53,548 nt of DNA from a virus (taxonomy: Duplodnaviria > Caudoviricetes). The translations under genes and the position numbers were made by a program. Below are positions 1 through 53,548 of this stretch, in pieces; positions within the stretch are counted from its first letter, which is position 1; every line of letters begins with the position of its first letter. The notes beneath the pieces are model-generated. The model did no database searches. It had not been told where the DNA came from and saw nothing but the letters and a program-made list of their open reading frames with translations. The stretch lies in the IMG/VR virus record IMGVR_UViG_3300048586_000904, positions 1 through 53,548 of that record. The stretch is one strand, 5' to 3'.

Positions 1-1308
1 TTAGGGATCGATGAAGACCAGTTCGATGGGCATCCGCTCGTATTCCAGCCATTGCCCGGTCCAGGTTTGTTGATCTTGCTGTCGGAGATGGCATGTGGGG
101 CGATCGATTCGCGACAATGTGAGAACCAACTCGCCATCGACTTGATTGATGTGCCAGCATCGTTCGCATTCGGCCGCACCTTCACCGATCATTCGTTCGC
201 CATCGAATTGCAAGATTCGCTCGTCATAACCGACTCGCCTGTAGATTGCCTTCTTGCCTTGGATCGAATCGATGAGGGCTTGCTCGCTCGGGGTGGGCTG
301 TTCATTTCGCCATAGGACGCCTCTCCACACCGAAGCTAGCGATTGAACTAGATCGAAACAGAACTGCTCGTTGGCCAACGATTCGTTAAAGCGGTTACCT
401 CCGAAACGCCATTTATCCTGGCAACGATGCTGGAAGAGGATCTGGCCCCGGAAGTCGTATTGAACAATGGTGTGGAGATTCCATCCAGGGCCGGCGCTTG
501 GCATCGCGTATTCCGAATCCAATCGTCGCCACCCCAGATGGAAACACTCCTTGTCACCATAGACATGCTGGAACGTGAAGTCCGAGTGTTCGGCATAGAA
601 GAGCGATAATCGCAGTTCGCGATCGCATCGACGTTTATCGATGAGGTATTGTCCGGATTCGAACGCGCGTTCATGCTCGGCCACTCCCGGTTCTGCCATG
701 TCGGGCATTCCGAAGATACGCCACACGCCAGGCTTGAGAGTCCAGCACGCGTAGTCGGGCCAAAACACCGCGCCATGGCGTTTGTACTCTTCGCAGTCGA
801 ACATATAAGTAGGATCGCACACCACTCCATTATCAGCATCGAGAAAGAGAACTTGGGCGAATGGCGAGTGGAGCGTGGCGAACAGTTTCAATTCCCAGCC
901 GCATAGGATGCGACAGGGGTACTCCTTTTCGACTTCACGCGCGTCGACGCATTCGACTCCGAGCGGCTCCAGCAACCGCTTCATGTAAGGATCCATCTCA
1001 CCATCCCCCAAATACCATAGTTGGATCGGAAGATTGCACCCAAAATGTCTCAGCAGATGAACATTTACCCAGACGCTGGGAAAGTACTTGAGGCCTCCCC
1101 CTGCGATGACGATGCCCCGATCTTGAGAATAGGTGGTTCGACTAGGCTTGAGGTTGTCGATGAAGCGATCAACCAATCGGCGATGGGCTTCAATGGTATT
1201 GTCCCAAGTCCCCCAGGCGTTGGGCCAAGGTCCAGGGGGACACTTCGCAATGAGCTCCATCATCTCGTCTGGAGTCATCTCGGGATTGGCATCCATGCAA
1301 CTAGCCAT
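1..1308 (-). CDS. Glycosyltransferase, GT71/Mnn1-Mnn2-like alpha-mannosyltransferase family (GT-A fold), with a C-terminal extension
   Basis: Motifs RGIVIAGG, LPIQLWYLG, KLFATLHSPFAQVLFLDADN (DxD), FWPD, FESGQYLID and YGDKECF are typical of Mannosyl_trans3-type enzymes. Start overlaps the upstream stop by 1 nt. Confidence 0.75.
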   Translation of the reverse strand: MASCMDANPEMTPDEMMELIAKCPPGPWPNAWGTWDNTIEAHRRLVDRFIDNLKPSRTTYSQDRGIVIAGGGLKYFPSVWVNVHLLRHFGCNLPIQLWYLGDGEMDPYMKRLLEPLGVECVDAREVEKEYPCRILCGWELKLFATLHSPFAQVLFLDADNGVVCDPTYMFDCEEYKRHGAVFWPDYACWTLKPGVWRIFGMPDMAEPGVAEHERAFESGQYLIDKRRCDRELRLSLFYAEHSDFTFQHVYGDKECFHLGWRRLDSEYAMPSAGPGWNLHTIVQYDFRGQILFQHRCQDKWRFGGNRFNESLANEQFCFDLVQSLASVWRGVLWRNEQPTPSEQALIDSIQGKKAIYRRVGYDERILQFDGERMIGEGAAECERCWHINQVDGELVLTLSRIDRPTCHLRQQDQQTWTGQWLEYERMPIELVFIDP

Positions 1309-2219
1309 TATTCACCTATCTCCGGATCAGGACCTTCACTGCAACAATTGGGGATTGGATTGATTTCCAAGTAGCATTCGGCGGGAATTCCCAGGTCGGC
1401 TGCGAGCTGCTTTGGGTCTGCCCCCTGGTACCACTTCAACCAACTAAAGAAGGGATTCGGAAAGTAACAGTCCGTTGGTGGTTCTTCCGAGCACGTAGCC
1501 CAGAACGAATACTCACCGTAGATTGCGGAGCATCCGTTCAGTTCGTTGACTGCGCCAACTTGAGTTACTTCTGTTGATTCGCCGATAGAGCAAAGCCCAC
1601 CCGATGGTCCATTGAAGAACACGCCTATCCACAGATTGGGACAGAATCCCGATGAGCCCGAGCCCGACGAACCGGATTGGCTTCCGGACAGACTGCCACT
1701 TGTTCCACTACCGCTGGGGCCACTGCTGCCAGAGGGAGCGGAGCCAGACGGACCGCTGCTACCACTCGAACCGAGGCTTCCACTGCTACCGCTTGGACCC
1801 GAGGAACCGGATGAGCCGGAAAGACCGGATGATGCGAGAGATCCCAGGCTGCCAGAGGGACCGCTCGAGCCTGATGGGCCGCTAGAACCAATCGTTCCAC
1901 TGGAGCCTGATGGGCCACTCGAACCGGATGGCCCACTTGAGCCGGACGAACCACTCGAAGACTGTTCACAGCAAACAAGGGCGTAGATGGGCAAGTCTGC
2001 GAGTCCCGCATAGCGCATGAGGTAGCGCCCCATTTGCGGAAACTCGCAACTCGAAATTGCATACAGTGGGCCGCCATCGCTCATACCGAGAAAATGACCA
2101 AGCTGACGTTTGGGACTTTCACCGGATCGCTTTTGCGCACAGGTTGCGGCATAAACGGGAAGCCCATCGACTTCGCCTTGAACTGCAGTGGCGATGTAGC
2201 GGCGCGAAGAGAGTGTCAT
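1308..2219 (-). CDS. Ser/Gly-rich (GSS/GPS triplet) putative tail-associated protein
   Basis: About 105-aa G-S-S/G-P-S periodic tract flanked by Cys-rich segments. Lies at the distal end of the tail operon with overlapping start and stop codons. Confidence 0.7.
   Translation of the reverse strand: MTLSSRRYIATAVQGEVDGLPVYAATCAQKRSGESPKRQLGHFLGMSDGGPLYAISSCEFPQMGRYLMRYAGLADLPIYALVCCEQSSSGSSGSSGPSGSSGPSGSSGTIGSSGPSGSSGPSGSLGSLASSGLSGSSGSSGPSGSSGSLGSSGSSGPSGSAPSGSSGPSGSGTSGSLSGSQSGSSGSGSSGFCPNLWIGVFFNGPSGGLCSIGESTEVTQVGAVNELNGCSAIYGEYSFWATCSEEPPTDCYFPNPFFSWLKWYQGADPKQLAADLGIPAECYLEINPIPNCCSEGPDPEIGE
1650..1962 (-). repeat. Low-complexity Gly-Ser-Ser/Gly-Pro-Ser coding repeat
   Basis: Translation SSGSSGSSGPSGSSGPSGSSG...GSSGSGSSG; boundaries approximate. 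Confidence 0.85.
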
Positions 2220-2887
2220 CGATTGGCATCCAGCACTTTGCAGTTAAAGACCGTGTTCCAAGTTTTCGATACAACGTCGAATCGTTGAACCACGCCTGGG
2301 TAGTAGCCATTGACATCCGGAATGTTACTCGTGATGAATACGACCTCTTCGTTGTTCGCGTTATCAAAGCGAATTACCGCCCAGCGGATGGAACCGGTCG
2401 CTTCCATCCAAATGACCGCAGCGGGCCCGTGCGGAACATTTCGGAGAAAGCCATGTTCGCCAGCCACCGTTTCCACGCAGTCGTAGATTTGCATGCCGAC
2501 CGAAACGCGTGCGATAACGCAGCCGCTGATCGCTGCGGTCCCGATCATGTTGGCCCCGAGAGGCTCCAATAGCACACCGAATCGGGAACCTGTATTGGCG
2601 GTTGAAAGTATCCCTTGAAAGTTCGATTGGCGTTTGAACTCATTGAGATTGTCGTCTGGAGTCAGAATCGGATTCCCAAGAGCCACAATGGAGAATCGAT
2701 CCAAATCGACGCCGGTTTGGTTGCGAACTTTGGCAAGGGTAGTTTGTCGCGAGGTTCCTTCGGCATCGGACAGCTGATTGTGTCGCTGATTCCTTTGAAG
2801 TTGGGAAAGATCCATCAACGCATTCCAAGCCTCGGCTGGAATCCGCAATGGATCTCCTGGTTGTACTTTGCGAAATGGCTCCGCCAT
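2216..2887 (-). CDS. Putative tail/baseplate-associated protein
   Basis: 223-aa ORF in the tail operon, second gene after the tape measure; ATGA overlap with the next gene. Confidence 0.6.
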   Translation of the reverse strand: MAEPFRKVQPGDPLRIPAEAWNALMDLSQLQRNQRHNQLSDAEGTSRQTTLAKVRNQTGVDLDRFSIVALGNPILTPDDNLNEFKRQSNFQGILSTANTGSRFGVLLEPLGANMIGTAAISGCVIARVSVGMQIYDCVETVAGEHGFLRNVPHGPAAVIWMEATGSIRWAVIRFDNANNEEVVFITSNIPDVNGYYPGVVQRFDVVSKTWNTVFNCKVLDANR

Positions 2888-2890
2888 CGA

Positions 2891-3679
2891 TCAGACTCCA
2901 ATCCCGAGGGTACTGAAGTCACCGTATGGATAGACTTGCTCGACGTAGGCTGCGACGGGGCGTTTGATAAGGGCCTTGGCCGTAGGATCCTCATCGTCAA
3001 CGAATCGCACCCACAGGTATTGCCAGCCTTCCTTGCTCACGACGAGGCCGCCATCACCGATCGGTTGATTGACCACATTGGGGCTAGCAGCGAATTTGTA
3101 GGTGATAGCCCAGCGCTCGCGGCCGCGTTTGCTCCCTGTCGCACCAAGAAACAGCAGTTCCCCTTTTGCATATCCCTTGAAAGCCGCAGCATTGACTTTG
3201 CCTGTCAGAATAAAGAGGTTGTATTTGAATGCGGGAGTGACAGTCAGGGCATCAAGATACTTCGTCTCGGAGAAGTTGAAGACCGGAACGGTGATGTCGA
3301 CACCCTCGACTCGGTCTTCGGAAACTCCGATCGCTCCCTGGTAATTCGGTGCTACATAGCCAGGTGCCGACAATCGCTGCTGGGTCGCCAAGCTTGTCGA
3401 GATGCGCTGCGTTCCACCGGAAGTATCGAATTCGTAGTCGCTTGGAAACTCAATCAGTTGGTAGCGTGCCGTCGCATACCAGAGATCGCCACCTTGCGGT
3501 TCGGTATCGATCTGCACCAAACTCAAATCGAAATAGTTCTCGGGTGCATTGGCCTTCACAAGGCTACGCACTTCGGCTTCATCGTCGGTGCCGCGCACGA
3601 CGAAAATCAAATCGCAACGGTTGTCGTCCCCTTCACTGGAAGGGCGCGAGTCGTAACGTTCGGCAATCCAGGCGGTCAT
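2891..3679 (-). CDS. Putative distal tail/hub protein
   Basis: 262-aa beta-rich ORF directly after the tape measure gene; function assigned from position only. Confidence 0.6.
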   Translation of the reverse strand: MTAWIAERYDSRPSSEGDDNRCDLIFVVRGTDDEAEVRSLVKANAPENYFDLSLVQIDTEPQGGDLWYATARYQLIEFPSDYEFDTSGGTQRISTSLATQQRLSAPGYVAPNYQGAIGVSEDRVEGVDITVPVFNFSETKYLDALTVTPAFKYNLFILTGKVNAAAFKGYAKGELLFLGATGSKRGRERWAITYKFAASPNVVNQPIGDGGLVVSKEGWQYLWVRFVDDEDPTAKALIKRPVAAYVEQVYPYGDFSTLGIGV

Positions 3680-3723
3680 AGGTTTGCGTTGCTAGAGGTT
3701 CGAAACGAGAAGCCCAACAAGTG

Positions 3724-6048
3724 TTAGCTGTAGGACAAACGGGAGTCTTCAACGACTTGGATCAGTTTGCGCGTGTTGGCAGCGGTTTGTTCTGCGGCTT
3801 GGAGCTGGCGATCGGACAATCGGTCAGCGCCGAGCCCTCGGATAGCAAATGCATTGAAGGTGGACTTGGCTTCAGCGGTTTGTTGCTCCATGTTTACCGC
3901 TTGACCTGATCCCGAGAGAGCTTGTTTGAGCGCCGCCATGGTTGGATCCAGCTGAGATGTAGGACTCTCTTTCACATCTTCAGCGTTAAGGTCTTCGATC
4001 GCTTTTCGCCATTCCTGTTTCGCGAGGTCGAGCTCTTGAGCCGCCGCATCGATGGCTGATTGCCCCTGCTGTCGCTGAGATTCCGCATCGGACTGTTGAG
4101 CTTGCTCCAAGGCAGCGGATCGCCCTTGGCGTTCCGATTCGATTTGGGTGCGCCGGTTCTTCCTCTCCTGGTCGCGCTCGCCAATCGCATTGAGCATTTC
4201 TTTGTTTGCGTTCTCATTCAGCGATGTCGTTTCTTGATCGATGCGTTGCACTTCGGCGTTCACATCGATCTCGGAATCAAACATGCCCTTGAGACGCGTC
4301 CATGCTTTCTTGATAAAGCCGACGGTTGAATGCCACGTCTTGGTGAGCGTACCTGTGAATAGCGACCACGCGTCGGCGAGGAATCCAATGGTTTCGACCC
4401 AAGCCACTTCGATTCCGGCCCAGCCATCGCTAATCGCTTGAGCCATACCATAGGTTAAGCCTTCGGTGACGCTGAGCATGGAATCCTTGAATGCCACCCA
4501 GTACTCGGTGAGGACTCGAATGCCCCGCATCCATTCGAGTTTGAGGGTGAGCCAAAGGATCTTGGCTGCCGAGCTGAGATCCCCAGCGGTGAGTGCTTTT
4601 CCAATCGCCCCCATCGCGGTGGATACATCCGATCGGAGCGTGTCGAATTTGGTACCGAGCCACTGGATCGCTTGCCCACCGACGCCCGAAGCGTAGAGTA
4701 AGTAGGTGCCGAGTCCCATGACAGCCATCGATACAAGCCCGATCGGGGAGACCAATGCGGCAAAGAGAGTCCCCATGGCCGACAGGATCCCCGATACGAA
4801 TCCGAGGGTGGTCAAGAATCCACTGATGGCTGCACCTGCGGCCGAAAACATCACCCCTAAGCCAACCAGAACCGTCCCGATGGCGAGGACGGCGAATGTT
4901 ACCTTGGCTGCGGTCTTGATCGTTTGATGGTTCTTCTCAATCCAAGCGATCACACCGGTCAATGTTCCCGAAAGGGCGTTGCTCAAATACTGAAGAGAAC
5001 TGCTGAGCGATTCACCGATCGCGATGGCCACTCCCTCGATCGAGCTTTTGAGAATCCGAAACGCACCCCCGATTCCGGCTTCCATCTCTTTAGCGGTCTT
5101 GGAAGCGGTACCTCCAGCGCTCTTTAGTTCTTCATGCAATGCACGAGTGTTGGCAACCGATTTTCCAATGGCGCTTGCAGAGGTGATGCCAAGCATCCCA
5201 AATACGCGAGCGAACTTGGCTGCTCTTTCGCCGCTAGGAAGTTGGTTGGTCGCTTTGGCCACATCCCCGATGATATCAATCAAGCGGCGAGAGTTCCCTG
5301 CAGCATCCATGGTGGCGACGCCAAACTCCTGCTGGAAGCTTTGGGCTTCTGCAGCGCTCAGAGTCAACAGACGTCGAAGCGATGTACCTGCATCACTTCC
5401 CTGGATCCCCATATTCCCAAGGGTACCTAAAATGGAGAGGGTTTCTTCGAGGCTCATGTTGGCATCGGCTGCGATCGGGGCCGCATACTTTAGAGCTTCG
5501 CCGAGAGCTTCGACTGTATTGAATGTTTTGTTGGCAGCGACGGTGAGAGCATCGGCCACTCGTGTTGCGTCTTCGCCCTCCAATCCAAATTGCCTGATAC
5601 TGGCAGCCATGATCCCCGCCGCACGGGTCGCATCCATACTAGTGGCACGTGCTAGATCCATCACCGCACCGGTCATGGCGATGAGTTGGTCGGGATCGAA
5701 GCCGGCTCTACCTAACTCGGCCATCAGCTTGGCCACTTCAGATGCCGAATAGCTCGTAGTTGCACCAAGTTGTTTGGCTTTGTTTCTAAGCCGTTCGAAG
5801 TCCACTTCGGTGGCTTGCGTCACTGCGCGAACTTCCCGGATGGCATCGTCGAAGGAAGCGAACACGGCGATGCTTCCCGCGAGAGGTACTCCGGCCGCCG
5901 TGCCCATGCTCATCAGTCGCATTCCAAGCATTTGCGTTGCCTGACCGAAGATCTGCAATTGTTTTTGGGCCTGCTGCAATCCTTTGAGTAATTGTGCATT
6001 GCGAGTCGAGATCTCCACGTAGGCTGCGCCAGCTTTGACTTGGGACAT
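3724..6048 (-). CDS. Phage tail tape measure protein (TP901 family)
   Basis: Ala/Gly-rich helical sequence with the core motif LGATTSYSASEVA...LGRAGF...GSDAGTSLRR, hydrophobic segments and a coiled-coil C-terminus. Confidence 0.93.
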   Translation of the reverse strand: MSQVKAGAAYVEISTRNAQLLKGLQQAQKQLQIFGQATQMLGMRLMSMGTAAGVPLAGSIAVFASFDDAIREVRAVTQATEVDFERLRNKAKQLGATTSYSASEVAKLMAELGRAGFDPDQLIAMTGAVMDLARATSMDATRAAGIMAASIRQFGLEGEDATRVADALTVAANKTFNTVEALGEALKYAAPIAADANMSLEETLSILGTLGNMGIQGSDAGTSLRRLLTLSAAEAQSFQQEFGVATMDAAGNSRRLIDIIGDVAKATNQLPSGERAAKFARVFGMLGITSASAIGKSVANTRALHEELKSAGGTASKTAKEMEAGIGGAFRILKSSIEGVAIAIGESLSSSLQYLSNALSGTLTGVIAWIEKNHQTIKTAAKVTFAVLAIGTVLVGLGVMFSAAGAAISGFLTTLGFVSGILSAMGTLFAALVSPIGLVSMAVMGLGTYLLYASGVGGQAIQWLGTKFDTLRSDVSTAMGAIGKALTAGDLSSAAKILWLTLKLEWMRGIRVLTEYWVAFKDSMLSVTEGLTYGMAQAISDGWAGIEVAWVETIGFLADAWSLFTGTLTKTWHSTVGFIKKAWTRLKGMFDSEIDVNAEVQRIDQETTSLNENANKEMLNAIGERDQERKNRRTQIESERQGRSAALEQAQQSDAESQRQQGQSAIDAAAQELDLAKQEWRKAIEDLNAEDVKESPTSQLDPTMAALKQALSGSGQAVNMEQQTAEAKSTFNAFAIRGLGADRLSDRQLQAAEQTAANTRKLIQVVEDSRLSYS

Positions 6049-6051
6049 CGA

Positions 6052-6876
6052 TTAGACCTCCACGACTTGGCTAAGGCTTGCTGTCGGTGCGTCGGGAACC
6101 TGGATGCGAATCGTCACCATTCCGTCGGTAGGTCTTCGCACTTGCAAGTCGTATTGCTGATCGCGAAGCAAGAGGAGCGAAACCAATCCATCCAAGTCCG
6201 TCGCCCCGATGGTGAGCGTATTGATGTTGAGCGTTTCGGCGACGATGGCGTAGCCTTTAGGAAATCTTGCATGCACAGGAATCTGCGCGAGAGAATTCCC
6301 GAATTGATCCGCCACATGAATGGTGACGACACAGGTCTCCGGTGTAGGGAGGAGTGCTGATGGAACCTGTGTTAACTCGATTTCCTGCTCGAGGTCTTCA
6401 TTGGTCACAGAGATGTTGATCTCGGGAATATCTTCATAGCCCGTGGGTGGGATGAAGCGGGCGGTGTAGAGATTGGGAGTGAGCCAGACTCGAGCAATCC
6501 CGGTTGTGTCACTGAACAGGGTTCGTCCTGCGATACGCACGGCGACGCCCGAGACCGGAACATCGTTCGCGACAAACTGAAATTCAATCTTGCGAATATC
6601 GGGTCCCGATGTGAGCGAGGAATCGTTGCCAATCTCAAAGCTAAATCGCGGATACAATCGACCGAAAAACTCCACCTCGCTGTCGAGCAATACATCGCAG
6701 CGATACTCGTCTTCGAGCAATGCTTCCTCGATGGTGGCTTCAAATCGTCCCGATGCAACGGGGGATTCGGTGAATGGATTTCCGCCGACGTTGACCAGTA
6801 GTCCGGCCAGCGTCCAGATTTGGAGAGTAAGATTTTCACCTGAGTAATCAGGTCGATGAAGAGTGATCTTGATCAT
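6052..6876 (-). CDS. Acidic beta-sandwich (Ig/carboxypeptidase-regulatory-like) virion-associated protein
   Basis: Two segments of the pattern PVSGVAVRI...SDTTGIA and SLAQIPVHA...TDLDGLV; ATGA overlap with the collagen gene. Confidence 0.55.
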
Positions 6877-9800
6877 CCTGCTGGCCCCGCTCTTCCTGTT
6901 TCAATCAAACGGTTACCGTTGGAAATAAAGGTGAGCGTGAAGGTCTTTCCAGCCACCGCCCCAGTATTCACAACCCCTGCAACGAAAAATTGGGAGGGAT
7001 TGAAGCTAACGGTCCGAGAGTTTGTGCCCTGAGATTCAATAATCAGGAAGCAAATCGTCCCGGCTGCCGGTACCGATGACGTCAAAGTCAAGGGTGCAGA
7101 TACGGGAAGCTGCACAACGGTAAAGGAAGCGAAGGGCATGGAGGTGCTGTTCGCGGTAAGTAAGCTGTAGCTGCCAGCAATGTGACCGGTGGTCTTTATT
7201 CCGGTGCTGTCGATTTTGAATCGTTCTGTGCCTTGGGTGAAGAATTGATGAAGTCCATTGACTCCCTGGGCGTCATAATAGGTTTGGCCCAGCATCAAAC
7301 CGTCACAAGATAGAACTAAACTGGTCGTGCCGCCTTTCATAAGGACGATGGCAGGGCGCGAGGCAGTGCTGGGTACGGTTTGATCGATGACCAATGTTGC
7401 GTTGTCTGAACTGTTGTTGTCCAATCTTGCAGCCGCAGCAGCGTTGGAACTCCGAACATGAAACCTCGCTAACGGCACTTCGGCGCCAACAGCGACGTTC
7501 CCGTTACCCGTGACTCGGAGTCTCTCGACGAAAATTCCATCACCAACGGCGTCGTTCAAGAGGATTGTGTTTCCTGCCCACGTTTGGATTCGAAATCCCT
7601 TGTTGGAATCGTCAGAGTCGCGAAGCGTAATGAAGGGCTGGAATCCCGTAACTCGCAGCCCGTCCTGACCGACCACATCGACCCGTGAGATCGGAATGGT
7701 CATGTTCACGCCAAAGTTGCCATCAGCCGTCATGACGAATTTGTCGGAATACGTTCCAGCGCCGGTGGTGTCCATGCTGTACGCTAGCGAGCTTCCGACC
7801 GCCTTCATCCGCACACCGGCCAAAAAAGCACTGTTATCGCGAAACGTCATGTACGGTTCAACACCGGTGATCCGCATACCATCCTGCCCCACGATATCCA
7901 ATTTGGATATGGGAGCGCTGGTGTTGATACCAACGCAGATGGTTATTGGATTGAAGACGAATCCGCTTGTTCCGCCAAAGTCCCCATCGTCGTTGAATTG
8001 AATATGAGTATTCGATCCACCCGGAGTACCACCGCCGACTCCGGGATCGCCTTGGTCACCTTTATCACCCTTGGGGCCAGGCGTCCCTTGGCGACCAATC
8101 GTGCCGACAATGAGGCTACCTAGCGAAGCCGCGATCACATCCGTCGAATTGACAGACGTTACACGCAAAGAAAGCACATCGTCTGGTGCAAGTTCGACGA
8201 GTGCCTCGGTTGATAGCTCGACAAGGTTCACAGCCGATGTTGTCGGTGATTCCTTCTCGGATGCGTTGATCGGGTTGCTGTTCTTATAGAAGATCACCCG
8301 AAGGATTCTGTTGGTGCCTTGCGTCAATACGATCGACGCATGCGCCTGCACTAGCAACGTATCGGTGCTCGTGTTCTTGACGGAAAGTCCCGACGTGCCT
8401 GCCGAGAAACCATTGGCTCCCGTTAAAAGATTGGGGGTACCTGATAGCGCGACATAATCACCGAAGCTAGGTGGAGCTCCTGCGCCGCTGGAGAGAGTCA
8501 CTTGGCCGAAGTAAGCGATGCCATCGCCATCAGCTCCGGCTGGTCCGGGGATACCTTGTGGACCTTGCGGTCCTTGAATGCCCTGGATGCCTTGCGGGCC
8601 TGTATCGCCGGTATCTCCCTTGGGACCGATTGGCCCTGGTTCGCCCTGGGGGCCTTGTGGACCGGTCGCGCCCGCAGGGCCAGCGGGGCCTGTTTCTCCC
8701 TGGATACCCTGAATGCCTTGCGGACCTGTTGCACCGGTCGGACCAGCAGGACCAATTTCGCCTTGGATGCCCTGCAATCCTTGTGGTCCCTGAGGACCAG
8801 TTGCTCCGGTCGGCCCTGTTGGGCCAGGCTCGCCTTGGATCCCTTGAAGGCCTTGCGGTCCGGTTTCACCTTGCGGGCCGGCTTCGCCTTGAGGTCCAAT
8901 CTCTCCCTGCAAACCTGGTTCACCCTGTGCTCCCGCGGGACCGATTGGTCCGGGATCTCCCTGGGGACCGATAGGACCAATAGGGCCCATGGGACCAATG
9001 TCACCGGTATCCCCTTTATCCCCTTTTGGACCTGGTGCTCCGGGCTCGCCTTGTTCACCCTGCGGACCGGCAGGCCCGGTCTCGCCTTGGATCCCCTGTG
9101 GGCCTGGTTCTCCTTGAGGGCCAACCTCTCCCTGCACACCTGGTTCGCCTTGAGGGCCGATGGGGCCAATAGGTCCTATGGGACCAATGTCACCTGCATC
9201 GCCTTTATCACCTTTGGGACCTGTCGGTCCGGGCTCGCCTTGGATGCCTTGAGGTCCTGGTTCTCCGGTATCTCCTTTATCTCCCTTCGGACCAGGTTCT
9301 CCTTGGATGCCTTGAGGACCAGGTTCTCCCTGACTACCCGTTGCACCGGTGTCCCCTTGGTCTCCTTTCGGTCCAGGCGGACCTTGGATGCCCTGTTCAC
9401 CTTGAACGCCCTGAATACCCTGTGGACCAATATCCCCGGTGTCACCTTTGTCCCCTTTGGGACCACGAATGGGACCGACGTTGTCCCACGTGGCTCCATT
9501 GAAGACGTAGCCATCGCCATCGGCTACGACGACATACAAATCCCCCGTGATTGGGTTAACGATGTCGCTCAAATCGGCAACTGTTGCAACGCTACCTTTG
9601 AGCGTCACGCTGGTACCGGGATCGCCCTTTGGACCTTGCTCACCGGTCGCACCGGGAATGCCTTGTGGCCCCTGAGGACCAATGGGACCGATCACTCCGG
9701 GATCACCTTTATCACCCTTGGGTCCAGGTTCGCCTTGGATTCCTTGTGGACCTGCTGGCCCTGCTTCACCCTGTATGCCTGGTTCACCGGGTGAGCCCGG

Positions 9801-10157
9801 CTCACCTTGAGGTCCCTGCGGCCCAACATCGCCTGCGTCACCTTTGGGGCCGACTGGTCCAGGCTCTCCTTGAATCCCCTGAACACCCTGTGGACCGGGT
9901 TCGCCCTGTGGGCCTGGTGGTCCTTCAACGGATAACTCCCATTCACGATCTTCGCTCAGATCAAAAGCGACGCCGTTGATGCTGAGCTCGCGAGACTTCG
10001 GAACATAGTTCTCCAAATCCGGAGGTAGAGGATTGATCTCCGCAGCGCTGAGTTGACCGTTTGGATCAATCCACAGGGGCATCGGTTCGTTCGGAAACTC
10101 CGCGAGTCCCCGCATCGCCTTGCCACCTCGAATTTTTTGCGCGTTGGTCGAGCTCAT
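6873..10157 (-). CDS. Collagen triple-helix repeat fibre protein
   Basis: Two long G-X-Y blocks ([14 protein letters not shown]...) and a short third block, a globular spacer, and three VG(I/V)N/G..P.S(K/R)L(D/H)V-type fibre repeats near the C-terminus. Confidence 0.9.
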
Positions 10158-10405
10158 GACTGCAATGGAACGTTGAGGATCTTGGCCAATTGAGAAACGG
10201 AACAGGCAATAGGCTTGGGGCGAACTGAAACCATCGGATTGAATTCCTCGGCTCGAAATGGTCTCCGACGTTTCTTTCGGTCGCGATTGATCTCGGCTAG
10301 GAGTGCCATCACATGACTTGCCAAGCTCCAGTCATGTTCTCGTTTGCCCCGAGCCATCCACACAAGCTCTCGCAACGTGAATGGCATGGGGTCGATCCCC
10401 ATCAC
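10154..10405 (-). CDS. Tail assembly chaperone, second (T-like) ORF
   Basis: Follows the chaperone G-like gene in the -1 frame, and that frame stays open upstream (…[15 protein letters not shown]…). Confidence 0.6.
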
Positions 10406-10878
10406 TCCGGCAATGCGGAAGATGAGTTGTTCGGTATCGCCAGCTGTAGATCTTGTTCGAGTCGCGCGAGGATCTGAGACTCGATGTTCGTGCTCTCCAG
10501 CTTTGTCTCGATCATCTGGAACGCCTTTGTCTGTACCTGGTGAAACTTCGCCGCCGCTTTCTGAAGCAGGCGGCGTCGTGGCTCCGGGAAGAAATCCACC
10601 AATGCTTCGATGAGGGCTTTGGTTGCCTCCGAGATGGCTTCACCCGCCAATCCCGTTCCGAAATCCTCATCGGATACCCCTTCCCGATCCGCTTGCGGTT
10701 TGCAAACGGAGTAGAGAACATCACAGAGAAGAATCGGATCGGAACTGAGTCTCTCGACGAGCTCCCCCTCAACAACCTCCAAGAGATTGATCCCCGCGAG
10801 TGTTTTCACACGTTTGATGGTGGCGACATGGACTTCTACCACCCAGGGTCGACCTTTCGAATCAATGAACTTCTTCAT
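10402..10878 (-). CDS. Tail assembly chaperone (G-like)
   Basis: 158-aa ORF directly downstream of the tail tube gene. Confidence 0.65.
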   Translation of the reverse strand: MKKFIDSKGRPWVVEVHVATIKRVKTLAGINLLEVVEGELVERLSSDPILLCDVLYSVCKPQADREGVSDEDFGTGLAGEAISEATKALIEALVDFFPEPRRRLLQKAAAKFHQVQTKAFQMIETKLESTNIESQILARLEQDLQLAIPNNSSSALPE

Positions 10879-10881
10879 GGA

Positions 10882-11307
10882 TTAGGCACCTCCACCGCCG
10901 GTACCACTCGTTCCCACATTGAGTCCCGTACCGGTCGAGGATTGGGTTGGTTTGAGCGTCACATCAGCAGCGATCACCTCTTCGAGGTTTTGATTGACGT
11001 TGAACTGCATTACCTCGCAGGTTAGAAGGAGCGTGCCCCCTGCGTCGCTGATCTCCACATCGCAGGGATCGCCCGACATGAATAGGGCTTGGATTGTGGC
11101 AAACGCTGTGTCGCCGACCTTGTTGAGAACTGTAAACTCAATGGAGGCATCCTTCAGCGTTCCAACGGTCGCACGCCAACCGTTGTTGTCGCGCGTGCTT
11201 GCATCGGCCTCGGCCTTTTCAAGCGAGACAGTCAGGTCTTTGCAGTTTTTGATCTCGACGTCATCGATTTTGAGAACGGCATCGAGACCGAGTACGACTT
11301 CGGCCAT
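10882..11307 (-). CDS. Major tail tube protein
   Basis: KDLTVSLEKAEADASTRDNNGWRATVGTLKDASIEF fits a siphoviral tube pattern; SD GGAGA upstream. Confidence 0.85.
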   Translation of the reverse strand: MAEVVLGLDAVLKIDDVEIKNCKDLTVSLEKAEADASTRDNNGWRATVGTLKDASIEFTVLNKVGDTAFATIQALFMSGDPCDVEISDAGGTLLLTCEVMQFNVNQNLEEVIAADVTLKPTQSSTGTGLNVGTSGTGGGGA

Positions 11308-11322
11308 GGGGGATCTTCTCCT

Positions 11323-11886
11323 TTACTTCACACTGTTGGCCCAGAACTTTGGCAGTCGGGCGCGGTTGGCATCCAATGCGGGTTTCATGAACGGACGTTT
11401 GGGATAGTTTCGGACTTCGTTTTGGCGTCTCGCGTTCTCTTCTTCGATCAACCTCGTTGCTCGATTCGCTTGAGCGGGTGTCTGCATTTGAATGCGAGCG
11501 AACTTGGTGTTGTAGCCTCGCTGCTTGATTCGGATCGGACCATATTCTCCGACTTGGAATCGATGCGCCTTGAGAAGGCGACGACCCTTGGCTCTTCCTC
11601 CGAACTCATGCAAGTTCCAAATAGTTCCTGCGAATTCATTCACAGGACCGATGAGCACTTCCGTCTTGTTGGAAGAGACTTCGTATCGGAACACACGCTT
11701 CATGTGTCCGGTTTGGGTGTGTGGAGGTGAACCTGGTTGGGATGGTTTCTTGCGCCTACGGATGCTTCGCCGCGCAGTGAGTCGGATCGCTGCACCAGCG
11801 TGACCGAGCGAGCGGAACGTTGCTGACTGCGTCTTTCGCTGCAATTTCCGAGCATCGAATTGTGTACGGACACTCAGTCGGATCAT
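11323..11886 (-). CDS. Tail completion/neck protein (HK97 gp10-like)
   Basis: Basic protein with HEFGG and C-terminal YPKRPFMKPAL motifs. Confidence 0.75.
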   Translation of the reverse strand: MIRLSVRTQFDARKLQRKTQSATFRSLGHAGAAIRLTARRSIRRRKKPSQPGSPPHTQTGHMKRVFRYEVSSNKTEVLIGPVNEFAGTIWNLHEFGGRAKGRRLLKAHRFQVGEYGPIRIKQRGYNTKFARIQMQTPAQANRATRLIEEENARRQNEVRNYPKRPFMKPALDANRARLPKFWANSVK

Positions 11887-12311
11887 CGCGATAGCTCGAA
11901 GGTAAGAGTCATTAAACTCGTGAACTGTCGCAATTGCTCCCAGTGCTCTGTCGAATAGAGCACCGTTTGTTCCACCTTGATGCAGCGGGCAGCCTGAAAC
12001 GAAAGGAGTCGCTTGAGCCGAAACTCATCGGCGATCTTTTCGCCAAGATCCACCAGGGCATCAATCTCTTGATTGGTCCCTTGGGAGAACTTCTTTTGAA
12101 CCGCAATGTCCACTCGGCAGTGATAGCGATTCTGGGATCGATCATGTGGTAGGATTTCCACATCGCGAGGGACCACGCTCACCCGCAGTTCCTTCATGTC
12201 CTCCAAATCGAAGTTGGGCACGTACAGCCGGTGGGCCACGAATTCTTGATCGAACTGCGTGGCATTTAGCTGTGCGGTAACGCTATCGGCGATTTGAAGG
12301 ATTGTGGTCAT
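11883..12311 (-). CDS. Putative tail terminator protein
   Basis: 142-aa ORF in the head-tail connector block with ATGA overlaps on both sides. Confidence 0.6.
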   Translation of the reverse strand: MTTILQIADSVTAQLNATQFDQEFVAHRLYVPNFDLEDMKELRVSVVPRDVEILPHDRSQNRYHCRVDIAVQKKFSQGTNQEIDALVDLGEKIADEFRLKRLLSFQAARCIKVEQTVLYSTEHWEQLRQFTSLMTLTFELSR

Positions 12312-12691
12312 GAAGACTGAAAATGGACTTGCTTGGTGTGAATGCGCAATTTCAAACGGAACGGATCGCTGTATCTCCAGGGAGGCTCGCTCCCCATCGA
12401 CATCACCTCGTAGGTGAATTCGCTTTCATCATCGATCTCCACAATCGTGTCCCCCGCTTTGGGGAGCGATCCGATGATGGAGGTCGTCAGATCGCGGGTA
12501 TTGATCAGAAAGTCGCGGACCTGACTGCGGGTAACAATTCCTTCCCCATCGTCTTGGTCGTACATCGACTTTCCGATCGTGGCCCGAATCAACACGCTCA
12601 GTTCATTGCGTCGGTAGATAATTTCTCGCGACATGTGTTGATAGAGTTGACCGGACAACCACTTCTGTCCCTCTGCTAGGAGATCTCTCAT
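12308..12691 (-). CDS. Putative head-tail joining (closure) protein
   Basis: 127 aa, LPKAGDTIVE and LRIHTK motifs, connector position. Confidence 0.65.
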   Translation of the reverse strand: MRDLLAEGQKWLSGQLYQHMSREIIYRRNELSVLIRATIGKSMYDQDDGEGIVTRSQVRDFLINTRDLTTSIIGSLPKAGDTIVEIDDESEFTYEVMSMGSEPPWRYSDPFRLKLRIHTKQVHFQSS

Positions 12692-12936
12692 TTGCGTTCC
12701 GCCAGGAGTAGGGATGCCTTTTGACGGAGTTCAGCACGCCAAGCCTCCTCCGACTTGCGGCGAAACTCCTCGGCAATCGCATCGGCTTCCTCCCGCACTT
12801 GGCGAACTCGCAAGCTCGATTGATCCCATGGGTTTGGCAGCCCGGAGGAGTTTGGGGAGGTGGTGGATTTCTTGGGGTAGATGGCAACCGCCAACAATAC
12901 CAAGACCACAACTAGTGCAATAATCGACGTCGTCAC
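12688..12936 (-). CDS. Small single-TM membrane protein with a coiled-coil tail
   Basis: Probable GTG start at 12936 after SD GAGGAG; hydrophobic IIALVVVLVLLAVAIY followed by a charged helix. Confidence 0.7.
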   Translation of the reverse strand: MTTSIIALVVVLVLLAVAIYPKKSTTSPNSSGLPNPWDQSSLRVRQVREEADAIAEEFRRKSEEAWRAELRQKASLLLAERK

Positions 12937-12938
12937 GT

Positions 12939-14021
12939 TTAGACTCCTCGTTTGATAAGAATGAAACCCAGCAGCAGGACAGCAACGACGATCAATGCGA
13001 TGGTGATCATTTCGCCAGCCGATGCCCACAGGATGGCATGACGTCCGTCGTTCACTTCGTCGAACAATCGGTCGCGAATCCGGGAACCTGGTCGCAATCG
13101 GTCGCTTGTATCGATCGGGCAGTAACCATCGGGGCAGTCTTGAGAGAAGAGCGTCATCGACGGCGAGATCATCTCATCCCAGGAATAACCAGCCGATCGG
13201 ATAGCTCCCGTTTTCTCCGCTTGAATGGCTTGTTCGTAGAGCTGGTATCCATACTGCAGATCGGAATAGAGTTCCTCCGCCGTAGATGGGATCATCGATC
13301 GGCCTGCGGCATGGATGTGTCCCCCTTTTGCATCTTGAAGAAGCACGACTGGGAACTGCTCGCGAGGCACGATACTCGCGAAGCGTTCTCGGTAGAGTGG
13401 GTTCGATTCGGTGTAGACCTGGAATTCGCATAGCTCCCGAAGCTTGATTAGCTTTGGATTCGTCTCGAACCATTGCATCAACTGCCGGCTTTGCGAATCA
13501 TTACCGACGAAGAGCGCCAATTGGTATGCTCGACTATCGGGCGCCCTAACCGGCGTTACCACCATGGGTGGATGGATCGGATCCTTGAGCGGTGATCCAT
13601 CCGGTACCTTGGGGGGAACAATAGCAGGTTGTGGAGCGGGACTGTTGCTAGACGATGGCACGGGGCATTTGATGGGATCGAGACAGGGGGCAGCCCTTTC
13701 GGTCGTTCTTGGAACCGTATAAACGTTTTGGTAGACACTCGAGTTTCGAATGGGAAAGAAACGCCCTGTCCGGTTGCCAAAGATCCCTTGCTTGATCTCC
13801 TGCTGCGCTTGGATGTTCACAGGAACTGGCTCTTCGAGCTTTTCGATTTGGCCGACGCTTGCATTACTAGGACGAAACGGCGGCGACTTGAGAAGGTCCG
13901 AGTAGGTATCCTTGGATGGAACCTCCTGCACGGCTGTGAATACCACTCCGATAAGAATCGCGTGGACGACAGCCAAAACGAACAGTCCAAGGCTCAAACG
14001 AATTCGAATCGTGTCGCTCAT
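12939..14021 (-). CDS. Membrane protein with N- and C-terminal TM helices, a Pro-rich linker and a possible thioredoxin-like domain
   Basis: Hydrophobic ends, PAPQPAIVPP linker, FPVVLLQD segment, CPDGYCP motif. Confidence 0.65.
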   Translation of the reverse strand: MSDTIRIRLSLGLFVLAVVHAILIGVVFTAVQEVPSKDTYSDLLKSPPFRPSNASVGQIEKLEEPVPVNIQAQQEIKQGIFGNRTGRFFPIRNSSVYQNVYTVPRTTERAAPCLDPIKCPVPSSSNSPAPQPAIVPPKVPDGSPLKDPIHPPMVVTPVRAPDSRAYQLALFVGNDSQSRQLMQWFETNPKLIKLRELCEFQVYTESNPLYRERFASIVPREQFPVVLLQDAKGGHIHAAGRSMIPSTAEELYSDLQYGYQLYEQAIQAEKTGAIRSAGYSWDEMISPSMTLFSQDCPDGYCPIDTSDRLRPGSRIRDRLFDEVNDGRHAILWASAGEMITIALIVVAVLLLGFILIKRGV

Positions 14022-14024
14022 GGC

Positions 14025-14624
14025 TTAGTACACCTCGTAACTTTGATACGTGAGAGAAGATGCGGGATCGTGGATCACGGTCAATGCGAATCCACCGTAG
14101 CCGGCCCACAGACGGATGAACTGATCGCGCGGCGTCAGTTCGAATCTTCCGGGGTAGTTGTTATCAAGGATGGCGGCGTATTGCTTTCCGTCGCGCACCA
14201 CCCATCCGACGAAGGTGCAGCAATGCGCTGGCTTCCACCACAGGATGGCACCGCGACGCGTTGCACTAGCCCAATCAAGGAACCGTGGATCGGCTTTGAG
14301 CGTGTAGCTGTAGTCGATCCCTGCAGCATCGAGCCGATCTCGCAGCCGCGAATCCCATTCCCCGTCGCTGTAGGTGGCACGCCATCGCTCCCCCAACTCG
14401 TATTGGTTGAGCCAGCGGAAGTGGTTCACCAGTGAAGCGTGAACGCAGCTCCCTTGGTTGAGTCGGCCCGTCCAGTTCCGTTGATGCAGGTCGACGGGAA
14501 GATTGGCCGATGGTTGTTCGGTGGGAGGAGTCGGCAGAGCTCTCACGCGAACTTCCTTGGAATTGCACCCCATCGTGCACCACAACAGAAGCAAAAACAG
14601 CAAGTATCGAATCGATGGAACCAT
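14025..14624 (-). CDS. Putative lipoprotein with a papain/C39-like cysteine peptidase domain
   Basis: Signal peptide ending in a lipobox-like TMGC; QGSCVHAS (Cys), AHCCTFVG (His) and ILDNN (Asp/Asn) occur in papain-like order. Confidence 0.65.
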   Translation of the reverse strand: MVPSIRYLLFLLLLWCTMGCNSKEVRVRALPTPPTEQPSANLPVDLHQRNWTGRLNQGSCVHASLVNHFRWLNQYELGERWRATYSDGEWDSRLRDRLDAAGIDYSYTLKADPRFLDWASATRRGAILWWKPAHCCTFVGWVVRDGKQYAAILDNNYPGRFELTPRDQFIRLWAGYGGFALTVIHDPASSLTYQSYEVY

Positions 14625-14650
14625 CTGAGGAGAATCCGCTATCAGAAGAA

Positions 14651-14980
14651 TCAGTGGGTTAGCAACACGCGTGCGGTCGTAGCACCTTCTGGGGCTGCCG
14701 CGATGGTCTTTCCGACCAGCTTGTTTCCCGTTGCCAGCGTCACGATGATCTGATCGTCGGACTTCCAGTAGACCTTGGTCCCTACGCTGATCACCTCATC
14801 AGGGTCTTTGGCAATGTCGAAGACGCCGGCCACGGCGAGTGAACCGAGGTTGTTCGCCTTGATCTCCGTTCGGGTGATTCCGATCAGGTCTCCGATCGCT
14901 ACGACGCTTCCGGATGCCAGATCCGTCTCTGGCGCGTAATTGATGGCGTCGCCATCCTGAACAAAAACTGCTTTGGCCAT
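14651..14980 (-). CDS. Capsid cement/decoration protein (DUF2190 family)
   Basis: FVQDGDAINY...SGSVV...GVFDIAK...GTKVYW pattern; directly after the major capsid gene. Confidence 0.85.
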   Translation of the reverse strand: MAKAVFVQDGDAINYAPETDLASGSVVAIGDLIGITRTEIKANNLGSLAVAGVFDIAKDPDEVISVGTKVYWKSDDQIIVTLATGNKLVGKTIAAAPEGATTARVLLTH

Positions 14981-15024
14981 ATCTAACTCCGTGAATGATT
15001 TTCAGTAGATGGAGGGAAAACGAA

Positions 15025-17154
15025 TTACGCTTCGCCCTTCGCCTTGACACCGCCGCGTGGATCTTGAAGGGCTACCCCGAAGTCGTGGTAGCCACGCATT
15101 TGGACACCAAGCACATTGAAGTCCGCTTCGGCCGTTTCAATCGTGGGAGACTCTTGCCCGTTGAGGAATGCGACCTCAATAACCGGAAGGTCATTGGGGT
15201 CTGCGAGCAGGTACCATGCTTTGCCTGAAGATCCTGCGTAGGTGGTGTTCCCCAAGTAGCGGCTCACTTCGACGCGGAACTTCCCTTGGTGCGGGTTGCT
15301 CGTGGTGGTCTTCGTATTGGCTGTGGTATCACGCATCTCCAGAGATTTGTAGAGTTGTGCGGCCGTGGTCGAGATAGCGGTCGGAACCAAAAGAAGCTGT
15401 GGCATCACGCCGACGGGCTTCCCGTCCGCATCGACTTGATCCATGAAGGTTTTCTCCCCTTCCGTGAGGCCATCGATCCCGAGAGCGGTGGTTGCGCCGG
15501 CGATGTAATTCTTGTTGCCGGTGGTGAAGAAAGCCGCGTTGTTCAAGAATGTGGACCAGAAGATGTCATTGATCTTGAGCCCCGAACCACGGCCAAGCTT
15601 GCGAGGAACAGTGGTGATAGCACCCAGGTCATCATTGATGATGTCTCGACGATCGATCGAAAGCTTCAAACCATAGGTATCCGCTTTGTTGCTGTAGGTT
15701 TCTTCCCCAAGCGTTCCGCTGGAGATCTCTCCACCGGGAGCGACTAGTTCATATTGGTCTTTCCCGATGAGCCGGTAGCTGCTGATGGTTTTGAAATCCG
15801 AAACCGATCGGACTGCGCAAATGCTCCGCCAGACTCGTTCCACCGAGAAGAAGCCCTCCAAGAGAAACTTATTAGCTACGTTGGAGAGGATCCCCGAGAC
15901 TTGGATAGTGGAGAGTCCCGCTTGGATCGAAGGTCCAAACGCAAACCTCAGCACTTCACGTGAATCTCGGAAGTTCCGCCCGGTGTAACCATTAGCCCAT
16001 GCGGCCTCGAGAAGAAGCTCTTGCAAGCTAATACCACCACGGAAGCGACGGGTTGCGGCCTCGAGAGTCCGAGCTTCGTAGAGGCTCTCCAAATCGGAGT
16101 GTCGAGCAGCAATCATGCATGCTGCTTCGAGCACCTCTCCCGTTAGTGAACGATCGACAGTTTGAATCGCGGGGGCTTGTGGACGTTGTGCGCGGAGCAT
16201 TTCCAATTCCGTTCGAGTAGTATCCCATCCTTCGGCGATGGCGCGGGCTTCGATCGTCGCGTCACGGCCGTTGCAGATTTTGCGAATGGCAGCAATTCGT
16301 TTGAGTTCGCTCGACATGGAGGAACGCAAAGCCGTCACAGGATCATTGCCTGCGTCGCTCCCCGTCGACGAAGATGGCTCATTTGCAGATGGCAACTCGT
16401 GGATGGGATCCGAATCGAGACGAATCTGAGCAACAGCAAACATCTGACGCAGCGAATCCATCTGAGACGCGGTTAGAGAATCTTTCTCGAAACCATGGAT
16501 TGCGAGCCAAGCATCGAAAGAGGTCGGCACCGATGGTTCGGTGGTTGCTCCCTCCAGTGACTGCGTTCCCGTTGGCTGTTGGCTAGCTGCGATCTGTGCG
16601 CTGGTGTTATCATCTGCGCCAAGAACCACAAAGCTCACTTCACCGAGAAAGGATCGGCGCGCCACATTCACGGGGCCAAGAACTTCCTGTCCATTGACGA
16701 TGGTCGACTTGCCCTCCGCTACAAACTCCACTTGATCGGCACGTGCACCGATGGAAGCTTGCCAGGCGAAGCCCTTATCGTTGAGAGCAATGACTTGACG
16801 TGCCTTGGGGGAATCCCCCATCACTTGCCCGGCTACGATGAGCTGATTGTTGAGAACGGCGATCGAATCGGTTTGACCGACTACAAAATCCACATCGCGT
16901 GTGTGATCCAAGAGGATCGGTCGGCGCTGTTTCCCCATCTGCATACCTTGCAGGTCCACTACGACGGGGTATCGCCAACCGGCAAGCTGCATCGGTCCAC
17001 CGGTATAAGCGGTCATGGTGAATCGACGAAGACTCGATTCGGTTGCTTCCCCGGCCCCTCCTTCGAATTCGACAGAACTGGCTTGCAGTTGCAAGAGTTG
17101 GTCGGTCGAGTGCGCGAGGATATTCAACGGTGCTGGGGATGGACTATTCATCAT
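15025..17154 (-). CDS. Prohead protease-scaffold-major capsid fusion (Mu gpT-like capsid domain)
   Basis: N-terminal PILLDH...WQASIG...EVSFVVLGAD protease motifs; C-terminal LSNVANKFLL...DFK...IINDDLGA...DFGV capsid motifs. Start moved to ATG 17154, which overlaps the portal end. Confidence 0.88.
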   Translation of the reverse strand: MMNSPSPAPLNILAHSTDQLLQLQASSVEFEGGAGEATESSLRRFTMTAYTGGPMQLAGWRYPVVVDLQGMQMGKQRRPILLDHTRDVDFVVGQTDSIAVLNNQLIVAGQVMGDSPKARQVIALNDKGFAWQASIGARADQVEFVAEGKSTIVNGQEVLGPVNVARRSFLGEVSFVVLGADDNTSAQIAASQQPTGTQSLEGATTEPSVPTSFDAWLAIHGFEKDSLTASQMDSLRQMFAVAQIRLDSDPIHELPSANEPSSSTGSDAGNDPVTALRSSMSSELKRIAAIRKICNGRDATIEARAIAEGWDTTRTELEMLRAQRPQAPAIQTVDRSLTGEVLEAACMIAARHSDLESLYEARTLEAATRRFRGGISLQELLLEAAWANGYTGRNFRDSREVLRFAFGPSIQAGLSTIQVSGILSNVANKFLLEGFFSVERVWRSICAVRSVSDFKTISSYRLIGKDQYELVAPGGEISSGTLGEETYSNKADTYGLKLSIDRRDIINDDLGAITTVPRKLGRGSGLKINDIFWSTFLNNAAFFTTGNKNYIAGATTALGIDGLTEGEKTFMDQVDADGKPVGVMPQLLLVPTAISTTAAQLYKSLEMRDTTANTKTTTSNPHQGKFRVEVSRYLGNTTYAGSSGKAWYLLADPNDLPVIEVAFLNGQESPTIETAEADFNVLGVQMRGYHDFGVALQDPRGGVKAKGEA

Positions 17155-18637
17155 TTGAAGCTGGATCACTGATAGACTCCTCGTCGAGTTCAGGTGGTGA
17201 AACAGAAGCAGGTACGCCAGGCTGCGAAAGACCGAGCTCATTCATCAAGGCCAGTTCTTTGGCTCTTTGATAGAGTGCGTCTTCCCAATCGCGACCTTGT
17301 CGTGCGTATTCGTAAGCGAGCGTGGTGGTATGGTTGGAGAGCCGAGTCGCCTGCGCGTTGGCTTCCTTGAGTGGATCCACATGCTCGTGGCCATCGAAGA
17401 ACCATTGGTGGGCAGCGGTGAATGAGAGAGTGCGAACAGATTGAGGCAGCAATCCCTCGATGAGAATGGCTTCGCTGAGCCATGCTGCAAGAATGCGATC
17501 GAGGATGACTCGGGCTAGGTTCGCTTGATCGACACGGATCGATTTGAAGTAGGTTTGGTGATCTAGCCGACCAGAGGCATAGTTGTATCCAGCGGAATTG
17601 CCACTCGCAACATTGAACGGCATGTTCAGGCAACGCGCGATCTCATTGAGAATCTCGTGTTTGAACTCTCCATAGGTACTGCATGGCTGTTGGGCTTCGA
17701 GCTGCGACATGCGCCAGCCACCGGGCATAGTGAGAAGCGCTCGTTTCTCGAGTTCAATCGGCTCAAAAGGTTCCGCCGCGTCCGCTTCACCGTTGGCAGG
17801 TGAATCGGTGTAGAGGATCCCTGCGAAGTCGGCAGCGGTTTCGGCTGCAGCGATGACAGCTAGAGTGAAACGACGAAGCTGCGCGAAGAGCGGTAGGGCT
17901 GGGGTGATTTCCGGAATGCCGCGCACCTGGCCAGGTCGATCCACGCGAAAAAGATGGAGCATCGCGCCTGCGGAGACAGTGTTGTATTCACCCCAGGCGT
18001 TCAATGCATCACCCGGATGCGTCTTGAGAACATGGTAGAAGATTGGGTTTCCAAACGAATCAAATTGAATTCCATCGATGTAGTTCGGCGAGGTTACAAA
18101 ACCCATCGGAGCAGCGACTTGATCGGCTTCTACGAGCATCAAGTCAAGTTGCACGGGAGCAGCTACACGAGGGTTGCTGGTGAGAATGCCGAAGGCTTCC
18201 CCGTCCCCCATACTTGCAAGCTTCATCGTTCGTAGCTTCTCAGGGAGACCGATCGCATTGGACCAACGATGGAACTCCGTTTCGATCGCTCGATTAACGG
18301 CTGGATCTTCGGCTAGCATTTGAAGCCGAGGTCCTGTTCCAATAACATCGTTTGCAAGTGTCAGCGTGATGCCGCGGGCATAACTGTTGTTGGCAATCTC
18401 ATAGCGAGCGCGGTTGCGAAGAGTACGGCGTACGCTGGCGCTATTCGCGCTCTTAGCCGAGAGACCATCGGCAGCAGACCAATGGCGACGATTATCATCG
18501 CTGGTGATCGATGCGTCGTAGCGAGCATCAATTCGGGGAGGCCAAAAGAAAGGCTGTCGGAATCCGCGTCCACCGCTAGAGGGACGCGAGGTCCGACGCG
18601 GTCGATTGCTCAAGATCCCTGACAAGAATTCGAACAT
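17144..18637 (-). CDS. Portal protein, lambda family
   Basis: LRNRARYEIANNSYARG, RPGQVRGIP, NYASGRLD and VDPLKEANA motifs. Likely ATG at 18637 after an AGGAAG SD. Confidence 0.93.
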   Translation of the reverse strand: MFEFLSGILSNRPRRTSRPSSGGRGFRQPFFWPPRIDARYDASITSDDNRRHWSAADGLSAKSANSASVRRTLRNRARYEIANNSYARGITLTLANDVIGTGPRLQMLAEDPAVNRAIETEFHRWSNAIGLPEKLRTMKLASMGDGEAFGILTSNPRVAAPVQLDLMLVEADQVAAPMGFVTSPNYIDGIQFDSFGNPIFYHVLKTHPGDALNAWGEYNTVSAGAMLHLFRVDRPGQVRGIPEITPALPLFAQLRRFTLAVIAAAETAADFAGILYTDSPANGEADAAEPFEPIELEKRALLTMPGGWRMSQLEAQQPCSTYGEFKHEILNEIARCLNMPFNVASGNSAGYNYASGRLDHQTYFKSIRVDQANLARVILDRILAAWLSEAILIEGLLPQSVRTLSFTAAHQWFFDGHEHVDPLKEANAQATRLSNHTTTLAYEYARQGRDWEDALYQRAKELALMNELGLSQPGVPASVSPPELDEESISDPASNDE

Positions 18638-18716
18638 CCGTATTCTTCCTTGATTGTCGTGATTCCGACAGCCCGATTTGAAAAGAAGCGAGTAAGACCG
18701 AGAAGAGAGAGACGGT

Positions 18717-18914
18717 TCAGTCGGCCCCGGGGGGAACAACGCGGTTGAACCGAAGCCCACGGTTCTTGGTATGCATCGCAGCCTTGGATGCGAGGTACCT
18801 GTCGGCTTCGATTTGATCGGCGAGCTTATGTTGCTCAACACTTCCCGCGTCCCCCGAGGCCTTGGCTGGGGCCTTCGCGTTCTCGCGAATCGTCTCTTGC
18901 AAGTTGTCTGACAT
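18717..18914 (-). CDS. Head completion protein (lambda gpW-like)
   Basis: 65-aa ORF between the terminase and the lambda-type portal. Confidence 0.7.
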   Translation of the reverse strand: MSDNLQETIRENAKAPAKASGDAGSVEQHKLADQIEADRYLASKAAMHTKNRGLRFNRVVPPGAD

Positions 18915-18950
18915 ATGTCCGGTCCTAGTCGTTGATGAAGAGTTAGGTCT

Positions 18951-18990
18951 TCTATCTGTAGGAATACCCGGTACACATCGAGATTGACGG
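18951..18990 (-). promoter_or_regulatory. Candidate phage-sigma late promoter, copy A (CCGTCAA-N9-GTACCGGGTATTCCTACAGATAGA)
   Basis: Matches 34700-34739 at 31/40 nt with identical spacing; lies upstream of the head/tail operon. Confidence 0.7.
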
Positions 18991-19025
18991 ACAATAGGGA
19001 AGTATTTTTATACAACCATCAATTA

Positions 19026-21296
19026 CTATTCAGTCCGACGCCGCTTTTGCATTGCAGAAAAGCTCATCCGTTCTTTACGAATCACGGCTTTACCATCGAC
19101 GTCAGGTAGGACCACACCTTGCATGGATGCCGCGACTGCAGTGCCAACCAGGCAATCGAACCAGTGGTTGTCGGGCTGCTCGGGTCGCTGCTTCCATTCG
19201 TTAACAATACGGCCACGAGCTTCGGTCTTAATAAAATACTCTGATGTCAATTGTTCCGAAAACATACGATGTGTTTCAACACTTGTTCCAAAGAGTGAAA
19301 GGCATCCACGATCCCCCATCGAAACGCGAAGCCGAGCATGAGTAAACGACTTCCACCAGTTGGTGTCGTAAATCACGTGTCGGATCGCTCGTTTGCCCTG
19401 AACGTTGGGGATGCGCCAGTTAAGACCAACCCTGTCGCCGGGGCGGCGTCGATACTCGCTGAACGGTTGACTTGAAGCTCCCACGAATCTCCCGTGGCTT
19501 GGCATGATCACAGCGGCATGTTTGGATTGCCTGCAGAACTGATAGACGACGTCCGTTGATTGGCCCCAGTTGGCGTCGATCAAACAGCGACCGATTCGCA
19601 TGGCAGCCCCATCGTCTCGTTGCCACTCTCGATCGAGTAGCTTGGATGTCAGCGATTCAAGGCCGGCGTAAATCGAACCTTCGAGCCCGGTTCCCATAGC
19701 CTCGGAGCCCAGCGTCTGCCGAGCTTCCCGTAATGTGAAGTACGGTCGCTGCTGATCAGGATAACAACCATAGTCGATGACGTATCCTGTGAAATCATCT
19801 TCCCATGCAGCGACCACATAGAAGAGTAGGCTTTGCTGGACGTCGATAAATGCGGAGAGGTTGTTTGCTCCGATGGAAACCAAGCCACGATCCAAGCGAT
19901 TGATCTTGCTTGCAACCTCTGCAGGTTTGAGCATCCCATCGCTAACCGTCTCGGTTGGCAGCGGTTGGTTCTGGTATTCTGCGAAGAACGCAGCTTCATC
20001 CTGAAGCTTGAGGTTCATAGCATGCTGGATTGCCGAAAGTTCATCGTAGTTAAATCGTTCCTGCCAAGCGACAACAGCGCCGTCATCCATAGCGGCTTGG
20101 TTCTGACGATAGAATTCGGTGGCTGCTTCACCACCATCACCACCTCGCATCCCTTCCGCGCGGATCTCGGCATAGCGTTCCCAAAGCATTTCGTTCTTTG
20201 GGAAGGAGTAAACCATCTTGGTTCGTTCCCCATTCCATTCGGGATGTCGATTGCGATCGAGGATATTGTCGGCCATGTCACCAGGGCGAATCACCGTGCA
20301 GGGCATGATGCCCGAGATCTTCTTCCCCGGACCAGCCAAACCGAGCACGGCACCGGCAAGGATGCTTTCCCGATTTGCGCATTGCGAAAGCGAACGCGCG
20401 CTCTCATCGGTTTGCGGATCATCGAGCACCACGAGGCTTGGACGGACCGTTCGACCGTCGGGGCGCTTGAACTTCATACCACGGATACGGCCAGTTAGGC
20501 CAGCGACCTTGATAATCGCACCGCTGGCACTGCTACCTTCGATGGTTGGCAGCACAACCTCTTTCGCTGTCCATCCGATCTGCGTGCGTTTGCCTTTGTA
20601 TAGCTGACCATTGGCGCGATTCGAAATTCCATCGAGTGCTTGGATCGGAAAGCAAACCTCGGGAAAGTCGGCTAAGAGCAATTCGTTACTATCGAGTTCG
20701 GTTTTGATCGAATCGAGCATGTCACAGGCGTGGCCTTCGTCGCTACCGATCAGACAGACGAAGTTCCGATGTCCGTAGAGCACCGCCCAGATACAAGCGA
20801 CTTCGGCTATCGACGATTTTCCACTGCCGCGTGCCATCGCTAAGGCAAACAATCCCCCATGCACAACGGCTTGTTCAATTTTGTTGATGACCTTGACATG
20901 GTCTGGAGACCACGCGAGGTGAAAGGTGAGTGGAAAGTACGTCTCGCAAAAGTACCTGAAGTCTCGCGATGCGCGATCTTTGCGATCGGGATTATCTACG
21001 CTGGGGAGTTCTCCGATGTCGCGTCCGGCAAGTGCGAGCGCTGCATTGCGTGCCCGAGCTCGCTCCTTCATCGCTTCGTACGAATCCACCCCTGAGTTTT
21101 GTTTGGGCGTATGGCGTACGGCATGCATCCAGGCGCAATAGCGAAGGAGATCGACCGTCTTGTTGTCACCGATACGGGCGCCGGCGCGTTGCCGATGACG
21201 ATACAACTGCCGCTCGCTGATCACCTCGCCTAGCGGCGTTGAGTTGAGCAGCCGGCATAGCTCACTTGGCTTTAGTTTTCGAGGATCACTCGCCAC
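19026..21296 (-). CDS. terL: Terminase large subunit (gpA-like nuclease domain) with an N-terminal HTH-like extension
   Basis: Walker A MARGSGKS, Walker B LVVLDD, AFIDVQ and DNHWFDC nuclease motifs. Confidence 0.9.
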   Translation of the reverse strand: MASDPRKLKPSELCRLLNSTPLGEVISERQLYRHRQRAGARIGDNKTVDLLRYCAWMHAVRHTPKQNSGVDSYEAMKERARARNAALALAGRDIGELPSVDNPDRKDRASRDFRYFCETYFPLTFHLAWSPDHVKVINKIEQAVVHGGLFALAMARGSGKSSIAEVACIWAVLYGHRNFVCLIGSDEGHACDMLDSIKTELDSNELLLADFPEVCFPIQALDGISNRANGQLYKGKRTQIGWTAKEVVLPTIEGSSASGAIIKVAGLTGRIRGMKFKRPDGRTVRPSLVVLDDPQTDESARSLSQCANRESILAGAVLGLAGPGKKISGIMPCTVIRPGDMADNILDRNRHPEWNGERTKMVYSFPKNEMLWERYAEIRAEGMRGGDGGEAATEFYRQNQAAMDDGAVVAWQERFNYDELSAIQHAMNLKLQDEAAFFAEYQNQPLPTETVSDGMLKPAEVASKINRLDRGLVSIGANNLSAFIDVQQSLLFYVVAAWEDDFTGYVIDYGCYPDQQRPYFTLREARQTLGSEAMGTGLEGSIYAGLESLTSKLLDREWQRDDGAAMRIGRCLIDANWGQSTDVVYQFCRQSKHAAVIMPSHGRFVGASSQPFSEYRRRPGDRVGLNWRIPNVQGKRAIRHVIYDTNWWKSFTHARLRVSMGDRGCLSLFGTSVETHRMFSEQLTSEYFIKTEARGRIVNEWKQRPEQPDNHWFDCLVGTAVAASMQGVVLPDVDGKAVIRKERMSFSAMQKRRRTE

Positions 21297-21492
21297 GGCC
21301 CATCTCCTTTGCTTGCCAAGCGCTATAGTTCACGAGGTTGATCGTGCCATCGGCGTTCGCGGGCGCACCTTCATGGAGATCACTTCGGATCTTCTCGGCA
21401 TCGATCCGTTCTCGGTAGGCAGCGGACAGAAGTTTCGCGGCTTGTTCGATCGAGAGTCTCGTCGGATCGACCGGCTGTTTGTCTTCACTCAT
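21286..21492 (-). CDS. Putative terminase small subunit / HTH DNA-binding protein
   Basis: 68 aa, SD GGAGGA, overlaps the terL start, and resembles the terL N-terminus. Confidence 0.65.
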   Translation of the reverse strand: MSEDKQPVDPTRLSIEQAAKLLSAAYRERIDAEKIRSDLHEGAPANADGTINLVNYSAWQAKEMGRGE

Positions 21493-21673
21493 CGCATTCC
21501 TCCGTGACTTGGTAGTTCAAAACGTGGGGCCACTGTTTGCGCCGTGTCGCGTTTCCCCATCCACTTCGCCTGGTTATGCGAAGCATGTTTGAACGCGACG
21601 GTGGCGTAATGTTGGGGCACCGGTGGCTTCTCGAAGAACATGCGAAATTGCTGGAAAAACATGATGCAATTCG

Positions 21674-21716
21674 CTGGATGATTCCTCTCCCGCAAGGCTT
21701 CATGTGTGTTGTCGCG
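21674..21716 (+). promoter_or_regulatory. Cassette promoter-like motif, copy 1
   Basis: CTGG-N14-GCAAGGCTTCATGTGTGT...CGCG upstream of the amidoligase gene. Confidence 0.55.
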
Positions 21717-21767
21717 ACGCGAAGAACGCGACGAAACACAAACCTTGCACCCCAGAGGAACATCACC

Positions 21768-22625
21768 ATGAATGCAAACGAAATTTTCTTTGGTCTGGAA
21801 TTTGAGACGACGCTTCCGAACAGTGACACCACACCAATCGGCCCCTACCACAACGGATACCAAGTCCCTTGGTTGCCAACCGGATGGAAAGCGGAACGCG
21901 ACGGTAGCATCCGCCCTGAGAGCCCATGCCGTAAAGGATGCGAGTTCGTAAGCCCCAAGCTCAAAGGTTACGGAGGCCTCAATGAAATCGAAGAAGCAAT
22001 CGACAAGATCAACGAGCACGGAGGAAAGGTAAATCAAAGCTGCGGCCTGCACATTTCGATCGAGTGGAATGGCGACGCAGCCGCCCTCGCACGGTTGATC
22101 TCCTTGGTTGGTAACCACGAGAAAGCGATTTTCGCTAGTACCGGAACACGCCGCCGCGAACAAACGATCTACACCAAGCAAATCAAGCAATACGGCGACA
22201 AAGACGCCGCGAAGAATCGATGTGAAGCGGATCGCTACCACCTGCTGAACCTTACCCACCTGGCCGCCGGTAGAAACCGAATCGAATTTCGGGCTTTTGC
22301 TGGAACGCTCAACAAAACCAAGGTGGCGGGATACCTGATGATGGTTTTGGGATTGGTAGAGTTGGCTTTGAGCACCAAACGCTGCAGCGATTGGGACTAC
22401 GTCAAGAAAGAGGGAGCAAAAAGCTGCTGGGACCGACCGGGCGCCGGCCTTGGGGAAACGGAACTCAACCGATTGTTCTACCGACTGGGGTGGACCAAGG
22501 GGTGGTATAAGGGCGCCCTTCGCGACAAGGTCTACGGAGAGATCGCAGGCGAGTCGAAACCAGATTGGAGAACCATAAAGGCAAAGCTCCTCGATCTTTC
22601 TAGGAAATACGACCGAGTCGCGTAG
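21768..22625 (+). CDS. Amidoligase family protein (Amidoligase_2-like COOH-NH2 ligase)
   Basis: GLEFET, ERDGSI, CEFVSPKL, SCGLHI, RYHLLNL and IEFR motifs; ATG at 21768 after AGAGGA. Confidence 0.85.
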   Translation: MNANEIFFGLEFETTLPNSDTTPIGPYHNGYQVPWLPTGWKAERDGSIRPESPCRKGCEFVSPKLKGYGGLNEIEEAIDKINEHGGKVNQSCGLHISIEWNGDAAALARLISLVGNHEKAIFASTGTRRREQTIYTKQIKQYGDKDAAKNRCEADRYHLLNLTHLAAGRNRIEFRAFAGTLNKTKVAGYLMMVLGLVELALSTKRCSDWDYVKKEGAKSCWDRPGAGLGETELNRLFYRLGWTKGWYKGALRDKVYGEIAGESKPDWRTIKAKLLDLSRKYDRVA

Positions 22626-22832
22626 ATCAAACACGACCGAAACCGAAGTCAACAAAGTTTTGGTTTCTCTTGATCCAAAACCTTGAGGCGAAAGCACGTC
22701 ACTTTCTTGGCGATTGGTGTATGTAACTAATGACGGCCTAAACCAAATCGCAACATCATGCGTCACGTTTTGCCGGAACGGACGCGACTCAGCGAAACAT
22801 TCAGTTTCTTCTTGGAATCCTCGCATGTTCGG

Positions 22833-22874
22833 CTTGAGGTTATGCAAACCGCATGGCTCCATGGTGTCATCGCG
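22833..22874 (+). promoter_or_regulatory. Cassette promoter-like motif, copy 2
   Basis: CTTG-N14-GCATGGCTCCATGGTGT...CGCG. Confidence 0.55.
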
Positions 22875-22913
22875 TAAACGATTCGAAACCGAGTTCCCAA
22901 CGAAGACACAAAC

Positions 22914-23171
22914 ATGACCAACGCAAGCAACCAACACGCAGCAACCGACGCGACCCTTCGCCAAATCTTCAAGGCGATGGACGCCCACCAAGCCCAAGAG
23001 ATCCGCGAAGCCTATTACAAGGCAATCGAGGGATTGATGACCTTGGCAGAAGCCCTCGAAGTCGCTGACGCACAACAAACCCCCAGCGCCGGCCCGCTTC
23101 TCACCGAACACTTCCACGCCGTCCAAGCGTTGGACGCCATGAAGAACAGCCGCCTCGGCAAGATCCTCTAA
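22914..23171 (+). CDS. Small helical hypothetical protein
   Basis: 85 aa with natural composition, downstream of promoter motif 2. Confidence 0.75.
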   Translation: MTNASNQHAATDATLRQIFKAMDAHQAQEIREAYYKAIEGLMTLAEALEVADAQQTPSAGPLLTEHFHAVQALDAMKNSRLGKIL

Positions 23172-23201
23172 ACCCCAGAACATAACGAAGGAGAAATCAA
23201 C

Positions 23202-23459
23202 ATGAAGCTCGACACCTTGATCGAAATCTTGAACGACTACCGCGAAGAGTTCGGAGGCGACGCGGAAGTGCGATTGATGACCCAACAAAACTGGCCCTTT
23301 GAGAACCGTATTTGCGGCGTAACGAGCGGGCGCGACATGAACGAAACGGATGAGGACGATGACCAAGATGTCGCCGACGACCAAACGGTTTACATCGTCG
23401 AAGGGGGACAAATCTGCTACGGCAGCAAGAGGGCTTGGGAAAACTACAAGGATAGCTGA
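23202..23459 (+). CDS. Small acidic hypothetical protein
   Basis: 85 aa, SD AAGGAG, EVRLMTQQNWPFE and YIVEGGQICYG segments. Confidence 0.8.
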   Translation: MKLDTLIEILNDYREEFGGDAEVRLMTQQNWPFENRICGVTSGRDMNETDEDDDQDVADDQTVYIVEGGQICYGSKRAWENYKDS

Positions 23460-23465
23460 ACGCAC

Positions 23466-23705
23466 ATGTACATCGGGCAACTTCATTTGGTAACCGACCT
23501 CGAAGACGGAGATCGTGCCTATCCAGAGGCGAACGTCTCGTACGAAATCGAATCGATTGACGACTCTTCGCTCAATACGACCGTCGCGTATGTCGAGCGA
23601 CGAGGGAATCGGCTGATTGCAAGAGGATGCAACGGACGGGATTACGCCGTCTCGGGCTTCGATGGTTACGAACTTTACGCGGTTCGAAAGCCGCCACAGC
23701 GATGA
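23466..23705 (+). CDS. Small hypothetical protein
   Basis: 79 aa, 6 nt after the previous gene and followed by a terminator. Confidence 0.65.
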   Translation: MYIGQLHLVTDLEDGDRAYPEANVSYEIESIDDSSLNTTVAYVERRGNRLIARGCNGRDYAVSGFDGYELYAVRKPPQR

Positions 23706-23724
23706 TGATTGCCCGCTTCGCGAC

Positions 23725-23761
23725 AACGCCCCACGTTTGCGACGTGAGGGCGTTCTTTTTT
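23725..23761 (+). terminator. Intrinsic terminator
   Basis: AACGCCCCACGT-TTGCG-ACGTGAGGGCGTT hairpin followed by CTTTTTT. Confidence 0.75.
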
Positions 23762-23873
23762 CGATTGGCGTCATTTCCCCCAGATGCAATGCGACGCGAC
23801 TGTGGCCAAACGGTTGCGATTGTGGGGCTCGGAAACATTCTTCAAAAAAGCATCGAACTACTTTTTGAATTGC

Positions 23874-23915
23874 CTTGCTGTTTATCAACGTGCATGGCTC
23901 ATGTGTGTATACGCG
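23874..23915 (+). promoter_or_regulatory. Cassette promoter-like motif, copy 3
   Basis: CTTG-N14-GCATGGCTCATGTGTGT...CGCG. Confidence 0.55.
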
Positions 23916-23951
23916 AAAGCGAATTGATAACCCAAACGAAGAGATGCATAG

Positions 23952-24266
23952 ATGACTCACCACGACCTCGACCTGACGCTTACCAAGATCAGCCACCGAA
24001 CCCCTGGGGCTGGAGGTTCTTGGGTCCAAGGGAAGATCAACAACGAATACCGATTCGATGCCCTGGTCTTCTCGGAGCACGCGGAATGCGAATCGTACGA
24101 ATTGGGAAGAAGCAAGATTTCGAAGCTTTGGATCCAACGCCTTTCCGATCGCGCGGTGATGTTCAACTTCGACCGCGGGTTGGATGTCGCGGCGGTCAAC
24201 ACCGAGGTTCAGGTGGTGGTTGATTTTCTTTGCGAAGGACTCTCCGACTTGGTCTTTGGTCAATAA
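23952..24266 (+). CDS. DUF7678-like phage protein
   Basis: WVQGKI...SKISKLWI...FNFDRGLDV pattern. Confidence 0.7.
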   Translation: MTHHDLDLTLTKISHRTPGAGGSWVQGKINNEYRFDALVFSEHAECESYELGRSKISKLWIQRLSDRAVMFNFDRGLDVAAVNTEVQVVVDFLCEGLSDLVFGQ

Positions 24267-24335
24267 GCCGAAACGCGGAGAGGATCCGCGTCGCCGATCG
24301 GTGGTTCGATCGGCCTGACGATGGCAGCCAACCAC
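24267..24335 (+). ncRNA. Type II hammerhead ribozyme
   Basis: GCC-GAAA-CGCGGA(gagga)TCCGCG-TC-GCCGATCG(gtggtt)CGATCGGC-CTGACGA-T-GGC. All core nucleotides and three stems are present, and loop GTGGTT is complementary to AACCAC at 24330-24335. Confidence 0.9.
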
Positions 24336-24359
24336 GAACATGAACACAAGGTGATCAAG

Positions 24360-24944
24360 ATGAAGAAGGCAGACGTAAAGATCGGCGGTAAGTATTTCGC
24401 GAATGTTTCCGGCAACCGATGTGAGATCCGAATCGATGCGGAGAAACCGCGTGGCGGATGGGATGCTACGAATCTGGCCACAGGCAAGAAGATTCTTATC
24501 AAAAGCGCACAGCGTCTTCAGGGGGAGGTGACGACGCGAGCCGGCCAAGCCAAGGTGACCACCGAGGGAAATGTCACCGTGGTCGAGAATGAGCCGGCAA
24601 CTGTCGAATCGTTCGGGGAGACTGCGACCAAGGTGGCCGTTCTGAAGAAGCCTCGTAAAGCCAAACCAGCTGCAACCGAATCGGCGGCGGCCGAATCGAA
24701 GACGAGTGGCAAAAAGCGAATGAGCTGCATCGAAGCGGCATTGAAGGTCCTCTCCGAATCGGCTGAACCCATGAACACGCAACAGATGATTGCCGCTATG
24801 GAAGCGAAGGGGTACTGGACGAGCCCGGGAGGAAAAACTCCTCACGCGACCCTCTACAGCGTGATCCTTCGCGACTTGGCTAAAGGCGATTCGAGCCGGT
24901 TTGTAAAAGCCGAACGCGGACGCTTTACGGTTTCCAACAAATAA
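24360..24944 (+). CDS. Protein with a C-terminal winged HTH (HARE-HTH-like)
   Basis: AALKVL...PMNTQQMI...GKTPHATLYS...RFVKAERGRF; likely start at ATG 24360. Confidence 0.8.
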   Translation: MKKADVKIGGKYFANVSGNRCEIRIDAEKPRGGWDATNLATGKKILIKSAQRLQGEVTTRAGQAKVTTEGNVTVVENEPATVESFGETATKVAVLKKPRKAKPAATESAAAESKTSGKKRMSCIEAALKVLSESAEPMNTQQMIAAMEAKGYWTSPGGKTPHATLYSVILRDLAKGDSSRFVKAERGRFTVSNK

Positions 24945-24962
24945 GCCGAAGGCGATGCAATC

Positions 24963-25181
24963 ATGCGAATTCGATTGAAGAGAGGCGACCGCATACGGTT
25001 GGTCTCGATGCCTGATGATCCCGATCCAATCCCGGTCGGGATGCTTGGAACCGTCACCGAGGTTCATGAGCATCGAGACTGGATGCAGGTCGAGGTCGAT
25101 TGGGACAACGGCCGCTCCCTGATGTTGACCCTTCCCGATGACTGCATTGAGATCATCGATTCCCAGAACTCCGAATTCTGA
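24963..25181 (+). CDS. DUF4314 family protein
   Basis: GDRIRLVSMPDDPDPIPVGMLGTV...VDWDNGRSLML pattern. Confidence 0.85.
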   Translation: MRIRLKRGDRIRLVSMPDDPDPIPVGMLGTVTEVHEHRDWMQVEVDWDNGRSLMLTLPDDCIEIIDSQNSEF

Positions 25182-25193
25182 AGGGACCACACC

Positions 25194-25511
25194 ATATCGA
25201 CGCGAGCAACGATTGCCCATTCCGATAGCGATGGGAGTTACCACGCTACGTACCTGCATTTCGATGGATACCAAGACCACGCCGGCAGAGTCCTCTAAGA
25301 ACATTACACATCTATCGAGTCGGCATGAACGTTGGTCGTAGGCGGCGACATTCGTCCGGTCGCTAACGATGGAATGCCCGAACGATTCACCGACCGCAAC
25401 CGCGCGGTTGTCATGCCTACTCGCGCAGCCTTGCATGAATTCGCTAGGAACTGCGGAGCGGAATACATCTATGTCTTCGAGGACGAGTCTTGGCATTGTC
25501 ATAAGCGGTGA
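25194..25511 (+). pseudogene. Decayed phage hypothetical gene (xSTRATI...YLHFDGY...EYIYVF family)
   Basis: ATA in place of the start codon, in-frame TAA at 25296 and TGA at 25326, natural stop at 25509-25511, no frameshift. Confidence 0.7.
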
Positions 25512-25521
25512 TCGCGACCTC

Positions 25522-26919
25522 CTATCGCATGTTTTCCTCGCGCACTTTCATTGCGATTGGTGATTCGCCGGTTCGCTCAAGGATTGCTGGCTTGCCTGTA
25601 AACCTTTGGTACCTATCAACAATTACGTCAGCGTAAAGGCAATCGAGTTCCATCAAGAAGGCGTTCCGACCGCATTGCTCGGCGCCGATCAAGGTCGAGC
25701 CACTTCCACCAAACAAATCGAGAACATTCTCGCCAGGCACGGAAGAGTACTGCATCGCTCGCACCGCGAGCTCCACTGGCTTTTCGGTGAGGTGGATCAT
25801 CGATTGCGGATTGACCTTCTTCACTTGCCACAGATCGGTTGCATTGTTAGGTCCGTAGTACTTGTGGCCCGCCCCTTCCTTCCAACCGTAGAACGCCCAC
25901 TCATGCGCGCCCATAAAATCCTTCCGAGTCAAAACGGGGTGCTGCTTGTCCCAAATGATCGATTGGGAGAAATACAAACCATGCTTGGCAAGGAATGGTG
26001 GATAGTTACCACAGTTGGCGTAGCCTCCCCAAATGTAGAAGCAACGACCGGGCAAAAGTACGCGTGCGATGTTCCCAAACCACGCATCGAGCAATCGATC
26101 GAACTCGTTGTCGCTGACAAAGTCATTCGCGAGGGGACGATCCTTGGGCCGAAGCTTCTTATGCGTTGCAGCGTGCTTCGGTTTCCCCGTCTCATGATCG
26201 ACGCCAAAGGAAGCAGCGTTCCCTTGTCCTTGCTTGAGTTTTCCTGACGCGGCGTCGTTGGTAAACGAAGACAAACCGGCCGCGATCGCGTTGTTCGATC
26301 GAGGTTCCACCTTCACATTGTAGGGTGGGTCTGTGTTGCAAAGATGAATTGCATTGCCGGCCAACAAGCGATCCAGATCAGCAGGACTCGAGGAATCGCC
26401 ACAGAGCAATCGATGATTTCCGAGGATCCAAAGATCCCCTGGCTTAGTGATCGCAGCATCTGGAGGTTCCGGGATTTTATCGGGATCGGTCAAGCCTTCG
26501 TTGACTCCGGTATCCATCAGCTTCGCAAGTTCCTCCGCGTTGAACCCAAGCAACCCGAGGTCGTAGTTCGCTTCCTGTAATGCCGACAATTCGATCGGCA
26601 ACAGATCATAATTCCAGTCCGCGATCTCAGCGGTCTTGTTATCTGCGATGCGATACGCTCGAACTTGCTCTGGCGACAGGTGCGCCGCTACAACAACGGG
26701 GACCCGATCCAGCCCGAGCTTCTGCGCGGCTTTCAATCGCGTATGGCCAACGATGATGACGCTGTCGCTATCAACCACCAATGGCTGCGCGAAGCCGAAT
26801 TCCTTGATCGATGCTGCGACTGCGTCAACGGCTTTATCGTTGTTGCGCGGGTTGTTTTCGTAGGGACGAACTCGATCGAGGGTCCACATTTCAATCTGCA
26901 AAGCATTGATGGTTGACAT
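25522..26919 (-). CDS. ParB-N-terminal + N6/N4 DNA methyltransferase fusion
   Basis: ParB motifs PYENNPR, GHTR and YRIADNK; MTase motifs TDPPYN, HLTEKPV and DLFGGSGST. Confidence 0.92.
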   Translation of the reverse strand: MSTINALQIEMWTLDRVRPYENNPRNNDKAVDAVAASIKEFGFAQPLVVDSDSVIIVGHTRLKAAQKLGLDRVPVVVAAHLSPEQVRAYRIADNKTAEIADWNYDLLPIELSALQEANYDLGLLGFNAEELAKLMDTGVNEGLTDPDKIPEPPDAAITKPGDLWILGNHRLLCGDSSSPADLDRLLAGNAIHLCNTDPPYNVKVEPRSNNAIAAGLSSFTNDAASGKLKQGQGNAASFGVDHETGKPKHAATHKKLRPKDRPLANDFVSDNEFDRLLDAWFGNIARVLLPGRCFYIWGGYANCGNYPPFLAKHGLYFSQSIIWDKQHPVLTRKDFMGAHEWAFYGWKEGAGHKYYGPNNATDLWQVKKVNPQSMIHLTEKPVELAVRAMQYSSVPGENVLDLFGGSGSTLIGAEQCGRNAFLMELDCLYADVIVDRYQRFTGKPAILERTGESPIAMKVREENMR

Positions 26920-27011
26920 ATTGGTATTCCTTCCGTGATGGACTCGTGTTGGAAATAGATCTCTGATCTTCGGGGGGATTATTTGGCGTTGATGGGCCCG
27001 GGCTTCGCTTT

Positions 27012-27209
27012 CTACGCGTTGACTTTCACGATTCTCGATGCCTTCCTTCGTGCTTTTCGAAGCGTACGTTTCAACGCTACATCCCAGCCTGTTGGCTGTG
27101 GCTCTGATGGCTTCGAATCCACCTTGCCCGCTTCGCGTTTTGCAATCGAGCGTCTGGCTGCTGCGTTGAATTGCTTCAATTCCCGGCGAATGACTGTGCC
27201 GAAATCCAT
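27012..27209 (-). CDS. Small basic hypothetical protein
   Basis: ATG at 27209 after AAGGAG; 65 aa, Arg/Lys-rich. Confidence 0.55.
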   Translation of the reverse strand: MDFGTVIRRELKQFNAAARRSIAKREAGKVDSKPSEPQPTGWDVALKRTLRKARRKASRIVKVNA

Positions 27210-27282
27210 GAAGATCTCCTTGTAAAAATGGGGCGGAAGCCGCCCGGACCCAAAAAACAAACTCTGTCTAGTAAGGCTCCTG

Positions 27283-27324
27283 TTCCCGCGGCCCTAGAAC
27301 GCGTTTTAGGGCGGGGTAGGACCC
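27283..27324 (-). other. Candidate lambda-like cos site (cosQ + cosN)
   Basis: Minus strand reads GGGTCCT-N23-GGGCCGCGGGAA; lambda has GGGTCCT-N23-GGGCGGCGACCT. Confidence 0.55.
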
Positions 27325-27496
27325 ATTACCGCGCGTTGCACCGAAGCTACTGAGTGCCACATTGGCAGACGCGTTGTGGGGGCCACTGTTGGCCCACTGA
27401 CGCGTCCTCTGGTTGGCTTGGCGTTCCATACGAATGCGGTGCTTCGGTTGCGACGGTCGCTAACGTGTGCGATTCGTTGCGATCTCGATTGGTTAC

Positions 27497-27967
27497 TCAT
27501 GAGTAGCCTCGGATGATGTTGCCTGCTGCCTTCCAGAGTTCGATTGCATTCGTAGGCGTCCAGTTGCGAACGTTCTCGGCACCACCACCGGCGCCATGCC
27601 CCATTTCCCAATAGGTCACGTCGGGATTGATTCCGAATGCGGCTGATGCGTCGGCAGGAATCGTTTCCTCTTCGCCGTTTGGCTTGTTACTAGCGCCAAA
27701 GGAGAAGTCCATGCAGCGTCGGCCAGCAAACGCTGCGACTTCGTCGAAGGGTTGCACGTCGATCAGAAGCACATGGGTGTCGGGGCACTCGGAATGACCG
27801 CATGGAAACTCCACACGGAAGCTTGGCGTCCAACCAACGAGGTCGATCGGCTCATAGTCCCACTTCCATTTCGCTTGATCGAAGAAGCATGCCCATTGGG
27901 CTTCGAGACGGGAACGAAACTGGACGCCGTTGTAGAGGGTGGACCGAGACTCAAATGCGTGATTCAT
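27497..27967 (-). CDS. PD-(D/E)XK-like nuclease family protein
   Basis: YNGVQFRSRLEAQWACFFD...WDYEP pattern; the catalytic residues look degenerate (WTPSF, IDVQP). Confidence 0.6.
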   Translation of the reverse strand: MNHAFESRSTLYNGVQFRSRLEAQWACFFDQAKWKWDYEPIDLVGWTPSFRVEFPCGHSECPDTHVLLIDVQPFDEVAAFAGRRCMDFSFGASNKPNGEEETIPADASAAFGINPDVTYWEMGHGAGGGAENVRNWTPTNAIELWKAAGNIIRGYS

Positions 27968-28017
27968 ATCGCGGGTACCTTTCGAATTTGGGATGAGTGA
28001 GGACCAGTTGTTTTGGC

Positions 28018-28370
28018 TTGCGGACGTTGCGGACGTTGCGGACCTTTTTCCTATGCGAATACATACAGGGGAAAATTACGTGTTTTCCCCCCCAATACAG
28101 CAGATAACCTTTAAACGTCCGCAACGTCCGCAGATGAATCGAACTACCAATGATTTCATTGACGAAACGGATGCGGACGTTTGAGTGAGCAACGTCCGCA
28201 CAACGTCCGCAAGTGGCCTCAACGTCCGCACGAAAGTGTGTCGAAAGTGGCAAAATGGGAGAAAAACCATCCGTCGAATCCCGTTCTTTTGGTGTAATGA
28301 GTGGCTAAATGTTGCGGACGTTGTCCAAATTTGCGGACGTTGCGGACCTACGGCCTATAAAGGTCCGCAG
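28018..28370. repeat. Iteron-like repeat cluster, probable replication origin
   Basis: 13 copies of TGCGGAC/GTCCGCA (7 forward, 6 reverse), several as 9-bp tandems, at the 3' end of the primase-helicase gene. Confidence 0.75.
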
Positions 28371-30981
28371 GGTCGTGCGTGACTGCTTCTGTAGACTCTA
28401 GGCATACCTGGTAGGTCGTATACCGACGCGTTGTCGTCTTCCGAAATGTCGCGATAGAACCGTCATCTAAATCGAACCGTTCGTCGACAAAGCGCCCGGC
28501 GACGATGCCCATCCGTGTCGTCTGAGACCGTGATGTTCCACTGCCTAAGTCGGATTCCAAGAGGCCGTTTCGCATTGCAAGGTCAACGAGCTCAGCGGCC
28601 GTCCATGTGCCCTGCGGATGAAGTGCGAGCACGCCAATCAGCTCTTCGAACTCGCGGCGAGTTTCATCCATCTCGCTGGCGGCGTCTTCCGCATTGATCA
28701 TGAAGTCTGGTTCACCATTGGCGTCCAGAATGCCGCCGATGATGTTGCCCCAGCCCTTTTTGTTGAACCGTGTTTGAACCTTAGCAAGAGGCATGCCGCT
28801 GGCCTTCCAGCGTTCGACCATGTTTACGAGTTCGCCCAGCAACTGCAGCCGATGTGTTTGAACGTACCCCTCCGGATCGTCCATCGAGAAGGATCGCTTC
28901 GTGGGATCGCCTTCGTGGTGCAGATTGATGACCACGCAGCGAGTAATGAGGTCACGGCTTACATCAGGCGAGTTGGCAGTGATACAAAACAGATGTGAGT
29001 TCTCAGCGCGGATCTCTTGCGAAAACCCCAACAAACGAAAGGATAGAATCGGATCGGTGATAGACCGCTCGAGGCAAGCCGAATCGATCTTGGGATTGCG
29101 GCCACGGGCCTTGGCGTTATCGATGATGATGGTCGTCACGCCACGCCGGACGATTGTTCCTAAACGTTTCTCGAACTCTTCGTCGTTCGCGTTGTACGAT
29201 GCGGTTTCCACATGATTGCCATCCCGGAGAATTGCCAGAATCTGAGCAAGAACCGACTTGCCCAACTCGGGTTGATTCCCATTGAATAGCACAGCCGGCT
29301 TAGAACCGATGAAGCGTGAGACGAGCAGACCTGTAAGCAGAATGCCAATGTAATTGGTGCGATCGGCCGGCTTCCGCCAACAGAAGTCTCGCAACAACGC
29401 GTCGAGATGCTTGGTCCCCTCGACGGGATCGATGTTAGGACCAGCATAAAAGAACCCGGTTTTGGGATCGAAACCAGGGCTGACCAATCGCCAATCTTCC
29501 GTGTAAATTGGGTTGTGGCTAAACAGCCGGATGGCTGGAAGGCGTTCTCTTTGCCCCACATTGTTGAGCCAGGTGTTCGCATACGAGGATGGGAGCGGCT
29601 TGTACTCACCCCCGTCGTCATTCACGAAAAAGAACTCGACATGCTGGTTGAGTAGTCCTGTCAATTCTGCCGAGGAGAGAACCGGCGAGATGGATTGCTC
29701 CCTCACCACGACCATTTGCTCCACCCGATTGAAACAGGAGCCGGTGGCCAGCAATCGCTCGGTGATTTGGTCCATGGTCGTGGCCACAGGTGTTGAACGC
29801 GAGTCGATCGTAATGGTTCGGCGCTCGTCCGACTCCTCTACCTGCTGACCACCCGTGGGCTCAGGTACTGTAGGACTTTCCTGTGGCAAACGCTTCTTCA
29901 AGCGTTCGCACAAAGTAGCCCGCACATCGTATTCGCCACTCTCCCAGGTTAAGTCGAAGTAGCGGCGACCTCGCTCTGCGAACTTACCTACCGACTGGAG
30001 CCGATTCCAGACCTCATCTCTTGCAATCCCATTCCGAATCGCATAACAGCAGACAGCAAAATCAGCCTCGGAACGTGCACCATCGGGAGCGATTGCGCAT
30101 GCGGCAATGAGTTCGGAGAGCTTGTCCGATTTTCCAGCCGATAGTTTACGAACCGCAGGCAATGGCATCGCCTCGATCTGCCGCCGGCGTTTCGTAGATT
30201 CGCTCGTCTTTGCGAACTTCTGAAACGCATCCAAAGAATACCGCCGGCATCCATCACATTCGATCAATTCCGCTTTGATCGGTGTGCGACCATTTCGTTG
30301 ATCTTTGCGATTCAATGTGCCCGGCAGTCGGAGCAACCGAGTGAGGTCTGTCGTATGATCACCGCTGATCGCAGCCGCGATGCCAGTTAAAAGGTCTTGG
30401 GCCTGAAGTGCTTTCGGACTTGTTTTGGTCAAATGATGGCGCTGATCCACAAAAACACGATCTTTACCATCCAGTATGTATCGTCTCGGTTTCTTTCGTC
30501 CATCGCTACCGAGAGCCCACTCCGTTTCAACGGGAGGTGGATCGCCAGCGTCGTCGATTAGGAATGGGAGATCCAGCAGCCAGTAGAGATGCACACCATT
30601 CCCACTACTCACAATCGCCGTAGGCGAAGGCATCGACTGGGATGCGCACCGTTCAATGGATTGTGCAACGCTGCATCCATCAATATCGGCCCACAGGCAG
30701 CGAATAACCCGAATCTGCCAAGCGAGGTCAAATCGACCTTTGTTGCCTACTCGTGGACAGACCCCGAAAAACAAATTGGTACGTTCGGACTCGGAGCTTT
30801 TGACCAGCCGATCGAGTGTCTGCTCGAGCGTTACGGCCTTGGCGGGCCGATAGCAAACATTGCGATAATCGACGCGGCTGCGTTTTCGTCCACTTTCATT
30901 CCAAGTCTCCACGGGACGAAAGAGGATGAGATCGGGCGGATCATACAATGTTGTCAATAAGGTGATCGCTGGATGAGTCAA
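28348..30981 (-). CDS. RepB-type primase fused to a P-loop helicase domain
   Basis: LWADID, SSGNGVHLYW and RLLRLPGTLNRK primase motifs; GNQPELGKS, IIIDN and ITAN in the NTPase domain. Confidence 0.85.
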   Translation of the reverse strand: MTHPAITLLTTLYDPPDLILFRPVETWNESGRKRSRVDYRNVCYRPAKAVTLEQTLDRLVKSSESERTNLFFGVCPRVGNKGRFDLAWQIRVIRCLWADIDGCSVAQSIERCASQSMPSPTAIVSSGNGVHLYWLLDLPFLIDDAGDPPPVETEWALGSDGRKKPRRYILDGKDRVFVDQRHHLTKTSPKALQAQDLLTGIAAAISGDHTTDLTRLLRLPGTLNRKDQRNGRTPIKAELIECDGCRRYSLDAFQKFAKTSESTKRRRQIEAMPLPAVRKLSAGKSDKLSELIAACAIAPDGARSEADFAVCCYAIRNGIARDEVWNRLQSVGKFAERGRRYFDLTWESGEYDVRATLCERLKKRLPQESPTVPEPTGGQQVEESDERRTITIDSRSTPVATTMDQITERLLATGSCFNRVEQMVVVREQSISPVLSSAELTGLLNQHVEFFFVNDDGGEYKPLPSSYANTWLNNVGQRERLPAIRLFSHNPIYTEDWRLVSPGFDPKTGFFYAGPNIDPVEGTKHLDALLRDFCWRKPADRTNYIGILLTGLLVSRFIGSKPAVLFNGNQPELGKSVLAQILAILRDGNHVETASYNANDEEFEKRLGTIVRRGVTTIIIDNAKARGRNPKIDSACLERSITDPILSFRLLGFSQEIRAENSHLFCITANSPDVSRDLITRCVVINLHHEGDPTKRSFSMDDPEGYVQTHRLQLLGELVNMVERWKASGMPLAKVQTRFNKKGWGNIIGGILDANGEPDFMINAEDAASEMDETRREFEELIGVLALHPQGTWTAAELVDLAMRNGLLESDLGSGTSRSQTTRMGIVAGRFVDERFDLDDGSIATFRKTTTRRYTTYQVCLESTEAVTHDPADLYRP

Positions 30982-31247
30982 GCTGCGCCACCCTTATTTG
31001 CGTGGTCGCTGGCTGGTACCCGCACTCCCATCGATTTCAAGACTCGCGACCCATGGCCCGTTTCACAAAATCGAACCACTGGCTCGTTCTCATCGGATAG
31101 TGATGCAAGCTGAGCCCAGCTAACACTTTTCCATTTGCGACAGCGGTATGCACGAATGGCAATCCCAGAATCATCGAAACGAACAACAAGGTTGAGGATT
31201 GGGAAATGCCGGACGATTGGGCGACTGAAACGGGTGAGTTGCGACAT
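30978..31247 (-). CDS. Hypothetical protein
   Basis: 89 aa, tightly packed between RusA and the primase. Confidence 0.6.
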   Translation of the reverse strand: MSQLTRFSRPIVRHFPILNLVVRFDDSGIAIRAYRCRKWKSVSWAQLASLSDENEPVVRFCETGHGSRVLKSMGVRVPASDHANKGGAA

Positions 31248-31249
31248 GG

Positions 31250-31633
31250 CTAGGCGATCTCCATTGCGGGAGAAAGCGATTGCGACGTCTCATCGCTGAG
31301 TTGAACCCTGATTGTGCCGCTCTTCTGCGATTCGTGTTTGATCGAAAGTAACCAGACAACTTGCGAGTCATCCCAGAAAGCGCCGGCATGTTGTAACGCA
31401 TCGAGTACAGATTTTTGTACGTTATCTGCGTCGCGCCGACGATCATCAGGCGGGGTGATATCGATACGAATCGCTAGCGGTCCCATTAAAGGTTTGATAC
31501 CAGCGGCGATCGCCATTCGTCGAACCTGATGACGATACGATCGCGCATCTTTTGAAAGCACGGGACGTCCTTGGTAGTAGCTGAAGTAATGATTTATCGA
31601 CGGTGGGTAAGGGAGTGTGAGCTCGGTAACCAT
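31250..31633 (-). CDS. rusA: RusA-family Holliday junction resolvase
   Basis: LPYPPSIN...PPDDRRRDADNVQKSVLDAL...DDSQV. Confidence 0.92.
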   Translation of the reverse strand: MVTELTLPYPPSINHYFSYYQGRPVLSKDARSYRHQVRRMAIAAGIKPLMGPLAIRIDITPPDDRRRDADNVQKSVLDALQHAGAFWDDSQVVWLLSIKHESQKSGTIRVQLSDETSQSLSPAMEIA

Positions 31634-31651
31634 CCCTGCTTCCTTTTGCTG

Positions 31652-31719
31652 AAATAGAAAAAGCTGGAACGGAGCGAATGGCCGATTAGCAACGACTCAT
31701 TCGCTTTGCCCGTCCCAGC
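31652..31719 (-). terminator. Long hairpin with U-tract (terminator or attenuator)
   Basis: GCTGGAACGG/CCGTCCCAGC and AGCGAATG/CATTCGCT stems, followed by TTTTTCTATTT on the minus strand. Confidence 0.5.
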
Positions 31720-31749
31720 CGCACCCGTGCGAACTCAAGCCGCTTGTGA

Positions 31750-32214
31750 TCAGAACGGTATATCCCCTGACGATGGGACTTCACCGTTTGATGCGGCTGC
31801 AAGTCGGATGCGTCGATTGAAGTAGACGTTGGTGTAGTCACCACGAGTCCGCTTCGTGACTTCCAAGGTCACATCGAGCAGTTCTTCGAGTCGCCCAGAC
31901 AATTCGCTGAATTTGGAAAGTTCGATCCCCAGCGTTTTCAGGTCTCCCTTCACATAGGGAATCGACGCTTGGGTGATGACCGAGTTCTTGAAGATGTGGC
32001 GGCCGGCCTGGGAGCCAGACATCACTTCCAAATCGAACTTGATCATCGGATCGCCCTTCTGACTGTTTTCAAGTCGTACCGATTCGATGCGCGCTTGATA
32101 CTTGCCATCCGGCACTTCGTCGTACTCCGGTGCTTCCGCCGTTTCGAATTCATCATCGAACGACGATAAATCAACCGCTGGGTTGTTGGGTTCGTATTCT
32201 TCGTAATCGCTCAT
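31750..32214 (-). CDS. DUF669 family, putative ssDNA-binding protein
   Basis: VPDGKYQARIESV...GDPMIK motif and acidic GDIPF tail. Confidence 0.8.
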   Translation of the reverse strand: MSDYEEYEPNNPAVDLSSFDDEFETAEAPEYDEVPDGKYQARIESVRLENSQKGDPMIKFDLEVMSGSQAGRHIFKNSVITQASIPYVKGDLKTLGIELSKFSELSGRLEELLDVTLEVTKRTRGDYTNVYFNRRIRLAAASNGEVPSSGDIPF

Positions 32215-33014
32215 TACTTAATAGCCTTTCCTGCTGGGGTACTGCCCGGAGTGGAAGAAGAAGCAGCAGGGCCTTTGCCGGGCGAAGGGCTCTGTGCAGT
32301 TGAATTCGACGAGGTGACGCTGAATGCCGAATGGAAAGCGGCATAGCTCAGCGGCAACATTTCTGGCAAGCGACCCGTGCGATCGCCGGCCTCGTAGGTT
32401 GGATGCGGTTTGGTTCGGAGCACGCGATCTACAACAAGATTGCCAGCAGCGTCCTTACGCGAGACCGAGTCGCCGTAGAGGATGATGTCGACCAGACCCA
32501 ACACAACGTTTCGAGCACGATCAGGTAAACTCGGTGTGGTCTTGGTGTACTCACCCGTTCGCGTTTCAATTGTCTTGTCGACAGCGTGCGAGATGAGAAT
32601 CAAGCCGTATGGCAAACTGGCCAGACGCGTCAGTACTCGATGCCATTCGTTTTTGACCAGCGCCCAGCCTTTGCCGTGCCCCATGTCGCCTTCGTACTCA
32701 ATGCCATGCTTGGCACACACATAGTCCGAGCACATCTTGAACGCATTGTCGACCGTATCGATCACCAGCGTCTTGAAGTTGTGATCACCTTTGGCGATGA
32801 GTTTGCAAGCTTCCAAGAATGTTTCCCATGAATAGGTTGGCACCTTGAATACTTCCAAGTGATTGAGACCTGGCTCGCATTCGAAGAACACAGCGTCAGG
32901 AAAATTTGAAGCGAAGGTGCTCTTCCCAAGCTTGGGCACCGAGTAGATCAATATGCTTTGTCTTGCCAGATCCGTTATTGGTCGGGTCTTAGCGGAAGGT
33001 AATGTCATTGTCAT
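32214..33014 (-). CDS. AAA_24/Sak4-like recombination ATPase
   Basis: PKLGKST, TLVIDTVD and ILISHA motifs; likely start at ATG 33014. Confidence 0.85.
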   Translation of the reverse strand: MTMTLPSAKTRPITDLARQSILIYSVPKLGKSTFASNFPDAVFFECEPGLNHLEVFKVPTYSWETFLEACKLIAKGDHNFKTLVIDTVDNAFKMCSDYVCAKHGIEYEGDMGHGKGWALVKNEWHRVLTRLASLPYGLILISHAVDKTIETRTGEYTKTTPSLPDRARNVVLGLVDIILYGDSVSRKDAAGNLVVDRVLRTKPHPTYEAGDRTGRLPEMLPLSYAAFHSAFSVTSSNSTAQSPSPGKGPAASSSTPGSTPAGKAIK

Positions 33015-33033
33015 AAAATAGAATTCCTCTAAA

Positions 33034-34080
33034 TCAAAACGGGGGTGCTTCAGAATCAACACGAGATAGCTCTTCGTTAGGGAGAGCGATCTCGTACAGG
33101 TTGTCAGCGACGTTTGGATTGAATCCCGACTGGCAATAAGCCAAGTACTCGCACGGTCGTTGGTACGAGAAGCAATTCGAGGTGTTGAGCAGCCATTTGC
33201 CACGTCGGCGGGCATCGAGGTATTGCTGCGTTATCTCCCAGACCTCGTCTTGCAACATGGCAAGTCGGTCTTCGGAGAGATAAATGAATTCGCGATGGAA
33301 GGCCTCGGGACGGGAATACCATTCCGTTAGCCGAACTTGGAACTCATCGTCGGTCTCAGGCATCTGCCGCTTGGCGGTTGACTTGCCGCTCTTATTCTTG
33401 GATGCCAATTCGGCTTTGCGAGCCTCGTACTCTTCCTGCGTTTCGCCTTTCCCTTGCTTGAGCCGACTCTTGAGCAACACGTTGTAGATGACACCCACGA
33501 TCGGATAGCCCAACTCTCGCAGGTAATGGCAGTACAAGGCGATTTGCGTGTCGGTCCACAGTTTGTCGAGATAGCTCGCATCAACAGATGATGCCGTTTT
33601 ATGCTCAATCAGGTACAAACCATCGTGGCAACGAACGATACCATCAACCTTGCCAGCGATACGGAAGGTTTGACTTTGCCGACCTGTGTCAGGGTTGCGG
33701 ATCTCGCCGACGAACTCCTTTTCTACTTCGACAACCTCGAACTCTTCGATTGCATAGCGTTCGGCGTAACCACGGATCATCGCCGTTGCCAGATGCCACT
33801 GAACCATCTGGTTCGAATTAGCGAGGCGATCTTCAAAAGCATCATCCATGTACGTGAGCACATCGCGAAGCCGAGACTCAGCCTCTTGCGACCGATACCA
33901 AAGCTCGATCGCCGTATGAATAACGCTCCCGAACGACAACGCCTCTGCACGCTCACGCGGTCGCAATTTATCGAGATAGCGGTTCTTATACTTTCTTGGA
34001 CAATTGCGAAACGTATTCAGCGCTGAATAGGTTAGCAGCGTCTTGTCGTTCGATTCATTCTGTGTCACTAGTTGGGACAT
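33034..34080 (-). CDS. PD-(D/E)XK (RecB/Cas4-like) exonuclease
   Basis: TYSALNTFRNCP, GSVIH, GKVDG, IEHKT, QIALY and a C-terminal Cys cluster. Confidence 0.9.
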   Translation of the reverse strand: MSQLVTQNESNDKTLLTYSALNTFRNCPRKYKNRYLDKLRPRERAEALSFGSVIHTAIELWYRSQEAESRLRDVLTYMDDAFEDRLANSNQMVQWHLATAMIRGYAERYAIEEFEVVEVEKEFVGEIRNPDTGRQSQTFRIAGKVDGIVRCHDGLYLIEHKTASSVDASYLDKLWTDTQIALYCHYLRELGYPIVGVIYNVLLKSRLKQGKGETQEEYEARKAELASKNKSGKSTAKRQMPETDDEFQVRLTEWYSRPEAFHREFIYLSEDRLAMLQDEVWEITQQYLDARRRGKWLLNTSNCFSYQRPCEYLAYCQSGFNPNVADNLYEIALPNEELSRVDSEAPPF

Positions 34081-34129
34081 GGGTGCTTGGTGTTACAGTC
34101 TTGAGGTGTTCTATTGCGCGTATCGATAT

Positions 34130-34414
34130 CTAGAAGAATCTCAACTCGTAGGTTTCTTGATCCTCAATCAGAATGCCGTTGAGGCGTTTTGCCCCCCGTT
34201 CTCGTGCGATTTGTGCTTCACAGAGCCTTAGGGACGCATTGACTTGCGAGCACTTCTTACAAATGCGGTTCGATGCACCTTTGGAACGAAACGTTTGATT
34301 GCACTTCAGGCACATCCGATCACCGGGTTCGTGTGGCAAAAGTCGCGAAGTCATGGTCAATGGATCTTTCAGCAAATAGGTCGAAACGGGATGGGGCGAC
34401 AGTTTGCGGATCAA
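34130..34414 (-). CDS. Small zinc-finger protein
   Basis: CLKC-x12-CKKC motif; start uncertain. Confidence 0.65.
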   Translation of the reverse strand: MIRKLSPHPVSTYLLKDPLTMTSRLLPHEPGDRMCLKCNQTFRSKGASNRICKKCSQVNASLRLCEAQIARERGAKRLNGILIEDQETYELRFF

Positions 34415-34650
34415 ACCGTGTCGATGGACTCAACCTCGAAGTTGCCTTCGTTGTCGCTAGTCACCAGATAGTGCTGGTGCATGATGTTCGCGACGAAGCG
34501 ACTTCCACGGGGAATCGCTTGTCGGATCGTTTGACAGGATTCATTGAACTCGTCAGATGCGGCTTCGAAGTGTTCGACGGCTCGCAGGTATCGCTGCAAA
34601 GCGAGCGAGACGGTGACTCGTTCCTCGATATTCATGGCGGGTGCAGTCAT
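34411..34650 (-). CDS. Hypothetical protein
   Basis: 79 aa, first gene after the candidate sigma promoter; AGAAGGA SD. Confidence 0.7.
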   Translation of the reverse strand: MTAPAMNIEERVTVSLALQRYLRAVEHFEAASDEFNESCQTIRQAIPRGSRFVANIMHQHYLVTSDNEGNFEVESIDTV

Positions 34651-34699
34651 TAACGAATGTCCTTCTACAACTGGTGACTATTGGCTAAAACATGCTCTC

Positions 34700-34739
34700 T
34701 CTATCTGTTGGAATACCCGGTACCCGGGTGAGTTGACGG
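34700..34739 (-). promoter_or_regulatory. Candidate phage-sigma promoter, copy B
   Basis: CCGTCAA-N9-GTACCGGGTATTCCAACAGATAGA, starting immediately after the sigma stop codon. Confidence 0.7.
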
Positions 34740-35336
34740 TTACGATTCCAGATATCTTTCGAATCCTGCTTCTTCGAAGAGCTTGCGGATTTGCAACATC
34801 CAGTCATTGAGCGTGGTACGAGGGATGCCGAGGTCGCGAGAAATCTCAGTCATTGAGTGGGTTTGACGGCGACGGAGCACGTCCTGGAATTTCTCCGGCA
34901 ATTTCGACATAAACGCTGCGAGATCCATGCGTAAGTCGTTAAGCTCTTCTTCTCGAATTCGGCGAGCGCGCCCGAGTCGTCGATCTTGGTCTTGGTCACG
35001 GAGTGTCTGAGACATTTCGACTTGACCACCGTCATCACCACGGACAGTCTTGCTCAAACTGACTCGACCGACCGTCGCACGTTTTACAACGAATCGATCG
35101 CGAATGACGTTAGCTAGGTGGCGTTGCACTACAGTGCAGACGTAGGGGTAGAGATGGCCGACCGATGGATCGTAGAGTCGCAGACTCTTAGTGGCACGAA
35201 CGTAAACCTCTTGGACCAGATCATTGCGATCCTGCTGGGTAAAGTCGGATTTGGCGATTAGATTTCCGACCTGACGATGGATGACACTTCGAACGAAGTT
35301 GTCATCGGCGAGATTGATAGAGTGGTTGTCTGACAC
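34740..35336 (-). CDS. Sigma-70/ECF-like RNA polymerase sigma factor
   Basis: DRNDLVQE (region 2), YDPSVG, and region-4 HTH SMTEISRDLGIPRTTL; GTG at 35336 after AGGAGG. Confidence 0.85.
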   Translation of the reverse strand: MSDNHSINLADDNFVRSVIHRQVGNLIAKSDFTQQDRNDLVQEVYVRATKSLRLYDPSVGHLYPYVCTVVQRHLANVIRDRFVVKRATVGRVSLSKTVRGDDGGQVEMSQTLRDQDQDRRLGRARRIREEELNDLRMDLAAFMSKLPEKFQDVLRRRQTHSMTEISRDLGIPRTTLNDWMLQIRKLFEEAGFERYLES

Positions 35337-35458
35337 GAACGGACCTCCTGAATGAGGCCCCACAGGCGACAGGTCCGAGAGTTTAAGCCTGTGAGGCTCG
35401 CCCGCTCATTCGCGGGCTGTTTTCTGATGTGAATCAGACCTGTCGTCCGCTACTGGCG

Positions 35459-35612
35459 AAAATTCCCAAAACGGGCTGGGAAAGAAGAAAATTCCCGAAC
35501 GTCATCGCAAGAGTCCCAGGAAAACACTGGGTAAACGCAAACAGAAATTTGCTAAAATCCCCAGAGTGGGGTTTGGGGAAATTCCCAAAACTCCGATGGG
35601 CCAAAAATTGGG
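35459..35612. promoter_or_regulatory. Operator-like AAATTCCC repeats in a divergent control region
   Basis: AAATTCCCAAAAC exact at 35460 and 35579, variants at 35489 and about 35554. Confidence 0.45.
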
Positions 35613-35620
35613 AGTTGCAA

Positions 35621-36496
35621 GTGGGAATAGACCTAAAAGGCGTCGCAAAAGCGCATTGGAGTGACCGCCCTCGACTAAACTCCAGTGTGACCGTCGTTCC
35701 TAGTTCATCTGGGACGAACAATCGGCACTTTAGATGCGAACAAGACAATTCCAGCTACTTTATCAAGCTTAGTGATGGATGGTCGCCATTCGATGAAAGA
35801 GCCGTCTTGGATATGCATGAGCGCGAGGAGTTGTTTTCCATTCTCGCGAAAGCTTTACAGTTACCCGTGGTTGATGCGTGGTACATACGCGCCGACTTAC
35901 TGAGACTACCTTCCTCGGTTTGGTCGGGTAATATTATCCCAGACAAGGCAACGGTATCAGTTTGGCTAAAACGCGATTTTGAATGTCCCGCATGCTCGCG
36001 ATCATCGAAATCGTTCACGCAAAAAGAACTCTTGAATCTGAGCGATCTTTTCCTTTATTGCCTTTGGATCGGCGATGAAGATCGAAAGAAAAGCGACGTC
36101 ATTTGGATTGGTGATCGACCACACCTGTTTGATCAATCCCTTTCTGGACCGCCTTCAAAGCCAAATTCGTCAAAAACATACTGTAGAGGAACACATCACC
36201 AGAGATTTGACCTGAAACTGTTTTCTAAGGAACAAGTGGTCAAAATGAGCCCCAGCGGATACCCCTCCCTTCTTGCCCACACTGTCCGAGATCACTCAAG
36301 TGAACTGCCAATCTCTACACTGCATCAAAGGATTCGAGATATAGAGCAGCGCGATATAGAGAATGTCGTGAATCAACTGGGGATACAAAACCGAATTGCC
36401 GAGGAGTTGTGCAAACGACAAGAATCGCTCAAAGCAGACTACGAAAACTGGCGGCAGGAAGTTGCGGAGATCTTTGGACGTCGATTTTTGGCATAG
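35621..36496 (+). CDS. HipA/PI3-PI4K-like kinase (atypical catalytic loop)
   Basis: YFIK, E.LFSILAKALQLPV, WIGDEDRKKSD and LFDQS motifs; likely GTG start after GGGAG; AT-richer than its neighbours. Confidence 0.6.
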   Translation: MGIDLKGVAKAHWSDRPRLNSSVTVVPSSSGTNNRHFRCEQDNSSYFIKLSDGWSPFDERAVLDMHEREELFSILAKALQLPVVDAWYIRADLLRLPSSVWSGNIIPDKATVSVWLKRDFECPACSRSSKSFTQKELLNLSDLFLYCLWIGDEDRKKSDVIWIGDRPHLFDQSLSGPPSKPNSSKTYCRGTHHQRFDLKLFSKEQVVKMSPSGYPSLLAHTVRDHSSELPISTLHQRIRDIEQRDIENVVNQLGIQNRIAEELCKRQESLKADYENWRQEVAEIFGRRFLA

Positions 36497-36565
36497 GTCG
36501 TAAAGAAGTTGTTTGATTGATTGATTCGAGAATTGACACTACCGGTGAATGCCTGATTATTAGCC

Positions 36566-37600
36566 TCAGTCACCTTGAGGTTGGATTTTGAATTGACATT
36601 GCCAACCCTTATTGTCGTCAGTGAGTTCGATCGGCTCACCATCAATGTCGAAGAATTGCTGCAACGACCTATTCAGCAACTCTCGTCGCTTCCGATTCTT
36701 TCGGCAAGCACTCGGCGAAAGCCAAGTCATACTGCCATGTTCGCGAGCAAACTGAAAAAGCAGTTCCCACTGTTTGCTTGGCTTACCGTTTCGAGAATCG
36801 ACTAGTCCCAATTGCGAGTAGGTCAACACTTGTCGCTGGTCTCGGATGGTGACGCTGATCTTCTCGGTGTCGCTAAAACGCATCTCCACATCGCTCCAGC
36901 GGCTACCACTTGGAGTTGGGAATCGACCAGCCACGGTTTTCGCCGGTGGCATCAGTCGGTCACGGAAAGCAACCAACTGCTGTCGCGCCCATGGCGACAG
37001 GTACCACTCGCCATCATCGCTGAGCAACAACGACTGATCGAGAGGAACCACCAGAGAGCCTCTCGAGTCCAACATCGTCTCGTTACGACTATTCAGTATC
37101 CGTTTCGAAGTGAGAAACAACACGAATGGTCGCTGAAACTCTGCCAAGAACGCATCGATGCACCAATCAAGCCGGCGAGGATCGCTTACTTTGGCAAGGA
37201 ACAACGAGAACCCAGATCCATTTGGATTCCCGTAGTGACCAAGCCTGTATCGATACATCGGACCTCCGAGCCGTTCGAATGCCGTGGAATACCCAACTAG
37301 CGAAGCGAGCTCGGCGGCGAGCTTGCCGAAGCTGAACTCGTAGCAGACGATATCGCGTCGATCGACAGGAATGTACTCTTCGTTCTTTTCATTGTAGCCT
37401 TCGAAGACACCATCTTCGACCTCGACAATTTCCAGCCACTCGTAAGGACGACCTGGAACAGGCAGCGCCGCAGCGAGGTCTTTGATCGGCACGAGGAGTT
37501 CACGGTGCAAATCAAATGCATCGCCGAGCAACATCCGCCAGCTCAAATGTGAAGTTGCCACATCGTTTAGTTGCTCAAGTGCTTGCCAGGGCTGGCTCAT
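36566..37600 (-). CDS. Hypothetical protein with a possible C-terminal wHTH
   Basis: Likely ATG at 37600 after GAGGAGG; C-terminal KPSKQWELL...KRRELLNRSLQQFF...GWQCQF segment. Confidence 0.7.
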   Translation of the reverse strand: MSQPWQALEQLNDVATSHLSWRMLLGDAFDLHRELLVPIKDLAAALPVPGRPYEWLEIVEVEDGVFEGYNEKNEEYIPVDRRDIVCYEFSFGKLAAELASLVGYSTAFERLGGPMYRYRLGHYGNPNGSGFSLFLAKVSDPRRLDWCIDAFLAEFQRPFVLFLTSKRILNSRNETMLDSRGSLVVPLDQSLLLSDDGEWYLSPWARQQLVAFRDRLMPPAKTVAGRFPTPSGSRWSDVEMRFSDTEKISVTIRDQRQVLTYSQLGLVDSRNGKPSKQWELLFQFAREHGSMTWLSPSACRKNRKRRELLNRSLQQFFDIDGEPIELTDDNKGWQCQFKIQPQGD

Positions 37601-38762
37601 GGCGAGTCCTCCTCGGCAATTGCTTTGAGATGATGAATCCACGCTGGGTAAGCCAAGCTTCGATGGTCGCGGAAACTCTTCCACGACTGTAAATGGCGAC
37701 ATTGGGAGGACGGAGCGTAATCGCCAATTCGGTCTTTCGTCCTTCGAGTTCCATCTTGAACGTTGCCGAAATAAGGCGTCGTTCCAACCAAATGTTCTTC
37801 TTTTTCGCCTGAGCCCAGTTAAGCAGATCGTCACCCTTACGAATGGTTATCACACCATACCGATCATCGGGATCACCGAGCCACAGTTCGATCATTCGAA
37901 CGTCGGTGATGCCCTCGATGCCCCCTGGAGCCAGCGCATCAAATTCAAACTCGCGAAGCGGATCAAGTGTGTACTTGATGCCAGTCGGAAACAAGTTCTC
38001 GTTTCCAAATATATGCTTTCCTATGAGCCGGCAATACAGGGCTTTCTCCTTGCCAGTTTTGGCGTTGATTCGCAACTCCCCAAACTCACGGTTGTATATC
38101 GCGGACGCACTTTGCACAGGCCAGAACGATTGAAACCCGAAACGGCCATTCTCAACGATTCGCTGGCGTCGAAAGAGGCTACCGTGCATGATGGAGAATT
38201 CGACTTCATTGGCGTTCTCGAAAACCTCAACTCTCGTTCCTTGGGCGCGAAGACGCTCCACATGCCAGGAATCAATGTCGCGTTCCAACTGCTGAAGCGT
38301 TTCCTCTGCGGGCGTTACAAACTTTGGAGGAGTGGTTTGACTCGCTTGGAAATAATCGTACGAGCGAACACGCTTTATTCGCGATAGTGCATGGGTTTGG
38401 ACGAGCTTCTCGGGATTGGACAACCACGCGGCCGTAACGATATCTGCTGCAGAATGCTTACCACCGGGTTGGATTCCCAGAGTATGAGCAGGCATTCGGT
38501 CGAGCAACAAGTCGATGGCAACGGTATTGGCTAGTTCATCGATAAGACAGATCGCGTCTAGCAAGTCCGCTGGCGTTTCTCGATCTGCCCTGGTGATCTC
38601 ACGAATGACCCCTTGGCAATCGATCGAATCAGGAGTTTGGATCGGAACAGACCGATTAGCAAAGAAATCGGCGTAAGGGTGGAGTAGCTCGAACAGTCGT
38701 TTGGGGGCGATCGATTCAATAACACCGGGGCGCGATAAACGCGGAAGTCGAACAGCGGTCAT
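37575..38762 (-). CDS. Hypothetical protein
   Basis: About 395 aa, overlaps the downstream gene; likely ATG at 38762. Confidence 0.75.
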   Translation of the reverse strand: MTAVRLPRLSRPGVIESIAPKRLFELLHPYADFFANRSVPIQTPDSIDCQGVIREITRADRETPADLLDAICLIDELANTVAIDLLLDRMPAHTLGIQPGGKHSAADIVTAAWLSNPEKLVQTHALSRIKRVRSYDYFQASQTTPPKFVTPAEETLQQLERDIDSWHVERLRAQGTRVEVFENANEVEFSIMHGSLFRRQRIVENGRFGFQSFWPVQSASAIYNREFGELRINAKTGKEKALYCRLIGKHIFGNENLFPTGIKYTLDPLREFEFDALAPGGIEGITDVRMIELWLGDPDDRYGVITIRKGDDLLNWAQAKKKNIWLERRLISATFKMELEGRKTELAITLRPPNVAIYSRGRVSATIEAWLTQRGFIISKQLPRRTRHEPALAST

Positions 38763-39341
38763 GATGTGAACCTTGAAAATCAGTACTTCATAGCAATCCT
38801 TCATTGATCAAAACGTCAAGCGATCCAACCGACTGACGCAAACAAATGCGATTGGCAGTGGCTGGCCCACGGCATCCACCGTGCAAAATTCCTAGCGTGG
38901 GCATCCCATCCGCCAGTCCATGACCGTCGTCCTGTGTGATTCCATCCAGGCCAGCCCACTGCCAATCGCGAACGCTATCATTCACGAGTCGGTGACACGT
39001 TTGGTCACATCGAATGCAACTTGGGAAATATTTTCCATTTCATCTGCTAGCAAAACCGATTCGATAGTTCTTGCGTTTTCGTCCGTCGTTCGGGTCGTTA
39101 TTCGGGTATTCCAACAAAAGGACAATGAACTTTCGATTGCGAGTAAACTGACGGATTTCGGTCGGCCTTTGGAGGTTTGGTCGATGCGAACCGACGCAAG
39201 TGTCCAGGACTCCCAAACCTGTCGAATACCAGCGCGAACAATGGCAAGAGCAATTGGGTGACCAAACTTGTCACGAGTCGCCAAAGAGTGTAATTACTCC
39301 AATGCGAATCGCAGCGGAGGCCGTCTTCGAGGATCAGACAC

Positions 39342-40163
39342 ATGAGTACTAATTCCAAAATCGAGTGGACGGACACAACGTGGAACCCAGTTCGAGGTTG
39401 CACAAAAATCAGTGCCGGCTGCAAGCACTGCTACGCAGAAACGCTGGCAGAACGATTTCGTGGCGTCCCTGGTCATCCATTTGAGTTTGGCTTCGACCTT
39501 CGTCTGGTACCACACAAACTGTCTGAGCCATTTCATTGGTCCAAACCGCAATTGGTCTTTGTTAACTCGATGAGTGATTTGTTCCACAAAGATGTTCCAG
39601 ATGAATACATCTTTCAGGTTGCCGAGGTAATGGCGACTGCAAACTGGCACATTTACCAGGTGTTAACCAAGCGAGCCGATCGATTGCGCGAAATGTTGCA
39701 AACTAAGTTGCGATTCGCAGCAAAATTGGATCACATATGGTGGGGCACGAGTGTCGAAAACAAGAAATCAGGCGTTCCTAGAATCCGACAATTGCGAGAA
39801 GCAAAAGCAAAGATGAACTTTCTTTCCATCGAACCGCTCCTTGAAGATTTGGGAAAGCTCAACCTTAAAGGCATGCAGTGGGTAATCGTCGGTGGCGAGA
39901 GTGGGAATGGGGCCAGGCCAATGCGAGTCGAGTGGGTCACCTCGATCCGAGAACAGTGCGCGAAACAGAATGTCCCATTCTTCTTTAAACAGTGGGGAGG
40001 CGTGAGAAAATCGAAACATGGACGCGAGTTGGATGGAAGGACTTATGATGAGTACCCCAGCGCGATTCGTCAGCCCGTGCCTCCGGTTACTGTCCGCAAA
40101 GAGTTAGAGTCACGCTTGAAGTTGGCGCAACACGGAAGCCCATCAACTGTAGCGACTGCATAG
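39342..40163 (+). CDS. DUF5131 (phage Gp37/Gp68) three-Cys radical-SAM-like protein
   Basis: IEWTDTTWNPVRGCTKISAGCKHCYAE, FVNSMSDLFH, WVIVGGESG and FFFKQWGG motifs. Confidence 0.93.
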   Translation: MSTNSKIEWTDTTWNPVRGCTKISAGCKHCYAETLAERFRGVPGHPFEFGFDLRLVPHKLSEPFHWSKPQLVFVNSMSDLFHKDVPDEYIFQVAEVMATANWHIYQVLTKRADRLREMLQTKLRFAAKLDHIWWGTSVENKKSGVPRIRQLREAKAKMNFLSIEPLLEDLGKLNLKGMQWVIVGGESGNGARPMRVEWVTSIREQCAKQNVPFFFKQWGGVRKSKHGRELDGRTYDEYPSAIRQPVPPVTVRKELESRLKLAQHGSPSTVATA

Positions 40164-40181
40164 ATTGGCCACCAAAGGTTC

Positions 40182-41426
40182 TTACATCGGAAGGAACAAC
40201 CTTGGTTGCGGCGGGATGACAAGCCAATCATCTCCTCGCTTAGGTCCAGCTTTTCGTTGTTCACCGTTACCTCCGATGATCTTGATCTCCCCTTCGCGTT
40301 TAAGGTCAGCAAGTACAGCATTCAATCGCGATCCGTCTGCTGGAGTTTCGTTCGCTATAGATTTGGTCAACGTATCGACGGTAATCCGATCGCCCAATGA
40401 ACGAATTCTTGTCATTAATTGCGCAAACAATGCTTCATGCGTAGCTTCGTTAGCTGAAGTATCGAAGCGAAATAGGCTTGGCTGATTGAAATTCTCTTGA
40501 TTGAACTCGAGCATATTGAGACCGGCAAACCCCTCGTGCAAGGAGTCATTCTGATGTTTCCAATGCATTCCTTTCATCACATTGTTCGCCTGGGGATGAT
40601 TACTCAAATGCAAAAGCCAGTATCCCCAGCCTTCATGTTGAATCATGAATGGACTCACGTATTCAGCTCTGCAATTCGCTCGTATCTGTCTTAGGAAATC
40701 CATCAACAACAGTTTTCGCCAATCTCGAAAGTGACTGAATCTTGGCTTGTCTGTAAATGCATCGTCAAGGTTCACTCCAAACTTATGCGCAGCCTTGCGA
40801 AATCTTTCGTCGTCGGTCGCGTAGCTCGCCATTGACTCAACACTTATGTTCCAAATAATCTCCGCTTTCGGAAGTCGCTTCAGGATCATGTTGCAATGGT
40901 CGATGGTTGCAGCATTCCAACCGCATTGATCGAGAAAGAAGATTGCTTTGGTTGTGGATCGCGATGGGATTTTACTCAAACATCTCGGAAGAAACTCGTC
41001 AAATGCTAAGCGGTCAATGGAAATCTTTCCGCTGTTGTATTTGTCGCGATATGAAGACGCGAGAACACTTCGAGAAAGCTGCTCTATGGCGAACGGATCG
41101 CTGTCGGCAAACATAAACGTTGCATCAATGCAAAACTCTTTCGTGCGGTGTGCTGCTATCAGTTGCTCTGATTCATGGACCGCATTTAGCATCACAAATG
41201 GTGAACCAGCAACTGGAGTTCCGGTCAAAGCTGACGTGAACGAACCACCCCCAGCAAATGCATCAACAAAGTAGATAGGGATTCTTGGTATAAAGGGCTT
41301 GGCGGCCACCGTTTGAAAGTAGGCCAGAATGTAGTCCCGCAAGATATCGAGCTTAACCTGACTATGGATACCACAAACCGGCGGTAGGCCATCCTTCCAA
41401 GAAAACGCATCTTTAGATTTGACCAT
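40182..41426 (-). CDS. tcmP: Three-Cys-motif partner protein (SAM-dependent methyltransferase fold)
   Basis: HSQVKLDILRDY, FVDAFAGGG, GSP and FFLDQCG motifs; adjacent to DUF5131; ATG at 41426 after GGAGG. Confidence 0.85.
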   Translation of the reverse strand: MVKSKDAFSWKDGLPPVCGIHSQVKLDILRDYILAYFQTVAAKPFIPRIPIYFVDAFAGGGSFTSALTGTPVAGSPFVMLNAVHESEQLIAAHRTKEFCIDATFMFADSDPFAIEQLSRSVLASSYRDKYNSGKISIDRLAFDEFLPRCLSKIPSRSTTKAIFFLDQCGWNAATIDHCNMILKRLPKAEIIWNISVESMASYATDDERFRKAAHKFGVNLDDAFTDKPRFSHFRDWRKLLLMDFLRQIRANCRAEYVSPFMIQHEGWGYWLLHLSNHPQANNVMKGMHWKHQNDSLHEGFAGLNMLEFNQENFNQPSLFRFDTSANEATHEALFAQLMTRIRSLGDRITVDTLTKSIANETPADGSRLNAVLADLKREGEIKIIGGNGEQRKAGPKRGDDWLVIPPQPRLFLPM

Positions 41427-41558
41427 TGTTGCCTCCGAGCATGTTAGACCCCATTTGTTTGGGCTCATTGTATGCGTCCAAATGATAGCAGTCTAGCGAT
41501 TACCAGCGTCCGCATGATCTGCCCCAGCCGCATTCGCAATTCGCATCAGCCCCATGGT

Positions 41559-42809
41559 TCAAACTCGCTCCAACCGGGCGTTAACCTGATCGTAGCGGTA
41601 CTTGCTAATACTGCCATCTTTAATCCTCTCGACAACTTCTTCGACCACGGGCAATGGAACAAGAAACCACTCCCGAGGTTGAACCTTTCCGCCAAATCGA
41701 TCGGCCAGAGCGAGGTCGATGCGAGCACGTGCGAGGAACTTGTGGAGCAGCGACTCGAACGCTTTGCAGTTGATGTTCGCCAAGCGATAGACAGCAACCA
41801 ACTCCACTGCGGCGAAGAGATACGTCGTTTCCTTCCTAGCGTTCGATACACGCTTCTCGGGATCGCCGGTGGTGAGCCCGATCTTGTGTAGCAGCTCGCG
41901 GTTCTCTTTCACGAATGGATTGTCGGAGAGACTTCGTGCCACGTAGATCGCGCCAGATTCGCAGTCGCCGTCTTCCAAGACATTGGAGAAGAGTGGGCCT
42001 AGGTCGCTGAAATCTTCTTCAGTCTCGGGTTGTTGCGGTACGATTCGACGGCTGTTTTCGTCTTTGTTCAGAGCTCGTCGCAATGAACGAAGTAATAAGT
42101 CTGACTCGGTACCATTGTCGAAGATGACTCGTAGGCGTCGATCACGTTCGCCGTGTTCAGGAGTGAACCACTCGCCTGTCTCTGCGACCAGTGCCTTCTG
42201 GCCATCCACGATAAACCAGTCACCCTTGCGTATTTGAGACCGACTACTGGTCTTGAACAACTCGGTCGATTGACGGCCGGTTTCGAGATCCGCTTGCACC
42301 GCTTCAAAGTCAAGTCGAAAAGCATCGAAGTCTTCACAGGGTTTTCGCTGAGCTACTTCTTCTGGAGCATTTCGCTCGGCATTGCGTTCGGCTGCCGAAC
42401 GAACGTGCTTCATCGTTGTGATGTCATTATCGGAAGGACTAACGCCAAGTGCTTCCAAAAGTTCGTCGTCGCTATCCAGTTCGTACTCTTCGGAGGGTTC
42501 GTAGACGCGATCTGTCAGGATTCCGTCGGTATCCATGGGCTTTAGTAGATCCAAGCATTCAGCGCTTGCTCTAATCCGATCCAAACGGACTGCGTAGAGA
42601 CGTTCAAAGATATCACGTCCTTCACCGTGCTGAGGAAGCCGATCGTGCTCTCGATAGAACCGCTGAATGTCTTCGAACCCTGCGATGATCCGTTCTTGCT
42701 TGGCCGTGTAGGTCTGATCCTGCTTGATTTCGGTCTCAACACCAAGTTCGGCCAACAATGCGTCGTCATCGTCGGTAAACGCTTCTTCTTTCGCCATTCT
42801 TTTACCCAT
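41559..42809 (-). CDS. YeeC-like GIY-YIG (T5orf172/MUG113) nuclease
   Basis: GAIYVARS, HKIGLT, FESLLHKFL and PREWF motifs. Confidence 0.85.
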   Translation of the reverse strand: MGKRMAKEEAFTDDDDALLAELGVETEIKQDQTYTAKQERIIAGFEDIQRFYREHDRLPQHGEGRDIFERLYAVRLDRIRASAECLDLLKPMDTDGILTDRVYEPSEEYELDSDDELLEALGVSPSDNDITTMKHVRSAAERNAERNAPEEVAQRKPCEDFDAFRLDFEAVQADLETGRQSTELFKTSSRSQIRKGDWFIVDGQKALVAETGEWFTPEHGERDRRLRVIFDNGTESDLLLRSLRRALNKDENSRRIVPQQPETEEDFSDLGPLFSNVLEDGDCESGAIYVARSLSDNPFVKENRELLHKIGLTTGDPEKRVSNARKETTYLFAAVELVAVYRLANINCKAFESLLHKFLARARIDLALADRFGGKVQPREWFLVPLPVVEEVVERIKDGSISKYRYDQVNARLERV

Positions 42810-44877
42810 TAGCCTTCTCCTGTTTCATTCGCGCCAGGAACGCAATGCCCTCTGCCATGCACCGCTCCCACGCATCTTGGCTGGTGATCGAAGGCAGCCG
42901 TCCGCGTTCGTTCTTGAACTTCAAGGCGCGCTTCGCAAGATCGCGAGCCTCATCGGGTGTCAGTTGAACTCGCCGGCCAGCGATCGCTGACTGGACCTGA
43001 CGCAATCGCTCTTCGTTCATCGTCTTGGCGAGAATGTTGTACGCCTCGCCGAAGGGATTGATCGAGTCGATTAGGTCGACATTCAGATCTCGAACATCGG
43101 TCACATAACGGCGAATCCCGTCAATCAACGCCGTGTTCGAAGTTGCACCACTGCCACTAGCTTTCTTGCCACCCATCTGAATCAGGTTAAGGGCTGCAAC
43201 GGCGCGCTGCCGAATGGCCTCGTGGTCTTGCTCAGACAAGTCGGGGTACTTGTCACGAATAATCTTGCCCATTCGCTGCTGAGTTGTTTCCTGAGGTGGA
43301 AGCTCGTCATTGAACAAGCCATCCTGGACGGTGCGGGTGTCTTGAACGAAGGAAGCCAAAACCTCGTTAAGGTCCTCTCGACAGATTCTGGTCGCTTCGT
43401 CACTCTCTGGTTCAACAAGCCCATTGATCTCGATCTGCACACCACCTGTCACTGGGTCCACGCCAACGTTGCAGCCGCCATGGTCGTATCCGTCACTTCC
43501 GTAGTCCAACCCAGGCTGAGGACCACTCGGAGCATTGGTGCCGTTCGGTGCGTTGGCTGGCGTCTTTGGACGGAACTCGAAACGAGGTGCGAGCACTTGT
43601 TCCATCAGCAAACTAGCGGCGATCGCTTTGAGTGTGTCGTTGACCGCCTCGGTAACAGCTTTCTCACCTGCGTCCGGCTCGGCGATCAAGTTAGTGAATC
43701 TGGCCCTTGTCTTGCCGACAGCATCGCGTGTCGCTCGACCGATGATTTGCACGATTTCAGTCAAGCTACTGCGGTAACCGATGGTCAGAGCATGTTCGCA
43801 CCAAATCCAATCGAAACCCTCTTTGGCCATTCCCAAGGCGATGATGATGTCTACGTGATCTCGATTTTCGCGACCTACCGGATCACGGAGCGCGGCTGCA
43901 ACCTTCTCGCGTTTGATCGGTTCATCGTCCACGAGGTCCGCAATTCGCAGAGTTCGTCCTGTCGATGTTTTCACAAGCTGAAAACCAGTAACATCATCGG
44001 TTCCCAGCCACTCACCTAATGTCTCGAGGATGTGCTCAACTTCTTTGTGCTTGTCTTGAGTGCTTTCGCGGCTGTTAACATTTGGGATGTGAATGATCGT
44101 CTTTTCGTTCTCGTCAAGAACCTTTGGCAAATCGTCAAGGTAGCTCCCAGAATAGAAGTAGTATCCAATGTCCAACTGCTTCAGATGCTTATAGCCGCTA
44201 AGCTGTTCGTAATAAGTGTAAGTCACCGTTACAAACCGCCGCTCGTCTTCAGGCAACAGCACGGCCGCAGCGTCGCCACGGAAGTAGCTACCCGTCATGG
44301 CGATCAAGTGAGTCTTATCACGTTCGATCAATTGTCGGACAAACTCACCGAGACGATTGTCGTCACTCACCGATACGTGGTGAAACTCGTCGACGGCAAT
44401 AAGTCGATCATCAAAGGCTTCAACACCGAATTTTTCAAACGCAAAACGAAACGTGGCGTGTGTGCATACTAACAAGCGATCTTCGGAAGCCAGAAAACGC
44501 CCGAGTGCGTCAACCTTGCCACCGTCAGTGCCAGGTGCGTTGCAAAGGTTCCATTGTGGCGCGACAGTCCAGTCGGTAAAGAAACCATCTTTGGCGAGCT
44601 GAGTGTTACCAAAGCTCGCACCAATCGACTTTTCAGGAACGACCACGATCGCCTGCTTCAGGTTTTGGCGATGCAGCTTGTCGAGAGCCACGAACATGAG
44701 CGCTCGACTCTTGCCCGACGCCGGTGGCGACTTGAGTAGCAGATACTGCTCGCCACGAAACTGCCAGACGCGCTGCTGCATAGCGCGCATACCCATCGCG
44801 TTCGATGTCATGGATTGGCCACTGCCCGCGTAGCTCACGCTTACACCAGGCATCGATTTAGGTTTGGGCTGATTCAT
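42802..44877 (-). CDS. YeeB-like SF2 helicase/ATPase
   Basis: SPPASGKS, VDEFHH, MTGSYFRGD and QIIGRATRD motifs. Confidence 0.88.
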   Translation of the reverse strand: MNQPKPKSMPGVSVSYAGSGQSMTSNAMGMRAMQQRVWQFRGEQYLLLKSPPASGKSRALMFVALDKLHRQNLKQAIVVVPEKSIGASFGNTQLAKDGFFTDWTVAPQWNLCNAPGTDGGKVDALGRFLASEDRLLVCTHATFRFAFEKFGVEAFDDRLIAVDEFHHVSVSDDNRLGEFVRQLIERDKTHLIAMTGSYFRGDAAAVLLPEDERRFVTVTYTYYEQLSGYKHLKQLDIGYYFYSGSYLDDLPKVLDENEKTIIHIPNVNSRESTQDKHKEVEHILETLGEWLGTDDVTGFQLVKTSTGRTLRIADLVDDEPIKREKVAAALRDPVGRENRDHVDIIIALGMAKEGFDWIWCEHALTIGYRSSLTEIVQIIGRATRDAVGKTRARFTNLIAEPDAGEKAVTEAVNDTLKAIAASLLMEQVLAPRFEFRPKTPANAPNGTNAPSGPQPGLDYGSDGYDHGGCNVGVDPVTGGVQIEINGLVEPESDEATRICREDLNEVLASFVQDTRTVQDGLFNDELPPQETTQQRMGKIIRDKYPDLSEQDHEAIRQRAVAALNLIQMGGKKASGSGATSNTALIDGIRRYVTDVRDLNVDLIDSINPFGEAYNILAKTMNEERLRQVQSAIAGRRVQLTPDEARDLAKRALKFKNERGRLPSITSQDAWERCMAEGIAFLARMKQEKANG

Positions 44878-45890
44878 CAGGAGCTCTCTCGATCGTTCTT
44901 TTTGTTCCGTTTTAGCTCTTGCTCAATATTTTCAATCTCGCGTAGATCTTCCGAATCAGCTGCAGCGGCCTCGGTGATCCGGCGCTGAGCATCGAATGCT
45001 TCGTAGCGTTCGTACGCAATCCGAGTCATATCCTCGCGGCTTACTTTTCCAGGGCCATCTAATACTGGCTTGTCATTAAAACGAAGTAAGTCGTCCACGT
45101 TCTTTCGCCAGAACTCCAGCGTCAGATCCTTACGCTGCTTAACCCGTAGTTCGGCCTGCTCGAGGAAGATGACAACCAAGCGATTCAGCGTGTCGATCTC
45201 ATCCTCGGTCAAATAGTTCTTGGCTATGATTACATCGTGCTTACGAACTCGACTGCCACTCCAATTCGTCAGCGACATGTTCGCCTCATCTGGATTAGCA
45301 CGGCTGACAATGATTTCAGCCGCTGTTTGGCCAGTCGCCGCGAAGTGCAGCTTGTTCTGAACCTCGGCAAAGAAAATCTGCGTGGAGGAATCGTCGGCCG
45401 CGTAGTCGCTGCTGAGCGCAAACAGCTCCCGGACTTTTTGGTAGAAACGCTTCTCGGAGGCTCGAATCTCGCGAATGCGTGCCAGCAGCTCGTCGAAGTA
45501 ATCCCAGCCCTTCGGGTCTTTCAGTCGCTGGTCATCCATCACGAATCCCTTGACCAGGAATTCCCGCAGGTGCGTCGTGGCCCACTGGCGAAACTGCGTG
45601 CCACGCGGGGAGCGAACTCGATAGCCAATCGCCAGGATCAGGTCCAAATTGTAGAGTTTTGTCGAGTATTTCTTGCCGTCTGCGGCAGTTGTCAAGGATT
45701 CCTTGACAACTGAAACCTCTCGTAACTCCCCCTCTTCCAGGATGTTCTTGGCGTGTAGGGATACATTCTGCTTAGAGGTTTGAAACAGCTCGGCAATCTC
45801 AAGCTGGGTCAACCAGATGGTTCCTTCCTCGACGCGCAGATGCATCTGCGTAGCGCCATCCTCCGAGGTAAACAGAATCAGCTCGCTCAT
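44877..45890 (-). CDS. RhuM-family (virulence RhuM) protein
   Basis: WLTQLEIAELF, YNLDLILAIGYRVRSPRGTQFRQWAT, IRASEKRFY and AKNYL motifs. Confidence 0.9.
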   Translation of the reverse strand: MSELILFTSEDGATQMHLRVEEGTIWLTQLEIAELFQTSKQNVSLHAKNILEEGELREVSVVKESLTTAADGKKYSTKLYNLDLILAIGYRVRSPRGTQFRQWATTHLREFLVKGFVMDDQRLKDPKGWDYFDELLARIREIRASEKRFYQKVRELFALSSDYAADDSSTQIFFAEVQNKLHFAATGQTAAEIIVSRANPDEANMSLTNWSGSRVRKHDVIIAKNYLTEDEIDTLNRLVVIFLEQAELRVKQRKDLTLEFWRKNVDDLLRFNDKPVLDGPGKVSREDMTRIAYERYEAFDAQRRITEAAAADSEDLREIENIEQELKRNKKNDRESS

Positions 45891-48709
45891 TTCTTGCCTT
45901 TCCCCTTTCCGGTCATTTCCGTATAGAGCTGGAAGAGCGTTTCGAGCCGTTCGGTGTCGTTCTTGAAGCGGCGGCCGATGTAGATGCGTTCGAGCGTTTC
46001 GTCATTCCGATCGTGAGCGGCTCGAAGGTCTTCCGGCATCTGATCGGGATCGTAAAGGTCCGCGATCGTCGAAGGCCAGTGGGCTTCGCGAGCGAGAAGG
46101 ATGTTTTCTGCACAGCGACTTAGATCTGCTCTGTTCTCGTCGGTAAGAGGAGGAACAGGAAACGTATTCCAGCCTAAAACATTTGAGAAACGATAGTCCG
46201 TCTTGAACTTTCCACAAACGGTTGCGATCCAAACAAAGTGCAGTTTGGAATTCAGTAACGCGATAGCATCCAGCGATGGATAATACATAGCAAATGCAAG
46301 ATTCGTTATGATGCTTCCGGGAGGCAGCAAACCAGTCGGAATGTATTCCCTGTTTTCAGACGTCAGCGTCGGAATCAATGCGATGCGTTCATCTCCAGAC
46401 TGCTTTACCTCATCAAAACGATGGGGTGTGACTGCGGCTTTTCTCGTCGCAGCTTTCGGGCTGTTGCTCCGCATTTCTGCGACTGCATTTATTCTCGATT
46501 CGATGGCCGGAATCGAACGCGCTAAATCGACATCATCGTCGGATATCCAAAGACAATGGCGAACTTTTCCATTGGTATACTCATCCGCTCCATAGACTCT
46601 CAATACAAAGTCGGTTGCCGCTGGGTCGGCAAGCTGTAATCTACGCTTAGCGTCCACACTGATCAGAAGATGGCCACCATCGACCGGTTTTCCACCAGCG
46701 TCGACCACTGAAACTCTGCTGATAGGCTCCCTGCGCTTCTCAACAATTACATCCTCTGCCGGAACAAGATAGGCGTTTATGTTTGTAACGACTCTCGCGT
46801 TGTCTTCACCATTGTCTCCGATAGAGTAGAGGATCTTTGGCCGTGTGAGAGATTTTGCAAGGCCCACGATGATCACAGTCACGCCGGCGTTGTGCGAAGC
46901 CAAATTAGCCCACTTAAATGATGTGTGGGCAAAAGCAATTTGGTGAGAGTGTCTTTGGATGAGCGGCCAGAGCAGCGACACCTGCTGTCCTTGGCAAATT
47001 GAATTGGTCGCCACAAACGCGGTTACGGTTTCGGTCGACTTTCCGTATTCAACTGCCTTCATGAACCAGCCAGCAACGTAATCGAGTGATTTCCACTGGT
47101 TAGTTCGACTTGCAAAAACTTGTTGCAAGTCATCTTTTTGGTTCTTCGTTTGCCAAGTCGATCCGAGATACGGCGGGTTGCCACAGATATATGTCTCCCC
47201 TCCTTCGTTCTCGAAATCGATCTCAGTTTGATCGAGCGGCGTTTGGAAAAGATCATCCTCAACTAGTTTGACGCCGCCTTTTCCTGTCGGCGGACAAACC
47301 TTCAACCAATCCAAACGAAGTGCGTTGCCGTGGGTGATCCAGTTCTCTTTATTGAGAGGCAGGAACTCTGCAAGCGCTAGGCGTTGGCCTCGATACAGTT
47401 CGTCGCATTGGTACTCGGCGATGATGAGTGCCAAGCGAGCAATTTCAACTGCGAAGTGCCTTAGTTCGATGCCGCGAAAGTTGGTGAGCGGAATTTCTGA
47501 GGCCCGATCCGGCTCTCCCCGCAGGATATTGATCTCGGCTTCAATTTTGCGCATCTCTTTGTACGCAATCACCAGAAAGTTGCCGCTTCCGCAAGCCGGA
47601 TCGAAGACGCGAATGCGAGCCAATCGCTTGCGAAGATTGAGTAGCTTACGCGGATTCTTGCCTGCTTCCTTCAGTTGAGCATGCAGATCATCAAGGAACA
47701 GAGGATTCAAGACCTTTAAGATGTTCGGCACGCTCGTGTAGTGCATGCCCAAAGCGCCACGCTCCTCGTCGTCAGCAACAGCCTGAATCATCGAGCCAAA
47801 TATGTCGGGATTGATCTGTGTCCAATCGAGCGAGCCAATGTGCAGCAGGTAAGACCGTGCAATCTGCGTGAACTTTGGAACCGTGCCTCCTTCGGAAGTC
47901 GAGCTGTTACTTCCAAACAATCCACCATTGACGTAAGGGAACTGGCCTGCCCATGGACGCAGTTTGGCCGCGTCGCGTGCTTTCATCGGCACATCCATAG
48001 CGCGGAAGATTTCGGCAAGAACAAAGTCCGTGTTCTCACCGCTCGGGTCGCTCATCTGGCGAACGGTCTCGGTAAAGAGCGCGTTGCCGTTGAAGATCCC
48101 GGTATCTTCCGCGAAGAAGCAGAAAATCAATCTCGCGAAGAAATGGTTGAGCTCTTCCCGACGTTCGTCCCCGTCCCAGTCTGGATTGTTGCGTAGCAGT
48201 TCAACGTACAAGCGATTCAGTCGCCCTGTGGCCTTGATATCGAAGGCGTTCTCGCGGATCTGCCGAACGGTCGAGATCCCAGCAAGCTCCAGGAAGTAAC
48301 CAAAGTGGTCAGCCAGCTCCTTGAACTCGCACACCAAGGGCTGCTCTTCGGAGTTCAGGCACTCCGCGTGAACCGTATTCCCATCCGTTGCCAGCGCGAA
48401 CTTCGCTTTGTGTTTGCTTGAAGCAGGGCTGTCAACAAGACGCTTTAGTAGGTTAGCGACAGCGTCGGCGCCACCGGTGCCACCCGCAGAGCACGTGGCG
48501 ATGTGAATGTTATTCCGCTGAAGGACGGCATGAATTCCTTCGCCGACGATGTCCGTCTTATTCGTCGAATTCTTTCCGACGCTGCGTAGTCGCTGAAGGG
48601 TCGCAGTCTTGTTGCCGAACGCCTCCAACAAAGCGTACGAGAACTCGGCCGCGTTGAACGGCTCTTCGACCAGCTTACTGACTGCTTCTTCGATCTCGAC
48701 CGCGTTCAA
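45887..48709 (-). CDS. YeeA/MmeI-like N6-adenine DNA methyltransferase with target-recognition domain
   Basis: FPYVNGGLF, GMHYT, FDPACGSGNFL and GNPPY motifs; TTG start after GGAG. Confidence 0.9.
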   Translation of the reverse strand: MNAVEIEEAVSKLVEEPFNAAEFSYALLEAFGNKTATLQRLRSVGKNSTNKTDIVGEGIHAVLQRNNIHIATCSAGGTGGADAVANLLKRLVDSPASSKHKAKFALATDGNTVHAECLNSEEQPLVCEFKELADHFGYFLELAGISTVRQIRENAFDIKATGRLNRLYVELLRNNPDWDGDERREELNHFFARLIFCFFAEDTGIFNGNALFTETVRQMSDPSGENTDFVLAEIFRAMDVPMKARDAAKLRPWAGQFPYVNGGLFGSNSSTSEGGTVPKFTQIARSYLLHIGSLDWTQINPDIFGSMIQAVADDEERGALGMHYTSVPNILKVLNPLFLDDLHAQLKEAGKNPRKLLNLRKRLARIRVFDPACGSGNFLVIAYKEMRKIEAEINILRGEPDRASEIPLTNFRGIELRHFAVEIARLALIIAEYQCDELYRGQRLALAEFLPLNKENWITHGNALRLDWLKVCPPTGKGGVKLVEDDLFQTPLDQTEIDFENEGGETYICGNPPYLGSTWQTKNQKDDLQQVFASRTNQWKSLDYVAGWFMKAVEYGKSTETVTAFVATNSICQGQQVSLLWPLIQRHSHQIAFAHTSFKWANLASHNAGVTVIIVGLAKSLTRPKILYSIGDNGEDNARVVTNINAYLVPAEDVIVEKRREPISRVSVVDAGGKPVDGGHLLISVDAKRRLQLADPAATDFVLRVYGADEYTNGKVRHCLWISDDDVDLARSIPAIESRINAVAEMRSNSPKAATRKAAVTPHRFDEVKQSGDERIALIPTLTSENREYIPTGLLPPGSIITNLAFAMYYPSLDAIALLNSKLHFVWIATVCGKFKTDYRFSNVLGWNTFPVPPLTDENRADLSRCAENILLAREAHWPSTIADLYDPDQMPEDLRAAHDRNDETLERIYIGRRFKNDTERLETLFQLYTEMTGKGKGKK

Positions 48710-48821
48710 CCGTTCGCTCCATCAATTGGGTGATTCTGAGAAATGACCTCCAAGCATGGCCACATGTTGCCTGCAAGCTGCTACAATCCTACAATGCTAG
48801 CCTCACTGGAACAAGCAGGGA

Positions 48822-49187
48822 ATGAAGATGAACAAGTTCGGCGACCGAATTCGTGAACTCCGCAAGGCAAAAGGCTATTCCCTCCGCCAACTGGCTCCGT
48901 TGGTCGGCGTTGGGTTTTCGTATCTGAGCAAAGTCGAGAACGACAAACTCGACTTCGAGGGCACGGCGTCCGAGTCGCTGATCCACCGCCTTGCGGACGT
49001 CCTGGAGGCGGACGAAGAGGAGCTATTGCTGCTCGCCCACCACGTCCCCAAGCGCATTGCTGACCGGATTATTGAGCAACCGGAGGTATTTAGGGCTCTA
49101 GCAACGCTTAATTCAGATGAACTTCAACGAGTGGCCGAGCAAGTGGCGAAGTACACGCTGCGGTCCGAAACGCTAACGCCAAAATGA
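48822..49187 (+). CDS. XRE-family HTH regulator
   Basis: FGDRIRELRKAKGYSLRQLA...SYLSKVEN. Confidence 0.9.
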   Translation: MKMNKFGDRIRELRKAKGYSLRQLAPLVGVGFSYLSKVENDKLDFEGTASESLIHRLADVLEADEEELLLLAHHVPKRIADRIIEQPEVFRALATLNSDELQRVAEQVAKYTLRSETLTPK

Positions 49188-49303
49188 CTCCACATTTGTA
49201 CTATCGCATTTTTTATTGAACCAGAGTGCGGCTCCGGATGTCTGTAGCCCAAACTGAAAATTGATGCAAGCAGCAAAGACCTTCCCGGAATAATGAGTAA
49301 TCC

Positions 49304-50635
49304 ATGAATGACCAAAGAACCAAAGCTTTGCCGGATGCACTTGAGCCGCCAATTCAGCTCTCCAGTGATCAGTCGCAGTACGTGTTTTGGGAAGGTGACA
49401 CAGTTCTCCGTCAAGACACACGCTCACAAGCAGGGAAAGCGAAGATCATCTTTTGCATGCACCCGGCACCTGAATTTAGGTTTGAGTTTGTTCCTCACAA
49501 AACTCCTGATTTCTTGGAGGCTTGGTTCGAATCTGGATTGAGCGACGCGACGTTCGACTGCGGCGAGCCTTTCGGAGAGGTGGTATGTAAGGTTACAAAC
49601 TCTGGAAGCGAAATCTCCGGGTATCTTGATTCGCAATCAAACCAGATTGGCGAAAGCTCAGTTGCTCTCAAGGCTGTGTTTGTCGTCATCAACGGGCCGC
49701 ATGCGCACGGCGAACCATTGAACCGAGGGAAGCATTCCTATTTAGGGAGACTCGAATCAACTGTAGACGATCACAAGATCGTAATCGACGCACTTCAAAG
49801 TGAACCGACACCGCGTAGCGTTGTGTACGAACCAACTCATGTAGCAAGCTGCGAGTTCATTGACCCAGCGAACTTAGAGAGTATCGAACAGGTGGGTTCG
49901 CACTTGTTTCGGGTTCTCAGCTTGATGAAATGTCGATGGGTCGGTCTCCTCGGACCTTGGATCTACGATTCCTCGGGAAATCTCATTCAAACCCGCTTAT
50001 CTGTTACCAAGACAATGCGAAACGGTGGAGCAATTTCCTGGTATCATCAGATGATGCGATCTTCGTTCAGCGATTTTTACAAATCGATGTATTGTTCGTT
50101 TCAAGACAATACACGTGGACCTGCATTGCAAACGGCAAGCCACTGGCTGGTTGAGTCCGAACAGTGCGCAGGCGGCGTTGAGGGAGCTATTATCCTGCAA
50201 CAGTCTTCCCTTGAATGTCTGGCTTGGCTTGAGATTGTATTGGTTAGAAGGCTTTGCAGTGAATCTGGATTCAAGTCACTGCCAGCGAGCGACAAAATAC
50301 GCTGGCTGCTGTCTCTAAACAATATCAGCTGCGACATTCCCCAAAAATCAGCTGCGATTGGCGCCTATGCCAAAGCGTTCAACCTCGCGAATTTAGTCGA
50401 AGTGCTAGCGGATGTACGAAATGCATTGGTACATGCCGAACCCAAAAAAGCGGAGCGTCTTTTCAGCCGCACCAACGGTGCCGAAGAACGCGGTGACCTT
50501 TGGTATCAGACAGGAGGAATCCTACAGCAGGCGTTTCTCGCTTCTATCGGCTATACCGGCAAGATGCTTCGCCGCGATGTTGACTGCGAATACGTAACGC
50601 AAGCGACGAAACTCGTCCCTTGGGCGGGAAATTGA
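49304..50635 (+). CDS. ApeA/YopA-like HEPN-domain protein
   Basis: C-terminal RNALVH (R-x4-H) after QSSLECLAW and DKIRWLL helices; beta-rich N-terminus. Confidence 0.65.
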   Translation: MNDQRTKALPDALEPPIQLSSDQSQYVFWEGDTVLRQDTRSQAGKAKIIFCMHPAPEFRFEFVPHKTPDFLEAWFESGLSDATFDCGEPFGEVVCKVTNSGSEISGYLDSQSNQIGESSVALKAVFVVINGPHAHGEPLNRGKHSYLGRLESTVDDHKIVIDALQSEPTPRSVVYEPTHVASCEFIDPANLESIEQVGSHLFRVLSLMKCRWVGLLGPWIYDSSGNLIQTRLSVTKTMRNGGAISWYHQMMRSSFSDFYKSMYCSFQDNTRGPALQTASHWLVESEQCAGGVEGAIILQQSSLECLAWLEIVLVRRLCSESGFKSLPASDKIRWLLSLNNISCDIPQKSAAIGAYAKAFNLANLVEVLADVRNALVHAEPKKAERLFSRTNGAEERGDLWYQTGGILQQAFLASIGYTGKMLRRDVDCEYVTQATKLVPWAGN

Positions 50636-50654
50636 ATGCTAAGGAAGGAAACGA

Positions 50655-51530
50655 ATGAGCACTTCGCGCGATGCAGTTCGAGCAATGTGCATGGCAATTA
50701 AGCAGTACCTCGATGGCGTGACAGGAGTTGTTCTTGCTTGGCCTGCTGCGCCAGCTACGGACTCCGTGGCGGCTAAGGAAGCCATATCCACAAGCCGTAT
50801 TGTAATGATGGCTGCATCCCATGCCGCGCTTTCAATTGAGGATGGCGGTGACCACCTCATCGGACTGACTAAGCTTGTTGTTGAGCTAGCGACCGCTACC
50901 GCTTGTTTCACATGCATTAGATCGATGCTAGAAAGCTGTGCTATCGGAGGTTGGCTAGTTGACCCGGACACAGACCCTTTTAAGCGACAGGCACGAGTGT
51001 TTGCGTTCAAATGAAGTGGAATACTTGAATGCCGCAAGTTTGCGTCATGTATTGCTGACTCGGCAATGGAATTAGAGTTCGATAAGGAGATCATTCTTCT
51101 TGAGCAAGAAGCGACAGCGGCAGGATTCTCGCTGACCGTTCCCCCAGATAGCAAAAGTGGGATTGGAATTAAAATGCCTGGAGCAACGGAGATGATCCGA
51201 GATGTCTTGGGGCTAGATGAAAACTATCGTTTGCTTTCCGGTATTGCTCATGGTCACCAGTGGGCTCGCCAGATTATGTACAAGCAAAACGGGCCAGCAC
51301 AGGTAGCAGGTACTTAGTGTGTTCTGCTGACGAAGACGCTTTCCACCGAGTCGTTCATGTTGATCATCCACAGTGGATTCTTAGCTCTTACAAAATTGCT
51401 ATAGAATCGAAACTGCTTTTGGGGGACCGATAAAGATCAGCTTGAAGAGTTGGTGGAGAACGCTGCAGATCAGTTACAGATCAAGTTGCAGAACCGATTT
51501 TGGCGATCGACAGCAAGCGTCGAAAATTAG
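50655..51530 (+). pseudogene. Interrupted DUF5677/HEPN-like gene
   Basis: One reading frame with internal stops TGA 51012, TAG 51315 and TAG 51402; motifs IRSMLE and YRLLSGIAHG. Confidence 0.65.
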
Positions 51531-51548
51531 ACCTGTCGTCGGTCCTGA

Positions 51549-51977
51549 TTAATGGCCTAACCATGTTGCGGAGACTCTGTACTTTTGGTTTTCAAATAGC
51601 GCAACCTGCTTTTTCCAGCATTTTTCGCTTGCAACTTTTTGCAGTGCACGAAGGTCTAGTTGTTCTGGAAAGCAAGATGTAAATAAGAGTGATTCTTGTA
51701 TCTCAGGTGCTAAGAGCCGTAGGTTCATGATCTGCGTAACACGGGCTCTTGTCACGTGCCCGAGGCGGGCGAGGTCGGCGTAGTCGGTGACGACGCCTTG
51801 CCGGATCAGATCCTCGAAATGGATCGCAAGAGCCATGTATCGCGAGATGCGTGGGATTCGTTCGAGTGTTGGCTTGGATTCTTCCGATTGGGATGCCCCT
51901 TCGACGATTCGCTTCTTGGCTCCACGGCCGCGTTGCTTGATGGAGAACTGAAAGTCGACGCTTACTGGCTTGCTCAT
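51549..51977 (-). CDS. Recombinase-associated HTH protein
   Basis: DYADLARLGHVTRARVTQIMNLRLLAPEIQE; ATGA overlap with the recombinase. Confidence 0.8.
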   Translation of the reverse strand: MSKPVSVDFQFSIKQRGRGAKKRIVEGASQSEESKPTLERIPRISRYMALAIHFEDLIRQGVVTDYADLARLGHVTRARVTQIMNLRLLAPEIQESLLFTSCFPEQLDLRALQKVASEKCWKKQVALFENQKYRVSATWLGH

Positions 51978-53548
51978 GATGCGGCCTCCACAAGTTCAGG
52001 ACGGTTCTCCATGGCGATCGTCTTGATGCCATTGGGATGGAAGGTAATGGTCACGCGCCCCGTCGCTCCGTCGTAATCGATCTGCTTTACGATCAACTGT
52101 ACGATCCTTGATTGCTCGCGGACTGTAAGCGATTCCCAGATTGGTTCGAAGCTGGTCAATGCGTTGACCACATCTTCGCGGGTTAGCGTCTGGGCCTGCA
52201 GCGCCGTCAGCTTCGCGCTTACGATCGCATGCCGATGCTCGGCGCGACGGAGACTCTCGTGCCAGTCGGCTAATTGTTCCAGAGAAGTTGCATCCGGCGA
52301 GCCTGGCTTAATCTTGGGAGCGGCAACCCGGATGGCTTCATTCCAGTACTCCAGTTCTTTCACAAGCTCGTCCCGTTCGGCCACAAGTGCCCCCATTTCA
52401 CGCTCAGATTGGATCTTGGCTTGTTCCACCACCTCGTCGACGAGTGCCGCGTCGTGGCCAACGTGGCGTATCTTGTCGACGACAAACTTCTCGATCTCAG
52501 CGGCCGGCACCGACTTGGACTTGCAGTTCTTCCAGCCACGCTTCTGGGCCTTCATGCAAACGTAGTAGCGGTAGCGTTTCGATCCGTTCTTGGTCGTGTG
52601 CGTCGGCGTCATTGAGCAGTCGCAGCAAGCGCATCGCAGGATTCCTTTGAGCATCGCCCCGAATTTGTTTCTCACCTCAACGCCACCAGTTCGGCCGTTG
52701 CGTCTCAGAAGCGATTGAACCTTCTGCCATACTTCCGGTGAAATGATCGCATCATGCTCTCCTTCGTTTACTTCGTCTTTGTAGCCAAGCTTGCCGATGT
52801 AGGTCACGTTGGTGAGGAGTCGGAACAGCGTCGCTTTGGTAAACGGCGAGCCGCCCCGGAGCGTTCCCTTCTTCGTTTTCCATGACTTATTGTTCCAGCC
52901 ACGGTTGTCGAGCTCAGCAATCGTCGCCATGATCGATTCGCGTTCCAAGTAAAGATCGTAGATCGCCCTGACTCTACTGGCCTCGACCTCATTGATTCGA
53001 AGCTTGCCACCTTGCGGCTCGATGTCGTATCCAAGCAGCGGCATGCCACCAGACCATTTGCCTTTGCGTCGCGCCGCAGCGATCTTGTCGCGTGTTCGCT
53101 CCGAGATCAGCTCGCGTTCAAACTGGGCGAACGACAGCAGCACGTTGAGCATCAGCCGCCCCATCGAGTTGGTCGTGTTGAACTGTTGCGTCACGCTGAC
53201 AAATGCGACCTGGTTGCGTTCGAAGACTTCCAGCATGCGAGCGAAGTCCATCAGCGATCGGCTCAGGCGGTCGACCTTGTAGACGACCACGCAGTTCACC
53301 TTGCCGGCTTCGATATCCGCCAGCAATTGCTTGAGCGCCGGACGATCCATATTGCCACCAGTGAAACCACCGTCGTCATAACGATCGGGCACGCAATGCC
53401 AGCCTTCCTGCGTTTGGCTTTTGATGTACGCTTCGGCGCATTCGCGCTGGGCGTCAAGCGAGTTGAATTCCTTGTCGAGACCCTCGTCTGTGGACTTGCG
53501 GGTGTAGATCGCACAGTTCAATTGGCGATTGATGTTGGCCTTGTTCAT
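51974..53548 (-). CDS. Large serine recombinase (integrase)
   Basis: CAIYTRKST catalytic Ser, VYKVDRLSRS, recombinase domain, zinc ribbon (CACC...YYVC...C) and coiled coil. Confidence 0.95.
   Translation of the reverse strand: MNKANINRQLNCAIYTRKSTDEGLDKEFNSLDAQRECAEAYIKSQTQEGWHCVPDRYDDGGFTGGNMDRPALKQLLADIEAGKVNCVVVYKVDRLSRSLMDFARMLEVFERNQVAFVSVTQQFNTTNSMGRLMLNVLLSFAQFERELISERTRDKIAAARRKGKWSGGMPLLGYDIEPQGGKLRINEVEASRVRAIYDLYLERESIMATIAELDNRGWNNKSWKTKKGTLRGGSPFTKATLFRLLTNVTYIGKLGYKDEVNEGEHDAIISPEVWQKVQSLLRRNGRTGGVEVRNKFGAMLKGILRCACCDCSMTPTHTTKNGSKRYRYYVCMKAQKRGWKNCKSKSVPAAEIEKFVVDKIRHVGHDAALVDEVVEQAKIQSEREMGALVAERDELVKELEYWNEAIRVAAPKIKPGSPDATSLEQLADWHESLRRAEHRHAIVSAKLTALQAQTLTREDVVNALTSFEPIWESLTVREQSRIVQLIVKQIDYDGATGRVTITFHPNGIKTIAMENRPELVEAAS

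What the first reader, a model, noticed from the sequence alone, without database searches (positions are those of the whole stretch)
21489..25502. A 4-kb antisense ORF threads a frame-locked eight-gene cassette and couples the methylase to the terminase: a candidate translation bridge
Seen: (1) The minus strand has 1337 stop-free codons across eight + strand genes, their spacers, promoter motifs, a terminator and a ribozyme. (2) All + genes start at positions divisible by 3 (21768, 22914, 23202, 23466, 23952, 24360, 24963, 25194), in exact codon register with the ORF, and the spacers are 288, 30, 6, 246, 93, 18 and 12 nt; chance is about (1/3)^7 = 1/2187 if independent. (3) AGGAGGT overlaps the methylase stop 14 nt before the ATG, and the final TGA overlaps the small-terminase ATG. 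(4) In-frame TTA, CTA and TCA are therefore absent from the whole cassette, although other genes here use them. The other + strand inserts in the window have no such ORF, and the next-longest shadow ORF is 430 codons. Known: in-register antisense ORFs are favoured in GC-rich genes, and untranslated mRNA invites Rho-dependent polarity. Inference: selection keeps ribosomes moving through the cargo so that the lytic transcript survives and delivers ribosomes to terS/terL, and cargo is tolerated only in the stop-poor register. The peptide itself may be irrelevant. I know of no description of this architecture. Caveat: the 14-nt SD spacing is longer than optimal.
Basis: partly seen in the sequence, partly recalled or inferred. 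Interest (0 to 1): 0.93.

Follow-up and report, generated by a model that had tools for sequence, protein, structure and literature searches.

The report
Stop-free antisense frame across prophage cargo
A prophage of Planctomycete bacteria keeps a 1,337-codon reading frame free of stop codons on the strand opposite a block of real cargo genes, apparently so that ribosomes can keep moving along the phage's own transcript rather than to make a useful protein.

Summary
Minus ORF 21489-25502 (1337 codons) runs from 19 nt after the ParB-methylase stop to an ATGA overlap with the 68-aa ORF before terL. It lies opposite seven intact + genes, one + pseudogene and a type II hammerhead, all in one codon register. 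A synonymous-codon null gives 31 antisense stops and a longest open run of 523 codons at most in 5000 trials.

It is conserved. Of 160 related loci, all genome-derived ones from Planctomycetota and mostly Pirellulaceae, 97 hold a 900 to more than 2377-codon open in-register frame over 4-16 frame-locked + ORFs, and the 53 sources analysed show 42 gene orders.

The + proteins are under purifying selection and the minus peptide is not.

Best reading: an "ambigrammatic" cargo cassette, kept open so that the phage's minus-strand operon transcript stays translated. The Rho-polarity purpose is inferred, not shown. Hosts do encode Rho.

Against a universal rule, some sister lineages carry the same genes in mixed frames with only a relay of shorter antisense ORFs.

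The closest precedent is the narnavirus reverse ORF. I found no phage description.

The parts
21489..25502 (-). 1337-codon stop-free ORF (ATG 25502-25500, TGA 21491-21489), in codon register with the + genes opposite. No family match.
   Evidence: 0 Pfam and 0 PHROGs families; null
25517..25523 (-). AGGAGGT overlapping the methylase stop TAG (25524-25522), 14 nt before the ORF's ATG. The same context is conserved in many relatives.
25522..26919 (-). Upstream minus gene for a ParB_N + N6_N4 DNA methylase. It converges on the last + gene with a 10-nt gap.
21286..21492 (-). 68-aa ORF whose ATG overlaps the long ORF's TGA (ATGA), with GGAGG upstream. It has no family match.
19026..21296 (-). Large terminase (GpA nuclease domain).
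21768..22625 (+). Cargo gene 1, Amidoligase_2 (PF12224; phrog_2443).
   Evidence: 67-95% identical relatives
22914..23171 (+). Cargo gene 2, 85 aa, no family match. It belongs to a + ORF family with third-position variability.
23202..23459 (+). Cargo gene 3, 85 aa, no family match.
23466..23705 (+). Cargo gene 4, 79 aa, no family match.
23952..24266 (+). Cargo gene 5, DUF7678.
24266..24333 (+). Type II hammerhead ribozyme in the spacer before the HARE-HTH gene. The antisense frame stays open across it.
   Evidence: found in 10 of 12 relatives scanned
24360..24944 (+). Cargo gene 6, HARE-HTH domain protein. A longer ORF starts at 24321.
24963..25181 (+). Cargo gene 7, DUF4314.
25194..25511 (+). 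Pseudogene of a 105-aa cargo family that is intact in relatives. The start codon is lost and there are two in-frame nonsense codons, yet there is no frameshift and the antisense frame is still open.
   Evidence: contigs of relatives read A at 25296
21493..21767 (.). 275-nt divergent spacer between the 68-aa ORF start and the amidoligase start. The long ORF's last ~92 codons run through it.
   Evidence: no consensus promoter found

Best explanation
This is an 'ambigrammatic' cargo cassette. A block of genuine + strand accessory genes sits head-on inside the prophage's minus-strand operon, between the ParB-methylase and the small ORF, terL and portal. The cargo genes are an amidoligase, a HARE-HTH protein, DUF7678, DUF4314 and small unknowns, plus a hammerhead ribozyme.

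Selection keeps the minus strand of the whole block readable by a ribosome without a stop. All cargo genes and spacers are held in one codon register, and the three codons whose reverse complements are stops (TTA, CTA, TCA) are excluded.

Shown: the frame is open far beyond chance. Openness is conserved across many cargo arrangements. The + proteins are the products under purifying selection, and the minus polypeptide is not conserved.

Inferred: ribosomes start just after the methylase stop, translate through the antisense of the cargo, and stop at or near the start of the next minus gene. The operon transcript is then never left bare over 4-7 kb. The most likely benefit is protection from Rho-dependent termination (polarity) and from decay, which would secure expression of the packaging and head genes. 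This would be an alternative to protein antiterminators.
For: Beyond chance. The observed run is 1337 codons, against a null mean of 31.3 stops and a maximum open run of 523 codons in 5000 trials. The other two minus frames carry normal numbers of stops.

Conserved.
- An open in-register interval of at least 900 codons, with + frame-0 ORFs covering more than 60% of it, occurs in 52 of 80 viral-contig loci and 45 of 80 genome loci. At a threshold of 600 codons the counts are 73 of 80 and 70 of 80. Maxima are more than 2377 and 2018 codons.
- Expected stops per locus were 5-37 in genes, for the 50 of 53 sources that had flanking reference ORFs, plus 1.5-19.5 in spacers.

Cargo differs. There are 520 + ORFs in 56 families and 42 gene orders among 53 sources, with 4-16 ORFs per cassette, all in register.

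It is not a general codon bias. Flanking minus genes use TTA+CTA for 594 of 5074 Leu codons and TCA for 381 of 3587 Ser codons. Other NNA codons are not avoided in the cargo. At 43 fully conserved Leu columns, every column is polymorphic among the four allowed codons and never shows TTA or CTA. terL shows 79 of 660.

The peptide is irrelevant.
- Window against L001: substitutions at + positions 1/2/3 are 62/39/163 of 1007 each in genes and 42/36/34 of about 320 each in spacers.
- The third + position is the most variable in 11 of the 12 largest + families.
- Spacer diversity is 0.247/0.251/0.226 by frame position.
- The Gln double synonym is not elevated: 0.296 against 0.339 for Glu and 0.340 for Lys.
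- Non-triplet indels in one spacer are compensated: +4, +3 and -13 sum to -6.
- The minus ORF has no Pfam or PHROGs match.

Operon fit. In the loci listed, the first ATG commonly lies 5-26 nt after, or overlaps, the stop of the upstream minus ORF. The ORF ends in an ATGA-type overlap, or up to 154 nt before the small ORF that precedes terL, in the loci where that ORF was listed. The methylase and the last + gene converge with a 10-nt gap, which leaves no room for a terminator.

Survival of a dead gene. In the window a + gene has decayed by three point changes, yet the antisense frame has stayed open.

Feasibility of the Rho reading. 5 of 5 Pirellulaceae host genomes encode Rho above the curated cut-off. 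The review PMC12360218 (passages read) states that Rho suppresses antisense transcription within coding regions in all organisms studied, and that coupled translation shields intragenic rut sites.
Against: - No direct evidence of minus-strand transcription or translation. The only RNA data are unstranded metatranscriptome contigs, which may hold DNA.
- The minus transcript over the cassette is not enriched in C>G windows: 9.9% against 7.4-8.8% elsewhere.
- The rule is not universal. Among 150 relatives, 35 have a bounded in-register frame under 900 codons. The state changes at least 15 times on the amidoligase tree.
- In the 20 loci without a long frame that I examined, most carry the same gene families in mixed frames, with 0-4 antisense stops per gene. 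terL is intact in those I looked at. Phages can therefore apparently do without a single bridge.
- In some locked loci the first ATG lies far from the upstream gene (L003 236 nt; L008 at codon 307, although a GTG or TTG lies at codon 5). In others the ORF ends 61-154 nt before the next gene.
- The 14-nt Shine-Dalgarno spacing is long.
- A promoter directly upstream of the small ORF cannot be excluded. The consensus scan found none, but Planctomycete promoters may not fit it.
Confidence: 0.6

Rival explanations
1. Translation is again the point and the peptide is again irrelevant, but the benefit is different. A cover of ribosomes shields the minus RNA from RNases, or stops it pairing with the abundant + cargo transcripts into dsRNA that RNase III could cut. 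This is the 'polysome protection' idea proposed for narnavirus reverse ORFs. A related version is that a coupled ribosome helps RNA polymerase push through head-on traffic from the + promoter.
For: All the evidence for selection on openness without peptide conservation applies equally. Convergent, head-on transcription is built into the layout. The lack of rut-like enrichment fits this reading slightly better than the Rho reading. The polysome-shield hypothesis is stated in PMC8155312 (Introduction read).
Against: Nothing here separates it from the anti-polarity reading. Bacterial mRNA decay and Rho both respond to loss of translation.
Confidence: 0.15
2. The minus ORF encodes a working protein of 1000-2400 aa whose function tolerates almost any sequence. 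Examples would be a disordered filler, a scaffold or a decoy. It would then be a true antisense overlapping gene.
For: It has an ATG, a Shine-Dalgarno-like motif and tight operon packing. Gene callers in public sources list 9 such ORFs of 1306-2308 aa as hypothetical proteins. Synonymous diversity in cargo genes is somewhat lower than in terL at most of the amino acids compared, for example Ala 0.499 against 0.608, although Lys is not lower.
Against: The position that is first in the minus codon is the fastest evolving. Spacers show no coding periodicity. The double-synonym site is not favoured. Its 'domains' are shuffled, gained and lost with the + genes. There are compensated frameshifts in a spacer. 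It has no Pfam or PHROGs match. Its length varies more than two-fold.
Confidence: 0.12
3. The open frame is a by-product with no role for the minus strand. The cargo genes might descend from one polyprotein, which would explain the shared frame. Alternatively they might avoid three codons for reasons of + strand translation, such as tRNA supply or anticodon nucleases. Or the open frame might reflect composition, a 'pseudo-ambigram'.
For: A shared frame would follow from in-frame splitting of a giant gene, and an in-frame fusion of two cargo genes does occur in L001. A case of pseudo-ambigrammatic sequence caused by extreme GC3 bias is in print (PMC13262655; listing and start of the abstract only).
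Against: - Spacers, the antisense of the ribozyme and a dead + gene also lack in-frame reverse-complement stops, although + ribosomes do not read them. The window has 243 spacer codons with 0 observed against about 10 expected. L031 has 453 spacer codons with 0 observed against 16.5 expected.
- Only the in-register frame is depleted.
- G+C is 53-56% and other A-ending codons are used normally.
- The same gene families occur in mixed frames, with such codons present, in sister lineages. The property therefore belongs to the arrangement and not to the genes.
Confidence: 0.04

Closest known systems
Ambigrammatic narnaviruses: the reverse ORF (rORF) opposite the RdRp gene, and the 'Robin' segment. 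Sources: 10.1101/761890 and PMC8316113 (listing and start of abstracts); PMC8155312 (abstract, outline and part 1 of 2 of the Introduction read).
   Same: A stop-free frame on the complementary strand, with codon boundaries aligned to the forward genes. It is obtained by excluding the Leu and Ser codons whose reverse complements are stops. Polymorphism indicates that the reverse peptide is not a conserved protein. The proposed point is ribosome association with the reverse strand.
   Different: Those are about 3-kb single-gene RNA replicons of eukaryotes. Here the element is a dsDNA prophage of bacteria. The frame spans 4-16 separate genes plus their spacers, a ribozyme and a pseudogene, so the genes must also be locked in one register. 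It is slotted into an operon on the opposite strand, with coupling-type junctions at both ends.
Rho-dependent polarity and the phage and operon devices that defeat it: lambda N and Q, P4 Psu, RfaH/ops (review PMC12360218, passages read).
   Same: The same presumed problem: a long stretch of operon RNA that would be untranslated and antisense to foreign genes, which is the type of RNA that Rho removes. The proposed outcome is the same, namely downstream late genes are still expressed.
   Different: No antiterminator protein or RNA element is involved in the proposal. The stretch is simply kept translatable. Nothing about Rho was tested here beyond its presence in the hosts.
Antisense overlapping protein-coding genes of bacteria: pop opposite ompA (603 bp, PMC7103648) and two Pseudomonas aeruginosa genes of 957 and 1536 nt (PMC8850804). 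Listings and starts of abstracts only.
   Same: A long ORF embedded antisense to annotated genes.
   Different: Those are reported as translated proteins under purifying selection, each opposite one gene. This one is 4-7 kb, crosses many genes and spacers, and shows no purifying selection on its peptide.
Shadow ORFs of GC-rich genes, and 'pseudo-ambigrammatic' sequence from extreme GC3 bias (PMC13262655; listing and start of abstract only).
   Same: The in-register antisense frame is the one that is poor in stops.
   Different: At 53-56% G+C, and with the phage's own codon usage, the null never exceeded 523 codons. Other A-ending codons are used normally.
Phage morons and accessory cassettes inserted against the direction of late transcription.
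   Same: A block of accessory genes in the opposite orientation, next to the packaging genes, with variable content between relatives.
   Different: From recall, morons are described as self-contained units with their own promoter and terminator. Here the cargo obeys a register-and-codon rule imposed by the strand opposite.

Membership tests
Ambigrammatic sequence (sense of DeRisi 2019 and Dudas 2021) | An uninterrupted ORF on the reverse complement that covers nearly the whole forward coding region. | tested here: met
   1337 codons over all eight + ORFs. 900 to more than 2377 codons in 97 of 160 related loci.
Ambigrammatic sequence (sense of DeRisi 2019 and Dudas 2021) | Reverse codons are aligned with forward codons, and the forward frame lacks UUA, CUA and UCA. 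| tested here: met
   Counts are 0/0/1 in + frame 0, the single one being the ORF's own stop, against 51 and 39 in the other frames. The cargo genes analysed hold no TTA or CTA among 3661 Leu codons and no TCA among 1973 Ser codons. This is by construction, because they were taken inside open intervals.
Ambigrammatic sequence (sense of DeRisi 2019 and Dudas 2021) | The reverse peptide is not under purifying selection (polymorphism and double-synonym tests). | tested here: met
Narnaviridae (the known carriers of ambigrams) | An RNA replicon encoding an RdRp. | tested here: not met
   The element is a dsDNA provirus with terminase, portal and methylase genes, lying in Planctomycetota chromosomes.
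Protein-coding antisense overlapping gene | Purifying selection on, or homology or domains in, the antisense product. | tested here: not met
   No Pfam or PHROGs family. Its first codon position evolves fastest. Spacers show no periodicity.
Protein-coding antisense overlapping gene | Evidence that the ORF is translated. | not testable with these tools
   Only unstranded RNA contigs were available.
Chance or GC-driven shadow ORF | Length lies within the null for the genes' amino acids and the genome's codon usage. | tested here: not met
   Null maximum 523 codons in 5000 trials, against 1337 observed.
Translation-dependent escape from Rho polarity | The host has Rho. | tested here: met
   TIGR00767 scored above its cut-off in 5 of 5 host genomes.
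Translation-dependent escape from Rho polarity | rut-like C-rich, G-poor RNA in the stretch that would otherwise be untranslated. | tested here: inconclusive
   9.9% of 78-nt windows have C/G above 1.5, against 7.4-8.8% elsewhere on the same strand.
Translation-dependent escape from Rho polarity | A premature stop is polar on downstream genes, and the effect is relieved by inhibiting Rho. | not testable with these tools
   This needs an experiment.
Hammerhead ribozyme type II (RF02276) | Covariance-model score above Rfam's gathering score over the full model. | tested here: met
   50.8 bits against 37, model positions 1-66 of 66. Also found in 10 of 12 relatives.

The most novel reading that the evidence does not exclude
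Translation as an antiterminator. In this prophage lineage, any cargo placed head-on inside the operon must obey a 'standard' of one codon register with no TTA, CTA or TCA. A ribosome can then escort RNA polymerase through kilobases of antisense sequence. The result is a pool of interchangeable, pre-adapted cargo modules and giant polypeptides that are made only as a by-product. If so, stop-free antisense frames opposite head-on inserts may be a general, overlooked device of bacterial mobile elements. The 'why' of ambigrams, which is open for narnaviruses, would become testable with bacterial genetics.
Probability: 0.45. Interest if true: 0.92.

Novelty: new variant of a known kind. Interest (0 to 1): 0.86.

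Why it matters
If the reading is right, it shows three things.

1. A reading frame can be conserved for kilobases purely for the act of being translated. It would constrain the register, spacer lengths and codon choice of up to 16 unrelated genes on the other strand.
2. Phages have a protein-free way to carry head-on cargo inside an operon without losing downstream expression.
3. The ambigram principle, known only from small RNA replicons of eukaryotes, also operates in dsDNA elements of bacteria, where it can be tested by genetics.

There is also a practical consequence. Public protein sets already list these antisense frames as 1300-2300-aa hypothetical proteins. Wherever a caller prefers the long ORF, the real cargo genes opposite risk being hidden.

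Tried and rejected
- Minus ORF as an ordinary large phage protein: rejected. It has no Pfam or PHROGs match and its codon-position pattern is the reverse of a coding one.
- + ORFs as shadows of the minus ORF: rejected. Four of them have Pfam domains and 11 of 12 families show third-position variability.
- Stop-codon recoding on the + strand: rejected. All three stop codons interrupt + frame 0.
- Near-identical cultured phages: none found. Protein-level hits in the phage collection are distant, below 31% identity.
- Promoter and terminator consensus scan: nothing above the shuffles.
- rut-like C>G enrichment: none.
- RNA evidence: 3 metatranscriptome runs kept as Logan contigs hold short pieces. 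Some bridge 21492 and 25502-25522 with a single mismatch. They carry no strand information and may be DNA, so I do not count them for or against anything.
- Pfam on ten further cargo families: only DUF4314 again, plus one sub-threshold hit.
- Amidoligase tree, to see whether the locked state has one origin: it does not. There are at least 15 changes, by FastTree only. 11 of 161 rows were left out because the match was shorter than 266 residues.
- In one search I examined only 15 hand-picked loci that lack a single long frame. Their antisense open-stretch cover (0.86-1.00) exceeded the control in 15 of 15. At 56-59% G+C this is only suggestive of a relay of shorter ORFs.
- Supplementary files of papers were not consulted.
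- The claim that this is not in print rests only. For 'ambigrammatic', 25 of 50 papers were listed, and I read titles and the starts of abstracts only.

Full report
**What is there.**
The window is an IMG/VR provirus record of 53,548 bases. From about 34 kb down to base 1 nearly all long ORFs lie on the minus strand. They include a ParB_N + N6_N4 methylase (25522-26919), a 68-aa ORF (21286-21492), a GpA-type large terminase (19026-21296) and a lambda-family portal (17144-19015).

Between the methylase and the 68-aa ORF the minus strand carries one ORF of 1337 codons, 21489-25502. Its ATG lies 19 nt after the methylase stop. An AGGAGGT motif overlaps that stop and ends 14 nt before the ATG. Its TGA overlaps the ATG of the 68-aa ORF as ATGA, behind a GGAGG.

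**The genes opposite are real.**
The + frame that is in codon register with this ORF holds:
- an Amidoligase_2 protein (E 2.9e-15);
- DUF7678 (8.6e-15);
- a HARE-HTH protein (1.4e-11);
- DUF4314 (2.1e-12);
- three small ORFs without a family match.

A full-length type II hammerhead ribozyme lies on the + strand at 24266-24333 (50.8 bits, gathering score 37).

It reads ATA where relatives have the ATG start, and TAA and TGA where relatives read AAA and CGA. It has no frameshift and no antisense stop.

The long minus ORF matches no Pfam or PHROGs family. Its translation is rich in Arg, Ser, Leu, Val, Cys and His, which is my reading of the sequence printed.

**Chance.**
In + frame 0, TTA/CTA/TCA occur 0/0/1 times, the single one being the ORF's own stop. 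The other two frames hold 51 and 39. The window's minus genes use these codons at 1.68%, and its three other + genes carry 15, 5 and 13 of them.

I resampled synonymous codons of the seven intact + genes from the phage's own usage and shuffled the spacers. This gave 31.3 ± 5.3 antisense stops (minimum 14) and a longest open run of 204 codons on average and 523 at most in 5000 trials. G+C is 53-56%, and other A-ending codons are used normally in the cargo. This is therefore not a GC-driven shadow ORF.

**Relatives.**
The amidoligase found 80 loci in viral contigs at 67-91% identity. An alignment of it found 80 loci in genomes. All 80 are Planctomycetota and mostly Pirellulaceae (Pirellula, Stieleria, Novipirellula, Aporhodopirellula, Rubripirellula and others). 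Several genomes hold more than one copy.

| Measure | Viral contigs | Genomes |
|---|---|---|
| No in-register antisense stop inside the amidoligase gene | 75 of 80 | 70 of 80 |
| Open in-register interval of at least 900 codons, more than 60% covered by + frame-0 ORFs | 52 of 80 | 45 of 80 |
| The same at 600 codons or more | 73 of 80 | 70 of 80 |
| Longest interval | more than 2377 codons | 2018 codons |

Many of the remaining loci are contigs cut short. In the 53 sources analysed in detail, + frame-0 ORFs cover 61-89% of the interval (median about 0.8). The two true minus genes in the window that were measured the same way show 21-41%. Expected antisense stops per locus were 5-37 in genes, for the 50 of 53 sources that had flanking reference ORFs, and 1.5-19.5 in spacers.

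**Cargo varies, the register does not.**
The 520 + ORFs fall into 56 families. The 53 sources show 42 different gene orders, with 4 to 16 ORFs per cassette, and genes are inserted, lost, duplicated and permuted. The hammerhead is present on the + strand in 10 of 12 relatives scanned.

**Which strand makes the selected protein.**
- Between the window and L001, substitutions at + codon positions 1/2/3 number 62/39/163 of 1007 each in genes and 42/36/34 of about 320 each in spacers.
- In 11 of the 12 largest + families the third + position is the most variable. This position is the first position of the minus codon. The exception is a family of about 50 codons that may not be coding.
- Across 17 sets of homologous spacers, diversity by frame position is 0.247/0.251/0.226. 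Gap runs are multiples of three in 98 of 176 cases, and the rest must compensate one another because the frame is kept. One such compensation, +4, +3 and -13, is seen between the window and L001.
- At fully conserved amino-acid columns, synonymous diversity in cargo genes is close to that in terL. The Gln CAA/CAG pair is synonymous on both strands, and it is not favoured: 0.296 against 0.339 for Glu and 0.340 for Lys.
- All 43 conserved Leu columns vary among CTC, CTG, CTT and TTG but never show TTA or CTA. terL shows them 79 times in 660.

So the + proteins are under purifying selection. The minus polypeptide is not. What is conserved on the minus strand is only the absence of stops.

**Fit into the minus operon.**
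In the related loci listed, the first ATG of the long frame commonly lies 5-26 nt after the stop of the upstream minus ORF, or overlaps it. The frame ends in an ATGA-type overlap with the small ORF before terL, or 61-154 nt before it.

There are exceptions. In L003 the first ATG is 236 nt from the upstream gene. In L008 and L009 the first ATG is at codon 307, although a GTG or TTG lies at codon 5.

In the window the last + gene and the methylase converge with a 10-nt gap. The consensus scans find no terminator or promoter signal above the shuffles.

**Results against a universal rule.**
Among 150 relatives with a near full-length amidoligase, 94 have a frame of at least 900 codons through it. 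A further 35 have a bounded shorter one, and 21 are cut by contig ends. On a FastTree tree the state changes at least 15 times, and even identical amidoligases occur in both states.

Of the 20 loci without a long frame that I examined, most carry the same families in much the same order, but in mixed frames and with 0-4 antisense stops per gene. terL is intact in those I looked at. In 15 such loci, minus-strand open stretches of at least 100 codons still cover 0.86-1.00 of the cassette. The antisense of the structural genes shows 0.49-0.91, and the cassette value was higher in 15 of 15. This fits a relay of shorter overlapping ORFs, but at 56-59% G+C I do not lean on it.

**Mechanism.**
Only a ribosome reads stop codons in a frame. 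The constraint covers spacers, the antisense of a ribozyme and a dead gene, none of which + strand ribosomes translate. Selection for uninterrupted translation of the minus strand is therefore the direct inference.

Why translation should matter is inferred from established knowledge. Rho suppresses antisense transcription within coding regions in all organisms studied, and coupled translation protects intragenic rut sites. Loss of that coupling is polar on downstream genes. Phages are known to counter Rho with N, Q or Psu (PMC12360218, passages read).

A 4-7 kb antisense stretch in front of the packaging and head genes would be exposed to exactly this. 5 of 5 host genomes encode Rho above the curated cut-off, plus a paralogue.

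I could not show any of the following:
- that the minus transcript crosses the cassette;
- that the ORF is translated;
- that a stop would be polar.

The stretch shows no special C>G bias. Ribosome shielding against RNases or dsRNA, and help against head-on collisions, remain open variants of the same idea.

**Comparison with what is known.**
The same coding trick defines the ambigrammatic narnaviruses. They have a reverse ORF with aligned codons, obtained by excluding UUA, CUA and UCA, and its peptide appears not to be a functional protein. The proposed role is ribosome association (PMC8155312, abstract, outline and part 1 of 2 of the Introduction read; 10.1101/761890 and PMC8316113, listings only).

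The present case differs in several ways. It is a dsDNA prophage of bacteria. It spans many genes, so a register lock is needed. It is also embedded in an operon on the other strand.

It fails the test for a protein-coding antisense overlapping gene and the test for a chance shadow ORF. My searches found no description of such a cassette in phages. I read listings and the starts of abstracts, not whole papers, and supplements were closed.

**Verdict.**
The Rho-polarity purpose remains a well-motivated hypothesis. The frame lock is lineage-specific rather than obligatory.

Noticed in passing
window 24266-24333 (+); also L001 8493-8560, L056 7672-7735, L069 8873-8943 and others: A full-length type II hammerhead ribozyme sits in the spacer upstream of the HARE-HTH gene. 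It is conserved on the + strand in 10 of 12 relatives scanned, so the cargo transcript is probably self-cleaved there.
   Followed up: partly
window 25194-25511 (+): The last cargo gene is a pseudogene in this provirus, with the start lost and two nonsense codons. It is intact in L002, L025 and L052. Contigs from public runs read A instead of T at 25296.
   Followed up: yes
P0002-P0010: Public protein sets from JGI, NCBI and ENA list the antisense frames of related cassettes as hypothetical proteins of 1306-2308 aa without domains. These are likely mis-annotations that hide the real cargo genes opposite.
   Followed up: partly
L081, L082, L158 (one chromosome); L135, L139, L142, L152 (one chromosome); L001 and L043 (one 107-kb record): Several related prophage copies occur per Pirellulaceae genome, some only 50-110 kb apart.
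   Followed up: no
L001 9190-9741 (+): A 183-aa ORF begins with a DUF4314 domain and appears to be an in-frame fusion of two neighbouring cargo genes. Fusions like this come easily when all genes share one frame.
   Followed up: no
e.g. L035 10496-10651 (+); family F10: A + ORF family of about 50 codons is repeated up to three times per cassette and shows no coding periodicity (0.298/0.320/0.345). It may be a repeated non-coding element rather than a gene.
   Followed up: no
host genomes G001-G005: Each of 5 Pirellulaceae genomes has two Rho-like genes, one above the TIGR00767 cut-off (about 600 bits) and one below it (about 445 bits).
   Followed up: no
window 8502-9794 (+) opposite 6873-10157 (-): This is the second-longest shadow ORF in the window (430 codons). 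It lies opposite a 1094-aa minus gene in the window's most GC-rich stretch (about 60%) and is within the range expected for a shadow ORF.
   Followed up: no

Follow-up and report, generated by a model that had tools for sequence, protein, structure and literature searches.

The locus and its genes

The window described here is the whole of one IMG/VR provirus record, a stretch of 53,548 nucleotides. Within it, the genes for a DNA methyltransferase and for the large terminase subunit are both read from the minus strand, and they flank a block of small genes, here termed the cassette, that is read from the plus strand. Behind the terminase gene are found lambda-type portal, capsid, tape-measure and collagen-like fibre genes. 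On the minus strand, exactly under the plus-strand block, lies the longest open frame of the record (21489-25547), and a short RNA element of the hammerhead type separates two of the cassette genes. The features of this region are:

19026-21329, minus strand: large terminase subunit frame, stop to stop (Pfam GpA_nuclease; PHROG terminase large subunit)
21286-21492, minus strand: 68-codon ORF upstream of the large terminase gene (no Pfam match)
21489-25502, minus strand: codon-aligned antisense frame, 1337 codons from ATG 25502 (4,056 nt from stop to stop)
21537-25511, plus strand: cassette in a single shared frame, with amidoligase_2, three small genes, DUF7678, HARE-HTH, DUF4314 and one more gene
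23952-24266, plus strand: DUF7678 gene (Pfam PF24726, E 8.6e-15), whose stop TAA at 24264-24266 abuts the ribozyme
24266-24333, plus strand: type II hammerhead (extent of the RF02276 match; our own model R1 gives 99.6 bits over 24262-24338)
24360-24944, plus strand: HARE-HTH gene, 194 aa (Pfam PF05066, E 1.4e-11)
25522-26919, minus strand: ParB-N / N6_N4 DNA methyltransferase gene (Pfam/PHROG)

The coding of the plus frame throughout the cassette is confirmed by its substitution pattern. In loci where homologues of both the terminase and the methyltransferase are recognised, the orientation of the cassette relative to these two genes is constant. An invertible cassette was considered, and no convincing flanking inverted repeats were found. 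Recoding of stop codons in the plus frame was rejected as well, since TAA, TAG and TGA are all represented among its 20 in-frame stops. Elsewhere in the provirus record there is a complete MmeI-family type IIL restriction-modification gene (45887-48721, minus strand), which carries all five MmeI Pfam domains.

A type II hammerhead ribozyme in the cassette

The stretch at 24266-24335 on the plus strand is very probably a functional type II hammerhead ribozyme of a lambda-like prophage of the Pirellulaceae (Planctomycetota). Its placement between the DUF7678 stop and the HARE-HTH start, as given by the first-pass annotation of this DNA, is confirmed from the sequence, and all of the parts listed there were found in place when the letters were read directly. 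On the plus strand, these parts are:

24267-24269: 5' strand of stem II, GCC, paired with GGC at 24323-24325 (read from the sequence)
24270-24273: core GAAA (G12, A13, A14, A15.1), invariant in 72 of 72 relatives
24274-24290: stem III hairpin, CGCGGA at 24274-24279 and TCCGCG at 24285-24290, with loop GAGGA
24290-24292: GUC, the triplet at the cut site (by the hammerhead rule, scission is predicted to fall between C24292 and G24293)
24293-24314: stem I hairpin of 8 bp, GCCGATCG at 24293-24300 and CGATCGGC at 24307-24314, with loop GUGGUU at 24301-24306
24315-24321: core CUGACGA (C3-A9), read from the sequence; CUGANGA is kept in relatives
24322: extra U between A9 and G10.1, aligned by Rfam as an insertion
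24326-24330: 3' tail AGCCA, proximal pseudoknot partner of loop positions 24302-24306 (covariation; published type II definition)
24330-24335: AACCAC, distal partner of the loop, exclusive with the proximal pairing (perfect complement in the window)

The Rfam Hammerhead_II model (RF02276), which the first-pass annotation had named among its checks, matches 24266-24333 on the plus strand with 50.8 bits (E 1.4e-7), where the gathering score is 37, and the match is full-length over model positions 1-66. This is the sole Rfam family above its gathering score in the entire record. When the whole window is searched at E <=5, only mir-680 and SNORD10 are added, both at chance level, and no second hammerhead is found. 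The window contains the core residues of the type II layout together with C11.1, a triplet of the NUH type, and the A15.1-U16.1 pair that closes stem III; this pair (A24273-U24291) extends the six base pairs of the stem by one. The assignment to type II is backed by the Rfam score, by the pattern of core and NUH residues, and by the covariation described below.

The MFE fold of 24260-24340 is exactly the three-way junction, and its energy is modestly unusual (z -1.85; 7 of 200 shuffles are as good). When longer downstream context is included, the MFE fold pairs the 5' strand of stem I (24293-24299) with coding sequence at 24380-24386 (AAGATCGGCGG), which could be an alternative fold or a coincidence.

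Conservation and covariation among relatives

Related loci were collected with protein queries and with a genome scan. The downstream protein yielded 80 viral-contig loci and the upstream protein 33 more, while the genome scan yielded 80 loci, nearly all of them in Planctomycetota. The genome of Pirellulaceae bacterium SH501 contains several loci, one of which encodes a HARE-HTH protein that is 100% identical. At the same spot, Hammerhead_II scores above the Rfam cut-off in 15 of 17 related loci tested, and the remaining two are recovered by our own covariance model, R1, which was built from 16 of these sequences and whose E-values are rough. With R1 there are 60 matches at E <=1e-9 in 84 viral-contig sources and 51 matches in 80 genome loci from named Planctomycetota. 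These 111 hammerhead instances represent 73 distinct sequences.

Base pairing was counted in 72 distinct full-length copies. In this alignment, which is fitted to the model and so biased towards structure, standard pairs occupy 94.1% of cells, compared to 81.2% after the columns are shuffled and 28-47% after the partners are slid. Changes on both sides of a pair are seen in 173 cells compared to 61 in shuffles, a number that none of 500 shuffles reached. In stem I, 99.6% of cells are paired and both-side changes occur at six of the eight pairs. In stem III, both-side changes occur at six of seven pairs, and the A-U pair formed by A15.1 and U16.1 is kept in 72 of 72 copies. Stem II is invariant in 71-72 of the 72 distinct relatives and is thus uninformative for covariation.

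The catalytic residues are conserved in the same relatives. Like GAAA, C11.1 is present in all 72, and CUGANGA is present in 70. The cleavage triplet is GUC in 34 relatives, GUA in 17, AUC in 11 and GUU in 10, all of which conform to NUH, so that position 17 is C in 45, A in 17 and U in 10, and is never G. In two copies, L139 and L081, CUGANGA is changed to CCGAUGA and CUGAGAU, and these hammerheads may be decayed copies.

In a sample of Pirellulaceae, 15 of 101 genomes have at least one match above the cut-off, with 1-4 copies each, and whole-genome searches of five Planctomycete genomes gave 0-4 matches each. Some single Planctomycete genomes hold two to four related copies of cassette and hammerhead (L115-L117/L176; L158/L161/L166; G001-G004), which suggests several related prophages or prophage-like elements in one host. 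A second recurrent motif about 1.1-1.6 kb upstream in relatives was set aside, as it scores below the Rfam cut-off in the loci tested.

The loop-tail pseudoknot

Loop I can pair in two mutually exclusive ways, either proximally (24302-24306 with 24326-24330) or distally (24301-24306 with 24330-24335). The first-pass annotation had described a pseudoknot between the loop and the tail in the distal register, with AACCAC as partner. The existence of a pseudoknot is upheld by the covariation of the proximal pairing, and the AACCAC register has less support. Across relatives, the proximal pairing is formed in 90.6% of cells, and pair 24303:24329 changes from G:C to A:U in six distinct relatives, which is the only clear compensatory change. 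The distal pairing is formed in 84.7% of cells, mostly by way of one-sided changes from G-C to G-U, and shows no comparable compensation. Moreover, relatives with a changed third loop base can no longer form it, and AGCCA is retained in tail variants that destroy AACCAC. The canonical proximal register is the better supported of the two.

In most type II members, loop I is reported to form a pseudoknot with the residues that directly follow stem II (PMC3088659). Mutation and rescue experiments described in the same paper show that fast cleavage requires this pseudoknot (Perreault et al. 2011, PMC3088659), and type II hammerheads that possess it are described there as cleaving fast at 0.5 mM Mg2+.

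The extra nucleotide in the core

U24322 is absent from the Rfam consensus. Of 71 distinct relatives whose core is intact, 70 have a nucleotide at this place (U in 69 and C in one). A literature search for an extra residue between A9 and G10.1 found no paper. Some core insertions are reported to lower hammerhead activity (Perreault et al., PMC3088659), and the element might accordingly be seen as a decayed or very slow relic, in which catalysis is crippled by the U inserted behind A9 and the fold persists for another reason, for example as stabilising hairpins or as a protein-binding site. Such a relic would suit a core that has one nucleotide more than the Rfam consensus, and CUGANGA is indeed mutated in two of 72 relatives. 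However, what nearly all of the relatives retain is the insertion itself, and the invariant catalytic residues, together with the NUH rule at position 17, form the pattern of a working ribozyme and not of mere hairpins. Natural active hammerheads are also known that carry an extra residue at this very position, as in the chrysanthemum chlorotic mottle viroid. Decay of the ribozyme to a relic is therefore considered quite unlikely.

Linkage to the HARE-HTH gene

The partner of the ribozyme is the gene behind it, irrespective of the gene upstream: at least 68 of 72 distinct copies lie directly upstream of a HARE-HTH homologue, whereas a DUF7678 homologue is found upstream of only 30 of 73 distinct copies. 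In three distant relatives the hammerhead does not precede a HARE-HTH gene (L058:5905-5988, L064:5737-5828 and L171:6656-6722). These three sit behind a 302-codon frame, which in L058 is an amidoligase gene, and the L058 hammerhead is followed downstream by a small ORF and then by a glutamine amidotransferase gene.

Two in-frame start codons are available to the HARE-HTH gene. Public protein sets contain, from one annotation pipeline, a 207-aa form that begins at ATG 24321. If this were the true start, the conservation of the stretch would be that of an N-terminal extension of the protein. This is very improbable on several grounds. The ATG at 24321-24323 lies inside the ribozyme core, where its three letters are A9, the extra U and G10.1. 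The changes in the helices are compensatory, and the lengths of the ribozyme range from 71 to 95 nt and differ by non-multiples of three. Distant homologues of the protein align only from residue 14. At the second ATG, 24360, the gene is preceded by a Shine-Dalgarno-like AAGGTG (24348-24353), and the start MKKADVKIGG with a GGAG-type site upstream is conserved across relatives. Judged from these features, the true start is ATG 24360 and not ATG 24321. The distance of 67 nt between the cut site and the HARE-HTH start, as first annotated, holds for this ATG.

Proposed action of the ribozyme

During transcription of the plus-strand cassette, stems III and I would fold, after which the 3' tail would close stem II and pair with loop I in the proximal register, so that stems I and II could dock. 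The cassette mRNA would then cut itself between C24292 and G24293. The upstream message would end at the stem III hairpin with a 2',3'-cyclic phosphate, and the 5'-OH end of the HARE-HTH message would lie directly at the 8-bp stem I hairpin, at a distance of 67 nt from the start codon and 55 nt from the ribosome-binding site. In this way, the message for HARE-HTH and the genes that follow may be uncoupled from the upstream gene and given a fixed, context-free 5' end. Since the ribozyme is linked to its downstream gene whatever lies upstream, its role is probably at the 5' end of that message. A 5'-OH end protects against 5'-end-dependent RNase E, yet is a target of RNase J1 in Bacillus. Cleavage of the cassette mRNA may raise or lower its stability, and it may affect translation.

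Assembled contigs from four RNA-library runs contain fragments from relatives that correspond to 24112-24394 and 24263-24336. These contigs carry neither strand nor ends, and a contig that spans the cut site could be DNA, antisense RNA or uncut RNA. Between 20900 and 27300, one promoter-like site is found compared to 3.5 expected, in a consensus scan that does not include the promoters of this phylum, and 12 terminator-like sites are found compared to 8.8 expected. In a review, the purpose of hammerheads in bacteria and phages is called unresolved, and it is suggested that such ribozymes split polycistronic RNAs into pieces that differ in stability or translatability (PMC6765202). The role proposed here at the 5' end of the message is in keeping with this suggestion.

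The open frame opposite the cassette

The first-pass annotation had also pointed to an antisense ORF that stays open across the ribozyme. This frame is real and under selection, in that it lacks any codon complementary to a stop and is open in relatives as well. On the plus strand, the stops of the antisense frame would appear as the codons TTA, CTA and TCA. None of these is present among 1,352 in-frame codons, compared to 177 among 9,203 (1.9%) in 14 other large ORFs of the provirus. For the 971 codons of the cassette genes this means zero where about 19 are expected. The 277 in-frame codons of the spacers also contain none, despite a frequency of 2.9% for the same three triplets among all trinucleotide positions there. 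Other codons are used normally in the cassette. A general avoidance of A-ending or TA codons was rejected, as the cassette does contain GTA and ATA and its share of other A-ending codons is 18.6%, compared to 17.6% in the control.

The antisense frame reaches up to 6.2 kb in viral-contig relatives. Over the ribozyme it is open for at least 1.5 kb in 61 of 73 distinct relatives and for at least 3 kb in 38 of 73, and 10 of 50 long genome loci have it open over the entire interval between recognisable methyltransferase and terminase homologues. In some lineages, it has one or few stops or is lost. The next-longest open frame of this kind in the record is a 1.3-kb frame (8448-9794, plus strand) antisense to the collagen-repeat fibre gene (6873-10331, minus strand), where openness is expected from the repeat composition.

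Both ends of the frame resemble the junctions of an operon. At its start, an AGGAGG overlaps the methyltransferase stop and lies 15 nt before the antisense ATG 25502, a spacing that is longer than usual. At its end, the TGA overlaps the ATG of the 68-codon ORF (ATGA), with a GGAGGA 5 nt upstream of this ATG. An ATGA or GTGA overlap is found at 29 of 59 distinct frame ends, and an ORF of at least 50 codons starts within 12 nt of the frame end in 33 of 59. The antisense start reads ATG ACA ATG (25500-25508, minus strand), which is complementary to the codons for a conserved C-terminal His-Cys-His in the last plus-strand gene, and similar starts recur in several relatives.

In 54 of 68 cases the two genes that flank the ribozyme share a phase, compared to the third of cases expected by chance; the relatives are kin, so that the counts are not independent, and in at least two of the cases counted, one of them the window, the upstream ORF was wrongly chosen. 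Twelve of the in-phase cases differ in the length class of the ribozyme. The earlier proposal was that the ribozyme stretch is doubly constrained. The antisense frame does constrain the length and phase of the spacer. For the ribozyme sequence itself the constraint is weak: in the window, all three frames of its complement are free of stops, and among 73 distinct relatives 67 have two or three such frames. The ribozyme sequence thus pays little, and the constraint falls on spacer length.

What the antisense frame may be for

Relatives differ from one another in roughly half of their sense codons. Among the 3,185 codons that differ, 2,025 changes are silent when read in the sense frame and 318 when read in the antisense frame, so that the cassette genes change in the way of normal genes. 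The methyltransferase gene, which has no such antisense frame and serves as control, gives 1,293 sense-synonymous and 132 antisense-synonymous codons among 1,723. The antisense-synonymous share is close to that of the control, which means that the amino acid sequence of the product is not conserved and only its openness is. The product has no Pfam or PHROG match, and the exact protein is absent from a collection of 15 billion sequences.

It could be supposed that the frame is a meaningless chance product of codon usage, given that codon-aligned antisense frames are the easiest to keep open and that neither a family match nor an exact copy of the protein was found. This is hardly tenable, however, in view of the complete absence of TTA, CTA and TCA from a cassette whose other codons are normal, their absence even from spacers where the triplets are frequent in other registers, and the single frame that all cassette genes have in common. 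It would also leave unexplained why most relatives keep the frame open while about half of their sense codons differ. At the other extreme, the frame could be a true overlapping gene for a functional giant protein, and its operon-like placement, with AGGAGG before the ATG and a stop that overlaps the next start, as well as the recurrence of ATGA or GTGA overlaps at frame ends, would fit this. It is nevertheless unlikely, since selection against stops is found in the frame and purifying selection on its amino acids is not, with antisense-synonymous changes near the methyltransferase control. In addition, the gene content beneath the frame varies among relatives, and one or few in-frame stops are tolerated in some lineages.

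It is quite possible, although we put this forward tentatively, that the antisense frame is a translated bridge, which keeps ribosomes on the late minus-strand transcript as it crosses 1.5-6 kb of antisense genes. Its purpose might be, for example, escape from Rho-dependent termination, from attack by RNases or from pairing with the cassette mRNA. On this reading, translation and not the protein made would be under selection. It would also force all cassette genes and their spacers, including the spacer with the ribozyme, into one phase.

Relation to known systems

The ribozyme is similar to the type II hammerheads of RF02276 described in 2011, in a paper that already covers the family, its pseudoknot and its prophage setting (PMC3088659). 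Like these, it has the hammerhead core, an open stem II of 2-3 bp, capped stems I and III, and a pseudoknot with loop I, and its tail AGCCA is the consensus tail motif of RF02276. It differs from the Rfam type II consensus in the conserved extra U between A9 and G10.1. Its hosts are prophages of Planctomycetota, and the string "Planctomyc" does not occur in the main text of PMC3088659, whose supplements may list examples. A literature search for papers that combine hammerhead ribozyme, Planctomycetes and prophage found none.

Known prophage hammerheads also flank genes; three surround ardA in Agrobacterium tumefaciens, and in Legionella one precedes this gene (PMC3088659). As in those cases, the present element is intergenic among small accessory genes of a prophage, lies directly before one gene, and is presumed to cut a message. 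However, its partner is a HARE-HTH gene and the block is read against the structural genes, and in contrast to clustered prophage hammerheads there is a single copy per locus (in the window at E <=5 and in 15 of 17 relatives). A phage hammerhead as such is ordinary, and what is new here is the conserved core insertion and the host group.

Insulators of the RiboJ type are engineered from type III satellite-RNA hammerheads; they strip upstream context from the 5' leader and leave a hairpin at the new 5' end. In comparison, the present element is natural and of type II, and it may act as an insulator of the 5' leader in the same sense.

The antisense frame resembles antisense overlapping genes, such as the embedded ORFs of E. 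coli and asp of HIV-1, in being a stop-free ORF opposite known genes. In the published descriptions drawn on here, each of those ORFs is confined to one gene, and the case is made that it encodes a protein. The present frame, on the other hand, spans eight or more in-phase genes with their spacers, links two flanking genes of the opposite strand, and lacks amino acid conservation. The literature consulted contains single-gene antisense overlaps and no multi-gene antisense bridge, which may still be in print.

Significance

The element adds a phylum-wide, single-copy, gene-linked type II hammerhead for the cultivable Pirellulaceae. As a ribozyme tied to one gene, it offers a clean system in which to test the effect of cleavage on a downstream message. 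The antisense context matters more than the ribozyme, as a frame of 4-6 kb is kept open over eight or more in-phase genes. If this frame is translated, it would represent a new way for a phage to carry a gene block of the opposite strand inside an operon, and it would mean that translation as such, and not the protein product, can be the selected trait.
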